Assembly (NCBI GenBank): GCA_034412795.1
Contig: DAOUMD010000141.1
Coordinates: 1-25,305, forward strand
DNA length: 25,305 bases
Direction: 5' to 3'
Source of the DNA: Anaerolineae bacterium
GTDB lineage: Bacteria > Chloroflexota > Anaerolineae > 4572-78 > NAK82
Shown: positions 1-25,305 of the stretch, in pieces
How positions within the stretch are numbered: position 1 is the stretch's first letter
How the letters are laid out: every line of letters starts with the position of its first letter
Notes under the pieces: generated by a model
Told to the model about the DNA's origin: nothing
The model's database searches: none
What the model saw: the letters and a program-made list of their open reading frames with translations, nothing else
Program-made: the position numbers and the translations under genes

Positions 1-143
1 TACGAGCTCCGAGCAGGTCCGAGACCGGTGCTCTCGGCGGCAAATGTCGTGTTATGAACATGGATCAGCCGAAAAACCCCGTTTCGTGTAGAACATTTGT
101 CTAATGTGACATTGTCAAAGTAGTTACCGCTTCCAAATGGGTA

Positions 144-196
144 TTGACGACCGCGTAGAACCTGTGGTATATTGGTAACGGTACCATATGGTATGC
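144..196 (+). promoter_or_regulatory. Sigma70-like promoter (TTGACG 144-149, spacer about 18 nt, TGnTATATT 165-173) followed by a perfect 12-bp palindrome TACCATATGGTA (182-193) over the predicted TSS. Candidate LacI-type operator.
   Basis: Read directly: -35 and extended -10 hexamers. Palindrome is self-complementary. Lies about 65 bp upstream of the LacI-like ORF. Confidence 0.4.
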
Positions 197-259
197 GTGC
201 CACACCAGGCACTCGGTTGGCTCAGAAGACATCCCCTTCCCACTTCAGGTAATTGACGA

Positions 260-570
260 ATGCCCACCATACGCGATGTAGCGAAACGAGCAGGCGTCGC
301 TCCCACTCCGTCTCACGTGTCATCAATAACTCCGGCTATGTCAGCAAGAAGACGCGGCAACGCGTTGAGTCTGCAATCGCCGAGTTAGGATATGTCCCCA
401 ATACGCTAACTCGTAGCTTACGCTTTAAAAAGACGAACACGCTGGCGCTGATCGTACCCGATATTACCAACCCTTTCTGGACCACGGTTGCTTGTGGGGT
501 GGAGGACGCCGCCAGCGATCGTGACTTCAATGTAATCCTGTGCAATTTGGTTTATAATGAAAGGGGGTGA
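260..570 (+). pseudogene. LacI-family transcriptional regulator remnant: HTH plus start of the periplasmic-binding-like domain. Frameshifted near 295-300 and truncated after about 100 aa.
   Basis: ATG at 260 gives MPTIRDVAKRAGV (LacI HTH start), then the frame shifts to the ORF-track frame (SVSRVINNSGYVSKKTRQRVESAIAELGYVPN...ALIVPDITNPFW). A likely 1-nt deletion in the AGVxxTTVSRV region. Stop at 570, although LacI proteins are about 330 aa. Confidence 0.55.
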
Positions 571-742
571 GGGCCAACAAAAAGGGAAGCCTGTGGCCGC
601 CATCTATCCCCCTGAGTAGATGGTAATTGCGTCATGAATGTCTTCCACTCAGCACCTTTAGAATCAGGGACAGAACAGCCGGCTGGGCAGCCGGCTCGGT
701 ATCCACTCTCACAGTAGTTCTATCACTCAAGGAGGAGATCCG

Positions 743-2326
743 ATGAAATCCAGACTTTGGATGCTGGTGGCGGTGATCTTGATCATCGCCCTTTCAGCCT
801 GCGTTGCTCCGACACCGCAGACAGTAGTTGAAACGGTCGTCGTTGAGAAAGAGGTGGAGAAAGAGGTGGTAGTTACACAGGAGGTGGAGGTCGAGAAAGA
901 AGTCGAAGTCGTGGTCACCCCCACAGCCGAGGCCAAGCCCTACGAAGGGGTCGAAGTCAACGTCCTGACCTTCACCGGCCCTCAGATCGCCGAGCCGCTC
1001 CAACGCCGTGGGCCTGACTTCACCGAGCTGACCGGGGCCAAGATCAACGTGATTGTCGTCCCCTTCAACGAGCTGTATCAGAAGCTGTTGACTGATATGG
1101 CAACCGGGACGAACAGCTTCGATGCCTTTGTCTTTGCGCCCCAGTGGATGGTGGATTACATCACCCCTGGTTACCTGGAAGTCTTGACCGACCGGATAGC
1201 GGCCGACCCCGATTTGCAGTGGGGGGACGTGGCCCCCTTCTTCCGTGACTTCAGCGCCAGCTACCAGGGCGACATCTACACCATCCCGCTGGATGGTGAC
1301 TTCCACATGGGCTACTACCGCAGCGATCTGATCGATGAAGCACCCAGAACGTGGGAAGAATACCTCGAAATCGCCGCAGAGTTCCACGGCCAGGACCTCA
1401 ACGGAGACGGCGACCCTGACTACGGCTCCTGCATCTCTAAGAAGCGCGGCGCCCAGGCTTACTGGTTCATCACCGATTTCGCTGCGCCGATGATTCAGAG
1501 CCAGGGAACCTCCCAGGGCACGTTCTTCGATTTGGAGACAATGGAACCGTTGGTGAACAACGAAGCCTTCGCCAGAGCATTAGAGCTTTACGATGCGACC
1601 ACCCAGTATGGCCCACCGGACGAGCTGAACTTGGACGTGGGCGACACGCGCAGCCTCTTCACCTCCGGCCGCTGCGCTTTGTCCATAGACTGGGGCGACA
1701 TCGGCACTCTGGCCATCGACCCGGAGACTTCGATCGTGCAGGACAAGACCGGTGCTATGATCGCGCCCGGTTCCACCCAGGTGCTTGACTGGGAGACCGG
1801 GGAACTGGTGGACTGTGACGAGACCACCTGCCCCTATGCGGTCGACGGCGTGAACTACGCGCCCTTCGCCGCCTATGGCGGCTGGTCGGGTGGCATCAAC
1901 GCCGCCGCCGATCCCCTCGTCAAGGACGCGGCCTACGCCTTCTTCTCCTACATGGCGCAGCCGGCCCAGGCCAACGAAGACGTCACCATCGGCAAGACAG
2001 GCTTCAACCCCTACCGCACCTCCCAGTTCCTGAACCGCCAGGCGTGGGTGGAGGCGGGCATGAGCCCGAAGGCGGCCAGTGACTACCTGGGCGCCATCGA
2101 GGGCAGCCTGGCCAGCCCGAACATGGTGCTCGACCTGCGCGTCCCGCAGAACCAACGCTATCAAGGGGTGGTCCTCGACCAGACCGTCAGCCAGTACCTG
2201 GCCGGTGAGATCACCTTAGAAGAAGCTATGCAGCAGATCTACGACGGCTGGGAGGAGATCACCGAGGAGCTGGGCCGCGAGGAGCAGCTTGAGGCTTACC
2301 GCGGCACCCTGGGTGTCACCAAGTAG
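743..2326 (+). CDS. ABC transporter substrate-binding lipoprotein (family 1, carbohydrate type).
   Basis: RBS AAGGAGG 7 nt upstream. Signal peptide with lipobox LSAC. E/K/V-rich linker (VEKEVEKEVVV...) typical of thermophile and Chloroflexi SBPs. SBP_bac_1-like body. Followed by two permease genes. Confidence 0.9.
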   Translation: MKSRLWMLVAVILIIALSACVAPTPQTVVETVVVEKEVEKEVVVTQEVEVEKEVEVVVTPTAEAKPYEGVEVNVLTFTGPQIAEPLQRRGPDFTELTGAKINVIVVPFNELYQKLLTDMATGTNSFDAFVFAPQWMVDYITPGYLEVLTDRIAADPDLQWGDVAPFFRDFSASYQGDIYTIPLDGDFHMGYYRSDLIDEAPRTWEEYLEIAAEFHGQDLNGDGDPDYGSCISKKRGAQAYWFITDFAAPMIQSQGTSQGTFFDLETMEPLVNNEAFARALELYDATTQYGPPDELNLDVGDTRSLFTSGRCALSIDWGDIGTLAIDPETSIVQDKTGAMIAPGSTQVLDWETGELVDCDETTCPYAVDGVNYAPFAAYGGWSGGINAAADPLVKDAAYAFFSYMAQPAQANEDVTIGKTGFNPYRTSQFLNRQAWVEAGMSPKAASDYLGAIEGSLASPNMVLDLRVPQNQRYQGVVLDQTVSQYLAGEITLEEAMQQIYDGWEEITEELGREEQLEAYRGTLGVTK

Positions 2327-2340
2327 TCTGATTGAAACAA

Positions 2341-2427
2341 CCTTCCCGGAAACTCCAAGTTTCCGGGAAGGTAAACCGGTCAGATGACAGCCTCAAGGCC
2401 CGACCTCGGTCGGGTCGGACCTTGAGG
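2341..2427 (+). terminator. Two intercistronic stem-loops between the SBP and permease genes: a 13-bp perfect stem 2341-2371 and an imperfect 14-bp stem 2391-2427. No U-tract, so probably mRNA-stabilising or attenuating hairpins.
   Basis: CCTTCCCGGAAAC / GTTTCCGGGAAGG are exact reverse complements. The second hairpin is CCTCAAGGCCCGAC...GTCGGACCTTGAGG. Confidence 0.5.
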
Positions 2428-2461
2428 CTCCCTCCCTGATCCCCTGGAGGTGAGACAGTCA

Positions 2462-3634
2462 ATGCAAGTTGAACCAACAACTCAGGAGCCGACCGGGTCC
2501 GCTGCTGGCCTTGAGACCAATCGCGAACGGCAAAGCCGATTTCATGCGCTAGGCACTTATTCAGAACGTGTGGCGGGCAATGTGTTTATATTGCCCGCGG
2601 TCTTGGTTGTGCTCTTCCTGGCAATTTTCCCCTTGATCATCTCCCTGTATCTGTCGCTGTCACGCTTTAAGTTCGTCAAGGGCGGTTTTGAGTTCAAGTT
2701 TGTGGGACTGGCTAACTATAAGAAACTGCTGAGCGGCAGCGAAAAGACACACTTTTTGGGCTCAATGACCGATCCATCACCGCTTGGTTGGTTGATCTTT
2801 GGGGGCGTTGTTGTGCTCCTTATCCTGTCTCTGGTACGCTATTTCCGAGGCGAGCAGATATCTGTCGGAGGAGCGATTGGGCGTGTCCTGGCGGCCGTGG
2901 TTGTGGCCCTGCTCACCTGGCTCCTGGTGCGTACGCTTAGCCCCGATGGCCGGCCAGGCACTGTCGTCGTGACTCTGCTCTATGTGTTTGTTGGCATCGC
3001 CATCCAGTATTCCCTGGGACTTGGACTGTCACTGCTGGCCACCCAACGTCTTCCTGGTCGGCGTTTCTTTCGCGTGGTTTTCTTGCTGCCCATGATGATC
3101 ACCCCGGTAGGGGTGGCCTATATGTTCCGCATGTTGACCGATACCGACAAGGGACCCTTTCAGCCCATCTGGCAGGCGTTGGGGCTGGGACTCTATTCCT
3201 GGGTCAACGATCCTTGGGGCGCGCGGGCGGCGGTGATGATCGGCGACATCTGGCAATGGACCCCCTTCATGTTCATCGTGCTGCTGGCCGCCCTGGAGGG
3301 CCAATCGCTCGAGCTTTTAGAAGCTGCCCTGGTGGACGGGGCCAGCCGATGGCAGACTTTCTGGAAAATCACTTTTCCCCAGATCTTGCCCGTCAGCACC
3401 ACCTTGATCCTGATTCGTATGATCGAGGCCTTCAAGATTGTGGATTTACCTAACGTGTTGACCAACGGCGGGCCAGGTACGGCCACCGAGTCGATGACGC
3501 TGCAGGCCTTCATCACGTGGCGTGCCCTTGACCTGGGTGGGTCGGCGGCTATCGCCTATATGCTGCTTTTCCTGGTCACGTTTATCGGATTGGCTTATGT
3601 CAATCTAGTTCGTGGCCGCGTCGCGGAGGTGTGA
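2462..3634 (+). CDS. ABC transporter permease (MalF/UgpA-like, binding-protein-dependent transport inner-membrane component).
   Basis: RBS GGAGGTGA before ATG 2462 (the ORF-track start at 2450 is GTG). Multi-TM protein with a permease signature region. The extra central hydrophobic insert is MalF-like. Confidence 0.85.
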   Translation: MQVEPTTQEPTGSAAGLETNRERQSRFHALGTYSERVAGNVFILPAVLVVLFLAIFPLIISLYLSLSRFKFVKGGFEFKFVGLANYKKLLSGSEKTHFLGSMTDPSPLGWLIFGGVVVLLILSLVRYFRGEQISVGGAIGRVLAAVVVALLTWLLVRTLSPDGRPGTVVVTLLYVFVGIAIQYSLGLGLSLLATQRLPGRRFFRVVFLLPMMITPVGVAYMFRMLTDTDKGPFQPIWQALGLGLYSWVNDPWGARAAVMIGDIWQWTPFMFIVLLAALEGQSLELLEAALVDGASRWQTFWKITFPQILPVSTTLILIRMIEAFKIVDLPNVLTNGGPGTATESMTLQAFITWRALDLGGSAAIAYMLLFLVTFIGLAYVNLVRGRVAEV

Positions 3635-3638
3635 CCAG

Positions 3639-4670
3639 ATGATTAAGAACTTGTTCCGGCGCAAATCACTTATGGCCCTATCGCCCGCGGGGATGATATT
3701 GTCATATCTGGTATTGGGATCCTGGACCTTGGTGGTGCTCTTCCCACTCTATTGGCTTCTGGTTACCTCGTTTAAGCTGCCCATCGACGTAAACATGGGC
3801 CCGTTTTACATTCCCTTTGTTGATTTCCAACCATCCCTCCACGCATGGGAGTACATCCTGGTTGGCGACCTGGCCAACGACACCAAGCGGAACTTTATGA
3901 ACACACTGATTGTAGCGCCTATCAGCGCCTCGCTGGCTCTGTTATTGGGGACGGGCGCAGCCTATGGTCTGACCCGCTTCGATTACCGGCCGCGCTTAGG
4001 CGCGATCCTGGCCTTCATCGGTTGCCTGGCATTGGTCATCTTTGCTATTACGCTGGGAGTTCCCTGGCAGATTGCTATAGCCGTCGGCGTCGTTCTCTTT
4101 ATCCTTTTCCTGCAAACTATTGGTAAACGCCTGAGGCGATCTCTGGCCAACAACGACATTGCCTTCTGGTTGATCTCCCAGCGCATGCTGCCTCCCGTGG
4201 CGGTGGTCATCCCCATCTACGTGTTGTTCCAGCGTCTGAAGCTGTTGGATACCCACAGCGCCTTGATCATCACCTATCTGGCCATCAACCTGCCCATCGT
4301 GGTCTGGCTGATGCGTGATTATTTCCAGACCATTCCGCTAGAGCTGGAAGAGTGCGCCCAAATCGATGGTGCGTCGCGCTATCGGACCTTCTGGTCGATT
4401 GTGTTGCCTCTGGCCGTTCCGGGTCTGGTAGCCACCTTCCTATTCGTGCTGGTTTTCGCCTGGAACGAGTACCTGCTGGCCTTATTCCTTTCGGGGGCGA
4501 AGTCCCAGACGTTGCCATTGACAATAGCTGCCCAGAACGCCACCCGCGGACCCCAATGGTGGTATATGTCGGTCCTGATTCTGATCATGATCATGCCCGT
4601 GATCCTCATCGCCATCCTTTTGGAACGCTACATTGCGCGCGGTTTGCTGGTCGGCGCTGTCAAGGGCTGA
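3639..4670 (+). CDS. ABC transporter permease (MalG/UgpE-like).
   Basis: GGAGG 9 nt upstream of ATG 3639. Stop/start arrangement gtgTGAccagATG with the previous gene. Multi-TM protein with an EAA-like loop region (ECAQIDGASRYRTFWSIVLP). Confidence 0.85.
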   Translation: MIKNLFRRKSLMALSPAGMILSYLVLGSWTLVVLFPLYWLLVTSFKLPIDVNMGPFYIPFVDFQPSLHAWEYILVGDLANDTKRNFMNTLIVAPISASLALLLGTGAAYGLTRFDYRPRLGAILAFIGCLALVIFAITLGVPWQIAIAVGVVLFILFLQTIGKRLRRSLANNDIAFWLISQRMLPPVAVVIPIYVLFQRLKLLDTHSALIITYLAINLPIVVWLMRDYFQTIPLELEECAQIDGASRYRTFWSIVLPLAVPGLVATFLFVLVFAWNEYLLALFLSGAKSQTLPLTIAAQNATRGPQWWYMSVLILIMIMPVILIAILLERYIARGLLVGAVKG

Positions 4671-4738
4671 CCGGCTAGCCGTCGGTCAAGTTATCACAAC
4701 TAAGTACAGCGATGCGTAAATTCGCTTCGAGTATCGTG

Positions 4739-4775
4739 CATGTCATTCAGGATGACGTGTCATTCAGTATGACGT
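4739..4775. promoter_or_regulatory. Tandem operator-like repeat GTCATTCAG[G/T]ATGACGT x2 (alternating GTCAT/ATGAC half-sites).
   Basis: Direct reading: tgtcattcaggatgacgtgtcattcagtatgacgtg. Confidence 0.3.
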
Positions 4776-5179
4776 GGCTGCCGGAAACCCGTTGCAAATT
4801 TTGCTACAAGTGGGTCTGTGACCCGCGTTCTCAACTGGTGCACAGTCGTTGACCAGGCAAAGTCGGGGGTCGCAGACCCATAGGCATCAAGCTAATAATT
4901 AGGGTAACTAAACCCGCGACAAGGGCGGAATAGCTCTTTCCGTCCGATTCGGGGCTGAAACTGGCAAATGCTGGGTGATCCGGCGCTGTTTTCAGCCCGG
5001 AAACTTCATTTCCGGGCGACACGCAGCCAGCCGCCCGCCATGAATATACAAAAATCTACCATCGCTTACGGCAACTTACCTTGTTTATTAACTTGATGCG
5101 TATGGGTCGCAGACCCCCTCCGAGCACAACATAACATTGTCAAAGTATTATAACGTCATTCTCAACAGTGAGGTAGAAA

Positions 5180-6289
5180 ATGAAATCCCTATCCGAAACA
5201 ACCATCCACATCACCCCTCAATACTTCACTGGGGGCGAAACGACTCTAGTCGAAGCTGGCGCGTTATCAGCCTCCACGTTCTTATTCGAAAGCGGTGTAT
5301 GCGGGCTGCGCCTCAAGAATGAGTTGGGCCAACTGGTAACCCTGCCCTTCCAGGGACAGCAGATCTGGTCGGCCGAGTTCGGTGGTCGCAACCTGACCAT
5401 GAAATCTATGTTCGACCAGCCACGCCCCACCCGCGAATACCTGGAGACCTACGGCGGTTTTTTACTCCACTGTGGGGTAACCGCGATGGGTGTGCCTACT
5501 GCCGAAGACACCCATCCTCTACACGGTGAATTGCCCAATGCGCCCTATCAGAAGGCCTATCTGGTCGTCGGCCAGGATGACGGCCAGGGTGGCATGGGGT
5601 CCTACATAGGGCTGGGGGGTACCTATCAGCATACCGTCGCCTTTAACCACAATTACATCGCCCAGCCGCTGATCAAGCTTTACGCCGGCTCCAGCCTGTT
5701 CAGGGTGACCATGACCGTCACCAACTTGAAGCAGTCCGAGATGGAGTTTATGTACCTGGCCCATGTCAATTTCAGACCGGTGGATAACGGGCGCTTGGTA
5801 TATAGCGCTCCGTGTAACCCCGAACACGTGCGTGTGCGCAGGAGCATCCCCTCCCACGTCAAGCCTCCTCCGGGTTACGTCGAGTTTCTTGATGAACTGG
5901 AGCGGCAGCCTGAAAGGCACAACCTGCTGGCTCCCGACCTGCCCTTTGATCCGGAGGTGGTTTTCTTCATCGATTACCTGGCTGATGAAGACGGATGGGC
6001 GCATACTATGCAAATCCACCCGGATGGGAGCGCCGATTACATTCGCCACCGCCCCGATCAATTAGACACGGGCGTCCGCTGGATCTCTCGCACCGGGGAT
6101 CAAGACGCGCTGGGCCTTATCCTGCCGGCCACCGCCGAGCCGGAAGGCTACCTGGCCGAGAAGGACAAGGGGAATATCAAAATCGTCCCACCCAAGGGTG
6201 TATTCCAGCTCGAAATGGAGATGGGGACTTTGACACCGGATGAGGCCCAGCGCATGGGTGAGAAGATCACGCAAATATTGGCCAGTTAG
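5180..6289 (+). CDS. DUF4432 / aldose-1-epimerase-like (mutarotase-fold) protein. Likely sugar-metabolism partner of the ABC importer.
   Basis: RBS GAGGTAG before ATG. 369 aa. HPLHGEL motif and overall pattern recalled from DUF4432-family proteins. Assignment made from memory only. Confidence 0.55.
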   Translation: MKSLSETTIHITPQYFTGGETTLVEAGALSASTFLFESGVCGLRLKNELGQLVTLPFQGQQIWSAEFGGRNLTMKSMFDQPRPTREYLETYGGFLLHCGVTAMGVPTAEDTHPLHGELPNAPYQKAYLVVGQDDGQGGMGSYIGLGGTYQHTVAFNHNYIAQPLIKLYAGSSLFRVTMTVTNLKQSEMEFMYLAHVNFRPVDNGRLVYSAPCNPEHVRVRRSIPSHVKPPPGYVEFLDELERQPERHNLLAPDLPFDPEVVFFIDYLADEDGWAHTMQIHPDGSADYIRHRPDQLDTGVRWISRTGDQDALGLILPATAEPEGYLAEKDKGNIKIVPPKGVFQLEMEMGTLTPDEAQRMGEKITQILAS

Positions 6290-6296
6290 ATATGGC

Positions 6297-6535
6297 ATAG
6301 TTCATTTTGCCAAGAGAACTGGTAAACAATTTGGCCTGCTTTGCCAGACAAATTCGTAAAACGTAAGGCGTAAAGCGTAATGATTCTGGGCGAATGCGCC
6401 TGGCAAATGTGCCTTCAAGTAATCCACCGAAATAAATTACACGGAGACGCGGGCTTCCAGGCTTCATAGCAACATCAGAACCGTGCAGATAATTTCGGTG
6501 GATTACTCACGCATCACGTTTTACGTTTTACGAGG
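6297..6535. repeat. Copy 1 of a structured repeat element with nested inverted repeats (MITE-like or structured-RNA-like).
   Basis: 6297-6481 is about 95% identical (9 mismatches in 185) to 25121-25305. Internal IRs: AGTAATCCACCGAAAT (6418-6433) / ATTTCGGTGGATTACT (6492-6507); CGTAAAACGTAA (6355-6366) / TTACGTTTTACG (6521-6532); TTTGCCAG / CTGGCAAA. Confidence 0.7.
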
Positions 6536-6577
6536 TTACTACCCTTGATTTGACCGGTAAGAAGTGTCAACCAAATA

Positions 6578-6889
6578 GTGAAGCATCCCGACGTAACTGT
6601 GAAGATTGACGCCCATCAGCATTTTTGGCGCTACACGCCGCAAGAATACGGTTGGATCAACCAGGATATGGCAATTCTCCCAACGGATTTCCACCCATAT
6701 CTCGAAGTTGTCTTTGAGGCTTTTGGCCCTCACCGGATCATGTTTGGCTCTGACTGGCCAGTTTGTACCCTAGCGGGTACCTATGCCCATGTGACCGGCA
6801 TCGTCTCCGACTATACCCAAGCGCTTTCGTCCGAAGAGCAGGCCCATGTCTGGGGCGGTACTGCCAGAAAGTTCTATGGGCTGGAGTAG
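6578..6889 (+). pseudogene. Amidohydrolase-2 (TIM-barrel metal-dependent hydrolase) remnant with an internal deletion: N-terminal HxH motif fused to the C-terminal FGSDWP segment.
   Basis: IDAHQHFW (N-terminal metal ligands) and RIMFGSDWP (C-terminal Asp motif) lie only about 60 aa apart. Intact family members are about 280 aa. GTG start. Confidence 0.5.
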
Positions 6890-6917
6890 TGCGTGAAGTG
6901 GAAAGCGATACCTGCCC

Positions 6918-7151
6918 TTACAACCAACGGATGGCTTTGCTTGGACAACTACGGACGCACTTCTTGCATCCTTTGCATGCCATCGCATAATCGACATGAG
7001 CATGGCGGTGCTGGAATAGAATAGCTTTTCCCAGGACATGGTTAGGACACGATTCCACGCATTTCCAGCAGGCCTGGCACCTGTTGGTGTTGAGCTCGAT
7101 ATACTTTGTCCTCACGTGCCTTGGTAATGGTAAGTGCAGTTTTATAGTCAT
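6918..7151 (-). CDS. 2[4Fe-4S] dicluster ferredoxin-domain protein.
   Basis: Two CxxCxxCxxxCP motifs (CQACWKCVESCP and CKGCKKCVRSCP). GGTGA RBS 6 nt before ATG. Confidence 0.7.
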   Translation of the reverse strand: MTIKLHLPLPRHVRTKYIELNTNRCQACWKCVESCPNHVLGKAILFQHRHAHVDYAMACKGCKKCVRSCPSKAIRWL

Positions 7152-7299
7152 TGCCGTTCACCGCGATATTGTTGAGAGAATAGACTGCAATTAGTTTTGC
7201 TCCAAGGGGATTGCCAAATCGCCGTTTAAGGCACAAAAGGCCAGGATTTGACAATCCCTGGCGAGCAAACAAGTATGGGCCTATTTACGCCGACATGTA

Positions 7300-7551
7300 C
7301 TAGCTTTGGAACAAGCGGCGCAGTTGGATTTGTATCCAGGGCAGATGAAGGAGCAAATGTAAACCAATCGTGAAACACAGGGCAATCCCGGCTACACCAT
7401 GTAAACAATGAAACATAAAACGGACATGCACTTCATGCGGTGGGACAATGTGCTTCATCAGGGCAGAGATCGCGACGGTTACTAAAAACGCAAAAAGGAG
7501 AAGGTCTATCACCAAATGCGTTCGGGGTTTCACGCCTTTTTTGATCATAGG
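7300..7551 (-). CDS. Small His-rich integral membrane protein (2 TM), possibly DUF4405-like partner of the ferredoxin.
   Basis: RBS GGAGGCGG before ATG at 7551 (MIKKGVKPRTHLVIDLLLFAFL...). Two hydrophobic helices with conserved His residues. Operonic with TetR upstream and ferredoxin downstream. The family name is a guess. Confidence 0.45.
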   Translation of the reverse strand, partial: PMIKKGVKPRTHLVIDLLLFAFLVTVAISALMKHIVPPHEVHVRFMFHCLHGVAGIALCFTIGLHLLLHLPWIQIQLRRLFQS

Positions 7552-7589
7552 ACTTCCGCCTCCAAATCGTGCAAGTCTTGAGAAACAGG

Positions 7590-8189
7590 TCAAATATCGG
7601 GCGGTTCACTCTTGAGGATTCCAAACAACAAGATATCCGTCATGATGCGGTACAATTCTGCATTAGATAATCCAAACGATTTAAATCTGGGGTTATCAAA
7701 GAAATTGACTATCAATTCCCAGAATATGGCATGGACAATTGGCTGATTCAGACCATGCCTCAGTAATCCCTGGCGCTCTGCCATAGCGAAAATATGGTCA
7801 AATATGCCATTCAACGTAACAGCGCGCGCTTCTTGGATCGAGGCGTAAACATCGGGGTAGAGTCGCTGCAACTCATCAAATCGTGCAGAAATATCACCTG
7901 GAGGCAGAGTGCTCAGATCTTCTCCCATCTGGTCCAGGACATTCTTCCAGTCAGCTTGTGGGTTCTGCTTCAGATTGGCCAGGCCTTTCTGAAACACTTG
8001 CTCGATACGGAGAAATGCTTCGCGAACCAGATCTTGTTTATTTGAGAAGTAACGATAGACGGTGATACGGGTCACGCCAGCGTGATAAGCGATTTCGTTG
8101 ACGCTGGTTTTGTTAATCCCCCTCTCCAAGAACAACGCCAGGGCAGAGAGTACGATCTTTTCTCCAGTCGGTCCTTCAGCTTGACTCAT
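7590..8189 (-). CDS. TetR/AcrR-family transcriptional regulator.
   Basis: N-terminal HTH (KIVLSALALFLERGINKTSVNEIAYHAGVTRITVYRYFSNKQDL), typical of TetR_N. About 200 aa. Confidence 0.85.
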   Translation of the reverse strand: MSQAEGPTGEKIVLSALALFLERGINKTSVNEIAYHAGVTRITVYRYFSNKQDLVREAFLRIEQVFQKGLANLKQNPQADWKNVLDQMGEDLSTLPPGDISARFDELQRLYPDVYASIQEARAVTLNGIFDHIFAMAERQGLLRHGLNQPIVHAIFWELIVNFFDNPRFKSFGLSNAELYRIMTDILLFGILKSEPPDI

Positions 8190-8232
8190 GATACAATAGT
8201 ATCATAAAGTGTATCATTTGTCAATAGCTCAT
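8187..8232. promoter_or_regulatory. Candidate TetR operator. Inverted repeat ATGATAC-AATA-GTATCAT overlaps the tetR start codon, with a further GTATCAT half-site 10 bp away.
   Basis: Direct reading of tcATGATACAATAGTATCATaaagtGTATCATttg. Confidence 0.4.
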
Positions 8233-8244
8233 CGCCCCGCTACG

Positions 8245-8300
8245 ATCTTTGAATACTTGACAAATCTTTCAATTTGGATTAAAATGAAAGTATTCGAAAC
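8245..8300 (+). promoter_or_regulatory. Promoter for the DeoR-family gene: TTGACA (8259-8264), N17, TAAAAT. Flanked by inverted repeat GAATACTT...AAGTATTC.
   Basis: Hexamers and IR read directly. Lies 45-80 bp upstream of ATG 8340. Confidence 0.4.
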
Positions 8301-8339
8301 TAGCTTGATAAAACTGAGGACAGGCAGCAACTATCGAAA

Positions 8340-9113
8340 ATGCTCAGAGACTTATTTCTCGAAGAGCGTCGGCATGAGATACTGAGACAAGTTAGCCAAC
8401 GTGGGCGGGTCTCGGTTGCCGAACTCAGTCGGCGGTTCGGCGTATCGGAGGTGACCATCCGCTCCGACCTGCAAGCCCTCGCCGAATGCAACTTGCTCGT
8501 GCGCACCCACGGAGGCGCCGTCCCCGCCACGCGCGGCTTGTACGACCTGTCACTGGCGTCGCGCCGTCAGCGGCAGGTACAGGAGAAAAGCCGCATTGGC
8601 CAGGCCGGCGCAGCGCTGGTGGCTGACGGCGACGCCATCTTCCTCGACAGCAGCAGCACCGCCTTAGCCATTGCGGCGCATCTAAAAGACCATCGCCACT
8701 TGACGATTATCACCAATGGTTTGGCCGTCGCTCAGGAGATGCTTGATGCCCCGGGTGTGATGGTGGTGATGGTAGGTGGCACGTTGCGGCGTGACACCGC
8801 CTCACTGGTCGGAACCGACGGCCTGGAAATGCTGCGTAAGTATAACATTCAAAAGGGATTCTTCGGCGCACACGGCATCAGCTCCATCGAGGGCTTGACC
8901 GATGTCAGCGCCGAGGAGGCCGAGATCAAGCGTCCCCTGGTGGTTGCTTGCCGTCAGGTCATCGCTGTGCTGGACGCGACCAAGTGGGGTCAGGTGGGCC
9001 TGGCTTCCTTCGCCCACATGGAGCAGATCCACAGCGTGATCACCGACCGTCACGCGCCCCCTGATCTGGTCGAGCAGGTTCGTTCGCTGGGAATTGAAGT
9101 AGTTCTGGTTTGA
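8340..9113 (+). CDS. DeoR/GlpR-family transcriptional regulator (HTH plus sugar-phosphate-binding DeoR C-terminal domain).
   Basis: N-terminal [40 protein letters not shown]-terminal DeoRC-like region ([15 protein letters not shown]...ITNGL). Confidence 0.85.
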
Positions 9114-9124
9114 ATATCATGCCT

Positions 9125-9162
9125 TAACCTTCCCGGAAGTTTCGGAACTTCCGGGAAGGTTA
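9125..9162 (+). terminator. Perfect 17-bp stem-loop (TAACCTTCCCGGAAGTT tcgg AACTTCCGGGAAGGTTA) after the DeoR gene. No U-tract.
   Basis: The two arms are exact reverse complements. Confidence 0.5.
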
Positions 9163-9223
9163 TCCACACACTGGTCCGAACATCACGCGCCGAACAGCGC
9201 GTCAATCAAACGGAGGATACGAA

Positions 9224-11314
9224 ATGGAAGCAACTGCATCGCTCACCGCCGAGAATATATCGGCCATGATAGAGGAACAGGCACTCACTAAAGAAGATCT
9301 GATGAATTACCTGCGCCAGGTGATGGAGATTCGGGCCTTTGAGAACAACATCTCCATTTTGCTGGGTAAGGCAGTTCTCAAGGGCGCGTCCCACCTGTAT
9401 GCCGGACAGGAGGCCACTGCCGTCGGCGCCGTCGGCGCGCTACGTGACGATGACCTGGTCACCAGCACTCACCGCGGTCACGGTCACGCCCACGCCCACG
9501 GCGATAGCGCGGCCAAGACGCCTGAAGCCAAGCAGGAGCACTACAATAAGATGATGGCCGAGGTCTTGGGGCGCTCGGGCGGCTATTGCAAAGGCAAGGG
9601 TGGTTCGATGCACATCGCCGACGTGGATCACGGCAACATGGGCGCAACCGGCATCGTGGGCGGTAACATCCCGGTAGCAGTGGGAGCCGCCCTGGCACAG
9701 AAATTGCAGGACACCGATCGCGTGGTGCTGTGCTTCTTCGGCGATGGCGCCTCCAACACGGGTAACTTCCACGAGGCGCTCAATATGGCCAGTCTGTGGG
9801 ACCTGCCGGTGATCTTCGTCGTCGAGAACAACATGTATGCTATGTCCGTCCCCTGGGCCAAAGCCAGTAAGCTGCCCAACATCGCCGATCGCGCTTGTGC
9901 CTATGGCATCCCCGGCGAGGTGGTGGACGGCATGGATGTCCTGGCCGTGCGTGGCGCTGTGGCCGAGGCGGTGGAACGCGCCCGGCGCGGCGAAGGTCCC
10001 ACCCTGATCGAAGCCAAGACCTATCGTTGGTACGGCCATTCCCATTCCGATCCGCGTGCCTACCGGACCCGCGATGAGGAGGCAGCCTGGAAGGAGCGCG
10101 ATCCCATCACCGTGCTCAAGAACAATATGCAGACCGTCAGTTTGCTGGATGAGGCCGAATTTGAAGACCTGGATAAAGCGGTCAAGGAAAAGCTTGATGT
10201 CGCCATGGCTTTCAGCGAAGCCTCGCCGGAGCCCGACCCGGACGAGCTGTGCACCGACGTGTATGCCCCCTCTAAATTCACCCAGGCGGACATCGATGCC
10301 GAGCGCGAGTTGCGCCAGCGGGTGCGCAATGGCTCGGATATACGAGAGATACCCTATGCCCAGGCTTTGCAAGAAGCCCTGCGTGAAGAGATGGAGCGCG
10401 ACGAGCGGGTCTTCATCTTTGGCGAAGACGTCGGGCTGTACGGTGGGGCTTACGGCGCGACCCGTGGCCTGTGGGAAGAGTTTGGCGAATGGCGCGTGAT
10501 CGACACGCCCATCTCCGAAGCGACGGTCGGTGGCGCCGCAGTAGGAGCGGCCATGGCCGGCATGCGCCCCGTGGCCGAGATCATGTACGTGGACTTCACT
10601 CCGCTGGCCATGGACCAGATCGCCAACCAGGGCGCCAAAAATCGTTACATGTTCGGCGGCAAAACCAGCGTGCCCATGGTCATCCGCACCGAGGGCGGCG
10701 CCGGGCGGGCCATCGCCGCCCACCACTCACAAAGCCTGGAGGCGCTCTGGACCCACTTCCCCGGCATCTACGTGGTCATGCCCGCCACGCCGTACGATGC
10801 CAAGGGGCTGCTCAAAGCCGCCATTCGCGACGACAACCCCATCATGTTCATCGAGCACAAGATGCTCTACAAGGAGAAGGGGCCGGTTCCCGAAGAGGAG
10901 TACCTTGTCCCGTTGGGTGTGGCCGACGTGAAGCGCGAGGGAGCGGACGTGACGCTGGTGACCTACTCGCGTATGGTGCTGCGCGCCCTGGAGGCGGCCG
11001 AGATCCTGGCTGAGGAAGGAATTGACGTCGAGGTGGTTGACTTGCGCACCCTCAAGCCGTTGGACATCGATACCGTCATCAACTCGGTGGTAAAGACCGG
11101 GCGTTTTGTGGGCGTCACCGAAGGCTACGAGAACACCAGCTTCATCAACGAGGTGATGGCCCAGGTCAACGATTTGGCCTTCGATTGGCTGGACGCGCCC
11201 ATGGTACGCGTGGCGGCGGCCAACGTGCCGGTGCCCCGTGCCGAGATACTGGAAGATATGGCCATCCCCAACGTGGGACGCATCGTCGAGGCCTGCAGGA
11301 AGGTGGTGAGCTGA
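9224..11314 (+). CDS. Fused 2-oxoacid (pyruvate/acetoin-type) dehydrogenase E1 component, with alpha (TPP-binding) and beta (transketolase-like) domains in one chain.
   Basis: The alpha half carries the TPP motif GDGASNTGNFHEALNMASLWDLPVIFVVENNMYAMS. The beta half carries EDVGLYGGAYGATRGL...transketolase_C. RBS CGGAGGA. 696 aa. Confidence 0.85.
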   Translation: MEATASLTAENISAMIEEQALTKEDLMNYLRQVMEIRAFENNISILLGKAVLKGASHLYAGQEATAVGAVGALRDDDLVTSTHRGHGHAHAHGDSAAKTPEAKQEHYNKMMAEVLGRSGGYCKGKGGSMHIADVDHGNMGATGIVGGNIPVAVGAALAQKLQDTDRVVLCFFGDGASNTGNFHEALNMASLWDLPVIFVVENNMYAMSVPWAKASKLPNIADRACAYGIPGEVVDGMDVLAVRGAVAEAVERARRGEGPTLIEAKTYRWYGHSHSDPRAYRTRDEEAAWKERDPITVLKNNMQTVSLLDEAEFEDLDKAVKEKLDVAMAFSEASPEPDPDELCTDVYAPSKFTQADIDAERELRQRVRNGSDIREIPYAQALQEALREEMERDERVFIFGEDVGLYGGAYGATRGLWEEFGEWRVIDTPISEATVGGAAVGAAMAGMRPVAEIMYVDFTPLAMDQIANQGAKNRYMFGGKTSVPMVIRTEGGAGRAIAAHHSQSLEALWTHFPGIYVVMPATPYDAKGLLKAAIRDDNPIMFIEHKMLYKEKGPVPEEEYLVPLGVADVKREGADVTLVTYSRMVLRALEAAEILAEEGIDVEVVDLRTLKPLDIDTVINSVVKTGRFVGVTEGYENTSFINEVMAQVNDLAFDWLDAPMVRVAAANVPVPRAEILEDMAIPNVGRIVEACRKVVS

Positions 11315-12690
11315 TGGCAGAGGAGTTCTTCATTCCCCAATTGGGGCAAACCGTCGAAGAGGTCACCCTCATCAAGTGGTTGGTCGAAGACGGCGCCCAG
11401 GTGACCCAGGGACAGGAGATCCTGGAGGTAGAGACCGACAAAGCCGTCTTCCCCGTCGAAGCCATCGCCAGCGGCTATTTGCACATCGGTCCCTACAAAG
11501 AGGGTGACGTGGTGCCTGTGTTGGCCGTGGTGGCCGTCATCGGCGCAAAAGATGATAAGTTTGAGGTGAAGGGCGAGCCTGAGCCCGCGGTGGAGGAGGC
11601 CGAAAGCAAGACGGTTGAGGCTGCCCCGGCTGCTCCGGTCGAGGCAGCACCTTCCCAGGTCCGAGAAGATGGGCGCGTCTTTGCCTCGCCGCGCGCCCGC
11701 AAGCTGGCCCACGAGAAGGGCGTGGACCTGGCCCGGGTGACTCCCAGCGGTGGCGGTGGCGTCCGCGTTGCCGAACGCGACGTGCTGGCTTATCTGCGCT
11801 CGCTGCCCAAAGCCACGCCCGTGGCCCAGAAGATGGCCGCCGAAGCCAGCCTCGATTTACGACAGGTGTCCGGCACCGGTCCGGGCGGCAAGATCACCCG
11901 CGAAGACGTCGAGCGTGCCCTTGCCGTGCCACCAGCACCACCGGCGGCTGTGCCGCCGGCGCCCACCCCCTTGCCGGAAGTCGAAGTCCTGGAGCGCGTG
12001 CCGCTCAAGGGGGTGCGGGGCATCATCGCCCAGCGCATGGCGACCAGCGTCCACACCACCGCCCGCGTGACGTTGATGATGGAGGTTGACGCCACCCAAT
12101 TCGTCGACATGCGGACGCGTCTCAAGGCGCGCGTCAGTGAGGAATGGGGCTTCGCCCCCGGCTACAACGACCTCCTGGCCAAGATCGTCGCCGCCGCGCT
12201 GCGCAAGTTCCCCTACATGAACGCCCGGCTGACGGCCAACGCGCTCGAATACCTGGCGCCTGTCAACATGGGCATGGCCGTCGACACCGAGCGCGGGTTG
12301 CTGGTGCCCGTCATCCGCGACGCCGACAAGAAGAGCCTGCGCCAGTTTGGTGCCGAGTTCCGCGAGCTGGCCGAGGGGGCGCGCACCGGCCGCATCTCGC
12401 CCGACGCTTTGAGCGGCGGCACCTTCACCATCACCAGCCTGGGCACGTACGACGTGGATGCCTTCACCCCCGTCATCAACCTGCCCGAAGCGGCCATCCT
12501 GGGCGTGGGCCGCATCACCGAAAAGGCCGTGGTGCGCGACGGGGAGATCGTCGCCCGTCACATGTGGACGCTATCCCTCGTCTTCGACCACCGCCTGGTC
12601 GACGGCGCCCCGGCCGCCCGCTTTTTGCAGTACATCAAGGAGCTGATCGAAGAGCCCTATTTGTGGGTGGCGGAGGGGCAGGAAGGCTGA
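11314..12690 (+). CDS. Dihydrolipoamide acyltransferase (E2) with one lipoyl domain, two peripheral-subunit-binding domains and a catalytic domain.
   Basis: Lipoyl-Lys in VETDKA. Two PSBD-like segments (ASPRARKLAHEKGVDLARVTPSGGGG; SGTGPGGKITREDVERA). Catalytic DHRLVDGA motif. Start ATG overlaps the E1 stop (TGATG). Confidence 0.85.
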   Translation: MAEEFFIPQLGQTVEEVTLIKWLVEDGAQVTQGQEILEVETDKAVFPVEAIASGYLHIGPYKEGDVVPVLAVVAVIGAKDDKFEVKGEPEPAVEEAESKTVEAAPAAPVEAAPSQVREDGRVFASPRARKLAHEKGVDLARVTPSGGGGVRVAERDVLAYLRSLPKATPVAQKMAAEASLDLRQVSGTGPGGKITREDVERALAVPPAPPAAVPPAPTPLPEVEVLERVPLKGVRGIIAQRMATSVHTTARVTLMMEVDATQFVDMRTRLKARVSEEWGFAPGYNDLLAKIVAAALRKFPYMNARLTANALEYLAPVNMGMAVDTERGLLVPVIRDADKKSLRQFGAEFRELAEGARTGRISPDALSGGTFTITSLGTYDVDAFTPVINLPEAAILGVGRITEKAVVRDGEIVARHMWTLSLVFDHRLVDGAPAARFLQYIKELIEEPYLWVAEGQEG

Positions 12691-12831
12691 TATAGTGGGA
12701 TAAACATGCTCGAAGGGGACGACAGTCCCCGTATCTTGTACGCTCAACGTTGCGGGCTTACGACATCCAGCGTCGCGGACTGTCGTCCGCTCGGAGCTTC
12801 TCACCAATCTGCGTAGGCCCCAATTCAGAAC

Positions 12832-12895
12832 GCCGGGGCGTCGTTGCCTGGCCCGCAGGCCAAGACCGGCAATGATGCCCCGGCTTTTTGTTTTT
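12832..12895 (+). terminator. Intrinsic terminator of the E1-E2 operon: stem GCCGGGG...CCCCGGC followed by TTTTTGTTTTTG.
   Basis: Stem arms 12832-12838 / 12877-12883 with a T-run at 12884-12895. Two short hairpins precede it (12714-12730 and 12773-12791). Confidence 0.55.
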
Positions 12896-12987
12896 GCTCG
12901 CTTGCGTCCCGCCCCACCCACCCCGCCCCGTCATCATCTCAAAAGCCCCCAGCTTCCCCCCCGCCAACCCGCGTCGAGAACGTTCCC

Positions 12988-13036
12988 CAATCTACCAGCA
13001 TACCAATCTACCAACCCACCAACCCCAAATCTACCA
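12988..13036 (+). promoter_or_regulatory. Three direct repeats of (C)AATCTACCA in a C-rich tract immediately upstream of the SPFH-gene promoter. Candidate activator-binding array.
   Basis: Copies at 12988-12998, 13003-13013 and 13026-13036, read directly. Confidence 0.35.
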
Positions 13037-13046
13037 AAAACCGACT

Positions 13047-13178
13047 TGATTTTTGTCGTAAAACATGGTATCATAGACATAATCATTTGTCATAACAGCA
13101 CAACCTGTTGTGTGCTGGTTAACAAGCGGACATGGTGCGAACTCCTCTCACTCCTCGACGCACCCTTTTTTGGTCATA
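13047..13178 (+). promoter_or_regulatory. Promoter (TTGATT 13047-52, N16, TGgTATCAT 13066-74) plus a 110-nt leader. The leader holds a hairpin at 13097-13116 and a terminator-like stem GGTGCG...CGCACC followed by CTTTTTT (13134-13171).
   Basis: Hexamers and stems read directly. RBS GGGAGGTGG before ATG 13193. Confidence 0.4.
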
Positions 13179-13192
13179 CGGGAGGTGGATGG

Positions 13193-14950
13193 ATGACGGC
13201 CAATACCGTAACCGCTGAGCAGTCTTCTGCATCAAGGGGATTGGGCACTCTCGGGACAGCCTTATTCTTTCTCTTAGTTCTGGTAGGTGTCTTTTTCTTC
13301 TATAGCCACTTCTTCGATTCGGGATATTTCGGAGACGATCTCTGGTGGCACCTGGGCACGATATGGTTATTGGTTGGGGTGGGGATATATGTCCTGTTTT
13401 TGCTGAATCCCGCCAAGCGAAGGTTCTGGTTGTTTGTCTACCTTATCTTCGTGCTTACTATCGCCTTCGGTGCTTTTTTCCAAAGCCAAATCACTGGCGG
13501 AACAGGGGTCACTCGCCTCATCCAGAATAGCCCTCTGCTCACCTCCTTATTCGGGGGATACTTCAAAAGCGTGATCTGGTCACTGGTATTTGGCCTATTG
13601 ATCGCGCTCTCTTTGGTTATTGTGCCCCTGCTCATCATTGCCTTCGCCGCCTCCGAATACGTGCTGGCCCTGCACGAAATCGACGGTGTTCGCCGTCGGG
13701 ACGCCGTGAGTTACGTGATTGCGTTGATACTGGGCATCAACCAGCCCTTCATCGTGGTCGAAGACGGCCAGGCGCTGGTTACCAAGGAGGCTGGCAAGAT
13801 CAACGTCATTGGTGGGCCAGGCAAGTTGATCATCAAGCAGGGCAACGTAGTTGTGTTGGAACGCGGCGGCAAGATCACGCGCGTGCTAAACGCCGGCGTC
13901 CACAAGCTTAAACCGCTGGAGAAGATACGCAATGTCTTCAACTTGGGCCGCCAATCCAACTCCGATGAGATAGAGCACGTTCTGACCAAGGATCGCATAC
14001 CGCTAAAGATCAAGTTGGGTATCGGCGTCCAGATTGAGCCGGCCTCCGAGGCCGACAAACGCCCCGAAAGCCGCATCTCGCCCGATGGGGAAGCGCTGAC
14101 CCCAAGACTGGACGACGGTATGTACGCAGTATACGAGGGCACCATTCGTAAGGCGGCTCAGATGTCCCAGGCTACCTCTTTTGCCAAACGTGAATTCAAG
14201 AAGTGTGACGAAGAGCAGGTATGTCAGGACGTGCAAGAGACCACCTGGAAAAAAGTCGCCGGCGGACTGCCTGAAGGTGATTTGCGCGACCATATTATGA
14301 GCCATCGATTTGACGAGTTATTTGAACTGGTTGACAGCGCACCCGGGGAAAAACCTGAGATTCGGGTCGACAAGCGCAAAATTTATGAGATTGAGCAAGC
14401 CATCCTTGAAAAAATCAAGCCCGGCAAACTAAAGGGACTGGGGGTGCTGGTGCACGGTGTGGATATTGGGAAGATCGAGTTTCCAGAAGAAGCGAAAGAC
14501 CTGTTGTTAAATCGCTGGGGAGCTCCGTGGCAACAGCAAATACAACTTATAGAGGCTAAGGCAAAAGCGAAGGGTGAGTTGCAAGCCAAATTACTGGCCG
14601 CTCAAGGCGACCTGGAGGCAACACGGATGGAAGCACAGGGTGAACGGGAAATCGCGGATCTGAAAGCTCAAGCTATTGTAATCAGTGCCCGCGCCAAAGC
14701 CCAGAAACGGGTTATGGAAGGGCGTAGTCAAGCAGAGGCGCGGGCAGCCTTCTTCCAGTTTATAGTGGAAGCACTTCAAGTGGATGGGCGCCCAATAGAT
14801 CCCCAACTAATGGGAGCCATACTGAAGGAATTAGCTTGCTCCTTTGCCTCAGTTAATGATCTTGAGACTTTCATGAGGGTGCATGGCAGATTGAATCGGC
14901 AAGCAGATTTCTCATTGGGTCAGGACAATGGGACAGTAGCAAGTGATTGA
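13193..14950 (+). CDS. SPFH/band-7 (stomatin/HflK/flotillin-like) membrane protein with a polytopic N-terminal domain (about 5 TM), a large insert in the SPFH core and a coiled-coil tail.
   Basis: VVLERGGKITRVLNAGVHKLKPLEKIRNV...HVLTKDRIPLKIKLGIGVQIEP aligns to the SPFH core (VVLRFGK..L.PGLHF.IPF...V....VLTKDG..V.VD.VVQYRI). C-terminal GVLVHGVDIGKIEFPEEA matches the end of the SPFH domain. Ala/Gln/Lys-rich coiled coil. Paralog of 22984-24570. The ORF-track start at 12872 is an upstream low-complexity extension. Confidence 0.75.
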   Translation: MTANTVTAEQSSASRGLGTLGTALFFLLVLVGVFFFYSHFFDSGYFGDDLWWHLGTIWLLVGVGIYVLFLLNPAKRRFWLFVYLIFVLTIAFGAFFQSQITGGTGVTRLIQNSPLLTSLFGGYFKSVIWSLVFGLLIALSLVIVPLLIIAFAASEYVLALHEIDGVRRRDAVSYVIALILGINQPFIVVEDGQALVTKEAGKINVIGGPGKLIIKQGNVVVLERGGKITRVLNAGVHKLKPLEKIRNVFNLGRQSNSDEIEHVLTKDRIPLKIKLGIGVQIEPASEADKRPESRISPDGEALTPRLDDGMYAVYEGTIRKAAQMSQATSFAKREFKKCDEEQVCQDVQETTWKKVAGGLPEGDLRDHIMSHRFDELFELVDSAPGEKPEIRVDKRKIYEIEQAILEKIKPGKLKGLGVLVHGVDIGKIEFPEEAKDLLLNRWGAPWQQQIQLIEAKAKAKGELQAKLLAAQGDLEATRMEAQGEREIADLKAQAIVISARAKAQKRVMEGRSQAEARAAFFQFIVEALQVDGRPIDPQLMGAILKELACSFASVNDLETFMRVHGRLNRQADFSLGQDNGTVASD

Positions 14951-14985
14951 TCCGCTCGCGCAGCCTCTGTTGAGACAAGGGATTC

Positions 14986-15105
14986 TAAGAACCTGTTTGA
15001 AAATTATTAACCCGTTGTCCCCCTACATATTGGGGGACACTGACCGATACGCCCACATGTAGGTTCAAACCGTTCCAAAACGTGCTAAGAGCCTGTTTGA
15101 AAATT
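14986..15105 (+). promoter_or_regulatory. Two 20-bp direct repeats TAAGARCCTGTTTGAAAATT exactly 100 bp apart, flanking a 7-bp-stem palindrome (GTCCCCC tacatatt GGGGGAC, 15017-15038). This is the upstream region of the S24 gene.
   Basis: Read directly: 14986-15005 and 15086-15105. Confidence 0.35.
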
Positions 15106-15129
15106 GGCTCTAAGTTAGGAGTGGCAATT

Positions 15130-17346
15130 ATGGCATCCCATAGACAAGCCAGTGATGAGATTATTCAGTTTCTGGAGGATTTTCAAGGTACATCACCAGA
15201 TTTGCCTATTTCAGTGGTCGGTCATTGGCAGGAGGCGATGGCAATATGCAAGAAAACAAAGCCGAATTGGAGCAAAGCTGCAGATTTTTGCAATTGCATT
15301 GCAACGGTTTTGAATGGATTGCGTGGCAGTGGAGGGGATTTGGGGCAACTTGAAAAATCTCAGGGACAGATTTCGATTCTTTTGGGTGCCATAAGTCTGG
15401 GCCAGAAAGACTGGTCTGCGGCAAGTTACTATTTTGAACAAGGAGCCAGACGGCTGAGGCAATGGGGGCACACGTCTCTCGAAAGTCTCGCCTATTTTGG
15501 CCGGGCTTTGACTCATAAGCAGGAAGAAAACTGGCCTGGGGCCTTGGAAGCGGCGCAAAAAGCATTGGATGCAATCCACGGCCTTCCTGTTCCTGATAAG
15601 TCGATGCATACTAAGCATTTGCAAAAGCGGATTGAGGAAGGGATCAGATCCATCGGGGAGGTCTCCGCGAGAGTTATTGCGAAACAACCACCAAGTCGGA
15701 GGCCAACGCCTTCTAGGTCTATGTCTAGCCCTCCCCTTCCAATACCGATAGTAAGCAATATTGCAGCTGGCCTCGGCGTCATTGTCGAAGAAAACATCGA
15801 GAATTATCTCCTCTTAGACGACGATCGCCGTAACGACGTCGACTTTGGGGTAAGAGTGGTTGGGGAAAGTATGAAAGGTGACGGCATCCTGCCGGGGGAC
15901 ATCGCCCTTATCCGCCAACAGCCAATAGTTGAAATGGGAGAGATCGCTGCTGTCGTTGTTACGACGCCTACAGGTTCCGAGGGTGTGCTTAAGCGATACC
16001 ACCTTGCATACGAAGAACGGCCGAGTATGTTTCACTGGTTCCTCAAGTCCAGCAATCCGGCCAGTGAGCACCTAGTTGTCATACCCAGTGGCGCAGATAT
16101 TATTGCAATCAAAGCTATATACGAGAATGCAATTCGATCTGGCCGAATACGCAATCCGATTGAGTATTACGAGGACGCTGAACTAATCATTGCCGGAAAA
16201 TATGTCGGATCAGTAAAGAGTATACCGATATCCAGTGACATCAGTGCCTTTACCGCCGGGCCAGGGCGGATTGGAGATGAAAACACTGAGGGGTTCATAT
16301 CTCTAGATGTGAGTTATCGCACTATGGTTGACTTTGGGGTAAGGGTGATAGGAGACAGTATGAAAGGTGATGGTATCCTGCCTGGGAATATTGCACTTAT
16401 CCGTCAGCAGCCAGTTGTTGGGGAAGGAGAGATTGCCGCCCTTGTGATTACAACATCGACTGGCAGGGAAGGGGTACTTAAAAGGTACTACCCCGAAGAA
16501 AGTGAGGGTTTGCAGCACTGGCTTCTTAAGTCTAGTAACCCCGTGGCCAAGGATTTAGTTGTTATACCGCCTCATACAGATGTAGATCAGATTCGGAATC
16601 TATATGCCAGGGAAATCCAGAGTGACAGGGTCGAGTTTTATGAAGATGCTGAACTAGAAGTCGTTGGCAAATATGTTGAGTGTTTCGAGGAGGAATCTTT
16701 TTCAGTTCCAGTTATCTCCACCATAGATAGGGTAAAGCAACCATCAGTGAAGACGGCTGTTGAGAGTTTAGGCGGTTACGCTGAAGTAGAGATTCTTGCA
16801 GGCAGGATTGCGGAAACTGTTAGTGAGCGTCTAACCGGGGCTACACATCAACTAGCCGAGGCTAATTACAGATATTATGACGAACTCAAAGGTATGATTC
16901 GGAAACTTCCGTTTGCTGGTATTGAAGTGCTCGATAACTTCGAAGGATTTGTAATTGCAGAAATTCCTGATGCTAGAAAGGAAACTGGCCAAGCCCCAAA
17001 CAAGGATCGCTATATTTTGCATGGGGCACAGAAAAAGCACGAGATACATATCTCCATCCAATCGGTTGAGCCTTTGGGAGCTACTGACAGCGTTGTTGAG
17101 ATTATTCGAATAATTGATGGTGAGGACGTGGAATATGTCAACTTTGTAGCCAGGTTGGACTGTAATACACTCGATTTTGAACAAGCTGAGTTTACAATTT
17201 CTGTTCCATCCAGATATGCAAAGCCGTCTATTCCGAAAAAAGTCGTTTCCATTACAGGCGAACGAGGGATACATAATCTATTCATTCATATCTCTCAGAA
17301 GAATACACTTGTCCAAGTCCTCTTCATAGAATTGGAGATTCGCTAG
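15130..17346 (+). CDS. Multidomain protein with a TPR-like helical N-domain, a Pro/Ser linker, two tandem LexA-like S24 peptidase domains and a C-terminal domain of about 230 aa that I cannot assign.
   Basis: Both repeats carry the Ser-Lys dyad context (RVVGESMKGDGILPGD...GVLKRY and RVIGDSMKGDGILPGN...GVLKRYY), closely matching LexA (RVSGMSMKDIGIMDGD...VTVKRL). Each is preceded by a LexA-like cleavage region (NIAA-GLGV and FTA-GPGR) about 33 residues before the Ser. RBS AGGAGTGG before ATG 15130. Confidence 0.8.
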   Translation: MASHRQASDEIIQFLEDFQGTSPDLPISVVGHWQEAMAICKKTKPNWSKAADFCNCIATVLNGLRGSGGDLGQLEKSQGQISILLGAISLGQKDWSAASYYFEQGARRLRQWGHTSLESLAYFGRALTHKQEENWPGALEAAQKALDAIHGLPVPDKSMHTKHLQKRIEEGIRSIGEVSARVIAKQPPSRRPTPSRSMSSPPLPIPIVSNIAAGLGVIVEENIENYLLLDDDRRNDVDFGVRVVGESMKGDGILPGDIALIRQQPIVEMGEIAAVVVTTPTGSEGVLKRYHLAYEERPSMFHWFLKSSNPASEHLVVIPSGADIIAIKAIYENAIRSGRIRNPIEYYEDAELIIAGKYVGSVKSIPISSDISAFTAGPGRIGDENTEGFISLDVSYRTMVDFGVRVIGDSMKGDGILPGNIALIRQQPVVGEGEIAALVITTSTGREGVLKRYYPEESEGLQHWLLKSSNPVAKDLVVIPPHTDVDQIRNLYAREIQSDRVEFYEDAELEVVGKYVECFEEESFSVPVISTIDRVKQPSVKTAVESLGGYAEVEILAGRIAETVSERLTGATHQLAEANYRYYDELKGMIRKLPFAGIEVLDNFEGFVIAEIPDARKETGQAPNKDRYILHGAQKKHEIHISIQSVEPLGATDSVVEIIRIIDGEDVEYVNFVARLDCNTLDFEQAEFTISVPSRYAKPSIPKKVVSITGERGIHNLFIHISQKNTLVQVLFIELEIR

Positions 17347-17349
17347 CCA

Positions 17350-18627
17350 ATGGGACGATCAGGGAAACGTAAGCAGCCCATTCTTACAATTGAAGTGTTT
17401 AGTATGAGTGACCAATCTACCGAAATAGGCTTCAGTGGTTCAGGTGATTTTCAAAGTAGAACATTTCGCATAGAGGATTTTGGTTATAGAAGCCTACCCG
17501 AGCATTTTGAACGTTATAGTTCAGCCTTGGAAAATCTCAAAAGAAAATTCGGCAAAGGTGACAAGCAGGAGCAGCCCAGTGAACTGAAAGAGGCAATCAA
17601 AGAACTCTCCAATGGCACAAGTTACTTATATAATTACTTATTTCGAAGACGTAATGATGTCTATGTGGACATCGTAAATCATCTAAGAAATCATATACCT
17701 ACGTCTGATCCAAGACGGGGCGAGGACGTGAACGTGATTGAGGTAAGGGCAAGTAGTATTAAGCATATTATTCCCATCGAATGTCTAGTGATGCCGGATC
17801 ACTCTTTGGGACTAGAGATCAAGGAGAAAAAAGATGTAGTCAGAGCCACATTAAACGTTCTAGGATTCTCGTTTATTATTAATCGAGTGGTTACACATAT
17901 GGAAAGAGTGAGCCAAAAACGAGAGCTTTGTAACGTTCCGGCGTTACCGCTGAAGCAGTTTTACGACGGGTCTCTCGAAGGGGCAGGATATGAGTGTGAT
18001 TTTTTTAAAGGCAAGAGGTTTGGAAGATATTTTCGCTTGGATGGTCCTTGGCCAGAGAGAGGCTCCGATTTTGAAGCGGAAGATGTGGTTCGATACTTCT
18101 ATAGACCCGATCTTGGGTTTGGTCAGGTTATTCAAGCAGAAGCAATAGGACGTCAATCTGACGAAATCCATCATCTATCTTGCCATTGCTATACGGATGA
18201 AAATGCCTCCTGGAGAAGTTTTTTACGTTTCACAGACAGACTCAAAGTAAGTTTAGAGGAAATGCAAAGTCATTTGCCGCATCTCAAATTCAGGGAATAT
18301 TCAGATAAGGAAATGCCTTTAATATTTCTAAATGCTTGCGGTGGCTCGAAGATATCCCCTGAAGGAATGACCTCTTTCCCCGACTATTTTCTAAACGACA
18401 ACCAAAACTGTGGATTTATTGGTAGTGAGACCAATATTCCGGATCCTTTTGCCGCCGAATTCTCTCAAGAGTTTTATTTAAACTTAATACGAGGATTCAC
18501 AATTGGCGAGGCTTTGTTCTGGGCACGTCATACAATGTTGAATAGGTACAACAACCCTCTAGGAATTCTCTACACGTTTTATGGAGATCCATATCTGAGA
18601 GTCACGAAGAAGGCAGATGACCTCTGA
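17350..18627 (+). CDS. CHAT-domain (caspase-like, clan CD) protease.
   Basis: His region EIHHLSCHCYTD and Cys region PLIFLNACGGSK, followed by a CHAT-like tail ending GDPYLRV. AT-rich codon usage like the upstream gene. Start 17350 versus 17404 is uncertain. Confidence 0.75.
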   Translation: MGRSGKRKQPILTIEVFSMSDQSTEIGFSGSGDFQSRTFRIEDFGYRSLPEHFERYSSALENLKRKFGKGDKQEQPSELKEAIKELSNGTSYLYNYLFRRRNDVYVDIVNHLRNHIPTSDPRRGEDVNVIEVRASSIKHIIPIECLVMPDHSLGLEIKEKKDVVRATLNVLGFSFIINRVVTHMERVSQKRELCNVPALPLKQFYDGSLEGAGYECDFFKGKRFGRYFRLDGPWPERGSDFEAEDVVRYFYRPDLGFGQVIQAEAIGRQSDEIHHLSCHCYTDENASWRSFLRFTDRLKVSLEEMQSHLPHLKFREYSDKEMPLIFLNACGGSKISPEGMTSFPDYFLNDNQNCGFIGSETNIPDPFAAEFSQEFYLNLIRGFTIGEALFWARHTMLNRYNNPLGILYTFYGDPYLRVTKKADDL

Positions 18628-18825
18628 AATCAGTTCATACAATTGAACGCCGAACGAAAAAATTAGAAAGCACATTAGACCAAATGATTAACAATATGGC
18701 CCCTTCACAATTGACAGTAGCGCCAACTAGGCAAGAAAGTCGGAGCACCACTCTCAGATTCGTTGACGTGTAAAGTTGGTAAGAAGACGCCAGCATTAAT
18801 TCAATTGCATAATTGAGGAGGAAGT

Positions 18826-19149
18826 ATGAGCGAGCGTACAATCGTAATAATCGGTCGGGAAGACACAGAGGATCGAGGTATCTTGGGCAATGCGAGTCAA
18901 TGGGTTTTTGAACGAGAGGAAGTCTCGGTAGATCACATAAAATCCCAACTCATTGATTTCCTTTCTAGCATGCAGGAAATCTTGGATGGTCTTCCAGACA
19001 AAATGGCTCGGTATGAACTTGAGTCGATGGATGTAAGCGTAGAGATCAGCACGAAAGGAAACGTAAGCCTTGTGGCGGTTGGTGGGGAGTTAGGCGGTAC
19101 GGGTGGCTTGACATTGCATCTAAAAAAGAAGTCACCAGGCCAGCAATAG
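18826..19149 (+). CDS. Small (107 aa) protein, function not assignable. Likely accessory component or substrate of the protease pair.
   Basis: Strong RBS GAGGAGG 5 nt before ATG. Gly-rich C-terminus (AVGGELGGTGGLTLHLKKK). Same AT-rich block and strand as the protease genes. Confidence 0.55.
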   Translation: MSERTIVIIGREDTEDRGILGNASQWVFEREEVSVDHIKSQLIDFLSSMQEILDGLPDKMARYELESMDVSVEISTKGNVSLVAVGGELGGTGGLTLHLKKKSPGQQ

Positions 19150-19775
19150 AGCATCCTAATCAAGAAACTGATTGATATATTGTTATTATGGCAAGCTGAT
19201 AGATCACAATCACGGAATTACTAAGAGTGGTGATTTGAGCGACAGGGGTATCCTGCAATGGTCCTCCATCACTTCATTTCATACCATACCACTTCGACCA
19301 AATTTCCTAGCGTAGGCAGCGTCCATAGCGCAAACTACCATAGGGCATGTTGTCATCTCGAAGGATCATCCTATGATCAACTAAGACTGCTTACCCTATG
19401 TCTAAGGACATTGGTCACAAGTTAAGCAGATTGGAAATTTGTCAAATTCATGCCCTACACAATAACACAGGCCATCAAGGCTGAGATTTCGCAAAGTTCT
19501 AATCAAGCCAGTTTGTTTCACCTAAGTGTTCGTTGGTACATCTGGCTGTGACCATAGCCAAATTGACCAAGAGCTTGTTGAAAAATCGGCTGGAAATCTA
19601 TAAGTTTCTACCTTGACAAATCGCGAAAACGCTTAACTTGTAGGTTGTGGTCTAAGACAGTAGCTCCTTAGTATCTGTAAAGAAATAACTTGTGAGTTTT
19701 GGTCCTACATAACGCGCAAAGAATCACAACTTATTTTTTTACAAGTACTTAGTTAAGATCGTGCTGAGGTGACCT

Positions 19776-20858
19776 ATGCCAGTCTGTGTATCGTGTCGCG
19801 GAGAATACTGGGCTCCAACCGGAAGTGGGCAGAACACTAGTGAGCAACCACGGGATGCACCTACACCATCCGCATTCGATCAAATTGCGCGGTCTGAAGA
19901 AAGCCAAGCACCCGAGGCACCCGCATCGACACATGCGTCACTCTCCCCATCATCAGGCCTGGCGGAGGCATACGACCTGCGTGACCTGCCGCCCTTCGTT
20001 TGCGCCCGCTGCCGTCAGAGCAACCGGCGCTGGCACGAGTGGGCTACCGCCCGCTTTGGCGCCCATTTTATACGTTTCTTCTTTCAAAGCATTCCCTGGG
20101 GTTTGCTGGCATTAATCTCCTTCTTGTTGCCTCTGGTAGCCATCGCTGCCGCCGACACGATCACGCCTGTCGCCTCGGTGCGCATCGGGATTCCCCTGGC
20201 CCTCTTGCTGATCTTTGTCAACGTCGCGTTGCTGTACGCCATCAAAAACTCATTGTGGCGCTACGATGTCTTGAGCCGGGTCGGGCGTGGCTTCAGGCCG
20301 TCGCTGGTCACGCTGGGCGTCACCTTTTTTATCCTGGCGCTGATCTTCGGCCTGGCTCTGGTCTTCATGATGGAAGCCCGCGCCGACGACCCGGAGGCGG
20401 GGCCGACCCAGGGGCTGCTGCGTGTGCTGACCACCATTATGCTGGCGCTGACCTTCGTCAACGTGACAATCTCCGCTATGTTCTTATCCGCCCACGATTA
20501 CGCCAAATGGCTCGACCGTGAGATGCCGCAACCCATCTACGCCCAAGAAAAACGCTTGTTGAGGCTAATTGAGGACGGCGTGTTAGCAAGCATCAAGCGG
20601 GCGACAGGCAAAGAGGATGAGGGAGTGGCAACCACTATCGTGGATATGGAGCGTTGCAAGGATGGCGGCGCTGACCTGGTGATCGGCGCCGAGGTCGCAT
20701 CGAACGGAGACGGGTCGCTGATGAAGTTGCAGAACTGGCAGGTTAAAGCTGATCGCTGGGGCCGAATAAGGAAGATGAGCCGGGAAGGTCCCCCTCAGTA
20801 CGTGGAGTTGCCCGTTGCCGAAAGCTCTGAAGATGATGAAGGTCAAGGGAATGGATGA
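19776..20858 (+). CDS. Zinc-ribbon (CxxC...CxxC) multi-TM membrane protein with a cytoplasmic C-terminal domain that I cannot assign. Paralog of the next gene.
   Basis: N-terminal CVSCRG...CARCRQ, then 3-4 hydrophobic helices. C-terminal motif WQVKADRWGRIRK shared with the next gene (WRVVSDKWGRVTQ). RBS GAGGTGA. Confidence 0.65.
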   Translation: MPVCVSCRGEYWAPTGSGQNTSEQPRDAPTPSAFDQIARSEESQAPEAPASTHASLSPSSGLAEAYDLRDLPPFVCARCRQSNRRWHEWATARFGAHFIRFFFQSIPWGLLALISFLLPLVAIAAADTITPVASVRIGIPLALLLIFVNVALLYAIKNSLWRYDVLSRVGRGFRPSLVTLGVTFFILALIFGLALVFMMEARADDPEAGPTQGLLRVLTTIMLALTFVNVTISAMFLSAHDYAKWLDREMPQPIYAQEKRLLRLIEDGVLASIKRATGKEDEGVATTIVDMERCKDGGADLVIGAEVASNGDGSLMKLQNWQVKADRWGRIRKMSREGPPQYVELPVAESSEDDEGQGNG

Positions 20859-20920
20859 TGCTGGCTGTGTGAAACAGCCGCTGCCATCACGTCCCGCAGC
20901 GTACACCGGATGGAGTAAAC

Positions 20921-21928
20921 TTGTTTAATGAACGTCCCACACCTTTGCCCTGTATAGCCTGCCACACATCCCTGTCTCCTGCCTCCCTCGACTGCTGCCC
21001 CCGCTGTGGCGCGGATAATCGCGCCTGGTTTACCTGGCTGTCTGCCGATCAAAGGGACCACCTCAAGCGATTTTTCCTGCGTAGCCCCTGGGGCCGGCTG
21101 GCGCTGGTCTCGCTGCTCTTGCCCCTTATTTGGGGTGCTCTTAGTGGGCTGCCGGCCTTTGAGACGGTGGTTCTATTTCTGGCGTTCCTGCTGAGCCTGA
21201 CCGGTCTCGTTTTTCTCTTCGCCAGGCGAGATGTCCTGTCCATCCACGACATGGCGCGCCGCGTTTCCCCCGGTCTTCATCCGGAGTTGCTGTCCCTGGG
21301 TGGTACAGGCTTCCTGGTATTCATTGGGGTCGCCGCGATCCTGGTGATCGCTTGGGGATCCGAAGTGTTGGGGGGTGGGCCATCAGCCTTCAACACGTTA
21401 GGAGGTGGGGCTATCGTCTTAGTCGGGCTGGCTTTCACCACCCAGACGTTGGGAGCCGGTCTATATGCCGTGTGTGCCTATGGTCATTGGCTATGCCGCG
21501 CTTTCCCCAGGCCCGTCTTCCTGGACCAGGCGCGGCTTCTGCAATTGGTCCTGCGCGCGGTGGTGCCCCGCATCCAGGTCAAAACGGGCGACACCTATGA
21601 GGCGGTGGCGGCCCAGGTCGTGGCCCTGTCACGCACTAACCGGGCGGGTCTGGATGTGTTGATTCGGGCCGAGGCCGGGACGGACGAGGGTTGGGAGGGA
21701 CACTACCTCAAGGCGGTTCAGCATTGGCGCGTCGTCTCCGACAAGTGGGGGCGTGTGACACAACTGAAACCCCAGGGGCCCCTGGAGTACCTCCCCGATC
21801 TGGACCGCGTGGCCACACCCTTCGCCCCTGGGGATAATGGGGAGAAGGTCTTGGATGGCAAGATTATACCCCCGGAGAAGGAGATATTCCATTATAGGGA
21901 GGTCAGGGATTATCACTTCCGCAAGTGA
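20921..21928 (+). CDS. Second zinc-ribbon multi-TM membrane protein (tandem paralog).
   Basis: CIACH...CCPRCG zinc ribbon, TM helices, and a C-terminal domain homologous to the previous gene. Probable TTG start preceded by GGATGGAG. Confidence 0.6.
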   Translation: MFNERPTPLPCIACHTSLSPASLDCCPRCGADNRAWFTWLSADQRDHLKRFFLRSPWGRLALVSLLLPLIWGALSGLPAFETVVLFLAFLLSLTGLVFLFARRDVLSIHDMARRVSPGLHPELLSLGGTGFLVFIGVAAILVIAWGSEVLGGGPSAFNTLGGGAIVLVGLAFTTQTLGAGLYAVCAYGHWLCRAFPRPVFLDQARLLQLVLRAVVPRIQVKTGDTYEAVAAQVVALSRTNRAGLDVLIRAEAGTDEGWEGHYLKAVQHWRVVSDKWGRVTQLKPQGPLEYLPDLDRVATPFAPGDNGEKVLDGKIIPPEKEIFHYREVRDYHFRK

Positions 21929-22012
21929 CCATAGTGATACTCGATGGCCGAATCGTGGCCTGTCACATTCAATCAGTTGACAGGCAATAACCGCACTAAC
22001 CGCACAACTTTC

Positions 22013-22040
22013 TTGACAGAGCTGCACAATGTGGTATAAT
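22013..22040 (+). promoter_or_regulatory. Near-consensus sigma70 promoter: TTGACA (22013-18), N16, TGgTATAAT (22032-40).
   Basis: Hexamers read directly, in an AT-rich intergenic region. Confidence 0.5.
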
Positions 22041-22320
22041 TGCTAAAAATAGAACAAATGTCCTACAGCAGATATAAGTTTGTGATTGTACAAATTTCCA
22101 TGTCAGTATGAAAGTAATCTTCCAAATTACGTCTCTATGTTGTTTCTTTCTTCTTTGCCTTCTGTGTGTTGCTGCTGGCTATCTCAGGCTGCGCGATGAT
22201 GGCTATATAGGGCTGGAGATTGTTCATACATATTTGCCCAGTCTGATAAACCGTGATCGCAGAACCTTCGCAAGGGTGGCTGAGCAGTTACCTTCATAGG
22301 AAGTTCTAATGAGTTGGTGG

Positions 22321-22349
22321 TTGACAAATGTTATGGCGTATGTTAGAAT
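22321..22349 (+). promoter_or_regulatory. Second strong promoter: TTGACA (22321-26), N17, TAGAAT (22344-49).
   Basis: Read directly. Lies about 160 nt upstream of ATG 22510. Confidence 0.45.
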
Positions 22350-22509
22350 ATCTACAAGCGGATGGAACTGCAGTATCATTAACCAAAGAGATATATCGAA
22401 TTCTGGCTACTGGCTTTGCTGGCTGTCGACCTGATTTTCGGCATGAGGTGATTGACGCTATAGCAAAGTCATTGCCTTTTCGTTGAAAGGAATTGTTTTG
22501 GAGGTTGTA

Positions 22510-22764
22510 ATGCCAGACAGTAGAAGAGGTTCCAATTCGCGGCTAGAAATCTGGTTCAAGGATGAAATTGAGAACACACTAAGTGCAATAGACTTGGCAA
22601 ATGAGGAGTTGTTCGAGATTGTCTGTGTTCCTGAGATGCAGCTCTACCGCCAAGGTTACCAAGCTGCGCTGCGAGCTGTTGCGGAGGCATTTGGAATTCG
22701 GCGTGAGCTGACAGCAAACGGCACTGGACGATCACCGAATATCATAGACGCCAACCCTCGCTGA
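22510..22764 (+). CDS. Hypothetical 85-aa protein in an AT-rich mini-module.
   Basis: GGAGG 4 nt before ATG 22510 (MPDSRRGSNSRLEIWFKDEIEN...). Followed by a strong terminator. No family recognised. Confidence 0.45.
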   Translation: MPDSRRGSNSRLEIWFKDEIENTLSAIDLANEELFEIVCVPEMQLYRQGYQAALRAVAEAFGIRRELTANGTGRSPNIIDANPR

Positions 22765-22811
22765 GCTGGTTCAGAAAATTGAGAGGTTGGTTCGGCACAT
22801 TGATACTTAAA

Positions 22812-22852
22812 CACACTCGGGGAGGTACGAGTGTGTTTTCTTTTCTTTCCCC
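22812..22852 (+). terminator. Rho-independent terminator: stem AACACACTCG / CGAGTGTGTT, loop gggaggta, tail TTCTTTTCTTTCC.
   Basis: 10-bp perfect stem and U-rich tail, read directly. Confidence 0.6.
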
Positions 22853-22983
22853 TTGTTAATACTTGCTGAAGTACATCCCTGCTCTAGGCTGGCTAGGCAC
22901 GATGGCGGGTGCTTCGGGTGTTGCGTATTTTCAGCTTCGCCAGCTATTAATTGGTGTTGTTCACAGTTCTTCCTTTCTGCTCT

Positions 22984-24570
22984 TCAATCAATTGACCATT
23001 TGGACGTATCCGCAGATTGTGCCATGTCACCAGGCAGTAGCGGTCCTTGGATCTGAGTTCCTTGCAGCGTGGCAATAAGAAGCCGCCTGTCCTCAGCTTT
23101 GTTCAGGCACTCGTACAGCGTCTTTATTGTTTCCTTCATCGCATCTTGGTCAAGGAAATGGCGCAGCAGCCTAAGCATTTGCTCGAATTGCTTCGCTCGG
23201 ACCTCAGCTTCTGCCTCGCCACGAGTAACAAGAGCCCCCTTCTCGGCTTCGGCCACGATCTCCTTCACCCTGGCATCCGCATGGGCCTCTAACAGCCTGA
23301 GTGCCCGCTCTTGTACTTGATCCGGTAACTTCACACCCTGGATGTCAACGGCGCGAATTCTTATGCCAAAGTTCTTAGCAGCAGCTTGGGCCCACCGGTC
23401 CAGAATGTATTGTTCTATCTCTTGGATGGTTCGCTGGTCTTCTTTAAACTTTTTCGGTAAGCTACTGTTCTCGTCGAAACCGACCGGGCGTAAAATCTGA
23501 TCAAGGCGATAGGTCGCGATCGTGTCCCGCAGTTGTGACTCCGCCCCGGCCACACTGAGGATCTCCCAGCCGGCGGGTGTCACATTCAGGCCTGCCTTGC
23601 GGACGTTCTCCACCCAGACCGGGTAGTCGCCGCCAATCATAACCTCTTCCTTACCGGCCTTCAAATCATTGATGAGCCGGGTCAGCTTATCCCGTTCTTC
23701 GCCCTCATTCTTGGCTAACTCTTCCTCCAAACGCTTGATAGTATCAGGCAAAGGCTCAATTTGATAGCCCACGCCCACTTTTAAGGTCAACCGCACCCCA
23801 TCGCTGGTCAGGACATCCTCTATTTCTTCGGTTTTCCACAGCGGGTTGAGACGCACAATCTTGTAGACGTACTCGTATAACCTGGTTTTGAACACGCCTG
23901 GGCCCCTAATCTGTGTGATCTTGCCGCCTTTCTCGAGTACCACGGCGTTGCCAGGCCGGACGATCACCCGGCCTGGTCCACCGATCGCGGTTAAGACTCC
24001 CCGTGATCGAGCCCGTGTTTCCCGCCCGTCTTCTATGATCACCCATGGATAGTAAGTTCTGAAGATCAATGAAAATAGCCAGCGCACGGCGTCACGCTGG
24101 GTGATACCTTTGTAATCATGTAGGGCGAGCAGAGGCACTGTAGCTAGCCACATCAGGAAAGCCAGTGGCAAGAGCAAGACAATGACAACCACAACCCCGG
24201 CGAGAAAGCCCAACGCCGCTTGTAAGGCAAGCGCGTTGCGGGTGGTGGCTGCCAACCTGGATTCTCGAGCTGCGGCCGCGATGGCGGGACTGGTAGCGAT
24301 GAAGGTCTGCACCAATGTCGCTACTAACAAGATGACGAAGAGGAGAATCCAGACGAAGGCCAGAAATCGAAAAAGTGGCTTCACAAAGAGTCGGAAAAAT
24401 AGGAGTCCACCCAGGAAGCCCACGGCATAACTCAGCCTCCAGTCGATTTGATATGTGGCGATGGTGAGAAAGATCAATCCAAGCGCAACTAGCGCCATCT
24501 GTACCCCTCCCCCACTTAGCTCGGTCGCTTTCTTGGGTACTTCGCTGGAGATGTCCGTCGTACTGGTCAT
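22984..24570 (-). CDS. SPFH/band-7 membrane protein paralog (polytopic N-domain plus SPFH core with insert plus coiled coil).
   Basis: RGVLTAIGGPGRVIVRPGNAVVLEKGGKITQIRGPGVFKTRLYEYVYKI...DVLTSDGVRLTLKVGVGYQIEP aligns position by position with the 13193-14950 protein. RBS GGAGGAA before ATG. Confidence 0.75.
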   Translation of the reverse strand: MTSTTDISSEVPKKATELSGGGVQMALVALGLIFLTIATYQIDWRLSYAVGFLGGLLFFRLFVKPLFRFLAFVWILLFVILLVATLVQTFIATSPAIAAAARESRLAATTRNALALQAALGFLAGVVVVIVLLLPLAFLMWLATVPLLALHDYKGITQRDAVRWLFSLIFRTYYPWVIIEDGRETRARSRGVLTAIGGPGRVIVRPGNAVVLEKGGKITQIRGPGVFKTRLYEYVYKIVRLNPLWKTEEIEDVLTSDGVRLTLKVGVGYQIEPLPDTIKRLEEELAKNEGEERDKLTRLINDLKAGKEEVMIGGDYPVWVENVRKAGLNVTPAGWEILSVAGAESQLRDTIATYRLDQILRPVGFDENSSLPKKFKEDQRTIQEIEQYILDRWAQAAAKNFGIRIRAVDIQGVKLPDQVQERALRLLEAHADARVKEIVAEAEKGALVTRGEAEAEVRAKQFEQMLRLLRHFLDQDAMKETIKTLYECLNKAEDRRLLIATLQGTQIQGPLLPGDMAQSADTSKWSID

Positions 24571-24681
24571 TTCACATTCCTCCGGTTGTCTGCCATCTCT
24601 CGCACAAGTAAGGACTGGGTTTCGACGTGTGACTTGCGTTCTTCACCCCGTGTCTGCCAGGGAAGCCCGACAACTTTCCAC

Positions 24682-24963
24682 TCACTTTCCAGACACACTA
24701 AACATGGCGAAGGGCAGCGCAATCAGGATGATCGCGAAAAAGATGGCCCAATACGATGCTGTCCGGGGCATTCGATCGAACGGTACATTTCTGAGATTGA
24801 AGTATACGTACAGCGCCGCCAGGTCGAAAATGCCCAGTTGGATCAAACGATTCCATCCGATGTGACATTCGTCGGCACGCAAAACGATCAGCAGAACGAG
24901 CAGGCTAATAAAGACAGGGGGTACAAGGATGCTCCATGGGGAAGGGTCACGTAGAAATTCCAC
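24682..24963 (-). CDS. Small 2-TM membrane protein upstream of, and co-oriented with, the SPFH paralog. Possibly a short NfeD-like partner.
   Basis: AGGAGGTAA RBS 9 nt before a GTG start. Two hydrophobic helices. SPFH genes commonly pair with a small membrane partner such as NfeD. Confidence 0.45.
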   Translation of the reverse strand: MEFLRDPSPWSILVPPVFISLLVLLIVLRADECHIGWNRLIQLGIFDLAALYVYFNLRNVPFDRMPRTASYWAIFFAIILIALPFAMFSVSGK

Positions 24964-25120
24964 GGCATTACCTCCTGTATTTCAGGCAATGAATACCTGA
25001 CTTCAGATGTCATGCCCTATGGAGTTGCGTGCGCGACGAGAGATTGATAGATGTAAGCTCTACTATAATTAACGTGCAAAAACGAGAAATTTGCACAAGA
25101 CATAAGCGGCGGAGGATAAA

Positions 25121-25305
25121 ATGGTTCATTTTGCCAAGAGAACTGGTTGATAATTGGGCCTGCTTTGCCAGACACATGCGTAAAACGTAAGGCGTAAAGC
25201 GTAATGATTCTGGGCGAATGCGCATGGCAAATGTGCCTTCAAGTAATCCACCGAAATAAATTACACGGAGACGCGGGCTTCCAGGCTTCATAGCAACACC
25301 AGAAC
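25121..25305. repeat. Copy 2 of the structured repeat element. It is cut by the window end.
   Basis: 176/185 identical to 6297-6481, including the AGTAATCCACCGAAAT arm. Confidence 0.7.

Follow-up and report, generated by a model that had tools for sequence, protein, structure and literature searches.

The window, as we call the whole 25,305-nt stretch of DNA analysed here, carries two copies of a structured repeat in direct orientation. A repeat search of the window aligned positions 6297-6481 with 25121-25305 at 95% identity, with a start-to-start spacing of 18,824 bp. The second copy (25121-25305, plus strand) is cut by the window end, and we read its remainder on contig CAZCVV010000067.1 (locus L001) of MAG GCA_964501865.1, which has no mismatches to the window over 12,322 nt. 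On this source contig copy 2 continues for 45 bases to the match of position 6526; the full match between the copies spans 6297-6526, with 220 of 230 positions identical (95.7%), and ends abruptly thereafter. The repeat search and the L001 sequence bear out the basic observation of the first-pass annotation, a structured repeat present twice in the window, directly oriented and about 95% identical.

The extent and composition of the repeat require revision. It had been described as an element of about 240 bp; copy 1 occupies 6294-6589 on the plus strand (296 bp), and its right-hand 60 nt are common to other members of the family. The apparent right boundary at about 6526-6535 arises because copy 2 is interrupted there by another element, which we call C: past the position matching 6526, copy 2 has 48 nt of C and then unrelated DNA, and the right module of the repeat is missing. 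The arrangement first read as one element, nested repeats around a unique core, is in fact two elements, a mini-element B within a larger element A. Copy 1 is a complete, MITE-like A backbone with B nested in it, and a BLAST search with the family consensus covers 6300-6415 and 6509-6589. Of the perfect inverted repeats reported earlier, the 16-bp pair (6418-6433 and 6492-6507) and the core of 58 nt (6434-6491) stand; the second pair measures 13 bp (6354-6366 and 6521-6533). Extended imperfectly, the arms reach 27 nt and 25 nt, and both strands fold far more stably than shuffled sequence (z = -6.5 and -6.2).

Copy 1 lies 4 nt past the stop codon of a DUF4432 gene, whose closest named homologues are in Anaerolineae/Chloroflexota MAGs (73-80% identity), and 9 nt ahead of the start of an amidohydrolase remnant (6599-6889, plus strand). 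The remnant is the pseudogene that had been noticed at the left edge of the interval between the copies, and it has lost about 180 internal codons in frame: its residues 1-26 align to residues 18-43, and residues 28-96 to residues 225-293, of an intact 293-aa homologue (locus L017), and its Pfam match is confined to profile positions 222-289. The window's DeoR, E1 and E2 genes follow at 8340-12690, inside the bracketed interval, with DUF4432 outside it. Farther in, a low-GC block at 13-20 kb (42-52% GC) holds SPFH, S24 peptidase, CHAT and Pepco genes, for which PADLOC returned no matches.

For an empty-site comparison we used DUF4432 homologues of 80-88% identity, which yielded three informative contigs. 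DUF4432 is followed by DeoR, a fused E1 (696 aa) and E2 in L018, by URO-D, DeoR and E1 in L015, and by an aldo-keto reductase, the amidohydrolase (293 aa), ADH, VTT, DeoR and E1 in L017. Element A is missing at the equivalent DUF4432-side position in all three relatives (DUF4432 80-85% identical), and the three differ in what separates DUF4432 from DeoR. Copy 1 occupies the place of L017's aldo-keto reductase gene, which is compatible with a putative deletion next to copy 1 having removed that gene.

In its basic form A is 204 bp long (L020 and L003), and with B it is 296 bp. Its termini, GGCATGGTTCA on the left and TGAACCATCCC on the right, are 11-bp terminal inverted repeats complementary at 10 of 11 positions. 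We located both in six of six complete copies examined (five independent loci), and the right terminus also in L012. In copy 1 the left repeat is GGCATAGTTCA (6294-6304, plus strand), a sequence that copies retain at their left end and that pairs with the right end in the consensus fold; the right repeat is TGAAGCATCCC (6579-6589, plus strand), exactly where the similarity of copy 1, L002, L003, L011, L012 and L020 stops. Copies in independent contexts thus share the same two inverted termini as the limits of their similarity.

Between these termini, the two halves of A are imperfect reverse complements of each other, with ATGGTTCA, GGTTGACA and CGTAA heptads in common, and the A consensus forms a single end-to-end hairpin with a 37-nt loop (DNA dG -41 kcal/mol, z = -6.0). 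The left internal arm (6355-6382, plus strand) pairs with the right internal arm, CACGCATCACGTTTTACGTTTTACGA (6508-6533, plus strand), the arm that C interrupts in copy 2 and L002 at the match of 6526/6527. A triplication of CGTAA had been reported here; the left arm contains four, as the 7-nt units CGTAAAA CGTAAGG CGTAAAG CGTAATG. Heptad number in this arm varies among copies, L006a having one fewer and L007 an extra AAGG. The element is non-coding, with stops in all six frames of the consensus and a longest ORF crossing it of 66 aa. Spurious ORFs have been called across several A copies in public records (P0001, P0002, P0123). At the right end of A, TTGACC and AATAGT separated by an 18-nt spacer (6550-6579, plus strand) form an outward-facing promoter-like site. 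The hexamers are identical in L003, L012 and L020 and weaker in L002 and L011, and by consensus match this site may be a candidate outward promoter.

The source MAG GCA_964501865.1, of which about 70 kb of sequence was covered, has four A copies, on contigs 67 (twice), 57 and 318 (the window/L001, L002 and L020, respectively). Several unrelated metagenome projects contributed ten further A loci, of which L003 is in ENA and L005-L013 are on metagenome contigs, with L006 carrying a second, partial copy (L006b) beside L006a, and with L011 and L013 representing two samples of one locus. We found L002, in the same MAG, and L003, an ENA metagenome contig, through a protein query that corresponds to a minus-strand ORF over A (spurious ORF calls), and L020 through a plus-strand frame used as protein query. 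L005-L013 were found with an exact 20-mer common to all known copies, a sample biased to similar copies. Six copies are partial or decayed (L005, L006b, L007, L008, L010 and L012), and L012 has other insertions in both arms.

All A copies are intergenic, mostly 0-21 nt from a gene end, next to differing neighbour genes and in either orientation to them. A shares the strand of the adjacent gene in copy 1, L005 and L008; in L002, L006a, L007, L009, L010, L011/L013 and L012 the two are on opposite strands. In L002 a called aldolase ORF enters A and takes its stop codon inside the element. The A backbone 20-mer gave a single match in 185,579 species-representative genomes, in a coding sequence of a Chitinophagaceae MAG; because this sole match is a chance one, the A family is absent from those species representatives at exact-20-mer stringency. 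The exact B-arm 20-mer CCACCGAAATAAATTACACG had 0 matches in genome contigs and 0 in metagenome contigs, and viral contigs contained 0 matches to the A backbone 20-mer or to the B and C terminal repeats. With copy 1 as blastn query, neither PLSDB plasmids nor INPHARED phages gave a match, and nothing relevant came from a literature search for the assembly and sample accessions. None of the annotated collections searched contains a detectable sequence relative of A.

B is a palindromic mini-element of 90 bp whose terminal inverted repeats (AGTAATCCACCGAAAT) are 16 bp long and perfect; in copy 1 it lies at 6418-6507 (plus strand), flanked by TCA (6415-6417) and (T)CA (6507-6509). Copy 2 carries B at the same site and in the same orientation; its first 64 nt are within the window (25242-25305, plus strand), and the full B (L001 9329-9240) is 97.8% identical to that of copy 1. 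B is also present in L006a and L011/L013, and it is missing with precise boundaries from eight copies (L002, L003, L005, L007, L009, L010, L012 and L020). At L011/L013 it is reversed, with 70 of 90 matches in reversed alignment versus 57 of 90 in direct alignment (core, 42/58 versus 29/58), and it is flanked there by TTA on both sides, the triplet that B-less copies carry singly (GCCTTTACGC). The precise presence and absence, the 16-bp inverted ends and the TTA flanks identify B as a separate nested element with a 3-bp duplication.

C is a third component. In L002 it is 156 bp long, has inverted ends (CTCTACTGAAAAAA...) and follows ACGTTTTACGT in the right arm of A, and A resumes beyond it; copy 2 has the same A/C junction. 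Its target duplication is 4 or 11 bp, an ambiguity that arises because the target is itself a tandem heptad. We considered and dropped opposite orientations of C in copy 2 and L002; the shared 48 nt are probably the inverted end of C, the other end in L002 being internally deleted. Neither B nor C occurred outside A in the approximately 170 kb of sequence examined, so the independent mobility of the two rests on their presence and absence, inverted ends and flanking duplications.

Copy 1, copy 2 and L002, the MAG copies compared, form a mosaic. Between copy 1 and L002 there are 2 differences in the left module and 6 in the centre; between copy 1 and copy 2 the counts are the reverse, 6 in the left module and 2 in the centre. 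Copy 1 has B and lacks C, copy 2 has both, and L002 has C and lacks B; these three copies fail the four-gamete test, and their B/C states are incompatible with a simple tree.

The clearest trace of insertion is at L020, where a complete 204-bp A is bordered on both sides by a perfect 8-bp direct repeat, CTGTCATG (CTGTCATG-GGCATGG...CATCCC-CTGTCATG). Because these flanks are direct and not inverted, they are a duplication and no extension of the inverted repeats, and the chance of a perfect 8-bp repeat at fixed boundaries is about 1.5e-5 per copy. The flanks of L003 match at 4 of 5 bases, its contig ending after five. No 8-bp flanking duplication was found at copy 1, L002 or L011/L013, where 1-2 of 8 positions match. 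The duplication is thus present in only one of five independent complete A copies; the single clean instance is statistically strong, and the feature is not general. Recombination or adjacent deletion between copies leaves elements without flanking duplications, and the mosaic MAG copies are consistent with this. The suggestion that the repeats are recombination-prone therefore survives in a weaker form, based on the mosaic copies and the lack of matching flanks at most of them, and not in the form of island boundaries. No transposase lies beside A copies among the Pfam-annotated genes of the window and of the loci fetched by protein query, nor did an autonomous element with the ends of A turn up in the roughly 70 kb of the MAG covered.

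Element A is small and non-coding, has terminal inverted repeats and is dispersed in unrelated contexts, the features that characterize MITEs. We therefore consider the repeat very likely to be a new MITE family, with B nested in A, in uncultured Anaerolineae (Chloroflexota). The first-pass suggestion of a MITE or REP-like mobile repeat is upheld by the inverted ends, the lack of coding capacity, the many intergenic contexts in both orientations and the one 8-bp duplication. A would be a non-autonomous DNA transposon of about 204 bp, with 11-bp inverted ends and single strands folding to one hairpin. A DDE-type transposase encoded elsewhere would bind the ends of A and excise or copy it, and insertion with an 8-bp staggered cut would create the 8-bp target-site duplication. 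B would duplicate a 3-bp T-N-A target and sits at the base of A's central stem. Both window copies probably descend from an A variant already invaded by B, and C would later have struck the right arm of copy 2, which would also have lost its right end. The palindromes nested around a unique core would then mark the inverted termini of one transposon lying within another. Since then, recombination or deletion at the copies may have removed most duplications and produced the mosaic pattern of the copies.

B and C, two unrelated mini-elements, are each found at just one nucleotide position in A, and this regularity leaves some room for a further reading. From the two orientations and the different triplets (TCA versus TTA), B appears to have entered its A position twice independently. 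A could be a dedicated docking site that B and C each enter at one nucleotide-precise stem position, guided by sequence or structure, a proposal that we find doubtful but worth weighing. If the insertions of B and C were independent, target choice would be very precise. As an alternative, gene conversion between copies together with inversion could produce the same B and C data.

We think it improbable that A is a REP/REPIN-type palindrome spread by a RAYT and not by a cut-and-paste DDE transposase. RAYTs are IS200/IS605-like tyrosine transposases that act on single-stranded hairpins. A does share with REPs an extragenic, hairpin-forming character and a location near gene ends, and most of its copies are without flanking duplications. 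Against this stands the perfect 8-bp direct duplication at L020; to our knowledge, RAYT/IS200-type mobility makes no target-site duplication. The A unit, moreover, is about 200 bp long with true terminal inverted repeats, compared with 20-40 bp for REPs, and no RAYT gene was seen in the sequence examined, a small part of the genome. Targeting of A by other small insertions is a further resemblance, REPs being IS targets and landing sites for mobile DNA (Tobes & Pareja 2006, PMC1525189). Di Nocera et al. (2013, PMC3733652) define two REP superfamilies by a GTAG or CGTC tag, and this end tag is absent from the A arms CGTAAAACGTAAGGCGTAAAG and CTTTACGCATCACGTTTTACG.

The very stable folds predicted on both strands (z about -6), the intergenic copies very near stop codons and the strong conservation of the central loop of A across metagenomes could also suggest a structured ncRNA gene or a cis-regulatory RNA (a 3'-UTR stabiliser, terminator or sRNA), with B as a variable expansion domain. 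The structured ncRNA family proposed at first pass nevertheless finds neither an Rfam match nor compensatory change nor a fixed orientation to genes, and we judge an RNA function of this kind very improbable. Rfam 15 gave 0 matches at gathering score over the whole window, leaving A with no family match, and at E<=10 the sole match in 6250-6600 was BSR0626, at a chance-level 16.5 bits against a gathering score of 155. After removing B and C, we aligned the central modules of eight distinct sequences over 29 hairpin pairs; at 90% column identity this alignment has low power. Among these eight 90%-identical sequences, and within that low power, double-sided changes affect 0 of 29 pairs, 9 pairs depart by unpaired cells alone, and the covariation score is 0.015 versus 0.014 after shuffling, with 89.5% paired cells in both. 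In the long stems (helices 1-2), substitutions produce mismatches and are not compensated. This weak covariation test agrees with the mixed orientation of A to flanking genes, the commonness of truncated copies, the lack of a sigma-70-like promoter upstream and the occurrence of the B "domain" in both orientations, which is incompatible with RNA-level constraint.

The reversed B raises the question of a switch. With perfect 16-bp inverted repeats, and with both orientations at exactly one A position in different lineages, B might be an invertible segment that flips within A for phase variation. The flanking triplets differ between the orientations, TCA...(T)CA against TTA...TTA, and separate insertions fit this better than flipping. 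Eight A copies lack B altogether and have a clean single TTA, no recombinase gene lies near B, and the two samples of the L011/L013 locus have B in an identical orientation. We see a very slim chance of such a switch.

The two direct copies 18.8 kb apart, the interior low-GC block and the pseudogene adjoining copy 1 could point to an accessory segment, whose edges the repeats had been suggested to mark. We consider it extremely improbable that the copies bound an 18.6-kb unit of this sort as direct repeats (composite transposon, island or recombination cassette with the protease locus). In relatives DUF4432 is followed by 0-4 genes, DeoR, the fused E1 (696 aa) and E2, so that DUF4432, outside the interval, and DeoR, E1 and E2, within it, were neighbours ancestrally. 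The drop in GC starts past E2 (about 13 kb), some 6.5 kb inward from copy 1. Integrase, transposase and tRNA genes are all missing between the copies, copy 2 is without its right end, and A also occurs on two other MAG contigs and in unrelated metagenomes. The repeats therefore do not delimit an island.

As a MITE carrying a nested MITE, the region would be annotated neither as an RNA gene nor as an island boundary. This uncultured Anaerolineae lineage would have active or recently active small transposons between operon genes, and the A copies may carry an outward promoter-like site and supply homology for deletions and rearrangements. Of wider interest is the reuse of the same A positions by two mini-elements, which may reflect specific targeting or merely gene conversion between copies.

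Bacterial MITEs, non-autonomous derivatives of IS elements, include Correia/NEMIS of Neisseria, RUP of Streptococcus pneumoniae and Nezha of cyanobacteria. A resembles these elements in its size class (100-300 bp), non-coding sequence, terminal inverted repeats, whole-element hairpin and, at L020, flanking duplication, and likewise in its many dispersed intergenic copies, found in both orientations, some of them decayed, and in its possible outward promoter. A further example is MITEAba12 of Acinetobacter (PMC6382973). Unlike known MITEs, A has no sequence similarity in Rfam, PLSDB, INPHARED or the 185,579 species-representative genomes, shows an 8-bp duplication in one copy only, has arms of 7-nt CGTAA units, and contains two other mini-elements nested at fixed positions. 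With REP, BIME and REPIN sequences A has in common that it is an extragenic hairpin repeat by gene ends, a landing site for mobile elements and a recombination substrate, and it differs from them in its length of about 200 bp, its true inverted ends, the 8-bp duplication of its L020 copy and its lack of a GTAG/CGTC tag.

Nested MITEs, in which one MITE lies within another, have been described mainly in plant genomes. B inside A, with its own inverted ends and T-N-A duplication, and C inside A, with its own inverted ends, are like these cases; unlike them, B and C are found inside A only, each at one nucleotide position. Among MITEs, those that stem from the IS1031 subgroup (IS5 family) generate 3-bp TNA target duplications, and an assignment of B to an IS1031/IS5-type origin, suggested by its 3-bp duplication alone, is offered as a lead. 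The IS110/IS1111 elements that target REPs use a guide RNA. If A is indeed a docking site for B and C, it would resemble the REPs targeted in this way, with the difference that its passengers would be non-autonomous.

The open reading frames called across A, the MITE with a basic form of about 204 bp, encode 64-93 aa; they comprise one across copy 1 (window 6267-6467, minus strand), one across copy 2 (25010-25291, minus strand) and the public protein records P0001, P0002 and P0123. Some of these MITE-spanning frames stand in public records as "hypothetical proteins". None of the frames is a gene; all are artefacts of the repeat.

Copies of A carry further short repeats and insertions of their own. 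Every occurrence that we found of element C, the small element that interrupts the right arm of A, lay inside A. One is in L002, another contig of the same MAG, where it spans 9833-9988 (156 bp, with inverted ends CTCTACTGAAAAAAGGGTCTAAGCCGTC and ATTGGTGGGGCAAACGCAC) and where 34 nt are gone from one end, between AAAAA runs; another lies past the window end, at the equivalent of about 25351-25398. At the metagenome locus L012, an insertion of about 255 nt (31-285) occupies the left arm of A and holds internal direct and inverted repeats (GACGGAAAGAAACAC...). A stretch of 40 nt from this insertion resembles, at 80% identity, L002 10130-10169, just left of the A copy on that contig. An additional insert of 18 nt, CCTTGGACCCCTGTGGGG, is present in the right arm of A at the same metagenome locus; its reverse complement is similar to the beginning of the insertion in the left arm.

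The Amidohydro_2 gene at 6599-6889 is a remnant, missing about 180 internal codons, in frame, relative to the intact 293-aa homologue in L017, a related genome. In that relative the amidohydrolase has aldo-keto reductase, ADH and VTT genes for company. None of these three is present here; their place is taken by a ferredoxin-like ORF (6918-7151) and a TetR gene, both on the minus strand, and by a DUF4405 ORF. Directly past copy 2, to the right of the window, the source contig (L001 1-9125) carries four large signalling genes: two encode response-regulator/multi-GAF proteins of more than 1,000 aa, and two encode response-regulator/APH-kinase/TCAD9 proteins of about 520 aa. At its other edge, the window (1-72) reaches 72 nt further left than the start of the NCBI contig as calculated from the coordinates, and a Logan assembly of run SRR14802572 matches window 98-4472 without a mismatch; the window thus probably derives from a different assembly of that sample.

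Within window 12872-24570 lies a low-GC block, with a GC content of 42-52% between about 13 and 20 kb. This block encodes an SPFH/Band-7 protein of 692 aa, a protein of 754 aa that contains two S24 peptidase domains, a protein with a CHAT domain, one of 107 aa with a Pepco domain, and two proteins without a Pfam match (360 and 335 aa). A second SPFH protein, of 528 aa, is encoded on the opposite strand. Over 71 nt, the two SPFH genes resemble each other in inverted orientation (13808-13878 and 23915-23985). Within the S24 peptidase gene, a 166-nt direct repeat with 73% identity (15838-16003 and 16327-16492) corresponds to the two S24 domains recognised by Pfam and is therefore an internal domain duplication. 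Two shorter repeats may be regulatory sites: a 21-nt direct repeat (95% identity, 100-nt spacing; 14985-15005 and 15085-15105), which lies immediately before the start of the S24 peptidase gene and spans that start, and a 29-nt inverted repeat (79% identity; 19417-19445 and 19613-19641) in the gap that separates the Pepco gene from the next one.

When the proteins of the low-GC block, the SPFH, S24, CHAT and Pepco set, were compared with known systems in PADLOC, none of its models fitted them. The block resembles a protease-based cassette of an uncharacterised kind, which may have a role in conflict or defence.

Follow-up and report, generated by a model that had tools for sequence, protein, structure and literature searches.

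The region at positions 13193–24963 of the window, by which we mean the whole 25,305-nt stretch analysed (Anaerolineae bacterium GCA_034412795.1, contig DAOUMD010000141.1), is best read, at roughly even confidence, as a membrane cassette of SPFH_L, TPR-S24 and ZnTM proteins with a swappable effector slot, in which S24 self-cleavage, as predicted from sequence, would unleash a CHAT-Pepco pore. That killing domains vary in the same slot of related genomes suggests an undescribed self-cleaving switch for suicide or immunity; the CHAT-Pepco module is already known, and the findings suggest that it is the S24-linked cassette acting as its switch that was previously undescribed. Every gene listed in an earlier sequence-only reading of this DNA was present, and the gene content, coordinates and strands were confirmed (features below lie on the forward strand unless stated otherwise).

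The order SPFH_L, TPR-S24, ZnTM1, ZnTM2 recurs in ~11 non-redundant Chloroflexota/Anaerolineae loci, searches seeded from S24 and from ZnTM1 having given the same co-occurrence, and the cassette is best explained as rare and restricted to this lineage. It opens with SPFH_L (13193–14950; 585 aa; Pfam Band_7, E = 9.7e-9), a polytopic protein with ~5 hydrophobic segments and weak matches to the coiled-coil regions of QmcA/HflC, in which a conserved core (aa 200–440) is accompanied by a hypervariable TM region and a class-specific C-terminal tail (aa ~500–585). Its orthologues (47–65% identical) lie immediately 5' of the S24 gene in every related locus, and the divergence between loci is mosaic. 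The tail class of SPFH_L equals the TPR class of the S24 protein in 11/11 loci, regardless of genome relatedness, although, with the tail encoded right beside the S24 gene, this co-variation could be plain linkage. The elaborate regulated promoter and leader that had been ascribed to SPFH_L (13046–13171) survive in part. There is a promoter-like site at 13046–13074 (TTGATT-17-TATCAT, with the TG of an extended −10), three CCnAATCTACCA direct repeats just 5' of it (12985–13036), and a leader with TAACAA (13120–13125), a GGTGCG/CGCACC hairpin (13134–13164) and a T-run (13166–13171), a motif of TAACAA, GC hairpin and U-tract that is common to six loci and kept in L006, L003, L012, L022 and L007; the folding of the leader, however, is no better than that of shuffled sequence (z = 0.03), and an Rfam search with it gave no match.

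ZnTM1 (19776–20858; 360 aa), downstream of the S24 gene(s) in all cases, has four TM helices, a conserved C-terminal alpha+beta domain and a split zinc ribbon, C4xxC7 and C76xxC79 flanking a variable disordered insert, whose cysteines are invariant in the alignment. None of its 36 homologue clusters contained a Pfam domain, and comparison of its AF2 model (pLDDT 64) with the PDB gave nothing significant, the best match being NTF2-like at E = 0.1. Its paralogue ZnTM2 (20921–21928; 335 aa; 32% identical), found in most cassette loci, carries an uninterrupted CxxC-x11-CxxC ribbon. The spacer at 19150–19775 (626 nt) is low in GC (0.41) and holds no trace of rev110, a conserved reverse-strand gene (104–121 aa) that occupies the equivalent position in 8 related loci.

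The 738-aa tandem-S24 protein (15130–17346) matches Peptidase_S24 in two stretches (E = 5.7e-22) and begins with a TPR-like domain of class A (aa 1–~195) in which the TPR matches are weak. Its TPR-S24 core (aa 1–365; 15130–16224; Peptidase_S24, E = 5.7e-22) shares 61% identity along its whole length with the minimal, 346-aa protein of L010. The first S24 domain has a LexA-type site, A213^G214 (15757–15777 encodes NIAAGLG), with Ser247 (GESM) and Lys288 (LKRY), and the second (aa 366–530; 16225–16719), 55–58% identical to the first copy, has A376^G377 (AFTAGPG), Ser410 (GDSM) and Lys451 (LKRY). In a phmmer comparison with E. coli LexA, AAG falls on A84-G85 and GESM on Ser119; the domains are nearest to LexA overall (TIGR00498, E = 4.6e-20; PDB matches to LexA). 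In the family alignment the Ala-Gly site and the Ser/Lys dyad are kept in both copies and in most homologues, and the two homologues without Ser and Lys have lost them jointly, the pattern expected of a genuine active site. Judging from these motifs, both S24 domains look self-cleaving. They share the A-G site and dyad with LexA but differ from it in family-wide insertions of ~20 residues and in the absence of a DNA-binding domain from the protein, which, like the CHAT protein, is soluble, with TM segments found in neither.

This closeness to LexA makes it possible, though we hold the idea only tentatively, that suicide is coupled to DNA damage: RecA*-ssDNA arising from phage replication, prophage induction or genotoxic stress would stimulate S24 cleavage, as with LexA, UmuD and CI, and the SPFH and ZnTM proteins would be downstream effectors or scaffolds and not sensors. 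Such a scheme bears on the trigger alone and conflicts with nothing else in the favoured explanation. The exact A-G site and Ser/Lys dyad speak for it, as does the RecA* dependence of nearly all characterised S24 switches (PMC7101444), which would leave SPFH/ZnTM without an obvious sensing role. The same source describes at least one LexA-like protein, IrvR, whose cleavage is independent of RecA, and this, together with the insertions and the missing DNA-binding domain, argues against the scheme, which also offers no account of why three or four membrane proteins should be so tightly linked to S24.

The S24 protein ends in an X-domain (aa ~570–738; 16837–17346), a helix plus a ~10-strand beta-sandwich, and 3 nt past its stop lies the start codon of CHAT (17350–18627; 425 aa; PF12770, E = 9.4e-9), a caspase-like cysteine protease in which H275/C278/H279 and N328-A329-C330 are invariant across the family (61 homologue clusters). 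A Pepco gene follows the CHAT homologues every time. The small 'accessory' protein encoded next in the window (18826–19149; 107 aa) is also a Pepco (PF24393, E = 5.6e-18; 65.9 bits against a cutoff of 27), 65–71% identical to the Pepcos adjoining CHAT homologues, and CHAT and Pepco therefore make up a known protease-activated pore-toxin module; the claim that the combination matches no named system was mistaken for these two genes. Pepco has been shown experimentally to be a protease-activated pore, a preformed barrel licensed by cleavage of its C-terminal tail (10.1101/2025.11.14.688446). The present Pepco, predicted to be a pre-assembled beta-barrel pore toxin, terminates in a conserved ...GGLTLHLKKK and a 5-aa tail, SPGQQ. 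A K(K/R)K motif with a short tail is common to CHAT-linked Pepcos, and we propose the HLKKK stretch (encoded by 19117–19131) as the CHAT cleavage region. The suggested proteolytic cascade, with its end point at the membrane, thus fits the evidence of S24 domains that look self-cleaving and a pore activated by a protease.

Wherever it occurs, the X-domain is C-terminal in its protein and CHAT-Pepco lies directly 3', a triad that is fixed in 5 loci, the X gene and CHAT being separated by −4 to +37 nt. The fusion partners of the X-domain are STAND NTPases, receiver domains or S24, and we propose that it is an adaptor that links the CHAT protease to a switch domain. An S24-X fusion precedes CHAT-Pepco at the present locus and in L017, a second, independent locus with S24-X, CHAT, Pepco and TPR-S24, whose lack of flanking context leaves its SPFH/ZnTM coupling unproven. 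Pattern-seeded scans that used the CHAT and ZnTM alignments yielded no relatives on viral contigs.

Conservation of the neighbourhood holds for SPFH_L, S24 and ZnTM (~11 loci) but not for CHAT-Pepco, SPFH_R or the small TM ORF. CHAT-Pepco is in none of the other ~11 cassettes (1/~12), and CHAT, rather than belonging to the conserved set as had been supposed, is low-GC3 cargo (0.385) found in this cassette only. GC3 is 0.38–0.48 across the cargo (second S24, 0.44) versus 0.60–0.71 for the SPFH_L and ZnTM genes; the best explanation is that the second S24, X-domain, CHAT and Pepco are a horizontally acquired module in the effector slot. N-terminal fusions among S24 homologues include HNH+TRADD-N, Trypsin_2, TIR_2 and EAD7. 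An SPFH_L orthologue precedes all three checkable fusions (trypsin in L006, EAD7 in L007, HNH in L024-26), ZnTM genes stand behind the effector-fused S24 wherever the contig extends (L006, L025-26), and a second S24 domain or gene is frequent in cassettes. A single orthologous chromosomal site, whose neighbour E1 is 98% (L006), 89% (L020) and 91% (L024) identical, shows four S24 effector states: nothing, HNH+TRADD-N, trypsin, or a second S24 with X and CHAT-Pepco.

The single occurrence and foreign GC3 of the cargo, the pairing of the triad with STAND NTPases elsewhere, the conserved site by E1/E2 and the existence of minimal cassettes without a recognisable effector, whose core may serve a non-immune role, would also be accounted for by accidental juxtaposition: an autonomous X-CHAT-Pepco toxin or defence module inserted into, and fused with, the S24 gene of a lineage-specific housekeeping membrane-quality or stress module that exerts no control over CHAT. 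We regard this as unlikely. Every X-domain has a switch or sensor as its fusion partner, the S24-X fusion arises again independently in L017, and, with HNH, TIR, trypsin, EAD7 and TRADD-N on the same TPR-S24 scaffold, it is hard to maintain that S24 is irrelevant to effector control.

For the switchable cassette that we favour, we infer the biochemical steps, trigger and immune role from the domains, motifs, synteny, effector polymorphism, X-CHAT-Pepco triad and tail/TPR co-variation. The cytosolic TPR-S24 protein would be held at the membrane by the C-terminal tail of SPFH_L, whose class matches its own, until a signal, perhaps membrane or envelope perturbation passed on by SPFH/ZnTM or else a co-protease signal resembling RecA*, elicits Ser/Lys autoproteolysis at A213^G214 and A376^G377. 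The liberated S24b-X fragment would activate CHAT, which would trim the pre-assembled Pepco barrels by removing the short tail that follows KKK; the trimmed Pepco would then permeabilise the membrane, and the cell would die or be arrested, whether as abortive infection or as programmed death within a filament.

Housekeeping genes surround the locus, whose place in the chromosome, beside E1/E2, is conserved and is not a defence-island setting, and PADLOC models gave zero matches to the nine proteins. A conserved cluster of response-regulator/TCAD9-kinase and GAF histidine-kinase genes adjoins the cassette in 4 loci. Anaerolineae are largely filamentous. These surroundings and this lineage would suit a non-immune developmental or stress role, either membrane remodelling or filament-level programmed death (e.g. 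fragmentation, nutrient release) in multicellular Anaerolineae, and multicellular bacteria show an enrichment in death-type domains (PMC7159879, PMC8195603). We nevertheless consider such a role distinctly improbable, as effector polymorphism among near-identical genomes and the mosaic hypervariability of SPFH_L are more like a conflict locus than a developmental one.

SPFH_R (22984–24570, reverse strand; 528 aa; Band_7, E = 2.3e-11) is loosely linked and not part of the core. It is a true paralogue of SPFH_L (30% identity across 345 aa, E = 3e-44), with several N-terminal hydrophobic segments in each, as the sequence-only reading had recognised. The flanking of the region by two convergent SPFH genes is not conserved, since SPFH_R and orf84 are near only two other cassettes and at differing positions: SPFH_R homologues were found in L009, past two-component genes, and in L020, 5' of SPFH_L, whereas at least four loci (L003, L012, L018, L022) have none within 10 kb. 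The 93-aa ORF upstream of SPFH_R (24682–24963, reverse strand) does have the 2–3 hydrophobic segments of the proposed small membrane partner but is not conserved, with no homologue found in any related locus and no Pfam, NCBIfam or PADLOC match, and both its reality as a gene and its partnership with SPFH_R are doubtful. It is thus very improbable that a single system spans the two SPFH genes, with SPFH cages gating S24 and CHAT as in HflK/C-FtsH or stomatin-NfeD: polytopic paralogues on both flanks, the proximity of SPFH_R/orf84 to the L009 and L020 cassettes and a second SPFH-like gene in L007 would favour it, but the position of SPFH_R shifts, its small 'partner' is unconserved, S24 and CHAT are soluble, orf84 has its own transcription signals, and the region encodes no FtsH or NfeD homologue, so that the parallel is an analogy only. 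The small soluble protein orf84 (22510–22764) travels with SPFH_R outside the core cassette, its homologues adjoining those of SPFH_R in L009 (54%) and L020 (51%), and a promoter/terminator scan placed its own consensus promoters at 22013–22040 and 22321–22349 and a terminator at 22809–22838.

The gene content given in the sequence-only reading of the window proved correct, judging from the gene map (ORF listing and Pfam scans) and from the paralogy and hydrophobic segments of its two SPFH/Band-7 genes. The window belongs to contig CAZCVV010000067.1 of the MAG GCA_964501865.1. Downstream of a run of housekeeping genes (an ABC sugar transporter, DUF4432, TetR, DeoR, and the E1 and E2 genes of a 2-oxoacid dehydrogenase) lies the left SPFH gene, SPFH_L (13193-14950, + strand, 585 aa, Band_7 E 9.7e-9), followed on the same strand by a 738-aa tandem-S24 protein (15130-17346), a CHAT protease, a small protein and two zinc-ribbon membrane paralogues without Pfam match, ZnTM1 (19776-20858, 360 aa) and ZnTM2 (20921-21928, 335 aa). 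The right SPFH gene, SPFH_R, occupies 22984-24570 on the - strand (528 aa, Band_7 E 2.3e-11). The two SPFH proteins are indeed paralogues with polytopic N-termini: they share 30% identity (E 3e-44), and each carries several hydrophobic segments in its N-terminal part. Similarity of SPFH_L to HflC/QmcA is weak and confined to coiled-coil regions. Its start at 13193 follows the gene caller and agrees with that of every orthologue (MTA... or MAA...); a 692-aa ORF from 12872 was rejected as an artefactual 5' extension across a Pro-rich, repeat-containing promoter region (12872-13192).

Both the tandem-S24 protein (18 clusters) and ZnTM1 (36 clusters, all lacking Pfam domains) have few homologues, and these stem from Chloroflexota/Anaerolineae MAGs and metagenomes. 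All fetched loci with enough flanking sequence (L003-5, L006, L007/8, L009, L010, L011, L012, L018/19, L020/21, L022/23 and L024-26) have the same gene order, namely an orthologue of SPFH_L at 47-65% identity, a single S24 gene or a pair, ZnTM1 (42-88%) and usually ZnTM2, and this order did not depend on whether the search was seeded with S24 or ZnTM1. The arrangement is real and non-random. The expectation that SPFH, S24, CHAT and ZnTM genes would travel together thus held for SPFH_L, the TPR-S24 gene and ZnTM1/2, but not for CHAT and its small neighbour, which occur in none of the other cassette loci (L003 to L012, L018 to L026). Scans of genome and metagenome contigs with a ZnTM alignment returned two loci each, pattern-limited counts from which prevalence is not estimable, and scans of viral contigs with CHAT and ZnTM returned no relatives. 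ZnTM1 combines a zinc ribbon (C4xxC7 ... C76xxC79), split by a variable disordered insert, with four TM helices and a conserved C-terminal α+β domain, and the ribbon of ZnTM2 is uninterrupted. Neither protein had a significant family match in Pfam or NCBIfam; the best Foldseek hit of the ZnTM1 model (pLDDT 64) in PDB, an NTF2-like fold at E 0.1, lay below significance. NCBIfam gave only LexA/UmuD and HflC matches, all sub-threshold. PADLOC-DB v2.0.0, a 2023 database that predates the characterisation of Pepco, offered no model for any component (no match at E <= 0.1 among nine proteins). The cassette is also absent from the literature searched for SPFH-S24, SPFH-defence and LexA-like plus caspase or pore-forming links, a body of work outside which most subscription journals lie. 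An SPFH-TPR-S24-ZnTM cassette with a slot for effectors appears to be undescribed so far.

The S24 protein carries what looks like the switch. Peptidase_S24 (PF00717) matched in two stretches (E 5.7e-22), with putative Ser-Lys dyads at S247/K288 and S410/K451. A phmmer alignment of residues 203-275 to E. coli LexA matches IAA^G with A84-G85 and GESM with Ser119, which places scissile sites at A213^G214 in the first copy and, at the equivalent position, A376^G377 in the second. A family alignment with a provisional E. coli LexA sequence agrees with phmmer where the two overlap and supplies the match to the LexA Lys; in it the Ala-Gly site, Ser and Lys are kept in both window copies and in most homologues. 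Two homologues (L003b and L007) have replaced Ser by Gly together with Lys by Arg, a joint loss expected of genuine active-site residues, and the family thus includes pseudo-enzymes (L003 11784-12725, L007 10001-11887). By their motifs, both S24 domains of the window protein look catalytically competent and self-cleaving. Several homologues add a degenerate S24-like copy, which precedes the active domain in the middle regions of the L006, L007 and L022 proteins, or have a separate second S24 gene; the pseudo-protease and degenerate copies suggest that S24-S24 pairing is structural as well as catalytic. Orthology to LexA was rejected, since TIGR00498 scored 72 bits against a cutoff of 111 and Pfam found no HTH family in the protein, only weak N-terminal TPR matches.

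The pair of genes that follows is an already known module. CHAT (17350-18627, +, 425 aa, PF12770 E 9.4e-9) belongs to a stand-alone family of ~400-445 aa (61 clusters) with invariant residues H275/C278/H279 and N328-A329-C330, and had no match among PDB sequences. The small gene, which starts 198 nt past the end of CHAT (18826-19149, +, 107 aa), matches PF24393, Pepco, at 65.9 bits against a cutoff of 27. Pepco, the "peptidase co-occurring domain" formerly called Trypco1/2 (PMC7159879), is a pre-assembled 9-10-mer β-barrel that becomes a membrane-permeabilising toxin once a neighbouring protease trims its short C-terminal tail, and Pepco-protease pairs are found joined to a variety of sensors (Evans et al. 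2025, bioRxiv 10.1101/2025.11.14.688446). The earlier view that the locus matches no named system accordingly fails for CHAT and its accessory protein (PF24393 E 5.6e-18). A Pepco gene follows the CHAT homologue in all contexts fetched (L013, L014/15, L016 and L017), and at the level of sequence the pair is a member of the Pepco-protease family. CHAT-linked Pepcos end in ...GG(L/M)xLxLK(K/R)K and then a variable tail of 5-10 residues, which suggests a cut after a basic residue. Residues ~570-738 of the S24 protein, referred to here as the X-domain, point to a further component: the C-terminal ~150 residues are homologous to the C-terminus of the gene directly upstream of CHAT elsewhere (L013, 42% identity, E 1e-36; L014, 31%, E 3e-24; L016, 27%, E 6e-7; L017, 41%). 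The equivalent proteins of L013/L014, and P0121, P0122 and P0130, carry a STAND NTPase, which Pfam found in no window protein. The X-domain appears to be an adaptor and the third, undescribed member of the CHAT-Pepco module, and would explain how a free-standing caspase-like protease can be coupled to sensors as varied as a STAND NTPase, a receiver domain and S24. An EAD-type pairing was tried as well and rejected, as neither the N- nor the C-terminal domain of the S24 protein resembles the N-terminal half of CHAT.

Comparison of loci shows how this cargo sits on the cassette. The first 365 residues of the window S24 protein correspond to an entire minimal 346-aa protein of L010 (61% identity), and residues 366-738, comprising the second S24 and the X-domain, are extra. 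Other S24 homologues have HNH + TRADD-N, Trypsin_2, TIR_2 or EAD7 as N-terminal domains. Four loci occupy the same chromosomal site downstream of DeoR-E1-E2, with E1 identities to the window of 97.7% (L006), 89% (L020) and 91% (L024), and differ in their effectors: CHAT-Pepco in the window, an N-terminal trypsin domain and a 133-aa membrane protein in L006, nothing in L020, and HNH + TRADD-N in L024-26; L020 and L026 come from one metagenome. GC3 of the window cargo (0.38-0.48) is lower than that of SPFH_L/ZnTM (0.60-0.71) and E1/E2 (~0.8), which fits a foreign origin of the cargo. A second case, independent of the window, is L017, with TPR-S24-X, CHAT, Pepco and TPR-S24 followed by a reverse small gene. 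Such effector polymorphism at one orthologous locus provides a natural swap set for experiments. The 133-aa polytopic protein of L006 (12407-12808) lies between two S24 genes at the place of CHAT-Pepco in the window; it is a small polytopic membrane protein and not a Pepco (hhalign probability 0.3), and may be the membrane effector of the trypsin variant.

Sequence variation within SPFH_L shows signs of a hypervariable, co-adapted locus. Although the E1 proteins of the window and L006 are 98% identical, their SPFH_L genes (13193-14950 and L006 7988-9778) form a mosaic: behind a nearly unchanged promoter and leader, identity is 45-60% in the N-terminal TM region, 82-97% in the core (aa 200-440) and 11-53% in the C-terminal tail. 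In 11/11 loci, whatever the relatedness of the genomes, the class of this tail is that of the N-domain of the adjacent S24 protein: class A in the window, L003, L010, L012, L018 and L020, class B in L006, L007, L009 and L022, and class C in L024. The match fits a docking interaction between TPR domain and tail. An alternative is co-transfer through linkage, since the DNA encoding the tail abuts the S24 gene; the divergence of the TM region between the window and L006 is not explicable by such linkage. The region upstream of SPFH_L (12985-13171) has CCnAATCTACCA as a direct repeat in three copies and a promoter with an extended -10, followed by a TAACAA box that does not vary, a GC-rich hairpin that differs in sequence from locus to locus, and a U-tract directly before the RBS, a leader shared by the window, L006, L003, L012, L022 and L007. 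The description of an elaborate regulated promoter and leader is soft: the parts could form an attenuator or leader motif, but a folding z of 0.03 against shuffled sequence lends no support to an unusually stable structure, RNAalifold support is limited to a 5-bp GC stem, and Rfam had no genuine match to the leader at E <= 1 or to the whole window at gathering scores.

Taking the observed parts list, motifs, synteny, modularity and co-variation together, comparative genomics, on which all functional claims here are based, would point to a cascade in which a signal induces autoproteolysis of the S24 protein, CHAT is switched on by the S24b-X fragment thus set free and shortens the tail of Pepco, and the barrels of Pepco then make the membrane permeable. 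That the membrane partners are obligatory favours a signal or docking site associated with the membrane. For S24 proteins, the precedent trigger is RecA*, and one RecA-independent LexA-like protein exists (PMC7101444). We tentatively propose, as a reading that is plausible yet somewhat short of probable, that SPFH_L, TPR-S24 and ZnTM1/2 (with or without the small gene rev110, see below) form a class of membrane-anchored sensor, undescribed so far, for immunity or programmed death, in which an NTP-independent LexA-like switch, docked to the class-matched SPFH C-terminal tail, replaces the STAND NTPase and licenses HNH, TIR, trypsin, EAD7-recruited partners or X-domain/CHAT/Pepco. The effector-free minimal cassettes mean that a non-immune role of the core is possible too. 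If true, the proposal would extend the known triggers of immunity and cell death in prokaryotes by a new type, LexA-type self-cleavage that frees effectors post-translationally rather than derepressing genes, and would assign both bacterial SPFH scaffolds and a new zinc-ribbon membrane family a concrete role as partners of the switch.

Resemblances to known systems are partial. As in Pepco-protease modules (PMC7159879; 10.1101/2025.11.14.688446), a ~110-aa Pepco with a short tail after a conserved motif stands beside a protease, and the pair is modular cargo on varied sensors; those proteases, however, are trypsin domains fused to STAND, FGE or PG-binding sensors, whereas in the window a stand-alone cysteine protease (CHAT) would be linked to a LexA-like S24 sensor by a separate, undescribed beta-sandwich X-domain, and the predicted cut site is basic (KKK) rather than Ile97, as in SsPepco of SsPepco-SsAvs4. 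With LexA, UmuD and lambda CI the family shares the S24 fold, an Ala-Gly bond ~33 residues before the catalytic Ser and the Ser-Lys dyad, and its paired or tandem domains are reminiscent of the LexA dimer; in contrast to them it lacks an HTH, has TPR-like, HNH, TIR, trypsin or EAD7 N-termini, sits among membrane-protein genes, and would release effectors in place of transcriptional derepression. The conflict systems of multicellular bacteria built on EADs, TRADD-N and Death domains (PMC7159879, PMC8195603) have the same TIR, HNH, trypsin, caspase-like, EAD7 and TRADD-N repertoire, swapped on a constant core in filamentous lineages, but their switch is an NTPase (STAND, MoxR-vWA or GTPase), while the predicted switch here is an S24 autoprotease, independent of NTP, whose partners are SPFH and Zn-ribbon membrane proteins; S24/LexA goes unmentioned in these two surveys, the source of the EAD, Trypco and TRADD-N definitions, and SPFH occurs there in a reference list only. 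Bacterial gasdermin with CHAT or caspase-like proteases and Craspase (type III-E CRISPR TPR-CHAT), which had been offered as parallels, are alike in that a cut at a specific site, made by a caspase-fold protease, licenses an effector that damages membranes or kills; the effector here is Pepco, and neither gasdermin nor Cas7-11 (gRAMP) nor any other known partner was found by Pfam or PADLOC among the neighbouring genes scanned.

Stomatin pairs with an NfeD/STOPP Ser-Lys protease partner, and the likeness drawn to HflK/C-FtsH and stomatin-NfeD operons is one of logic only: an SPFH gene directly precedes a Ser-Lys-dyad protease gene. The SPFH domains are present, but neither NfeD nor FtsH occurs among the 18 window proteins scanned, the window protease is of the S24 (LexA) clan, soluble and apparently self-cleaving rather than NfeD/ClpP-like or FtsH, and the SPFH protein has a large insert and a polytopic topology.

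Other neighbours are less tightly linked. The reverse-strand gene rev110 (104-121 aa, 40-63% identity, without Pfam match) separates ZnTM1 from the last S24 gene in 8 loci, each time on the - strand: L004 6085-6450, L010 9455-9787, L012 9231-9596, L020 9459-9791, L023 7291-7656, L017 4671-4985, L007 11941-12297 and L011 ~444-773. Its motif is VILQPxAMxxPNxHxIYSPSKLxP...LVTAYGxGLDCWYIV, and it is absent from the equivalent 626-nt spacer of the window (19150-19775). SPFH_R and the small soluble protein orf84 (22510-22764, +, 84 aa, without Pfam match) are a second unit, loosely linked to the cassette. They occur near it only in L009, past three two-component genes, and in L020, upstream of SPFH_L, and are not found within 10 kb in L003, L012, L018 and L022, so the notion of a system bracketed by SPFH paralogues does not stand. 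The 93-aa hydrophobic ORF (24682-24963, -, without Pfam match) that had been cast as the membrane partner of SPFH_R has no detectable homologue in the related loci. The 581-nt gap before orf84 contains, at 22013-22349, a perfect sigma-70 consensus (TTGACA-16-TATAAT with TG) and a second, 11/12 promoter, with a 63-aa hydrophobic small ORF between the two (22108-22299), and a strong hairpin terminator follows orf84 (22809-22838).

In four loci a convergent cluster accompanies the cassette, made up of a response-regulator/TCAD9/APH-kinase gene and two histidine kinases, one receiver-multi-GAF and the other S1-receiver-GAF; the TCAD9 domain takes its name from ternary conflict systems. The cluster lies just past the right end of the window (L001 18097-21278), between ZnTM2 and SPFH_R in L009 (5417-12858), and at L018 12266-19998 and L020 12005-18602. 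On the opposite flank, the window keeps only a C-terminal piece of Amidohydro_2 (6578-6897, a 103-aa ORF covering profile positions 222-289) of a gene that is intact in L006 (1061-1932); by blastn, two fragments of the L006 gene remain, with ~545 nt absent in between. In the adjoining low-GC stretch (~6500-8300) a TetR gene takes the place of the L006 ADH gene, and the whole looks like a decayed or rearranged region.

Follow-up and report, generated by a model that had tools for sequence, protein, structure and literature searches.

Only the right-hand part of an AT-rich block in an SPFH/Zn-ribbon operon of an Anaerolineae bacterium is a lineage-specific insertion

The window analyzed here, a stretch of 25,305 nucleotides on a contig of an Anaerolineae bacterium, contains between 14951 and 19775 a block that is clearly richer in AT than its surroundings, and the question that it raises is whether all of it came in one piece from a donor of lower GC. 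This was the original prediction, in which an S24 protease gene (S24x2), a CHAT gene, a small ORF and the ORF-free DNA behind them were seen as a module inserted between the genes of an older SPFH/Zn-ribbon locus. We have found that the two parts of the block differ in origin. Only the right-hand ~3.5 kb is a lineage-specific insertion, whereas on the left we have a LexA-like protease gene that belongs to the operon itself. A history in two parts, with an AT-rich slot resident in the operon and a Pepco-type module that entered it later, joined to the proteolytic cascade discussed below, is the account that we favor as fairly probable. The features concerned are as follows.

13193-14950, + strand: SPFH1, SPFH/Band_7 multi-pass membrane protein, first gene of the operon (Pfam Band_7, 1.4e-08)
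14985-15005 and 15085-15105, + strand: two 21-nt direct repeats, CTAAGARCCTGTTTGAAAATT, in the SPFH-S24 intergenic region
15130-16221, + strand: S24x2 codons 1-364, TPR-like N-terminal domain and first LexA-like S24 domain (49.3% GC)
16222-16704, + strand: S24x2 codons 365-525, second S24 domain, which has a separate AG site, serine and lysine
16897-17346, + strand: S24x2 codons ~590-738, C-terminal adaptor domain (found by BLASTP)
17350-18627, + strand: CHAT cysteine protease, caspase/separase-like (Pfam CHAT, 9.4e-09; 41.6% GC)
18826-19149, + strand: Pepco, 107 aa, putative protease-activated pore-forming effector (Pfam PF24393; 47.2% GC)
19150-19775, + strand: spacer of 626 bp (40.6% GC), unique to this lineage
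19776-21928, + strand: ZnR (19776-20858) and ZnR2 (20921-21928), paralogues in tandem that close the conserved operon
22013-22064, + strand: sigma-70-like consensus promoter (TTGACA-16-TATAAT) and, behind it, a near LexA-type box (AGAACAAATGTCCT), both ahead of orf84

The compositional scans confirmed the AT-richness of the block, with 44.5% GC vs. 53.7% in the window and values from 40.8 to 52.4% in 500-nt windows within it (46.8% for S24x2 as a whole). GC3 was 0.38-0.48 in the block genes vs. 0.68-0.81 in those for transport and dehydrogenases, and CAI, calculated with the latter as reference, was 0.38-0.42 vs. 0.56-0.72, the block genes being the minima of the window for both measures. The tetranucleotide correlations were also lower (0.34-0.46 vs. 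0.66-0.67 in the flanks). For composition, the reference is the 25-kb window with its relatives, not the whole MAG. The flanks had been thought to have 58-60% GC, which holds on the right (58.7% in ZnR and 61.1% in ZnR2), but SPFH1 on the left has only 52.4%. Actually, likelihood segmentation gave 50.6% GC for 12981-16520, 42.1% for 16521-19760 and 60.4% for 19761-21840, i.e., the breakpoints are at 16520 and 19760, the strongest break is 16520 and not 14951, and no sharp compositional boundary appears at 14951. Elsewhere in the window there is another AT-rich stretch (6261-8400, 46.8% GC). Intergenic DNA outside the block has a mean of 48.4% GC, with 42.2% at 21929-22509, and since the other intergenic DNA is AT-rich too, the low GC of the spacer is unremarkable for intergenic DNA here.

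The pre-existing SPFH/Zn-ribbon locus does exist. In related Anaerolineales the operon is found at the same place, downstream of an E2 gene and thus of 2-oxoacid dehydrogenase genes, with the order SPFH, TPR-S24, (orf110), ZnR and ZnR2. Of these, orf110, which belongs to the relatives' operon, is a small ORF in antisense orientation, with a LexA-type box, in the S24-ZnR gap. SPFH1 has 585 aa in the NCBI gene call (the ORF reaches 12872, which is unlikely to be the true start) and orthologues of 52-65% identity in L058, L061, L065, L067 and L068. When compared with L058 its identity is a mosaic, 85-95% over 13800-14500 and down to noise by ~14800. ZnR and ZnR2, 31% identical to each other, both have a zinc ribbon at the N-terminus and a beta domain at the C-terminus, besides four predicted membrane helices (low-confidence structural model); the homologues number 36, and identity in L058 is 88%. 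The GC-rich neighbours are, however, not the stable chromosome that they were taken for, as the whole 12.7-22.0 kb locus (9.3 kb) is missing from L009, the closest complete genome. The promoter and LexA-type box at 22013-22064 are the right limit of this missing locus, because in L009 the same arrangement comes after E2, and DNA synteny is found to the right (22530-22708 of the window corresponds to 11907-12085 of L009). The slot between S24 and ZnR differs among the relatives, and holds the antisense ORF, an IS element (L067) or only 53 bp, and in L058 a cassette coding for a trypsin and a 4-TM protein.

The left part of the block is at home in this operon. On the basis of sequence comparison, codons 1-364 of S24x2 are the operon's own TPR-S24 orthologue, collinear with stand-alone proteins of 346-363 aa (L060, L061, P0098) that have the same end point. 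Identity to the TPR-S24 proteins that stand alone in the relatives is 51-61%. At the DNA level, L060 and L061 remain homologous through 14900 and are so again over 15127-16210; with L058 included, homology appears once more at 16255-16678 and resumes at 19765. The divergence of the TPR-S24 protein is that of the flanking genes. Its gene is AT-rich in 8 of 8 loci (L058, L060, L061, L063, L064, L065, L067 and L068), with 41-51% GC and always lower than its operon neighbours (in L068 GC3 is 0.45 vs. 0.80-0.89), and this AT trough of the S24 slot holds in hosts of ~45-70% GC. The L058 cassette has similarly low values (46.5-47.2% GC). The S24 gene and the slot that follows it are persistently low in GC, and this is not a mark of recent transfer. 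The original prediction had itself counted relatives with the same composition against transfer, and this is what we found for 15130-16221, so codons 1-364, orthologous and collinear in the relatives' operons, have to be taken out of the acquired block. Nor is a low-GC donor required, since low GC also characterizes adaptor-CHAT-Pepco triads elsewhere (44-47% vs. 50-61% in L003).

Both S24 copies are predicted members of the family, with G(E/D)SM, LKRY and AAG/TAG at LexA-like spacing; in the first, the Ala-Gly site is retained together with the serine of GxSM and the lysine of KR. Pfam Peptidase_S24 matches two stretches of S24x2 (78 bits), and NCBIfam lexA and PHROG repressor/UmuD matches back the assignment, the lexA score of 72 being below the cut-off of 111 and covering the protease part only. 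No HTH DNA-binding family matched S24x2, and its N-terminal 200 residues gave only sub-threshold TPR matches; a LexA or CI-type transcriptional repressor was discarded for lack of the N-terminal helix-turn-helix. The second S24 domain is probably chimeric, its N-terminal half resembling copy 1 and its C-terminal half the S24 of P0103-type proteins (TPR-S24-adaptor). S24x2 contains an internal DNA repeat (15838-16003 and 16327-16492, 73%), and the second domain is linked to P0103 by sliding identity and by the indels and the PPHTD motif that the two have in common; the crossover signal consists of a modest identity gap (0.53-0.60 vs. 0.43-0.53) and two shared indels. Codons 365-738 are collinear with P0103 (39% identity, E 7e-76). 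The predicted TPR-S24-S24-adaptor fusion protein is unique, with no full-length match in 1.84 billion representative proteins.

The rest of the block has no counterpart in the relatives' operon. From 16700 to 17346 the GC is 42.7% and GC3 0.38. The adaptor domain has no match among Pfam families, and BLASTP found it in L003_234, L008_223, L004_547, L006_708 and L007_727 (27-42% identity); in all the cases examined, the gene ahead of a related CHAT-Pepco pair, of whatever kind, ends in this domain. The CHAT gene starts 3 nt past the stop of S24x2 and its product belongs to the CHAT family (35.5 bits, cut-off 24), with H275/H279 and C330 invariant in 33 homologues. Its AlphaFold model (pLDDT 89.4) has a caspase/separase-like fold, the top PDB matches being Csx29/Craspase, separase and SAVED-CHAT (Foldseek E-values of 2e-10 to 1e-7 for Csx29 and separase). 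Pepco belongs to PF24393 (65.9 bits, cut-off 27, residues 22-101) and lies next to a protease, as is characteristic of Pepco, with the end of CHAT 198 bp upstream. CHAT was followed by Pepco in all six look-ups of CHAT homologues (eight loci, our own contig included). In the databases searched, the closest CHAT homologues, of 49% identity, are found in unrelated STAND-NTPase contexts, and no CHAT-Pepco pair is closer than this. CHAT, Pepco and the adaptor are missing from every other operon copy examined, and because of this absence and of the distant homologues in unrelated contexts the CHAT/Pepco part is considered a lineage-specific insertion. None of nine proteins matched PADLOC-DB 2.0 (library of 2023).

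The insertion extends from ~16222/16500 to 19764, with 42-43% GC, and includes the second S24 domain, a linker, the adaptor domain, CHAT, Pepco and the spacer. Here the compositional breakpoints match those of homology, and the two properties expected of an acquired segment, absence in relatives and deviant composition, come together for ~16222-19764 only and not for 15130-16221. The proposed insertion of a module into the SPFH/Zn-ribbon locus stands for the first of these segments, but not for the second. The incoming module probably consisted of CHAT, Pepco and a [TPR-]S24-adaptor gene of the kind that codes for P0103-like proteins. It would have been joined in frame to the resident gene through recombination within the S24-coding sequence, giving rise to the TPR-S24-S24-adaptor protein, with the other junction 10 bp before the start codon of ZnR, where homology to the relatives restarts. 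In later exchange, the whole centre of the operon (~14.55-19.85 kb) also behaves as a cassette that moves between close relatives, with crossovers in the 3' end of SPFH and the 5' end of ZnR.

As in genomic or defence islands, we see accessory content, deviant composition, patchy presence and a recurrent slot (the IS element of L067 is in the same gap). Unlike them, this locus has no integrase, tRNA anchor or clean att-like duplications, and involves an in-frame gene fusion within an operon. Our searches of window ORFs, domains and tRNAs found neither mobility genes nor a tRNA gene at the insertion, nor clean duplications on its two sides, and a classical integrase-mediated island was rejected, with no recombinase domain in any ORF, no tRNA gene and the repeats off the breakpoints.

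These repeats, predicted upstream of S24x2, are real, start at 14985 and 15085 and are 21 nt long. The two copies agree at 20 of 21 bases (such a pair appeared in 0 of 100 shuffles), flank a GC-rich hairpin at 15017-15038, and the second ends 25 nt upstream of the S24x2 ATG; the intergenic region that contains them has 179 bp vs. 27-54 bp in L060, L061, L065, L067 and L068. A third, looser copy is found at 19569-19586, and the resulting pattern, AAGARCNTGTTNNAAAAT, derived post hoc, occurred three times in none of 100 shuffles. All copies are in direct orientation, the third one 196 bp from the right junction, and the motif is in none of the relatives' loci searched. They do not bound the insertion as had been thought, since they are in the SPFH-S24 intergenic region and the copies at 15087 and 19569 are off the homology breakpoints (~16.2-16.5 kb and 19765).

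The ORF-free spacer with its short repeats was also confirmed, its longest internal ORF having 55 aa; it gave no Rfam match and no homology to any fetched locus. The direct pair TAACTTGTRGGTTNTGG and its inverted copy are real, but the direct repeats placed at 19633 and 19688 are in fact at 19634 and 19686. The inverted copy is contained in an inverted pair, 19417-19445 and 19613-19641 (29 nt, 79% complementary), and a long hairpin (19670-19749) is located just 5' of the ZnR ribosome-binding site.

A single-step import of the whole 14951-19775 block, with all of S24x2 and with the 21-nt repeats at its edge, from a lower-GC donor has in its favor that the entire block deviates by all the compositional measures, that similarity to L058, the closest carrier of the locus, is lost over ~14.55-19.85 kb, near the limits of the block, and that the lineage-specific motif is found in direct orientation at the left edge and close to the right junction. 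We consider it unlikely, however, with TPR-S24 orthologues of low GC and flank-like divergence at the same place in eight other loci, the strongest compositional break at 16520, and L060 and L061 homologous through 14900 and again from 15127. Moreover, the L058 cassette is equally AT-rich and therefore the difference between the two loci is an exchange between AT-rich alleles and not an import of low-GC DNA.

Low GC might also have arisen with no transfer, by gene-specific constraint or relaxed codon selection in weakly expressed, potentially toxic genes. The persistence of the trough in hosts of such different GC fits this, as does the low GC3 of other small or regulatory genes of the window (TetR 0.50, DUF4405 0.46, orf84 0.47), but with CHAT, Pepco and the adaptor missing from all other operon copies, their homologues in unrelated contexts and junctions that are sharp at the sequence level, we give it little credit; gene gain did happen, and therefore constraint explains the S24 part only. 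Least probable by far is an assembly artefact, a chimera with reads of a lower-GC organism, as might be suspected in a metagenome-assembled genome with an abrupt shift of composition at 19760. The identical sequence is present from S24x2 to SPFH2 in a separate Logan assembly (SRR14802572, although the reads may be common), at the left junction the fusion is in frame and lies within a continuous 738-codon ORF, and at the right junction the ribosome-binding site of ZnR is intact. Following the two-part history, a GC trough alone is not a transfer boundary, as half of the trough here is an orthologous gene, and the true insertion is delimited only by composition and synteny together.

The catalytic residues are retained in both S24 domains and in CHAT. 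We infer a cascade that goes from S24 to CHAT and to Pepco. A trigger, possibly RecA-ssDNA, would make the protein cleave itself, as LexA does, at one of the Ala-Gly sites or at both, by which the adaptor domain would be freed or exposed and CHAT activated. CHAT would then trim the C-terminal tail of Pepco, turning a pre-formed beta-barrel into a membrane pore that kills the cell (abortive infection). [quoted passage not shown] The tail past the predicted barrel is short here (KKKSPGQQ). The full proposal, a three-tier proteolytic cascade in which S24 senses DNA damage, phage replication or something else, within an SOS-linked operon whose slot is swappable, takes up cassettes of a protease with a membrane effector and stays AT-rich in all hosts, is put forward as a tentative possibility.

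As in other Pepco-protease modules (Trypco1/2 of Kaur et al., 2020, PMC7159879; Evans et al., 2025), a small PF24393 gene is found beside a protease of the serine or cysteine type, itself coupled to a sensor that varies, and the modules are sensor-portable. In contrast to them, our protease is a stand-alone CHAT, and a distinct adaptor domain couples it to the sensor, a tandem LexA-like S24 autoprotease that has a TPR-like domain at its N-terminus. Moreover, the module is inside an SPFH/Zn-ribbon operon and the Pepco tail is short. The preprint of Evans et al. (2025) does not mention a tandem LexA-like self-cleaving sensor. The locus thus couples the recently characterised Pepco pore toxin to CHAT and to this type of sensor, and may be, as far as its sequence indicates, a new variation on a known protease-effector defence module. 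With LexA, UmuD and lambda CI, both S24 copies share the Ala-Gly site, the Ser-Lys dyad and the ~35 residues between AG and Ser, but here a TPR-like helical domain replaces the helix-turn-helix, the S24 units are two in tandem and the C-terminal adaptor leads to a second protease. The TPR-CHAT protein of Craspase (Csx29), SAVED-CHAT and separase have the same CHAT fold with a His-Cys dyad, according to the structural matches, and a protease that is inactive until an upstream sensor acts, as we presume here. They differ in that our locus has no CRISPR or cyclic-nucleotide context, identity is only 9-14% and CHAT would be activated via the adaptor/S24 protein. The arrangement suggests a caspase-style protease relay in bacteria.

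The operon itself, with SPFH, TPR-S24, the antisense ORF, two Zn-ribbon membrane proteins and the LexA-type box, is conserved and uncharacterised, and its middle houses alternative protease/effector cassettes among closely related genomes. In Bacillus subtilis, the SPFH protein encoded by pspA-ydjGHI has zinc-ribbon and membrane proteins as its partners. The operon described here similarly encodes an SPFH membrane scaffold together with zinc-ribbon and membrane proteins, but adds to them the S24 protease and, in the relatives, a LexA-type box.

The AT-rich block at 14951-19775 lies within an operon spanning 12.7-22.0 kb, in which four genes could be assigned by Pfam:

12872-14950 (probable real start 13193), SPFH/Band_7 gene, here SPFH1
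15082-17346 (start ATG 15130), two Peptidase_S24 stretches plus weak TPR matches, here S24x2
17350-18627, CHAT gene
18826-19149, Pepco gene (PF24393)

The SPFH1 start at 12872 was abandoned in favor of 13193, which the NCBI gene call also uses, and so was the GTG at 15082 for S24x2, with which a repeat and the ribosome-binding site would fall inside the gene. ZnR and the next ORF, ZnR2 (19776-21928), matched no Pfam family. These tandem paralogues have 31% identity, and both combine a zinc ribbon with four predicted membrane helices and a beta domain at the C-terminus. The two are present together in every operon copy that reaches far enough. The structure model of ZnR (pLDDT 58) was too poor to serve as search query. 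The same sequence is found in a Chloroflexota/Anaerolineales MAG (GCA_964501865.1) and in a Logan assembly.

The GC content of the block was 44.5%, against a window mean of 53.7%, and 500-nt windows within it varied from 40.8 to 52.4%.

GC content and GC3 of the block and of the core genes
S24x2: GC 46.8%, GC3 0.44
CHAT: GC 41.6%, GC3 0.39
Small ORF (Pepco): GC 47.2%, GC3 0.48
Spacer: GC 40.6%, GC3 not applicable
Transporter, DeoR, E1 and E2 (core genes): GC 55-67%, GC3 0.68-0.81

With the core genes as reference, the CAI was 0.38-0.42 for the block genes and 0.56-0.72 for the core genes themselves, and the composition-normalised tetranucleotide profile correlated with the core at 0.34-0.46 for the block and at 0.66-0.67 for SPFH1 and ZnR. 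The deviation is therefore real, and the AT-richness of the original prediction is confirmed. The flanks had been placed at 58-60% GC, which does not apply to SPFH1 (52.4%), and 14951 is not a sharp left boundary: penalised likelihood segmentation ran 12981-16520 as one segment (50.6% GC), followed by 16521-19760 (42.1%) and 19761-21840 (60.4%). The intergenic DNA of the window has a mean of 48.4% GC and goes down to 42% in places, so the spacer is ordinary among it. Another AT-rich stretch (46.8% GC) was found at 6261-8400, with minus-strand TetR and DUF4405 genes of low GC3 (0.46-0.50). It may also be variable, since the similarity to L009, the closest complete genome, stops just left of DeoR (8249). 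Two short ORFs are probably gene remnants, one at 253-570 with matches to parts of LacI only (the HTH end and the beginning of the sugar-binding domain) and one at 6578-6889 whose match is limited to the last 68 positions of Amidohydro_2.

We have found the same operon in relatives, where an S24 gene always precedes the ZnR homologue and an SPFH gene usually does.

Gene order in the operon copies of relatives
L061/L062: SPFH(587) - TPR-S24(360) - 53 bp - ZnR - ZnR2
L065/L066, L068/L069, L064: as L061/L062, plus a conserved opposite-strand ORF of ~110 aa between S24 and ZnR
L060, L063: S24 - antisense ORF - ZnR core, with an upstream SPFH fragment (L060) or none (L063)
L067: the same five genes, with an IS element (DDE_3) inserted in the S24-ZnR gap
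L058 (closest operon carrier): E2 - SPFH - Trypsin_2-TPR-S24 (754 aa) - 4-TM 133-aa protein - S24 (205 aa) - ZnR

The IS element of L067 (5222-6309, a DDE_3 transposase and an HTH ORF) marks the S24-ZnR gap as a recurrent insertion site. In L058, which shares 94% DNA identity with the window over DeoR-E1-E2, a different cassette (6525-9946) occupies the same operon slot; its 133-aa protein was considered as a Pepco relative and rejected, having no similarity and being a 4-TM protein. L009 has 81% DNA identity over E1-E2 but lacks the whole 12.7-22.0 kb locus, with 539 bp from the E2 stop to the homologue of orf84. It retains (11626-11680) the promoter and LexA-type box of the window at 22013-22064, where a perfect TTGACA-16-TATAAT precedes a near LexA-type box, both upstream of orf84 (22510-22764). 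Together with SPFH2 (22984-24570) on the opposite strand, orf84 makes up a second SPFH pair that is conserved, found also in L065 and L009.

In all eight loci with the antisense ORF, an AGAAC-N4-GTTCT palindrome, which we take to resemble the Gram-positive/Chloroflexi LexA box, is located in the divergent region between this ORF and ZnR:

L060 9813-9826
L063 801-814
L064 9633-9646
L065 7817-7830
L066 4487-4500
L067 6721-6734
L068 7812-7825
L069 7685-7698

The exact GAAC-N4-GTTC does not occur in the whole window, nor is there any remnant of the antisense ORF; the window has lost both from the S24-ZnR position. A metagenome scan with the ZnR alignment gave two loci only. L060 (CP070692.1) belongs to a MAG labelled Deltaproteobacteria. 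Besides the antisense ORF it has an SPFH fragment, TPR-S24 and ZnR, with DNA identities to the window of about 80% over the SPFH and ZnR genes and 67% over TPR-S24, and a Y1 transposase gene follows ~2 kb downstream. This suggests that either the operon was transferred between phyla or the contig is mis-binned. Past the right end of the window (L001 18097-21278), and also in L061, L065 and L067, a response-regulator/APH-kinase/TCAD9 gene and large GAF-domain response-regulator genes are located on the opposite strand, downstream of the locus. TCAD9 is a domain named after ternary conflict systems.

The AT-richness had been explained as a module from a lower-GC donor inserted into a pre-existing SPFH/Zn-ribbon locus. 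The comparison with relatives supports this reading only in part. In each of the eight other loci, no part of the operon is richer in AT than TPR-S24, together with the antisense ORF in those that carry it.

GC content of S24 genes and flanking operon genes
L061: S24 gene 47.5%, flanking genes 54-56%
L067: S24 gene 46.7%, flanking genes 55%
L058: S24 genes 46.5-47.2%, flanking genes 53-59%
L064: S24 gene 41.0%, flanking genes 44-47%
L068: S24 gene 46.5% (GC3 0.45), flanking genes 61-76% (GC3 0.80-0.89)

Codons 1-364 of S24x2 align over their full length with TPR-S24 proteins that stand alone in relatives, ending exactly at the C-terminus of these proteins, with 51-61% identity; in the same loci SPFH1 has 52-65% and ZnR 54-65%, or 88% with L058. 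A recently shared S24 cassette was discarded, as its divergence equals that of the flanks. The protein being as diverged as its neighbors, low GC is a lasting trait of the gene and not a sign of recent import, and for the left third of the block, which relatives carry at the orthologous locus with a similar composition, the proposed insertion is refuted by the condition that the original prediction itself had set. Selection for low expression and repeated replacement from an AT-rich pool are candidate causes.

The remainder of the block is different. DNA homology to L060, L061 and L058 covers 15127-16210, the same S24 region is matched again at 16255-16678, and homology resumes only at 19765, at the ribosome-binding site 10 bp before the ZnR start codon. 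Codons 365-525 form the second S24 unit and ~590-738 the adaptor; codons 365-738 are collinear with residues 188-523 of P0103, a 531-aa TPR-S24-adaptor protein from another source (39% identity, E 7e-76), so that S24 sensor-adaptor fusions exist independently. The second S24 unit has 0.7-0.8 identity to the first copy in its N-terminal half, while its C-terminal half has two indels and a PPHTD motif in common with P0103, indicating a likely crossover around nt 16460-16520, where the compositional breakpoint is. The lineage-specific insertion thus extends from about 16222 (or 16500) to 19764, with a length of 3.3-3.5 kb and 42-43% GC, and for this stretch the transfer reading is supported. The full TPR-S24-S24-adaptor architecture had no match among representatives of 1.84 billion proteins. 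The module is a tandem S24 sensor form of a known protease-effector kind, inside an uncharacterised operon.

The comparison with L058 revealed an exchange at the center of the operon. Identity to the window is 85-95% over 13800-14500, falls to noise by about 14800 and is back at about 19800-19900. The whole operon center has been exchanged between the two, the crossovers lying within SPFH and ZnR. AT-richness is common to both alleles, and the exchanged tract, close to the predicted block, represents allelic replacement in a shared operon and not an insertion from a low-GC donor. In SPFH1, the N-terminal region that spans the membrane (13200-13700) has only 48-71% identity to L058, beside the 85-95% that follows; SPFH1 itself is therefore mosaic.

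CHAT and Pepco make up a portable module with an adaptor. The nearest CHAT homologue outside this organism has 49% identity, and in all retrieved contexts Pepco comes after CHAT. The gene before CHAT has a variable N-terminal part (STAND NTPase parts or unknown 710-aa proteins), and its last ~150 residues have their homologue in S24x2 residues ~590-738, the region that we call the adaptor domain. This domain has no Pfam family, gave zero matches in a word-indexed protein search and showed no homotypic similarity to the CHAT N-terminus. The CHAT model (pLDDT 89.4) matched Csx29/Craspase, separase and SAVED-CHAT structures, and H275/H279 and C330 did not vary among 33 homologues. Scans of viral contigs with the CHAT and ZnR alignments found no match, PADLOC had none for the locus proteins and PHROGs nothing beyond S24 repressor/UmuD-type matches. 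Trypco-trypsin pairs were first described in PMC7159879. [quoted passage not shown]

Both S24 units keep the Ala-Gly site, serine and lysine at LexA-like spacing, and no HTH domain was found in S24x2. Triggered self-cleavage of S24 might free or unmask the adaptor, which would activate CHAT, and CHAT would in turn trim Pepco into an active pore. The LexA-type box of the relatives, the SPFH scaffold and the Zn-ribbon membrane proteins fit a link to DNA damage or phage replication but do not prove it.

The paired repeats that had been taken as the upstream limit of the block are real, with 21-nt copies at 14985 and 15085 alike in 20 of 21 bases, a pair that no shuffle gave. This motif is specific to the lineage, with a third, looser copy at 19569. 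Its copies are located in the SPFH-S24 intergenic region, which is unusually long, and in the spacer, none of them at a homology breakpoint; an operator and a recombination scar are both possible. The TAACTTGT pair exists as well, at 19634 and 19686 instead of the predicted positions, and a 29-nt inverted pair is found at 19417-19445 / 19613-19641. The spacer (19150-19775) had no homologue by tblastx and blastn in any fetched locus and its longest ORF has 55 aa; Rfam (E-value mode) gave no match over 12600-23000 and the tRNA scan found none. Compared with shuffled sequence the spacer folds better, with z = -2.8 over 19150-19660 and -4.9 over its entire length (only 20 shuffles), and it includes a long hairpin at 19670-19749.

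Follow-up and report, generated by a model that had tools for sequence, protein, structure and literature searches.

In the SOS response and in prophage induction LexA-type self-cleavage is the textbook switch, and to our knowledge its effect there is invariably on transcription or translesion synthesis. The proteins concerned (LexA, lambda cI and UmuD; MEROPS S24) share with the protein analyzed here the predicted catalytic fold, the Ser-Lys dyad and the Ala-Gly loop, all of which recur in both of its S24 copies. As in LexA, a cut would detach a functional domain at the N-terminus from the S24 core. Nevertheless, the protein differs from LexA, cI and UmuD in several respects: it lacks a helix-turn-helix (HTH), it has a TPR-like N-domain, two S24 domains per chain and an extra C-terminal domain, and in each S24 domain an inserted helix precedes the last strands. 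Moreover, instead of regulating transcription it sits in an operon with genes for SPFH, CHAT and Pepco proteins.

An SPFH gene adjoins a protease gene in the pairs HflK/C-FtsH and stomatin-STOPP/NfeD, and it does so here too, the products being presumed partners. STOPP also has a Ser-Lys dyad. However, our protein has the S24 (LexA) fold and not that of an AAA+ metalloprotease or of a ClpP-like enzyme, and the system to which it belongs is, unlike these pairs, hypervariable and equipped with swappable toxin domains. In the described protease-Pepco modules (Trypco/Pepco, PMC7159879; 10.1101/2025.11.14.688446) Pepco adjoins a caspase-like protease, as in our locus. Pepco was shown by experiment to be a protease-activated pore toxin, and in SsPepco/SsAvs4 it is reported to be activated by cleavage of its C-terminal tail (10.1101/2025.11.14.688446). 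By analogy, the protease encoded here would be expected to cut the Pepco tail and so to open the pore. In the described modules the protease is fused to a sensor (STAND/Avs, FGE or peptidoglycan-binding), whereas here the CHAT protease is a separate protein of 425 aa and the place upstream is taken by an S24 protein of the LexA type, joined via an uncatalogued C-terminal domain (CTD). Neither S24 nor LexA is mentioned in PMC7159879, PMC8195603 or 10.1101/2025.11.14.688446.

The same CTD, with the same tight spacing to CHAT, is found in loci that encode an nSTAND2-CTD protein, CHAT and Pepco (L009-L012, L031-L033), where Pepco again follows CHAT if the contig continues. The sensor of those loci is a P-loop STAND NTPase, whereas our locus has a TPR-S24-S24 protein with an SPFH partner, in which an NTPase domain was not found; the CTD is all that the protein has in common with the nSTAND2 proteins P0070 and P0078. 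Finally, the concept that autoproteolysis licenses the release of an effector would be shared with the FIIND/ZU5 domains of NLRP1 and CARD8 and with the predicted bacterial TRADD-N proteins (PMC8195603). Some relatives of our protein indeed carry TRADD-N or EAD7 adaptors, although the fold and the chemistry of its autoprotease are unrelated to those of FIIND/ZU5, without homology.

The window, i.e. the whole stretch of DNA that was analyzed, comprises 25,305 nucleotides of an Anaerolineae bacterium (contig DAOUMD010000141.1). The features that matter here are the following:

13193..14950, + strand: SPFH/Band-7 membrane protein of 585 aa, with a multi-TM N-terminus, an SPFH domain and a coiled-coil tail
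15130..17346, + strand: target gene (TPR-S24-S24-CTD), ATG start, 738 aa; TPR-like N-domain, S24 #1, S24 #2, helical linker and putative CHAT-coupling C-terminal domain, in that order
15130..15738, + strand: helical TPR-like N-domain (aa 1-203; helices aa 3-185), from AF2, Foldseek and Pfam
15739..16218, + strand: S24 #1 (aa 204-363), from Pfam, LexA alignment, Foldseek and profile columns
15766-15771, + strand: predicted scissile bond A213-G214 of S24 #1
15868-15870, + strand: Ser247 of S24 #1
15991-15993, + strand: Lys288 of S24 #1
16219..16692, + strand: S24 #2 (aa 364-521), from Pfam, LexA alignment, profile columns and AF2 (pLDDT about 90)
16255-16260, + strand: predicted scissile bond A376-G377 of S24 #2
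16357-16359, + strand: Ser410 of S24 #2
16480-16482, + strand: Lys451 of S24 #2
16693..17346, + strand: stretch of linker and CTD, with a predicted helical linker (about aa 522-576) before the CTD
16858-17343, + strand: CTD (about aa 577-738), conserved, uncatalogued and beta-rich
17350..18627, + strand: CHAT (caspase-like) cysteine protease of 425 aa, Pfam CHAT PF12770
18826..19149, + strand: Pepco, 107 aa, Pfam PF24393 (65.9 bits, cut-off 27)
19776..20858, + strand: g360, zinc-ribbon (CxxC...CxxC) protein with about 4 TM helices and a cytoplasmic C-domain, from sequence features
20921..21928, + strand: g335, built like its paralogue g360 (phmmer E 8e-42 between the two)

An alternative GTG start upstream of the ATG of the target gene, at 15082, would give a protein of 754 aa.

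An earlier note on this DNA had read the target as a single chain with two tandem S24 domains of about 60% amino acid identity, each with a Ser-Lys dyad and preceded at LexA-like distance by an Ala-Gly cleavage-site motif, behind an N-domain that is TPR-like rather than HTH. These domain calls were borne out, and its reading as a whole was partly supported, failing on the nucleotide identity of the repeat and on the supposed singularity of the tandem. Pfam Peptidase_S24 (PF00717) hits two separate stretches of the protein, at 78.1 bits where the cut-off is 23.3, and the repeat is evident within the chain itself: aa 204-363 and 364-521 are 58% identical over 158 aa (E 3e-57). In the profile alignment the identity is 59.5% (153 columns). 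Such a likeness is far beyond chance. The nucleotide identity had been put at about 75%, which is an overestimate: the 153 aligned codons show 61.2%, and the best block reaches 69% over 251 nt.

More specifically, A213-G214, S247 and K288 of the first copy, and likewise A376-G377, S410 and K451 of the second, share profile columns with A84-G85, S119 and K156 of E. coli LexA. HMMER alignments to solved LexA chains in the PDB put AAG and FTAG opposite LexA V82-G85 and put GESM and GDSM opposite GMSMK, in agreement on the Ser. From Ala to Ser there are 34 residues in both copies, compared to 35 in LexA. The earlier reading hinged on the position of Ser, Lys and Ala-Gly relative to LexA, and in the alignments all of them are correctly placed. 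In addition, a Foldseek search with the AF2 model retrieved LexA CTD chains (E about 1e-6, target-normalised TM 0.76-0.82), and the S24 part also matched lambda cI and UmuD'. Sequence comparison thus supports that both copies are genuine LexA-type S24 domains with dyad and Ala-Gly site in place, and the model supports a predicted fold like that of the LexA C-terminal domain. The full-length AF2 model has a pTM of 0.37, and the first cleavage loop (aa 186-229) a pLDDT below 50, values too low to read the packing of the domains or the reach of the loops from the model. The two intact domains might form a covalent, intramolecular pseudo-dimer.

The N-terminal part is of another kind. Residues 1-185 are modelled confidently as all-helical (pLDDT about 85-95), and Foldseek matches them to the TPR domains of sNASP, BtubC/KLC, Sec72 and LGN. 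Pfam gives sub-threshold matches to TPR_2/TPR_12 and detects no HTH in the protein. The domain is conserved in the relatives P0019-P0025 and in others.

The substitution pattern points to an old relationship between the S24 copies. S24 #1 most resembles the terminal S24 domains of P0004 (71%) and P0005 (68%), and the nearest relative of S24 #2 in all data is S24 #1 itself (59.5%), the next best reaching 55.8%. The synonymous sites are saturated (pS 0.82) at a dN of 0.32, by which the copies separated long ago. A recent tandem duplication was rejected because of this saturation; the tandem may stem from an old duplication inside the gene or from the joining of two adjacent paralogous S24 genes. 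All eight key residues were nevertheless kept across both copies, and judged by these rates both intact domains are under purifying selection. A comparison across the family shows what happens when the serine is lost. The Ala/Cys-Gly site is present in 124 of the 128 S24 domains with an intact Ser and in a single one of the nine domains that lost it, six of which also have Arg instead of Lys. The loss of Ser thus coincides with loss of Ala-Gly and with the change of Lys to Arg, which argues, at the sequence level, that cleavage site and dyad function as one unit.

The target belongs to a rare family of TPR-S24 proteins, most of which are found in Anaerolineae. Built on the same chassis, relatives have a TIR, HNH, trypsin, EAD7 or TRADD-N domain at their N-terminus, and such swappable effector domains are a signature of conflict systems (PMC7159879, PMC8195603). 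The earlier note had implied that a tandem arrangement is singular, yet 14 other family members are tandem, with a degenerate S24 domain followed by an active one. It is the integrity of both copies that sets the target apart, as the only such case among the 148 proteins examined. Nearly all family proteins retain at least one fully intact S24 domain, and the loci typically contain a pair of S24 modules, in many cases a dead and a live one. The system is very rare and patchy, with 5 loci in 185,579 species genomes. The search for related loci used an alignment of the S24 module only, and the metagenome scan yielded mostly contigs of 1-2 kb, with little flanking context.

The linkage sample comprised about 20 loci from a phylogenetically narrow range, and because it is small and narrow the linkage counts, such as the SPFH homologue directly upstream of the S24-family gene in 13 of 13 evaluable loci, are non-independent. 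The SPFH protein of the target locus is recognized by Pfam Band_7 (35.4 bits, cut-off 23.6) and has its hydrophobic segments within aa 13-190. Downstream of the S24 gene, homologues of g360 occur in L003-5, L006, L013 and L014 (the count of locus types is 5), and the L006 copy has 87.5% amino acid identity; g360 is a conserved downstream member of the core operon. A counterpart of g335 is also found in L014. Sequence searches of PADLOC, NCBIfam, Pfam and the PDB returned no family for g360/g335. The constant core thus consists of the SPFH protein, the TPR-S24 protein and one or two zinc-ribbon/4-TM proteins. What lies within this core varies: in a close relative the flanks are 93% identical in nucleotides and E1 is 97.7% identical in amino acids, with a different cassette in the centre of the operon. 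Base composition differs along the target locus as well, GC3 being 0.38 for CTD and CHAT against 0.70 for g360/g335 and 0.80 for housekeeping genes.

The C-terminal part had been called unassigned. This stands insofar as Pfam holds no family for it, and lenient scans of all members gave only two weak LtfC-like beta-sandwich matches; it does not stand insofar as the part contains a conserved domain with relatives and a link to CHAT-Pepco. A word-indexed protein search with the C-terminal 217 aa returned no match, the parent protein included, and the relatives were detected by exhaustive phmmer and profile searches. The CTD occurs as a stand-alone protein (P0064, P0066-68, P0156-158), fused to nSTAND2 NTPases (P0070, P0078) and fused to a TPR-S24 protein (P0022). 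An AF2 model from 8 sequences is unreliable (pLDDT 41). A possible identity with CATASP, a small protein in the Gao preprint, was weighed as well; since no Pfam family matches the CTD, the two were not equated.

Whatever the CTD is attached to, a CHAT homologue follows it, in 8 of 8 contexts (free, nSTAND2-fused or TPR-S24-fused). In seven of these eight loci the gap between the CTD stop and the start of CHAT measures -4 to +3 nt; in ours CHAT starts 3 nt past the stop codon of the target. The CHAT domain scores 35.5 bits with PF12770 (cut-off 24), and four homologues share its motifs HLSCH (aa 275) and LNAC (aa 327). From what is known of the caspase/CHAT family, we take the His of HLSCH and the Cys of LNAC to be the catalytic dyad. 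Pepco starts 199 nt beyond the CHAT stop in our locus, and follows CHAT in all six contexts whose contig continues. In the explanation that we favor, the CTD is dedicated to the downstream pair of CHAT and Pepco.

According to the same explanation the target is a sensor or switch that works by autoproteolysis and governs a CHAT-Pepco killing module within a rare, SPFH-associated conflict system, a view we hold with about equal belief and doubt. On this view a TPR-S24 protein would have acquired a second intact S24 domain and the CTD within this locus. The system as a whole probably serves in anti-phage defence or abortive infection. In the resting state the protein would be intact, possibly held at an SPFH assembly via its TPR domain, and CHAT would be silent. 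A signal would then, by analogy with RecA* and LexA, drive the Ala-Gly loops into the Ser-Lys active sites. It might come from a co-protease like RecA*, from a phage protein that the TPR domain binds, or from a membrane perturbation that SPFH senses. Cuts at A213-G214 and/or A376-G377 would yield pieces of roughly 213, 163 and 362 residues, of which the third (S24 #2 with the CTD) would be released from the TPR domain. Once free, the CTD-bearing fragment could license CHAT, which would trim the C-terminal tail of Pepco, and the resulting membrane pores would kill the cell or arrest its growth. We infer the occurrence of cleavage and its trigger, the binding of CTD and CHAT and the release of three fragments, and it is a guess that cleavage activates and does not inactivate. 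The CTD remains on S24 #2 after either cut, which counts against this explanation, as does the occurrence of SPFH-protease pairs in housekeeping membrane quality control. The more general idea of the earlier note, a proteolytic switch that is not transcriptional, is strongly favored by the SPFH partner, the swappable effectors, the adjacent CHAT-Pepco pair and the lack of phage genes nearby.

Given the strictly conserved pairing of SPFH and protease genes, the S24 domains could instead form a processing peptidase that acts in trans and cuts a partner, be it SPFH, the zinc-ribbon/TM proteins, CHAT or Pepco. STOPP (PH1510), a Ser-Lys protease, cuts its operon partner stomatin, and UmuD cleaves across its dimer. 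With two S24 modules per locus, often one dead and one live, one could present its site to the other, and the dead domains indeed retain an x-Gly loop. However, in both live domains the Ala-Gly loop is found at the LexA position and over the family it is lost together with Ser, as expected of a self-substrate; we consider cleavage in trans unlikely. Less probable again is a mainly structural role, with little or no cleavage, as a scaffold for dimerisation or pseudo-dimer formation or for docking to a RecA-like filament. Signalling would then proceed via ligand binding by the TPR domain and oligomerisation, as in STAND sensors. LexA C-domains dimerise, the TPR-S24 chassis takes the position of the STAND NTPase upstream of CTD-CHAT-Pepco, and dead S24 domains are tolerated in many family members, all of which would suit such a role. 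It accords poorly with the purifying selection that kept Ser, Lys and Ala-Gly in both copies while synonymous sites became saturated, and with the intact domain in nearly every family protein.

Two further possibilities concern the setting of the protein. The core of SPFH, TPR-S24 and zinc-ribbon/TM proteins might be a housekeeping module for membrane quality control or stress, like HflK/C-FtsH, into which CHAT-Pepco was inserted as an unrelated element. The SPFH protein has weak HflC matches, the minimal loci L013 and L014 are without recognisable effector, and GC3 sets CHAT, Pepco and the CTD apart. Against this, the CTD is translated within the S24 protein, its linkage to CHAT-Pepco is specific, relatives carry toxin or adaptor domains on the same chassis, and rarity, patchiness and hypervariability between close relatives are unlike what is seen for housekeeping genes, which makes the idea rather improbable. 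In annotations by JGI, relatives are named 'SOS-response transcriptional repressor LexA', and in PHROGs the target matches a phage repressor as well as a UmuD-like family, over the S24 domain only. Still, a repressor of the LexA, cI or prophage type with a divergent DNA-binding domain is hardly credible: an HTH is absent by Pfam and the N-domain is predicted to fold as TPR, the relatives have enzymatic effectors in place of DNA-binding domains, and the score with NCBIfam TIGR00498 (lexA) is 72.1 bits, below the cut-off of 110.95 and confined to the S24 part. NF007621 (UmuD) likewise scores below its cut-off (26.7 bits against 110). A prophage repressor was ruled out, as there are no phage genes near the target and its neighbors have no PHROG matches.

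A literature search for S24 or LexA-like proteins with SPFH, CHAT, Pepco or conflict systems, of incomplete coverage, found no earlier description, and in PADLOC-DB v2 the SPFH, S24x2 and CHAT proteins are without match to defence-system models at E up to 0.1. Taking all this together, we tentatively suggest, while considering it less probable than not, that TPR-S24 with SPFH constitutes an undescribed class of bacterial immune sensors, in which LexA-type autoproteolysis, and not NTP-driven oligomerisation, would license diverse death effectors. The two intact S24 domains of the target would then be an intramolecular pseudo-dimer and act as a two-cut gate that releases S24-CTD to switch on CHAT. 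The death effectors in such a class would be TIR, HNH, trypsin, effectors recruited by EAD/TRADD-N, or, in the target, CHAT and Pepco. The locus gives a first functional context to three uncatalogued families, namely the CTD, g360/g335 and the TPR-S24 chassis. If the suggestion is true, LexA chemistry has been recruited a second time, to trigger a cell-killing immune module in the place usually occupied by STAND/NLR-like ATPases. The protease-effector logic of bacterial immunity would gain a new class of sensors, an SPFH membrane scaffold would be linked to defence, and a compact, genetically encoded proteolytic switch with two sites would become available.

The gene under study lies in a run of forward-strand genes that starts with a membrane protein and ends with two paralogous proteins, called g360 and g335:

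13193..14950, + strand: SPFH/Band-7 membrane protein, first in the gene order
15130..17346, + strand: the S24 gene studied here, 738 aa from an ATG start; an alternative GTG at 15082 is possible upstream
starting 3 nt past the stop codon of the S24 gene, + strand: CHAT (caspase-like) protease
after CHAT and before g360, + strand: Pepco, a pore-forming toxin
19776..20858, + strand: g360, zinc-ribbon/4-TM protein
20921..21928, + strand: g335, zinc-ribbon/4-TM protein, end of the gene order

No terminator-like site was found on this strand from SPFH through Pepco. Read mechanically, the SPFH ORF has 107 extra codons (12872-13192), Pro-rich and of low complexity, ahead of the called start at 13193; this extension is probably not translated. 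The alignment of the SPFH homologue of locus L034 begins at the first residue of the 585-aa version. Both g360 and g335 combine an N-terminal CxxC...CxxC zinc ribbon with about four TM helices and a cytoplasmic C-domain, and no relatives of them were found in Pfam, NCBIfam or PDB.

The Pfam family Peptidase_S24 matched the protein in two stretches, scoring 78.1 bits where the cut-off is 23.3. Residues 204-363 and 364-521 are 58% identical over 158 aa (E 3e-57), and the two S24 domains (S24 #1 and #2) 59.5% identical over 153 profile columns. Two tandem domains at about 60% amino-acid identity, as the earlier note had described, are thus present; its nucleotide identity of about 75% was too high, as we find 61% across aligned codons, rising to 69% in the best block of 251 nt. 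In HMMER alignments to solved LexA chains, AAG (212-214) and FTAG (374-377) fall on LexA V82-A83-A84-G85, and GESM and GDSM align with GMSMK. A profile alignment places A213/G214/S247/K288 and A376/G377/S410/K451 in the columns of A84/G85/S119/K156 of E. coli LexA, whose residues 74-147 match the HMMER alignment to the solved chains. The Ser/Lys dyads and Ala-Gly sites proposed earlier therefore occupy the catalytic and cleavage columns in both copies. Moreover, in a Foldseek search against PDB the S24 part of the AF2 model retrieved LexA C-domains at a target-normalised TM of about 0.8, as well as lambda cI and UmuD'. The model, with a pTM of 0.37, reaches high confidence in the helical N-domain (residues 1-185) and S24 #2 and moderate confidence in S24 #1; the first cleavage loop and the last 215 residues are poorly modelled. 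In Pfam the N-terminal part gave only sub-threshold TPR matches; its modelled structure matched the TPR proteins sNASP, BtubC/KLC, Sec72 and LGN in PDB, in line with the helical, TPR-like domain claimed. Apart from the nucleotide identity, the first description holds in all its elements; its interpretation is partly supported.

A word-indexed search yielded 17 relatives, and phmmer run exhaustively against 1.84 billion representatives gave 119 matches at E below 1e-10. The basic unit of the family, some 350-375 aa long, consists of the same helical N-domain and a single S24; relative P0019, for instance, is 51% identical to residues 2-363, and P0020, P0021 and P0023 resemble it. Other relatives carry extra N-terminal domains: TIR (P0012), HNH and TRADD-N (P0008), trypsin (P0009, P0010) and EAD7 (P0005, P0014, P0016). 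A constant chassis with exchanged toxin or adaptor domains is the pattern of bacterial conflict systems (PMC7159879, PMC8195603). Neither these two papers nor a 2025 preprint on protease effectors (10.1101/2025.11.14.688446) mention S24 or LexA, further literature searches of incomplete coverage found no prior description of such a system, and none of the operon's components matched a PADLOC model. With only 5 loci among 185,579 species genomes the family is rare, and the hosts, where sources name organisms, are Chloroflexota/Anaerolineae, with one locus from a deltaproteobacterial MAG.

Position for position, S24 #1 matches a degenerate S24-like domain of many relatives, in which the x-Gly loop, the Lys (LKTF) and DHYFL are kept and the Ser is replaced by Asp, Asn, Val or Ile. 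A profile scan of 148 proteins found at least two S24-like domains in 15: 14 combine a dead copy with a live one, and the protein studied here alone retains Ala-Gly, Ser and Lys in each of its two copies. Tandem S24 is thus a family trait, whereas two live copies are not. Elsewhere the second S24 is a gene of its own: TM-anchored and live in L006 (205 aa), dead in L003 (TSG/EDGM/LRRY, 313 aa) and a TPR-S24 protein in L030 (355 aa). The rule appears to be two S24 modules per system, which is consistent with a hetero- or pseudo-dimer and no proof of one. Judged by sequence identity, the two copies are mutual nearest relatives by a narrow margin only: S24 #2 is at most 55.8% identical to any domain other than S24 #1, and the S24 of P0004 matches S24 #1 at 71% identity. 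Synonymous sites between them are saturated (pS 0.82, third-position identity 40%) at a dN of 0.32, so the split is old, with both copies preserved by purifying selection.

Local phmmer over all fetched loci placed an SPFH homologue immediately before the S24-family gene in each locus that could be evaluated (the window, L003-5, L006, L007/8, L013, L014, L015 with two pairs, L016, L017, L021, the P0019 contigs and L034). Homologues of g360 follow downstream in L003-5, L006, L013 and L014, and the minimal loci L013 and L014 consist of SPFH, TPR-S24 (about 345 aa), g360 and g335. In L015, an Anaerolineales MAG, two SPFH and S24-family pairs stand in tandem (6412-14931), so that the whole two-gene unit was duplicated. 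In two unrelated loci, L003 (4961-5946) and L007 (2840-3463), the SPFH-S24 pair is preceded at a distance of a few genes by a 207-aa gene of metallo-beta-lactamase fold; HisKA and HTH_3/DUF7662 genes lie near it (L003/L007), and a 116-aa gene comes after it in L003. Hydrolases of this fold are one class of protease-activated effectors (10.1101/2025.11.14.688446).

No Pfam family covers the beta-rich C-terminal domain (CTD, core about aa 577-738), and AF2 gave no reliable model of it. With the C-terminal 217 aa the word-indexed search returned zero matches, missing even the parent protein P0001, so its negatives for short divergent domains are untrustworthy; the exhaustive search returned more than 10 relatives. 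These are small stand-alone proteins (P0064, P0066-68, P0156-158) and the C-termini of nSTAND2 NTPases (P0070, P0078) and of P0022, a TPR-S24 protein with a single S24. A CHAT homologue follows the CTD in 8/8 contexts recovered, seven of which have a spacing of -4 to +3 nt, and Pepco follows CHAT wherever the contig continues. Given this constant order, the CTD is best read as a coupler of an upstream sensor to a CHAT-Pepco output. The CTD is common to the STAND NTPase loci and the window, whereas in the window, and independently in L030, TPR-S24 takes the sensor position in place of a STAND NTPase. Experiments have established that Pepco is a beta-barrel pore toxin, activated as a neighbouring protease removes its C-terminal tail (10.1101/2025.11.14.688446).

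Comparison with the close relative L006 revealed a hypervariable block (about 14588-19765 in the window, 7383-11466 in L006) between flanks of 89-93% nt identity. DeoR-E1-E2 is 93% identical in nt, E1 97.7% in aa, g360 87.5% in aa (89% in nt) and SPFH only 65% in aa; homology restarts exactly at the g360 start (19765). The S24 region of L006 is built in an altogether different way and encodes, in this order, trypsin-TPR-dead S24-S24, a 133-aa TM protein and the TM-anchored S24. GC3 is 0.46-0.49 in the N-domain and S24 #1, 0.44 in S24 #2 and 0.38 in the CTD, equal to that of CHAT (0.385), against 0.68-0.71 in g360/g335 and about 0.8 in housekeeping genes, which fits modular acquisition of a CTD-CHAT(-Pepco) block. 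The 626 nt between Pepco and g360 (19150-19775) are GC-poor (0.41), contain no convincing ORF and may be a recombination junction or the scar of an inserted cassette. A prophage origin was rejected, the neighbours being without PHROG matches.

In the surroundings, a divergent second SPFH/Band-7 paralogue (22984-24570, - strand; E 8e-44 to the first) is followed just past the window, in L001 (19553-21915), by a 93-aa gene and a Response_reg/TCAD9/APH-kinase protein. As TCAD9 is another conflict-system marker, the region has the look of a defence island. The intergenic DNA that precedes an 84-aa ORF (22510-22764) is low in GC and contains a perfect 12/12 sigma-70 consensus (22013-22040, +; TTGACA, 16 nt spacer, TATAAT, extended TG) and an 11/12 site (22321-22349, +). 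A 103-aa ORF at 6578-6889 matches only the last 68 positions (222-289 of 289) of the Amidohydro_2 profile and is likely a truncated gene remnant.

Several less likely functions can be considered for the S24 protein. As a trans-acting peptidase it would cut other proteins, and as a scaffold it would work without cleavage. Both readings have to be set beside the family counts, here without phylogenetic correction: the Ala/Cys-Gly site is kept in 124/128 Ser-intact domains, and of nine Ser-lost domains with an aligned site column one has it and six have Lys replaced by Arg. This joint loss of site and dyad argues that site, Ser and Lys are one functional unit, as self-cleavage predicts. The exchanged toxin domains speak against a role in housekeeping membrane quality control, and the TPR-like N-domain against that of a repressor.

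For self-cleavage, a signal would bring the Ala-Gly loops into the Ser-Lys sites, candidate triggers being a RecA*-like filament, a molecule bound by the TPR domain and membrane damage sensed by SPFH. A cut at A213-G214 and/or A376-G377 would part the TPR domain, possibly with S24 #1, from S24 #2 and the CTD. Cleavage may activate or inactivate the system; in the activating version the freed CTD fragment would license CHAT, and CHAT would trim Pepco, giving pores. The components of the system are of known kinds, and we give an even chance to the overall model with the best support, in which the protein serves an SPFH-associated conflict system as autoproteolytic sensor or switch, with CHAT-Pepco as the output here.

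Follow-up and report, generated by a model that had tools for sequence, protein, structure and literature searches.

A predicted CHAT protease and a Pepco-family protein as candidate output of a LexA-like, SPFH-associated sensor locus in an Anaerolineae bacterium

The question raised by this locus is what a gene for a CHAT caspase-like protease, placed directly behind a gene for an S24-family protein and followed by a small open reading frame (ORF), responds to and acts upon. The window, i.e., the whole stretch of DNA that we analysed, comprises 25,305 nucleotides of an Anaerolineae bacterium genome. Our main reading, to which we assign a probability of roughly 60%, is that a latent CHAT protease and a Pepco pro-toxin form the output of an S24 sensor, to which they would be coupled by a domain herein called X, with activation passing from S24 to CHAT and on to a Pepco pore.

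The protease gene (17350..18627, forward strand, ATG start) encodes 425 aa. An earlier note on this DNA had proposed a CHAT His/Cys dyad from short motifs, and both ORFs as well as the motifs it quoted were found where it had placed them (HHLSCHCYTD at residues 274-283, FLNACGG at 326-332 and GDPYLRV at 413-419). The Pfam CHAT profile (PF12770) matches the protein with 35.5 bits, above its gathering score of 24 (E 9.4e-9), a match limited to residues 269-399 and profile positions 141-269 of 289. The dyad itself was borne out: H275, C278, H279, N328 and C330 are invariant across the CHAT homologues (n = 45), and the Cys segment lines up with LNAC of 8tl0 and AC of 8rot, the FLNAC/LNAC segment of solved CHAT proteases. 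In the AF2 model, H275/H279 and C330 come after the strands at 273-277 and 322-327, respectively. Because the histidines follow an H-x3-H pattern, the catalytic residue is likely the second of them, H279 (18184-18186), rather than H275, with Cys330 encoded at 18337-18339. The AF2 model is confident and has a caspase/separase-type fold, matching separase, Csx29 and SAVED-CHAT; about 290 of the 425 residues superpose on separase or Csx29, and residues ~1-115 form an extra module of three strands and three helices. The N-terminal 250 aa, previously described as unassigned, are for the most part accounted for by this superposition, and the description stands for the extra module. Judged by sequence and model, the gene is that of a latent, separase/Csx29-like CHAT cysteine protease with predicted activity. 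Its identity to Csx29 (Craspase), SAVED-CHAT and separase is 9-14% (17% to SAVED-CHAT), and unlike these it carries its own N-terminal module, is without a TPR or SAVED domain and without a CRISPR or cyclic-nucleotide context, and differs in its partner domain, X, and in its presumed substrate, Pepco. Relatives of the protein sought in viral contigs were not found.

Although the N-terminus of the protease had been suggested as a sensor, the sensor of the cassette is most likely the upstream S24 protein (15130..17346, forward strand; 738 aa). Its ATG at 15130 has AGGAG 8 nt upstream, whereas the longest ORF (754 aa), used here for residue numbering, starts from a GTG at 15082. Pfam Peptidase_S24 matches the protein in two stretches (78 bits, E 5.7e-22), and the order along the chain is a TPR-like helical region with weak TPR matches, S24 domain a (15724..16230), S24 domain b (16231..16758), a long helix (about 16777-16905) and the C-terminal X domain (16879..17343), all on the forward strand. 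Domain b is a tandem duplicate of domain a, seen as a direct repeat at 15838-16003 and 16327-16492 (73% identity, 489-nt spacing). Using phmmer against E. coli LexA, IAA/GLG of domain a falls on VAA/GEP and GESMK on GMSMK, and a MAFFT alignment places the Ser/Lys pairs of both copies, S263/K304 (15868-15870 and 15991-15993) and S426/K467 (16357-16359 and 16480-16482), on LexA S119/K156. The cleavage-site motifs, IAA/GLG in domain a (Ala229-Gly230, 15766-15771) and FTA/GPG in domain b (Ala392-Gly393, 16255-16260), are likewise in register with VAA/GEP of LexA, and the A, G, S and K residues are invariant in close homologues (n = 9). The codons of these residues were confirmed in the DNA of both domains. 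From these conserved residues we infer that the sensor may cleave itself. It shares with LexA, UmuD and lambda CI the Pfam S24 fold family, the Ser/Lys dyad and an Ala-Gly bond in the register of LexA A84-G85, but it has a TPR region in place of the DNA-binding domain, two S24 domains per chain, an additional C-terminal domain predicted to recruit a protease, and a context of SPFH and membrane proteins. The LexA alignments span the S24 part only, and the N-terminal winged-helix DNA-binding domain of LexA-type repressors was not found in the sensor, the first 200 residues giving only weak TPR matches. S24 matches in viral contigs were generic phage-repressor-like domains.

The events could also run in a different order. 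CHAT might cut the sensor, for instance in the linker that precedes X or in the stretch joining the two S24 domains, and these domains would then be a regulatory or dimerisation scaffold without self-cleavage; alternatively, S24 might cut CHAT or Pepco in trans. The three proteins share a locus, and no feature of the sequence sets a direction; furthermore, LexA-type domains are dimerisation modules, of which two are fused in one chain here, and other loci have two separate S24 genes. Each S24 copy nevertheless keeps its Ala-Gly site in the LexA register, which argues for intramolecular cleavage, and most X-CHAT sensors are without a protease, so that an S24 cut is not a general requirement for activating CHAT. 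A different order is thus unlikely, and self-cleavage of the sensor is retained in our main reading as the trigger that would set off the cascade.

The link between sensor and protease appears to be the X domain, a beta-sandwich of ~150 aa at the C-terminus of the sensor, with no Pfam family. The earlier note had placed the CHAT start within a few nucleotides of the stop of the S24 gene and had proposed a coupling of the two genes; the gap is indeed 3 nt (TAG at 17344-17346, ATG at 17350), and the coupling is supported more specifically by X, the C-terminal domain of the S24 protein, which is a conserved partner of the CHAT clade. Gene order was counted over 61 non-redundant loci of the CHAT subfamily, with X detected by exhaustive phmmer and by a custom HMM run on the loci, and Pepco by a custom HMM. 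An X-domain ORF lies upstream of CHAT in 55 of the 61 loci, ending <=150 nt from the CHAT start in 54 of them and mostly <=13 nt from it. A Pepco gene follows CHAT in 36 loci, as expected if the small ORF is a conserved neighbour of CHAT homologues, and 34 loci have X and Pepco together. In the more distant CHAT loci (n = 24), by comparison, X was found in only 2 and Pepco in only 3. With X ending beside the start of CHAT in 54 of 61 loci, the X-tail, CHAT and Pepco together make up the conserved unit, and the sensors bearing X are very different. The carriers of X are unrelated to one another (nSTAND NTPases, receiver domains, multi-TM, BNR-like and HEAT proteins, or X alone), which is the behaviour expected of an adaptor, and a LexA-type sensor with TPR and two intact S24 domains is a rare sensor type for X. 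A second, independent locus with S24-X, CHAT and Pepco was nevertheless retrieved (L009). The most likely role of X, in our view, is to hold or recruit the protease, probably by way of the extra N-terminal module of the latter.

A comparable arrangement is known from NTP-dependent conflict systems, where EAD and Death-like domains couple sensors and effectors (Kaur et al. 2020, PMC7159879). As with EADs, a small non-enzymatic domain connects exchangeable sensors with exchangeable effectors of neighbouring genes. However, EADs form homotypic pairs and are mostly alpha-helical, whereas X is a beta-sandwich without a Pfam model and is found on the sensor side only, no second copy having been seen on CHAT. 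The X-CHAT-Pepco clade comprises over 50 loci, spread across actinomycetes (Streptomyces among them), Acidobacteriota, Planctomycetota and Chloroflexota, and is distinctive for its separate CHAT enzyme, its unannotated adaptor to the sensor and a toxin without the tail that is cut in the one studied case. It thereby offers testable predictions on a second licensing route for Pepco toxins and on the recruitment of caspase-like proteases in bacteria.

The third component is encoded by the small ORF (18826..19149, forward strand, ATG start), a 107-aa protein that matches the Pfam Pepco family (PF24393) with 65.9 bits, the cut-off being 27 (E 5.6e-18); its residues 22-101 cover profile positions 32-112 of 112. 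The name Pepco reportedly goes back to Nicastro et al. 2023, and that of CATRA is said to come from Burroughs and Aravind 2020. Alignments of 7 and of 38 CHAT-linked Pepcos, together with the sequence itself, give a layout of a conserved N-terminal extension (IIGREDTEDR17), an amphipathic helix at residues ~33-56, Gly-rich amphipathic beta strands that alternate between hydrophobic and polar residues (VSVEIS, NVSLVAV, LTLHLKK) and a very short C-terminal tail. The GAGGAGG proposed as its Shine-Dalgarno sequence was confirmed at 18815-18821 on the forward strand, 4 nt 5' of the ATG. The heptamer is not itself rare, with 6 copies in the window against 3.65 expected, and this is the copy positioned before a start codon. 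The claim that the small ORF is tightly coupled to CHAT did not survive: it starts 198 nt past the CHAT stop, the largest spacing among the 36 related loci, where the others range from -27 to +150 nt. Neither a significant RNA structure (z = -0.08) nor an Rfam match was found in the spacer, and RNA element, promoter and terminator signals sought in the cassette and in the spacer did not rise above chance. With such a gap, Pepco could be expressed separately.

Proteins of the Pepco type adjoin serine or cysteine proteases (Evans et al., bioRxiv 10.1101/2025.11.14.688446), and the earlier idea of a partner protein that serves as substrate or as the pro-form of an effector fits their published behaviour. 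In SsPepco-SsAvs4 of Streptomyces subrutilus, the sensor activates a protease, which cuts the small protein once and thereby gives rise to a membrane pore; the toxicity of SsPepco depends on the catalytic serine of the protease and on a precise cut, which removes a 20-residue C-terminal tail after a conserved Ile (bioRxiv 10.1101/2025.11.14.688446). Both systems have a non-enzymatic protein of ~110 aa beside a defence protease, in which, by sequence, Gly-rich amphipathic beta strands come after a helix. Beyond this layout the two differ. SsPepco matches Trypco2 (PF19631) and not PF24393, the family of the window protein; the trypsin domain of the SsPepco system is fused to a STAND sensor, whereas the window has a stand-alone CHAT cysteine protease to which the sensor would be coupled in trans through X. 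Homology of the window Pepco to SsPepco found no support at the sequence level, as neither hhalign (probability 4%) nor BLASTP gave a significant or meaningful alignment between the two. The window protein has neither an SsPepco-type C-terminal tail nor the conserved Ile cut site, extending 5-8 residues beyond the last strand. Most CHAT-linked Pepcos stop 0-3 residues past it, many with ...TFTFTRG or ...TFTFRK (alignment, n = 38), which means that the published activation by tail removal cannot apply as such; they have the conserved N-terminal extension in place of a cleavable C-terminal tail. The pore mechanism is transferred to the window Pepco because of the grouping in the literature and the similar layout of helix and Gly-rich strands, and the protein may, by this analogy, be a protease-activated pore toxin. 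The pairing of protease and Pepco is among the most abundant bacterial protease-effector modules, and a single example, of the trypsin/Trypco2 type, has been studied.

Bacterial gasdermins follow a similar logic, in that a neighbouring protease removes an inhibitory peptide from a pore-forming protein, which leads to cell death in phage defence. The pore proteins are, however, unrelated (~250-300 aa in gasdermin vs 107 aa in Pepco), and the inhibitory peptide of gasdermin is C-terminal.

The absence of a cleavable C-terminal tail from CHAT-linked Pepcos would also suit a role as a regulator of CHAT, be it an inhibitor, a chaperone or a decoy substrate, in which case the damage would come from CHAT cutting cellular or phage proteins. 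Pepco was not detected with the custom HMM in 25 of the 61 close CHAT loci, so the protease can exist without it, and one caspase-like protease is reported to confer defence with no effector beside it (bioRxiv 10.1101/2025.11.14.688446). Yet the amphipathic helix and the alternating strands are arranged as in the pore-forming SsPepco, and the Pepco-less loci have other, unannotated genes in the same position, downstream of X-CHAT and with no Pfam family, which resembles the replacement of an effector and not the loss of a regulator. We therefore regard a regulatory Pepco as rather unlikely and keep the pro-toxin in our main reading.

Taken as a cascade, the main reading would proceed as follows. 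A signal would cause the sensor to cut itself at the Ala-Gly sites, and this would free or destroy the fragment bearing X and license the CHAT protease held by it. CHAT would then cut the Pepco pro-toxin, by our prediction behind R17 or else behind the K100-K102 cluster, and the cut Pepco would permeabilise the membrane, such that the cell is killed or arrested in an immunity of the abortive-infection type. In this S24 version, the cassette might tie self-cleavage of the LexA type to effectors of cell suicide.

The genes around the cassette place it in a wider setting. Directly upstream lies an SPFH/Band_7 membrane protein (SPFH_A, 13193..14950, forward strand, longest ORF from 12872; Pfam Band_7 E 1.4e-8) with 4-5 N-terminal TM segments by hydropathy. 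Downstream are two Zn-ribbon membrane proteins, ZnR_A (19776..20858, forward strand; 360 aa, ~4 TM segments by hydropathy, no Pfam match) and its paralogue ZnR_B (20921..21928, forward strand; 335 aa, 31% identity, E 1e-37), followed by a second SPFH membrane protein, SPFH_B (22984..24570, reverse strand; 528 aa, Pfam Band_7 E 2.3e-11), which is a paralogue of SPFH_A (31% identity, E 1e-43). The SPFH/Band 7 profile matches of these flanking proteins reach 35.4 and 44.5 bits, well over the cut-off of 23.6. None of the models of PADLOC-DB 2.0.0 (2023) matched the seven locus proteins at E <= 0.1.

It could be argued that a foreign cassette merely came to lie between unrelated SPFH and Zn-ribbon genes and that the S24-X fusion is a non-functional product of recombination. 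The cassette is compositionally foreign, with a sharp drop in GC3 that spans 15130-19775 (0.38-0.49, vs 0.60-0.83 around it), and no SPFH or Zn-ribbon homologues were found in the other ~80 CHAT loci; att-like repeats flanking the cassette were not found. Against this, the ORFs are all intact, two independent assemblies carry exactly this set of genes, and the S24-X, CHAT and Pepco combination exists independently in L009. SPFH, TPR-S24 and Zn-ribbon genes also recur in several loci with other effectors, which implies that the window cassette replaced an equivalent one and did not land at random. In 7 loci an SPFH gene lies directly 5' of TPR-S24, and 5 loci have Zn-ribbon membrane proteins. 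Orthologues of SPFH_A (52-65% identity) take this position in L090, L091, L092, L095 and L109, and more distant ones in L110. In L092 the syntenic site holds an orthologue of ZnR_A with 87.5% identity; further ZnR_A homologues lie in L090 and L096, and L110 has a more distant one that best matches ZnR_B, which itself has homologues in L096 and L110. A mere coincidence of neighbours is hence scarcely credible. The narrower idea that the SPFH and Zn-ribbon genes are unrelated neighbours was rejected as well, as the contexts of TPR-S24 homologues have SPFH directly upstream and Zn-ribbon downstream. The sensor belongs to a recurrent system of SPFH, TPR-S24 and Zn-ribbon membrane proteins at a variable hotspot.

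Housekeeping partnerships of SPFH proteins with proteases are well established, as in HflK/C-FtsH and stomatin-NfeD, and the proteases here have two SPFH and two Zn-ribbon membrane proteins as flanking neighbours. The locus might accordingly be a module for membrane-protein quality control or stress signalling, in which SPFH scaffolds organise proteases, and have no part in immunity or suicide. Several observations speak against such a role: other members of the TPR-S24 family bear TIR, HNH, trypsin and EAD7 domains, of which EAD7 marks conflict systems (Kaur et al. 2020, PMC7159879); one chromosomal site holds three different cassettes (those of the window, L092 and L109), with trypsin or HNH effectors in sister genomes at the site of the window cassette; these cassettes differ between near-identical genomic backgrounds, and that of the window is foreign in composition; and Pepco-type proteins were toxic in the one case tested, SsPepco. 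We accordingly give little credence to a quality-control function and favour a conflict system, for which an anti-phage function and a part for the SPFH and Zn-ribbon proteins would be predicted. Band7-like scaffolds do occur in VMAP conflict systems (Kaur et al. 2020, PMC7159879). The window shares with VMAP, HflK/C-FtsH and stomatin-NfeD an SPFH membrane scaffold co-encoded with a protease; it differs from them in its protease, predicted to be of the S24 self-cleaving type, its swap-in toxic effectors and its Zn-ribbon membrane proteins.

The window is thus indicative of an SPFH-associated system whose effectors can be exchanged, and no description of the combination of SPFH, S24, exchangeable effectors and Zn-ribbon proteins was found in the literature searched. 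We tentatively suggest, as a possibility that goes well beyond the main reading and is less probable than it, that the SPFH/TPR-S24/Zn-ribbon loci are undescribed membrane-associated immune systems, in which LexA-like self-cleavage would serve as the switch in place of NTP binding or of nucleotide signalling and effectors would be inserted like cartridges (TIR, HNH, trypsin, EAD7 or X-CHAT-Pepco), the window version being a three-tier cascade from S24 through X to CHAT and on to N-terminal processing of Pepco. A scan of metagenomes with the 9-sequence S24 alignment, a 25-sequence alignment being too diverse, returned 16 mostly short contigs.

Both reading frames described in the earlier note are present exactly as it gave them: the 425-aa CHAT (caspase-like) protease is encoded at 17350-18627 (+), starting 3 nt past the stop codon of the upstream S24 protein, and the 107-aa ORF at 18826-19149 (+), with GAGGAGG 4 nt before its ATG. 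The window sequence was also placed in contig CAZCVV010000067.1 (GCA_964501865.1), and the same gene set is found in an independent Logan assembly. The small protein is a member of the Pfam family Pepco (PF24393, E 5.6e-18), and the pair belongs to a known, recently characterised class of protease-effector modules. The observation was thus confirmed and its interpretation essentially right; what did not hold is that the small ORF is "tightly coupled" to the protease gene, since it lies 198 nt downstream. Within this spacer no RNA structure was detected (z = -0.08), no Rfam family was matched, and promoter or terminator signals did not rise above chance. What sets the locus apart from known modules is its X adaptor (X being the C-terminal ~150-aa beta-sandwich domain of the upstream sensor), its Pepco clade, which is tail-less and extended at the N-terminus, and, most of all, its S24/SPFH/Zn-ribbon context; this variant yields specific, testable predictions, and all readings here are computational.

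Residues 269-399 of the protease match Pfam CHAT (E 9.4e-9). We found 61 homologues; the 45 that were aligned share 24-51% identity, and H275, C278, H279, N328 and C330 are invariant in this alignment; the proposed catalytic His/Cys pair therefore stands in all 45 sequences, and the segment around the Cys lines up with LNAC of SAVED-CHAT. H279 is likely the catalytic His, since H275 and H279 are spaced as in the H-x3-H motif usual for CHAT. The AF2 model built on the homologue alignment is a single globule (pLDDT 90.5, pTM 0.92), whose best Foldseek matches in the PDB are Csx29/TPR-CHAT, the separase protease domain and SAVED-CHAT (8tl0), with E-values from 3.5e-11 to 1e-7. From these fold matches and the Cys-segment alignment, roughly residues 125-425 are predicted to be one enlarged CHAT/separase-type unit with protease activity. 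The N-terminal 250 residues had been called unassigned, which remains apt for ~1-115, the only extra module in the AF2 model (strands 12-42, helices 49-113), and not for the part from ~125 onward, which the model and Foldseek place in the protease unit. The SAVED-CHAT system provides a precedent for a protease cascade with a CHAT enzyme at its head.

In the loci first inspected (L003, L004, L006, L007 and L008), the gene ending at the CHAT start has an X-like C-terminal segment in 5/5 cases, homologous to sensor residues ~600-754 (blastp E 1e-6 to 1e-34). The CHAT locus set came from a scan with one genome per species, which gave 80 loci; X and Pepco were counted with HMMs from our own alignments, over a close CHAT subfamily of 61 non-redundant loci and 24 more distant ones. 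An X-domain ORF lies upstream of CHAT in 55/61 close and 2/24 distant loci, ending at most 150 nt from the CHAT start in 54/61 of the close ones, mostly within 13 nt. Pepco is directly downstream in 36/61 and 3/24, respectively, which bears out the small ORF as conserved beside CHAT homologues, and 34/61 close loci have both. A chance juxtaposition of the gene set appears extremely improbable. Streptomyces and other Actinomycetota make up most hosts of the close subfamily; Acidobacteriota, Planctomycetota and Chloroflexota are also represented. One copy (L034, Streptomyces sp. NBC_01006, plasmid unnamed1) sits on a 571-kb plasmid, which fits with a mobile X-CHAT-Pepco cassette.

X matches no Pfam family, and an exhaustive single-sequence search returned only 16 clusters, with X C-terminal in all; in its model (pLDDT 83) a long helix leads into a beta-sandwich. 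The carriers include nSTAND NTPases, receiver domains, multi-TM proteins, BNR-like and HEAT-containing proteins, and a stand-alone form of ~230 aa occurs beside STAND genes. Because the carriers are so diverse, X appears to behave as an adaptor that couples interchangeable sensors to one output module, probably by binding the CHAT N-terminal module. In function X resembles the effector-associated domains described for conflict systems (Kaur et al. 2020, PMC7159879), from which it differs in being beta-rich and in occurring on one side only.

In the studied pair SsPepco-SsAvs4 of Streptomyces subrutilus, SsPepco pre-assembles into 9-10-mer beta-barrels, its protease partner SsAvs4 is trypsin-type, a protease cut after Ile97 takes off a 20-residue C-terminal tail, and the truncated protein kills E. 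coli (bioRxiv 10.1101/2025.11.14.688446). The SsPepco sequence, taken from the supplement of that preprint, falls in Pfam Trypco2 and not in PF24393, and neither BLASTP nor hhalign found similarity between it and the CHAT-linked Pepco clade. Common to both, as read from the sequences, are a helix and Gly-rich strands alternating hydrophobic and polar residues, and for this reason we keep the pro-toxin as a model for the window Pepco. Whereas SsPepco has its cleavable tail, most CHAT-linked Pepcos stop 0-3 residues past the last strand (...TFTFTRG; alignment, n = 38), and all 38/38 carry a conserved N-terminal extension that SsPepco lacks, t-I-x-V-x-G-x-E-D ... D-R (IIGREDTEDR17 in the window). 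Their licensing is predicted to proceed via this extension and not via removal of a C-terminal tail, either through cleavage behind the conserved Arg or with the segment serving as a docking strand. That Pepco is a regulator, not a toxin, is the most serious rival to the pro-toxin model, because 25/61 X-CHAT loci are without Pepco by HMM and have other unannotated genes instead; with the strand pattern shared with SsPepco on the other side, we consider it unlikely. Two conserved families that occupy the Pepco position in such loci, both without a Pfam match, are candidate alternative CHAT-controlled effectors: one of ~265-320 aa (L045 9294-10094, L054 9082-9876, L057 8930-9892) and one of ~160-300 aa (L051 9238-9714, L061 9042-9935).

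The sensor starts at ATG 15130 (+), with AGGAG 8 nt upstream, and its 738 aa comprise, in order, a TPR-like region, S24 domain a, S24 domain b, a long helix and X. By alignment, IAA↓GLG (a) and FTA↓GPG (b) fall on the E. coli LexA A84-G85 cleavage site, GESMK and GDSMK align to LexA Ser119 and VLKRY to Lys156; the cleavage-site and catalytic residues are invariant in close homologues. A role as a LexA repressor was ruled out, as the sensor has no DNA-binding domain. Its two S24 domains form a tandem duplication in the DNA (15838-16003 and 16327-16492; 73% identity, 489-nt spacing), and since they sit on separate genes in L090, L092 and L009, the sensor looks like a fusion of two neighbouring S24 genes. 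The only other S24-X fusion found is P0066 in L009, where CHAT and then Pepco follow too. Another homologue, P0065 (742 aa, no X), has S24 units in several copies, among them two C-terminal segments that are nearly identical, so S24 multiplication within one chain recurs in the family. At the N-terminus, TPR-S24 homologues have TIR_2, HNH, Trypsin_2 or EAD7 (all above Pfam cut-offs) or a sub-threshold TRADD-N-like domain. Upstream of the sensor start, a 21-nt direct repeat, CTAAGA(A/G)CCTGTTTGAAAATT, occurs at 14985-15005 and 15085-15105 (95% identity, 100 nt apart), on both sides of a GC hairpin at ~15015-15040; the pair could be an operator or promoter element, and is absent from the related S24 loci L090-L110.

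The neighbourhoods of the TPR-S24 homologues revised our view of the flanking membrane-protein genes. An SPFH/Band_7 protein 52-65% identical to SPFH_A of the window is encoded immediately 5' of the TPR-S24 gene in L090, L091, L092, L095 and L109, more distant SPFH genes are so placed twice in L110, a second S24 gene is often next, and homologues of the Zn-ribbon membrane proteins ZnR_A/ZnR_B occur in L090, L092, L096 and L110. L092 and L109 stem from organisms closely related to that of the window (2-oxoacid dehydrogenase E1 98% and 91% identical). In both, the system likewise follows the E1/E2 genes, at the same site, but the cassettes between SPFH_A and ZnR_A differ: TPR-S24-S24-X, CHAT and Pepco in the window, Trypsin_2-TPR-S24, a 133-aa gene and S24 in L092, and HNH-(TRADD-N-like)-TPR-S24 in L109. 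The window cassette (15130-19775) is compositionally foreign, with GC3 of 0.38-0.49; the SPFH and Zn-ribbon genes have 0.60-0.71 and the housekeeping genes 0.73-0.83. Judged from gene order and composition, this pattern is that of a variable immune hotspot in which the SPFH/Zn-ribbon frame stays constant and S24-gated effectors are exchangeable; that the locus is instead a housekeeping SPFH-protease module seems quite improbable beside the cassette exchange and foreign GC3. Band7-like scaffolds are found in other conflict systems (Kaur et al. 2020, PMC7159879). PADLOC has no model for any protein of the system, and our literature search found no publication on an SPFH-S24 system.

The cascade we propose would begin with the membrane proteins (SPFH and Zn-ribbon) together with the TPR region, which might perhaps sense or transmit a signal; candidates for this signal are a membrane event and, on the LexA analogy, a nucleoprotein filament. 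Because their catalytic and cleavage-site residues are intact, the S24 domains would then cleave one or both of the sensor's Ala-Gly sites, and release, re-arrangement or degradation of the CHAT-bound X fragment would activate CHAT, a job that sensor oligomerisation would do in STAND-X relatives. CHAT would in turn cut Pepco, as gene linkage and the published trypsin/Trypco2 case suggest, and processed Pepco would permeabilise the membrane, consistent with that case and the amphipathic sequence pattern. A cascade with the cuts in another order is rather unlikely in our estimate.

Further features surround the cassette. SPFH_A is a paralogue of SPFH_B, and ZnR_A of ZnR_B (~31% identity in each pair; 12872-14950, 19776-21928, 22984-24570), so the locus may hold two copies of the membrane frame, like the two SPFH-S24 units of L110. 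Between Pepco and ZnR_A, 626 nt (19150-19775) are non-coding and low in GC (0.41), with an imperfect 29-nt inverted repeat (19417-19445/19613-19641; 79% complementary, 167 nt between arms), and may be the right-hand junction of an acquired cassette. An 84-aa ORF at 22510-22764 (+), without a Pfam match, has a weak homologue beside an SPFH gene in L109 (4188-4421 (-); 31% identity, E 7e-6) and could belong to the system as a small accessory gene. Two unannotated families of the S24 loci are absent from the window: one of ~105-118 aa, convergent right after the S24 gene (L009 4671-4985, L091 8941-9297, L110 4148-4471 and 8180-8509, all (-); 51-59% identity between loci), and one of 133-149 aa (L092 9407-9808, L110 4756-5205; 46% identity). 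Just past the window's right end, the next gene on the contig (L001 18097-19695) encodes a Response_reg-TCAD9-APH protein; as the TCAD9 domain marks ternary conflict systems, the locus may lie in a broader defence island.
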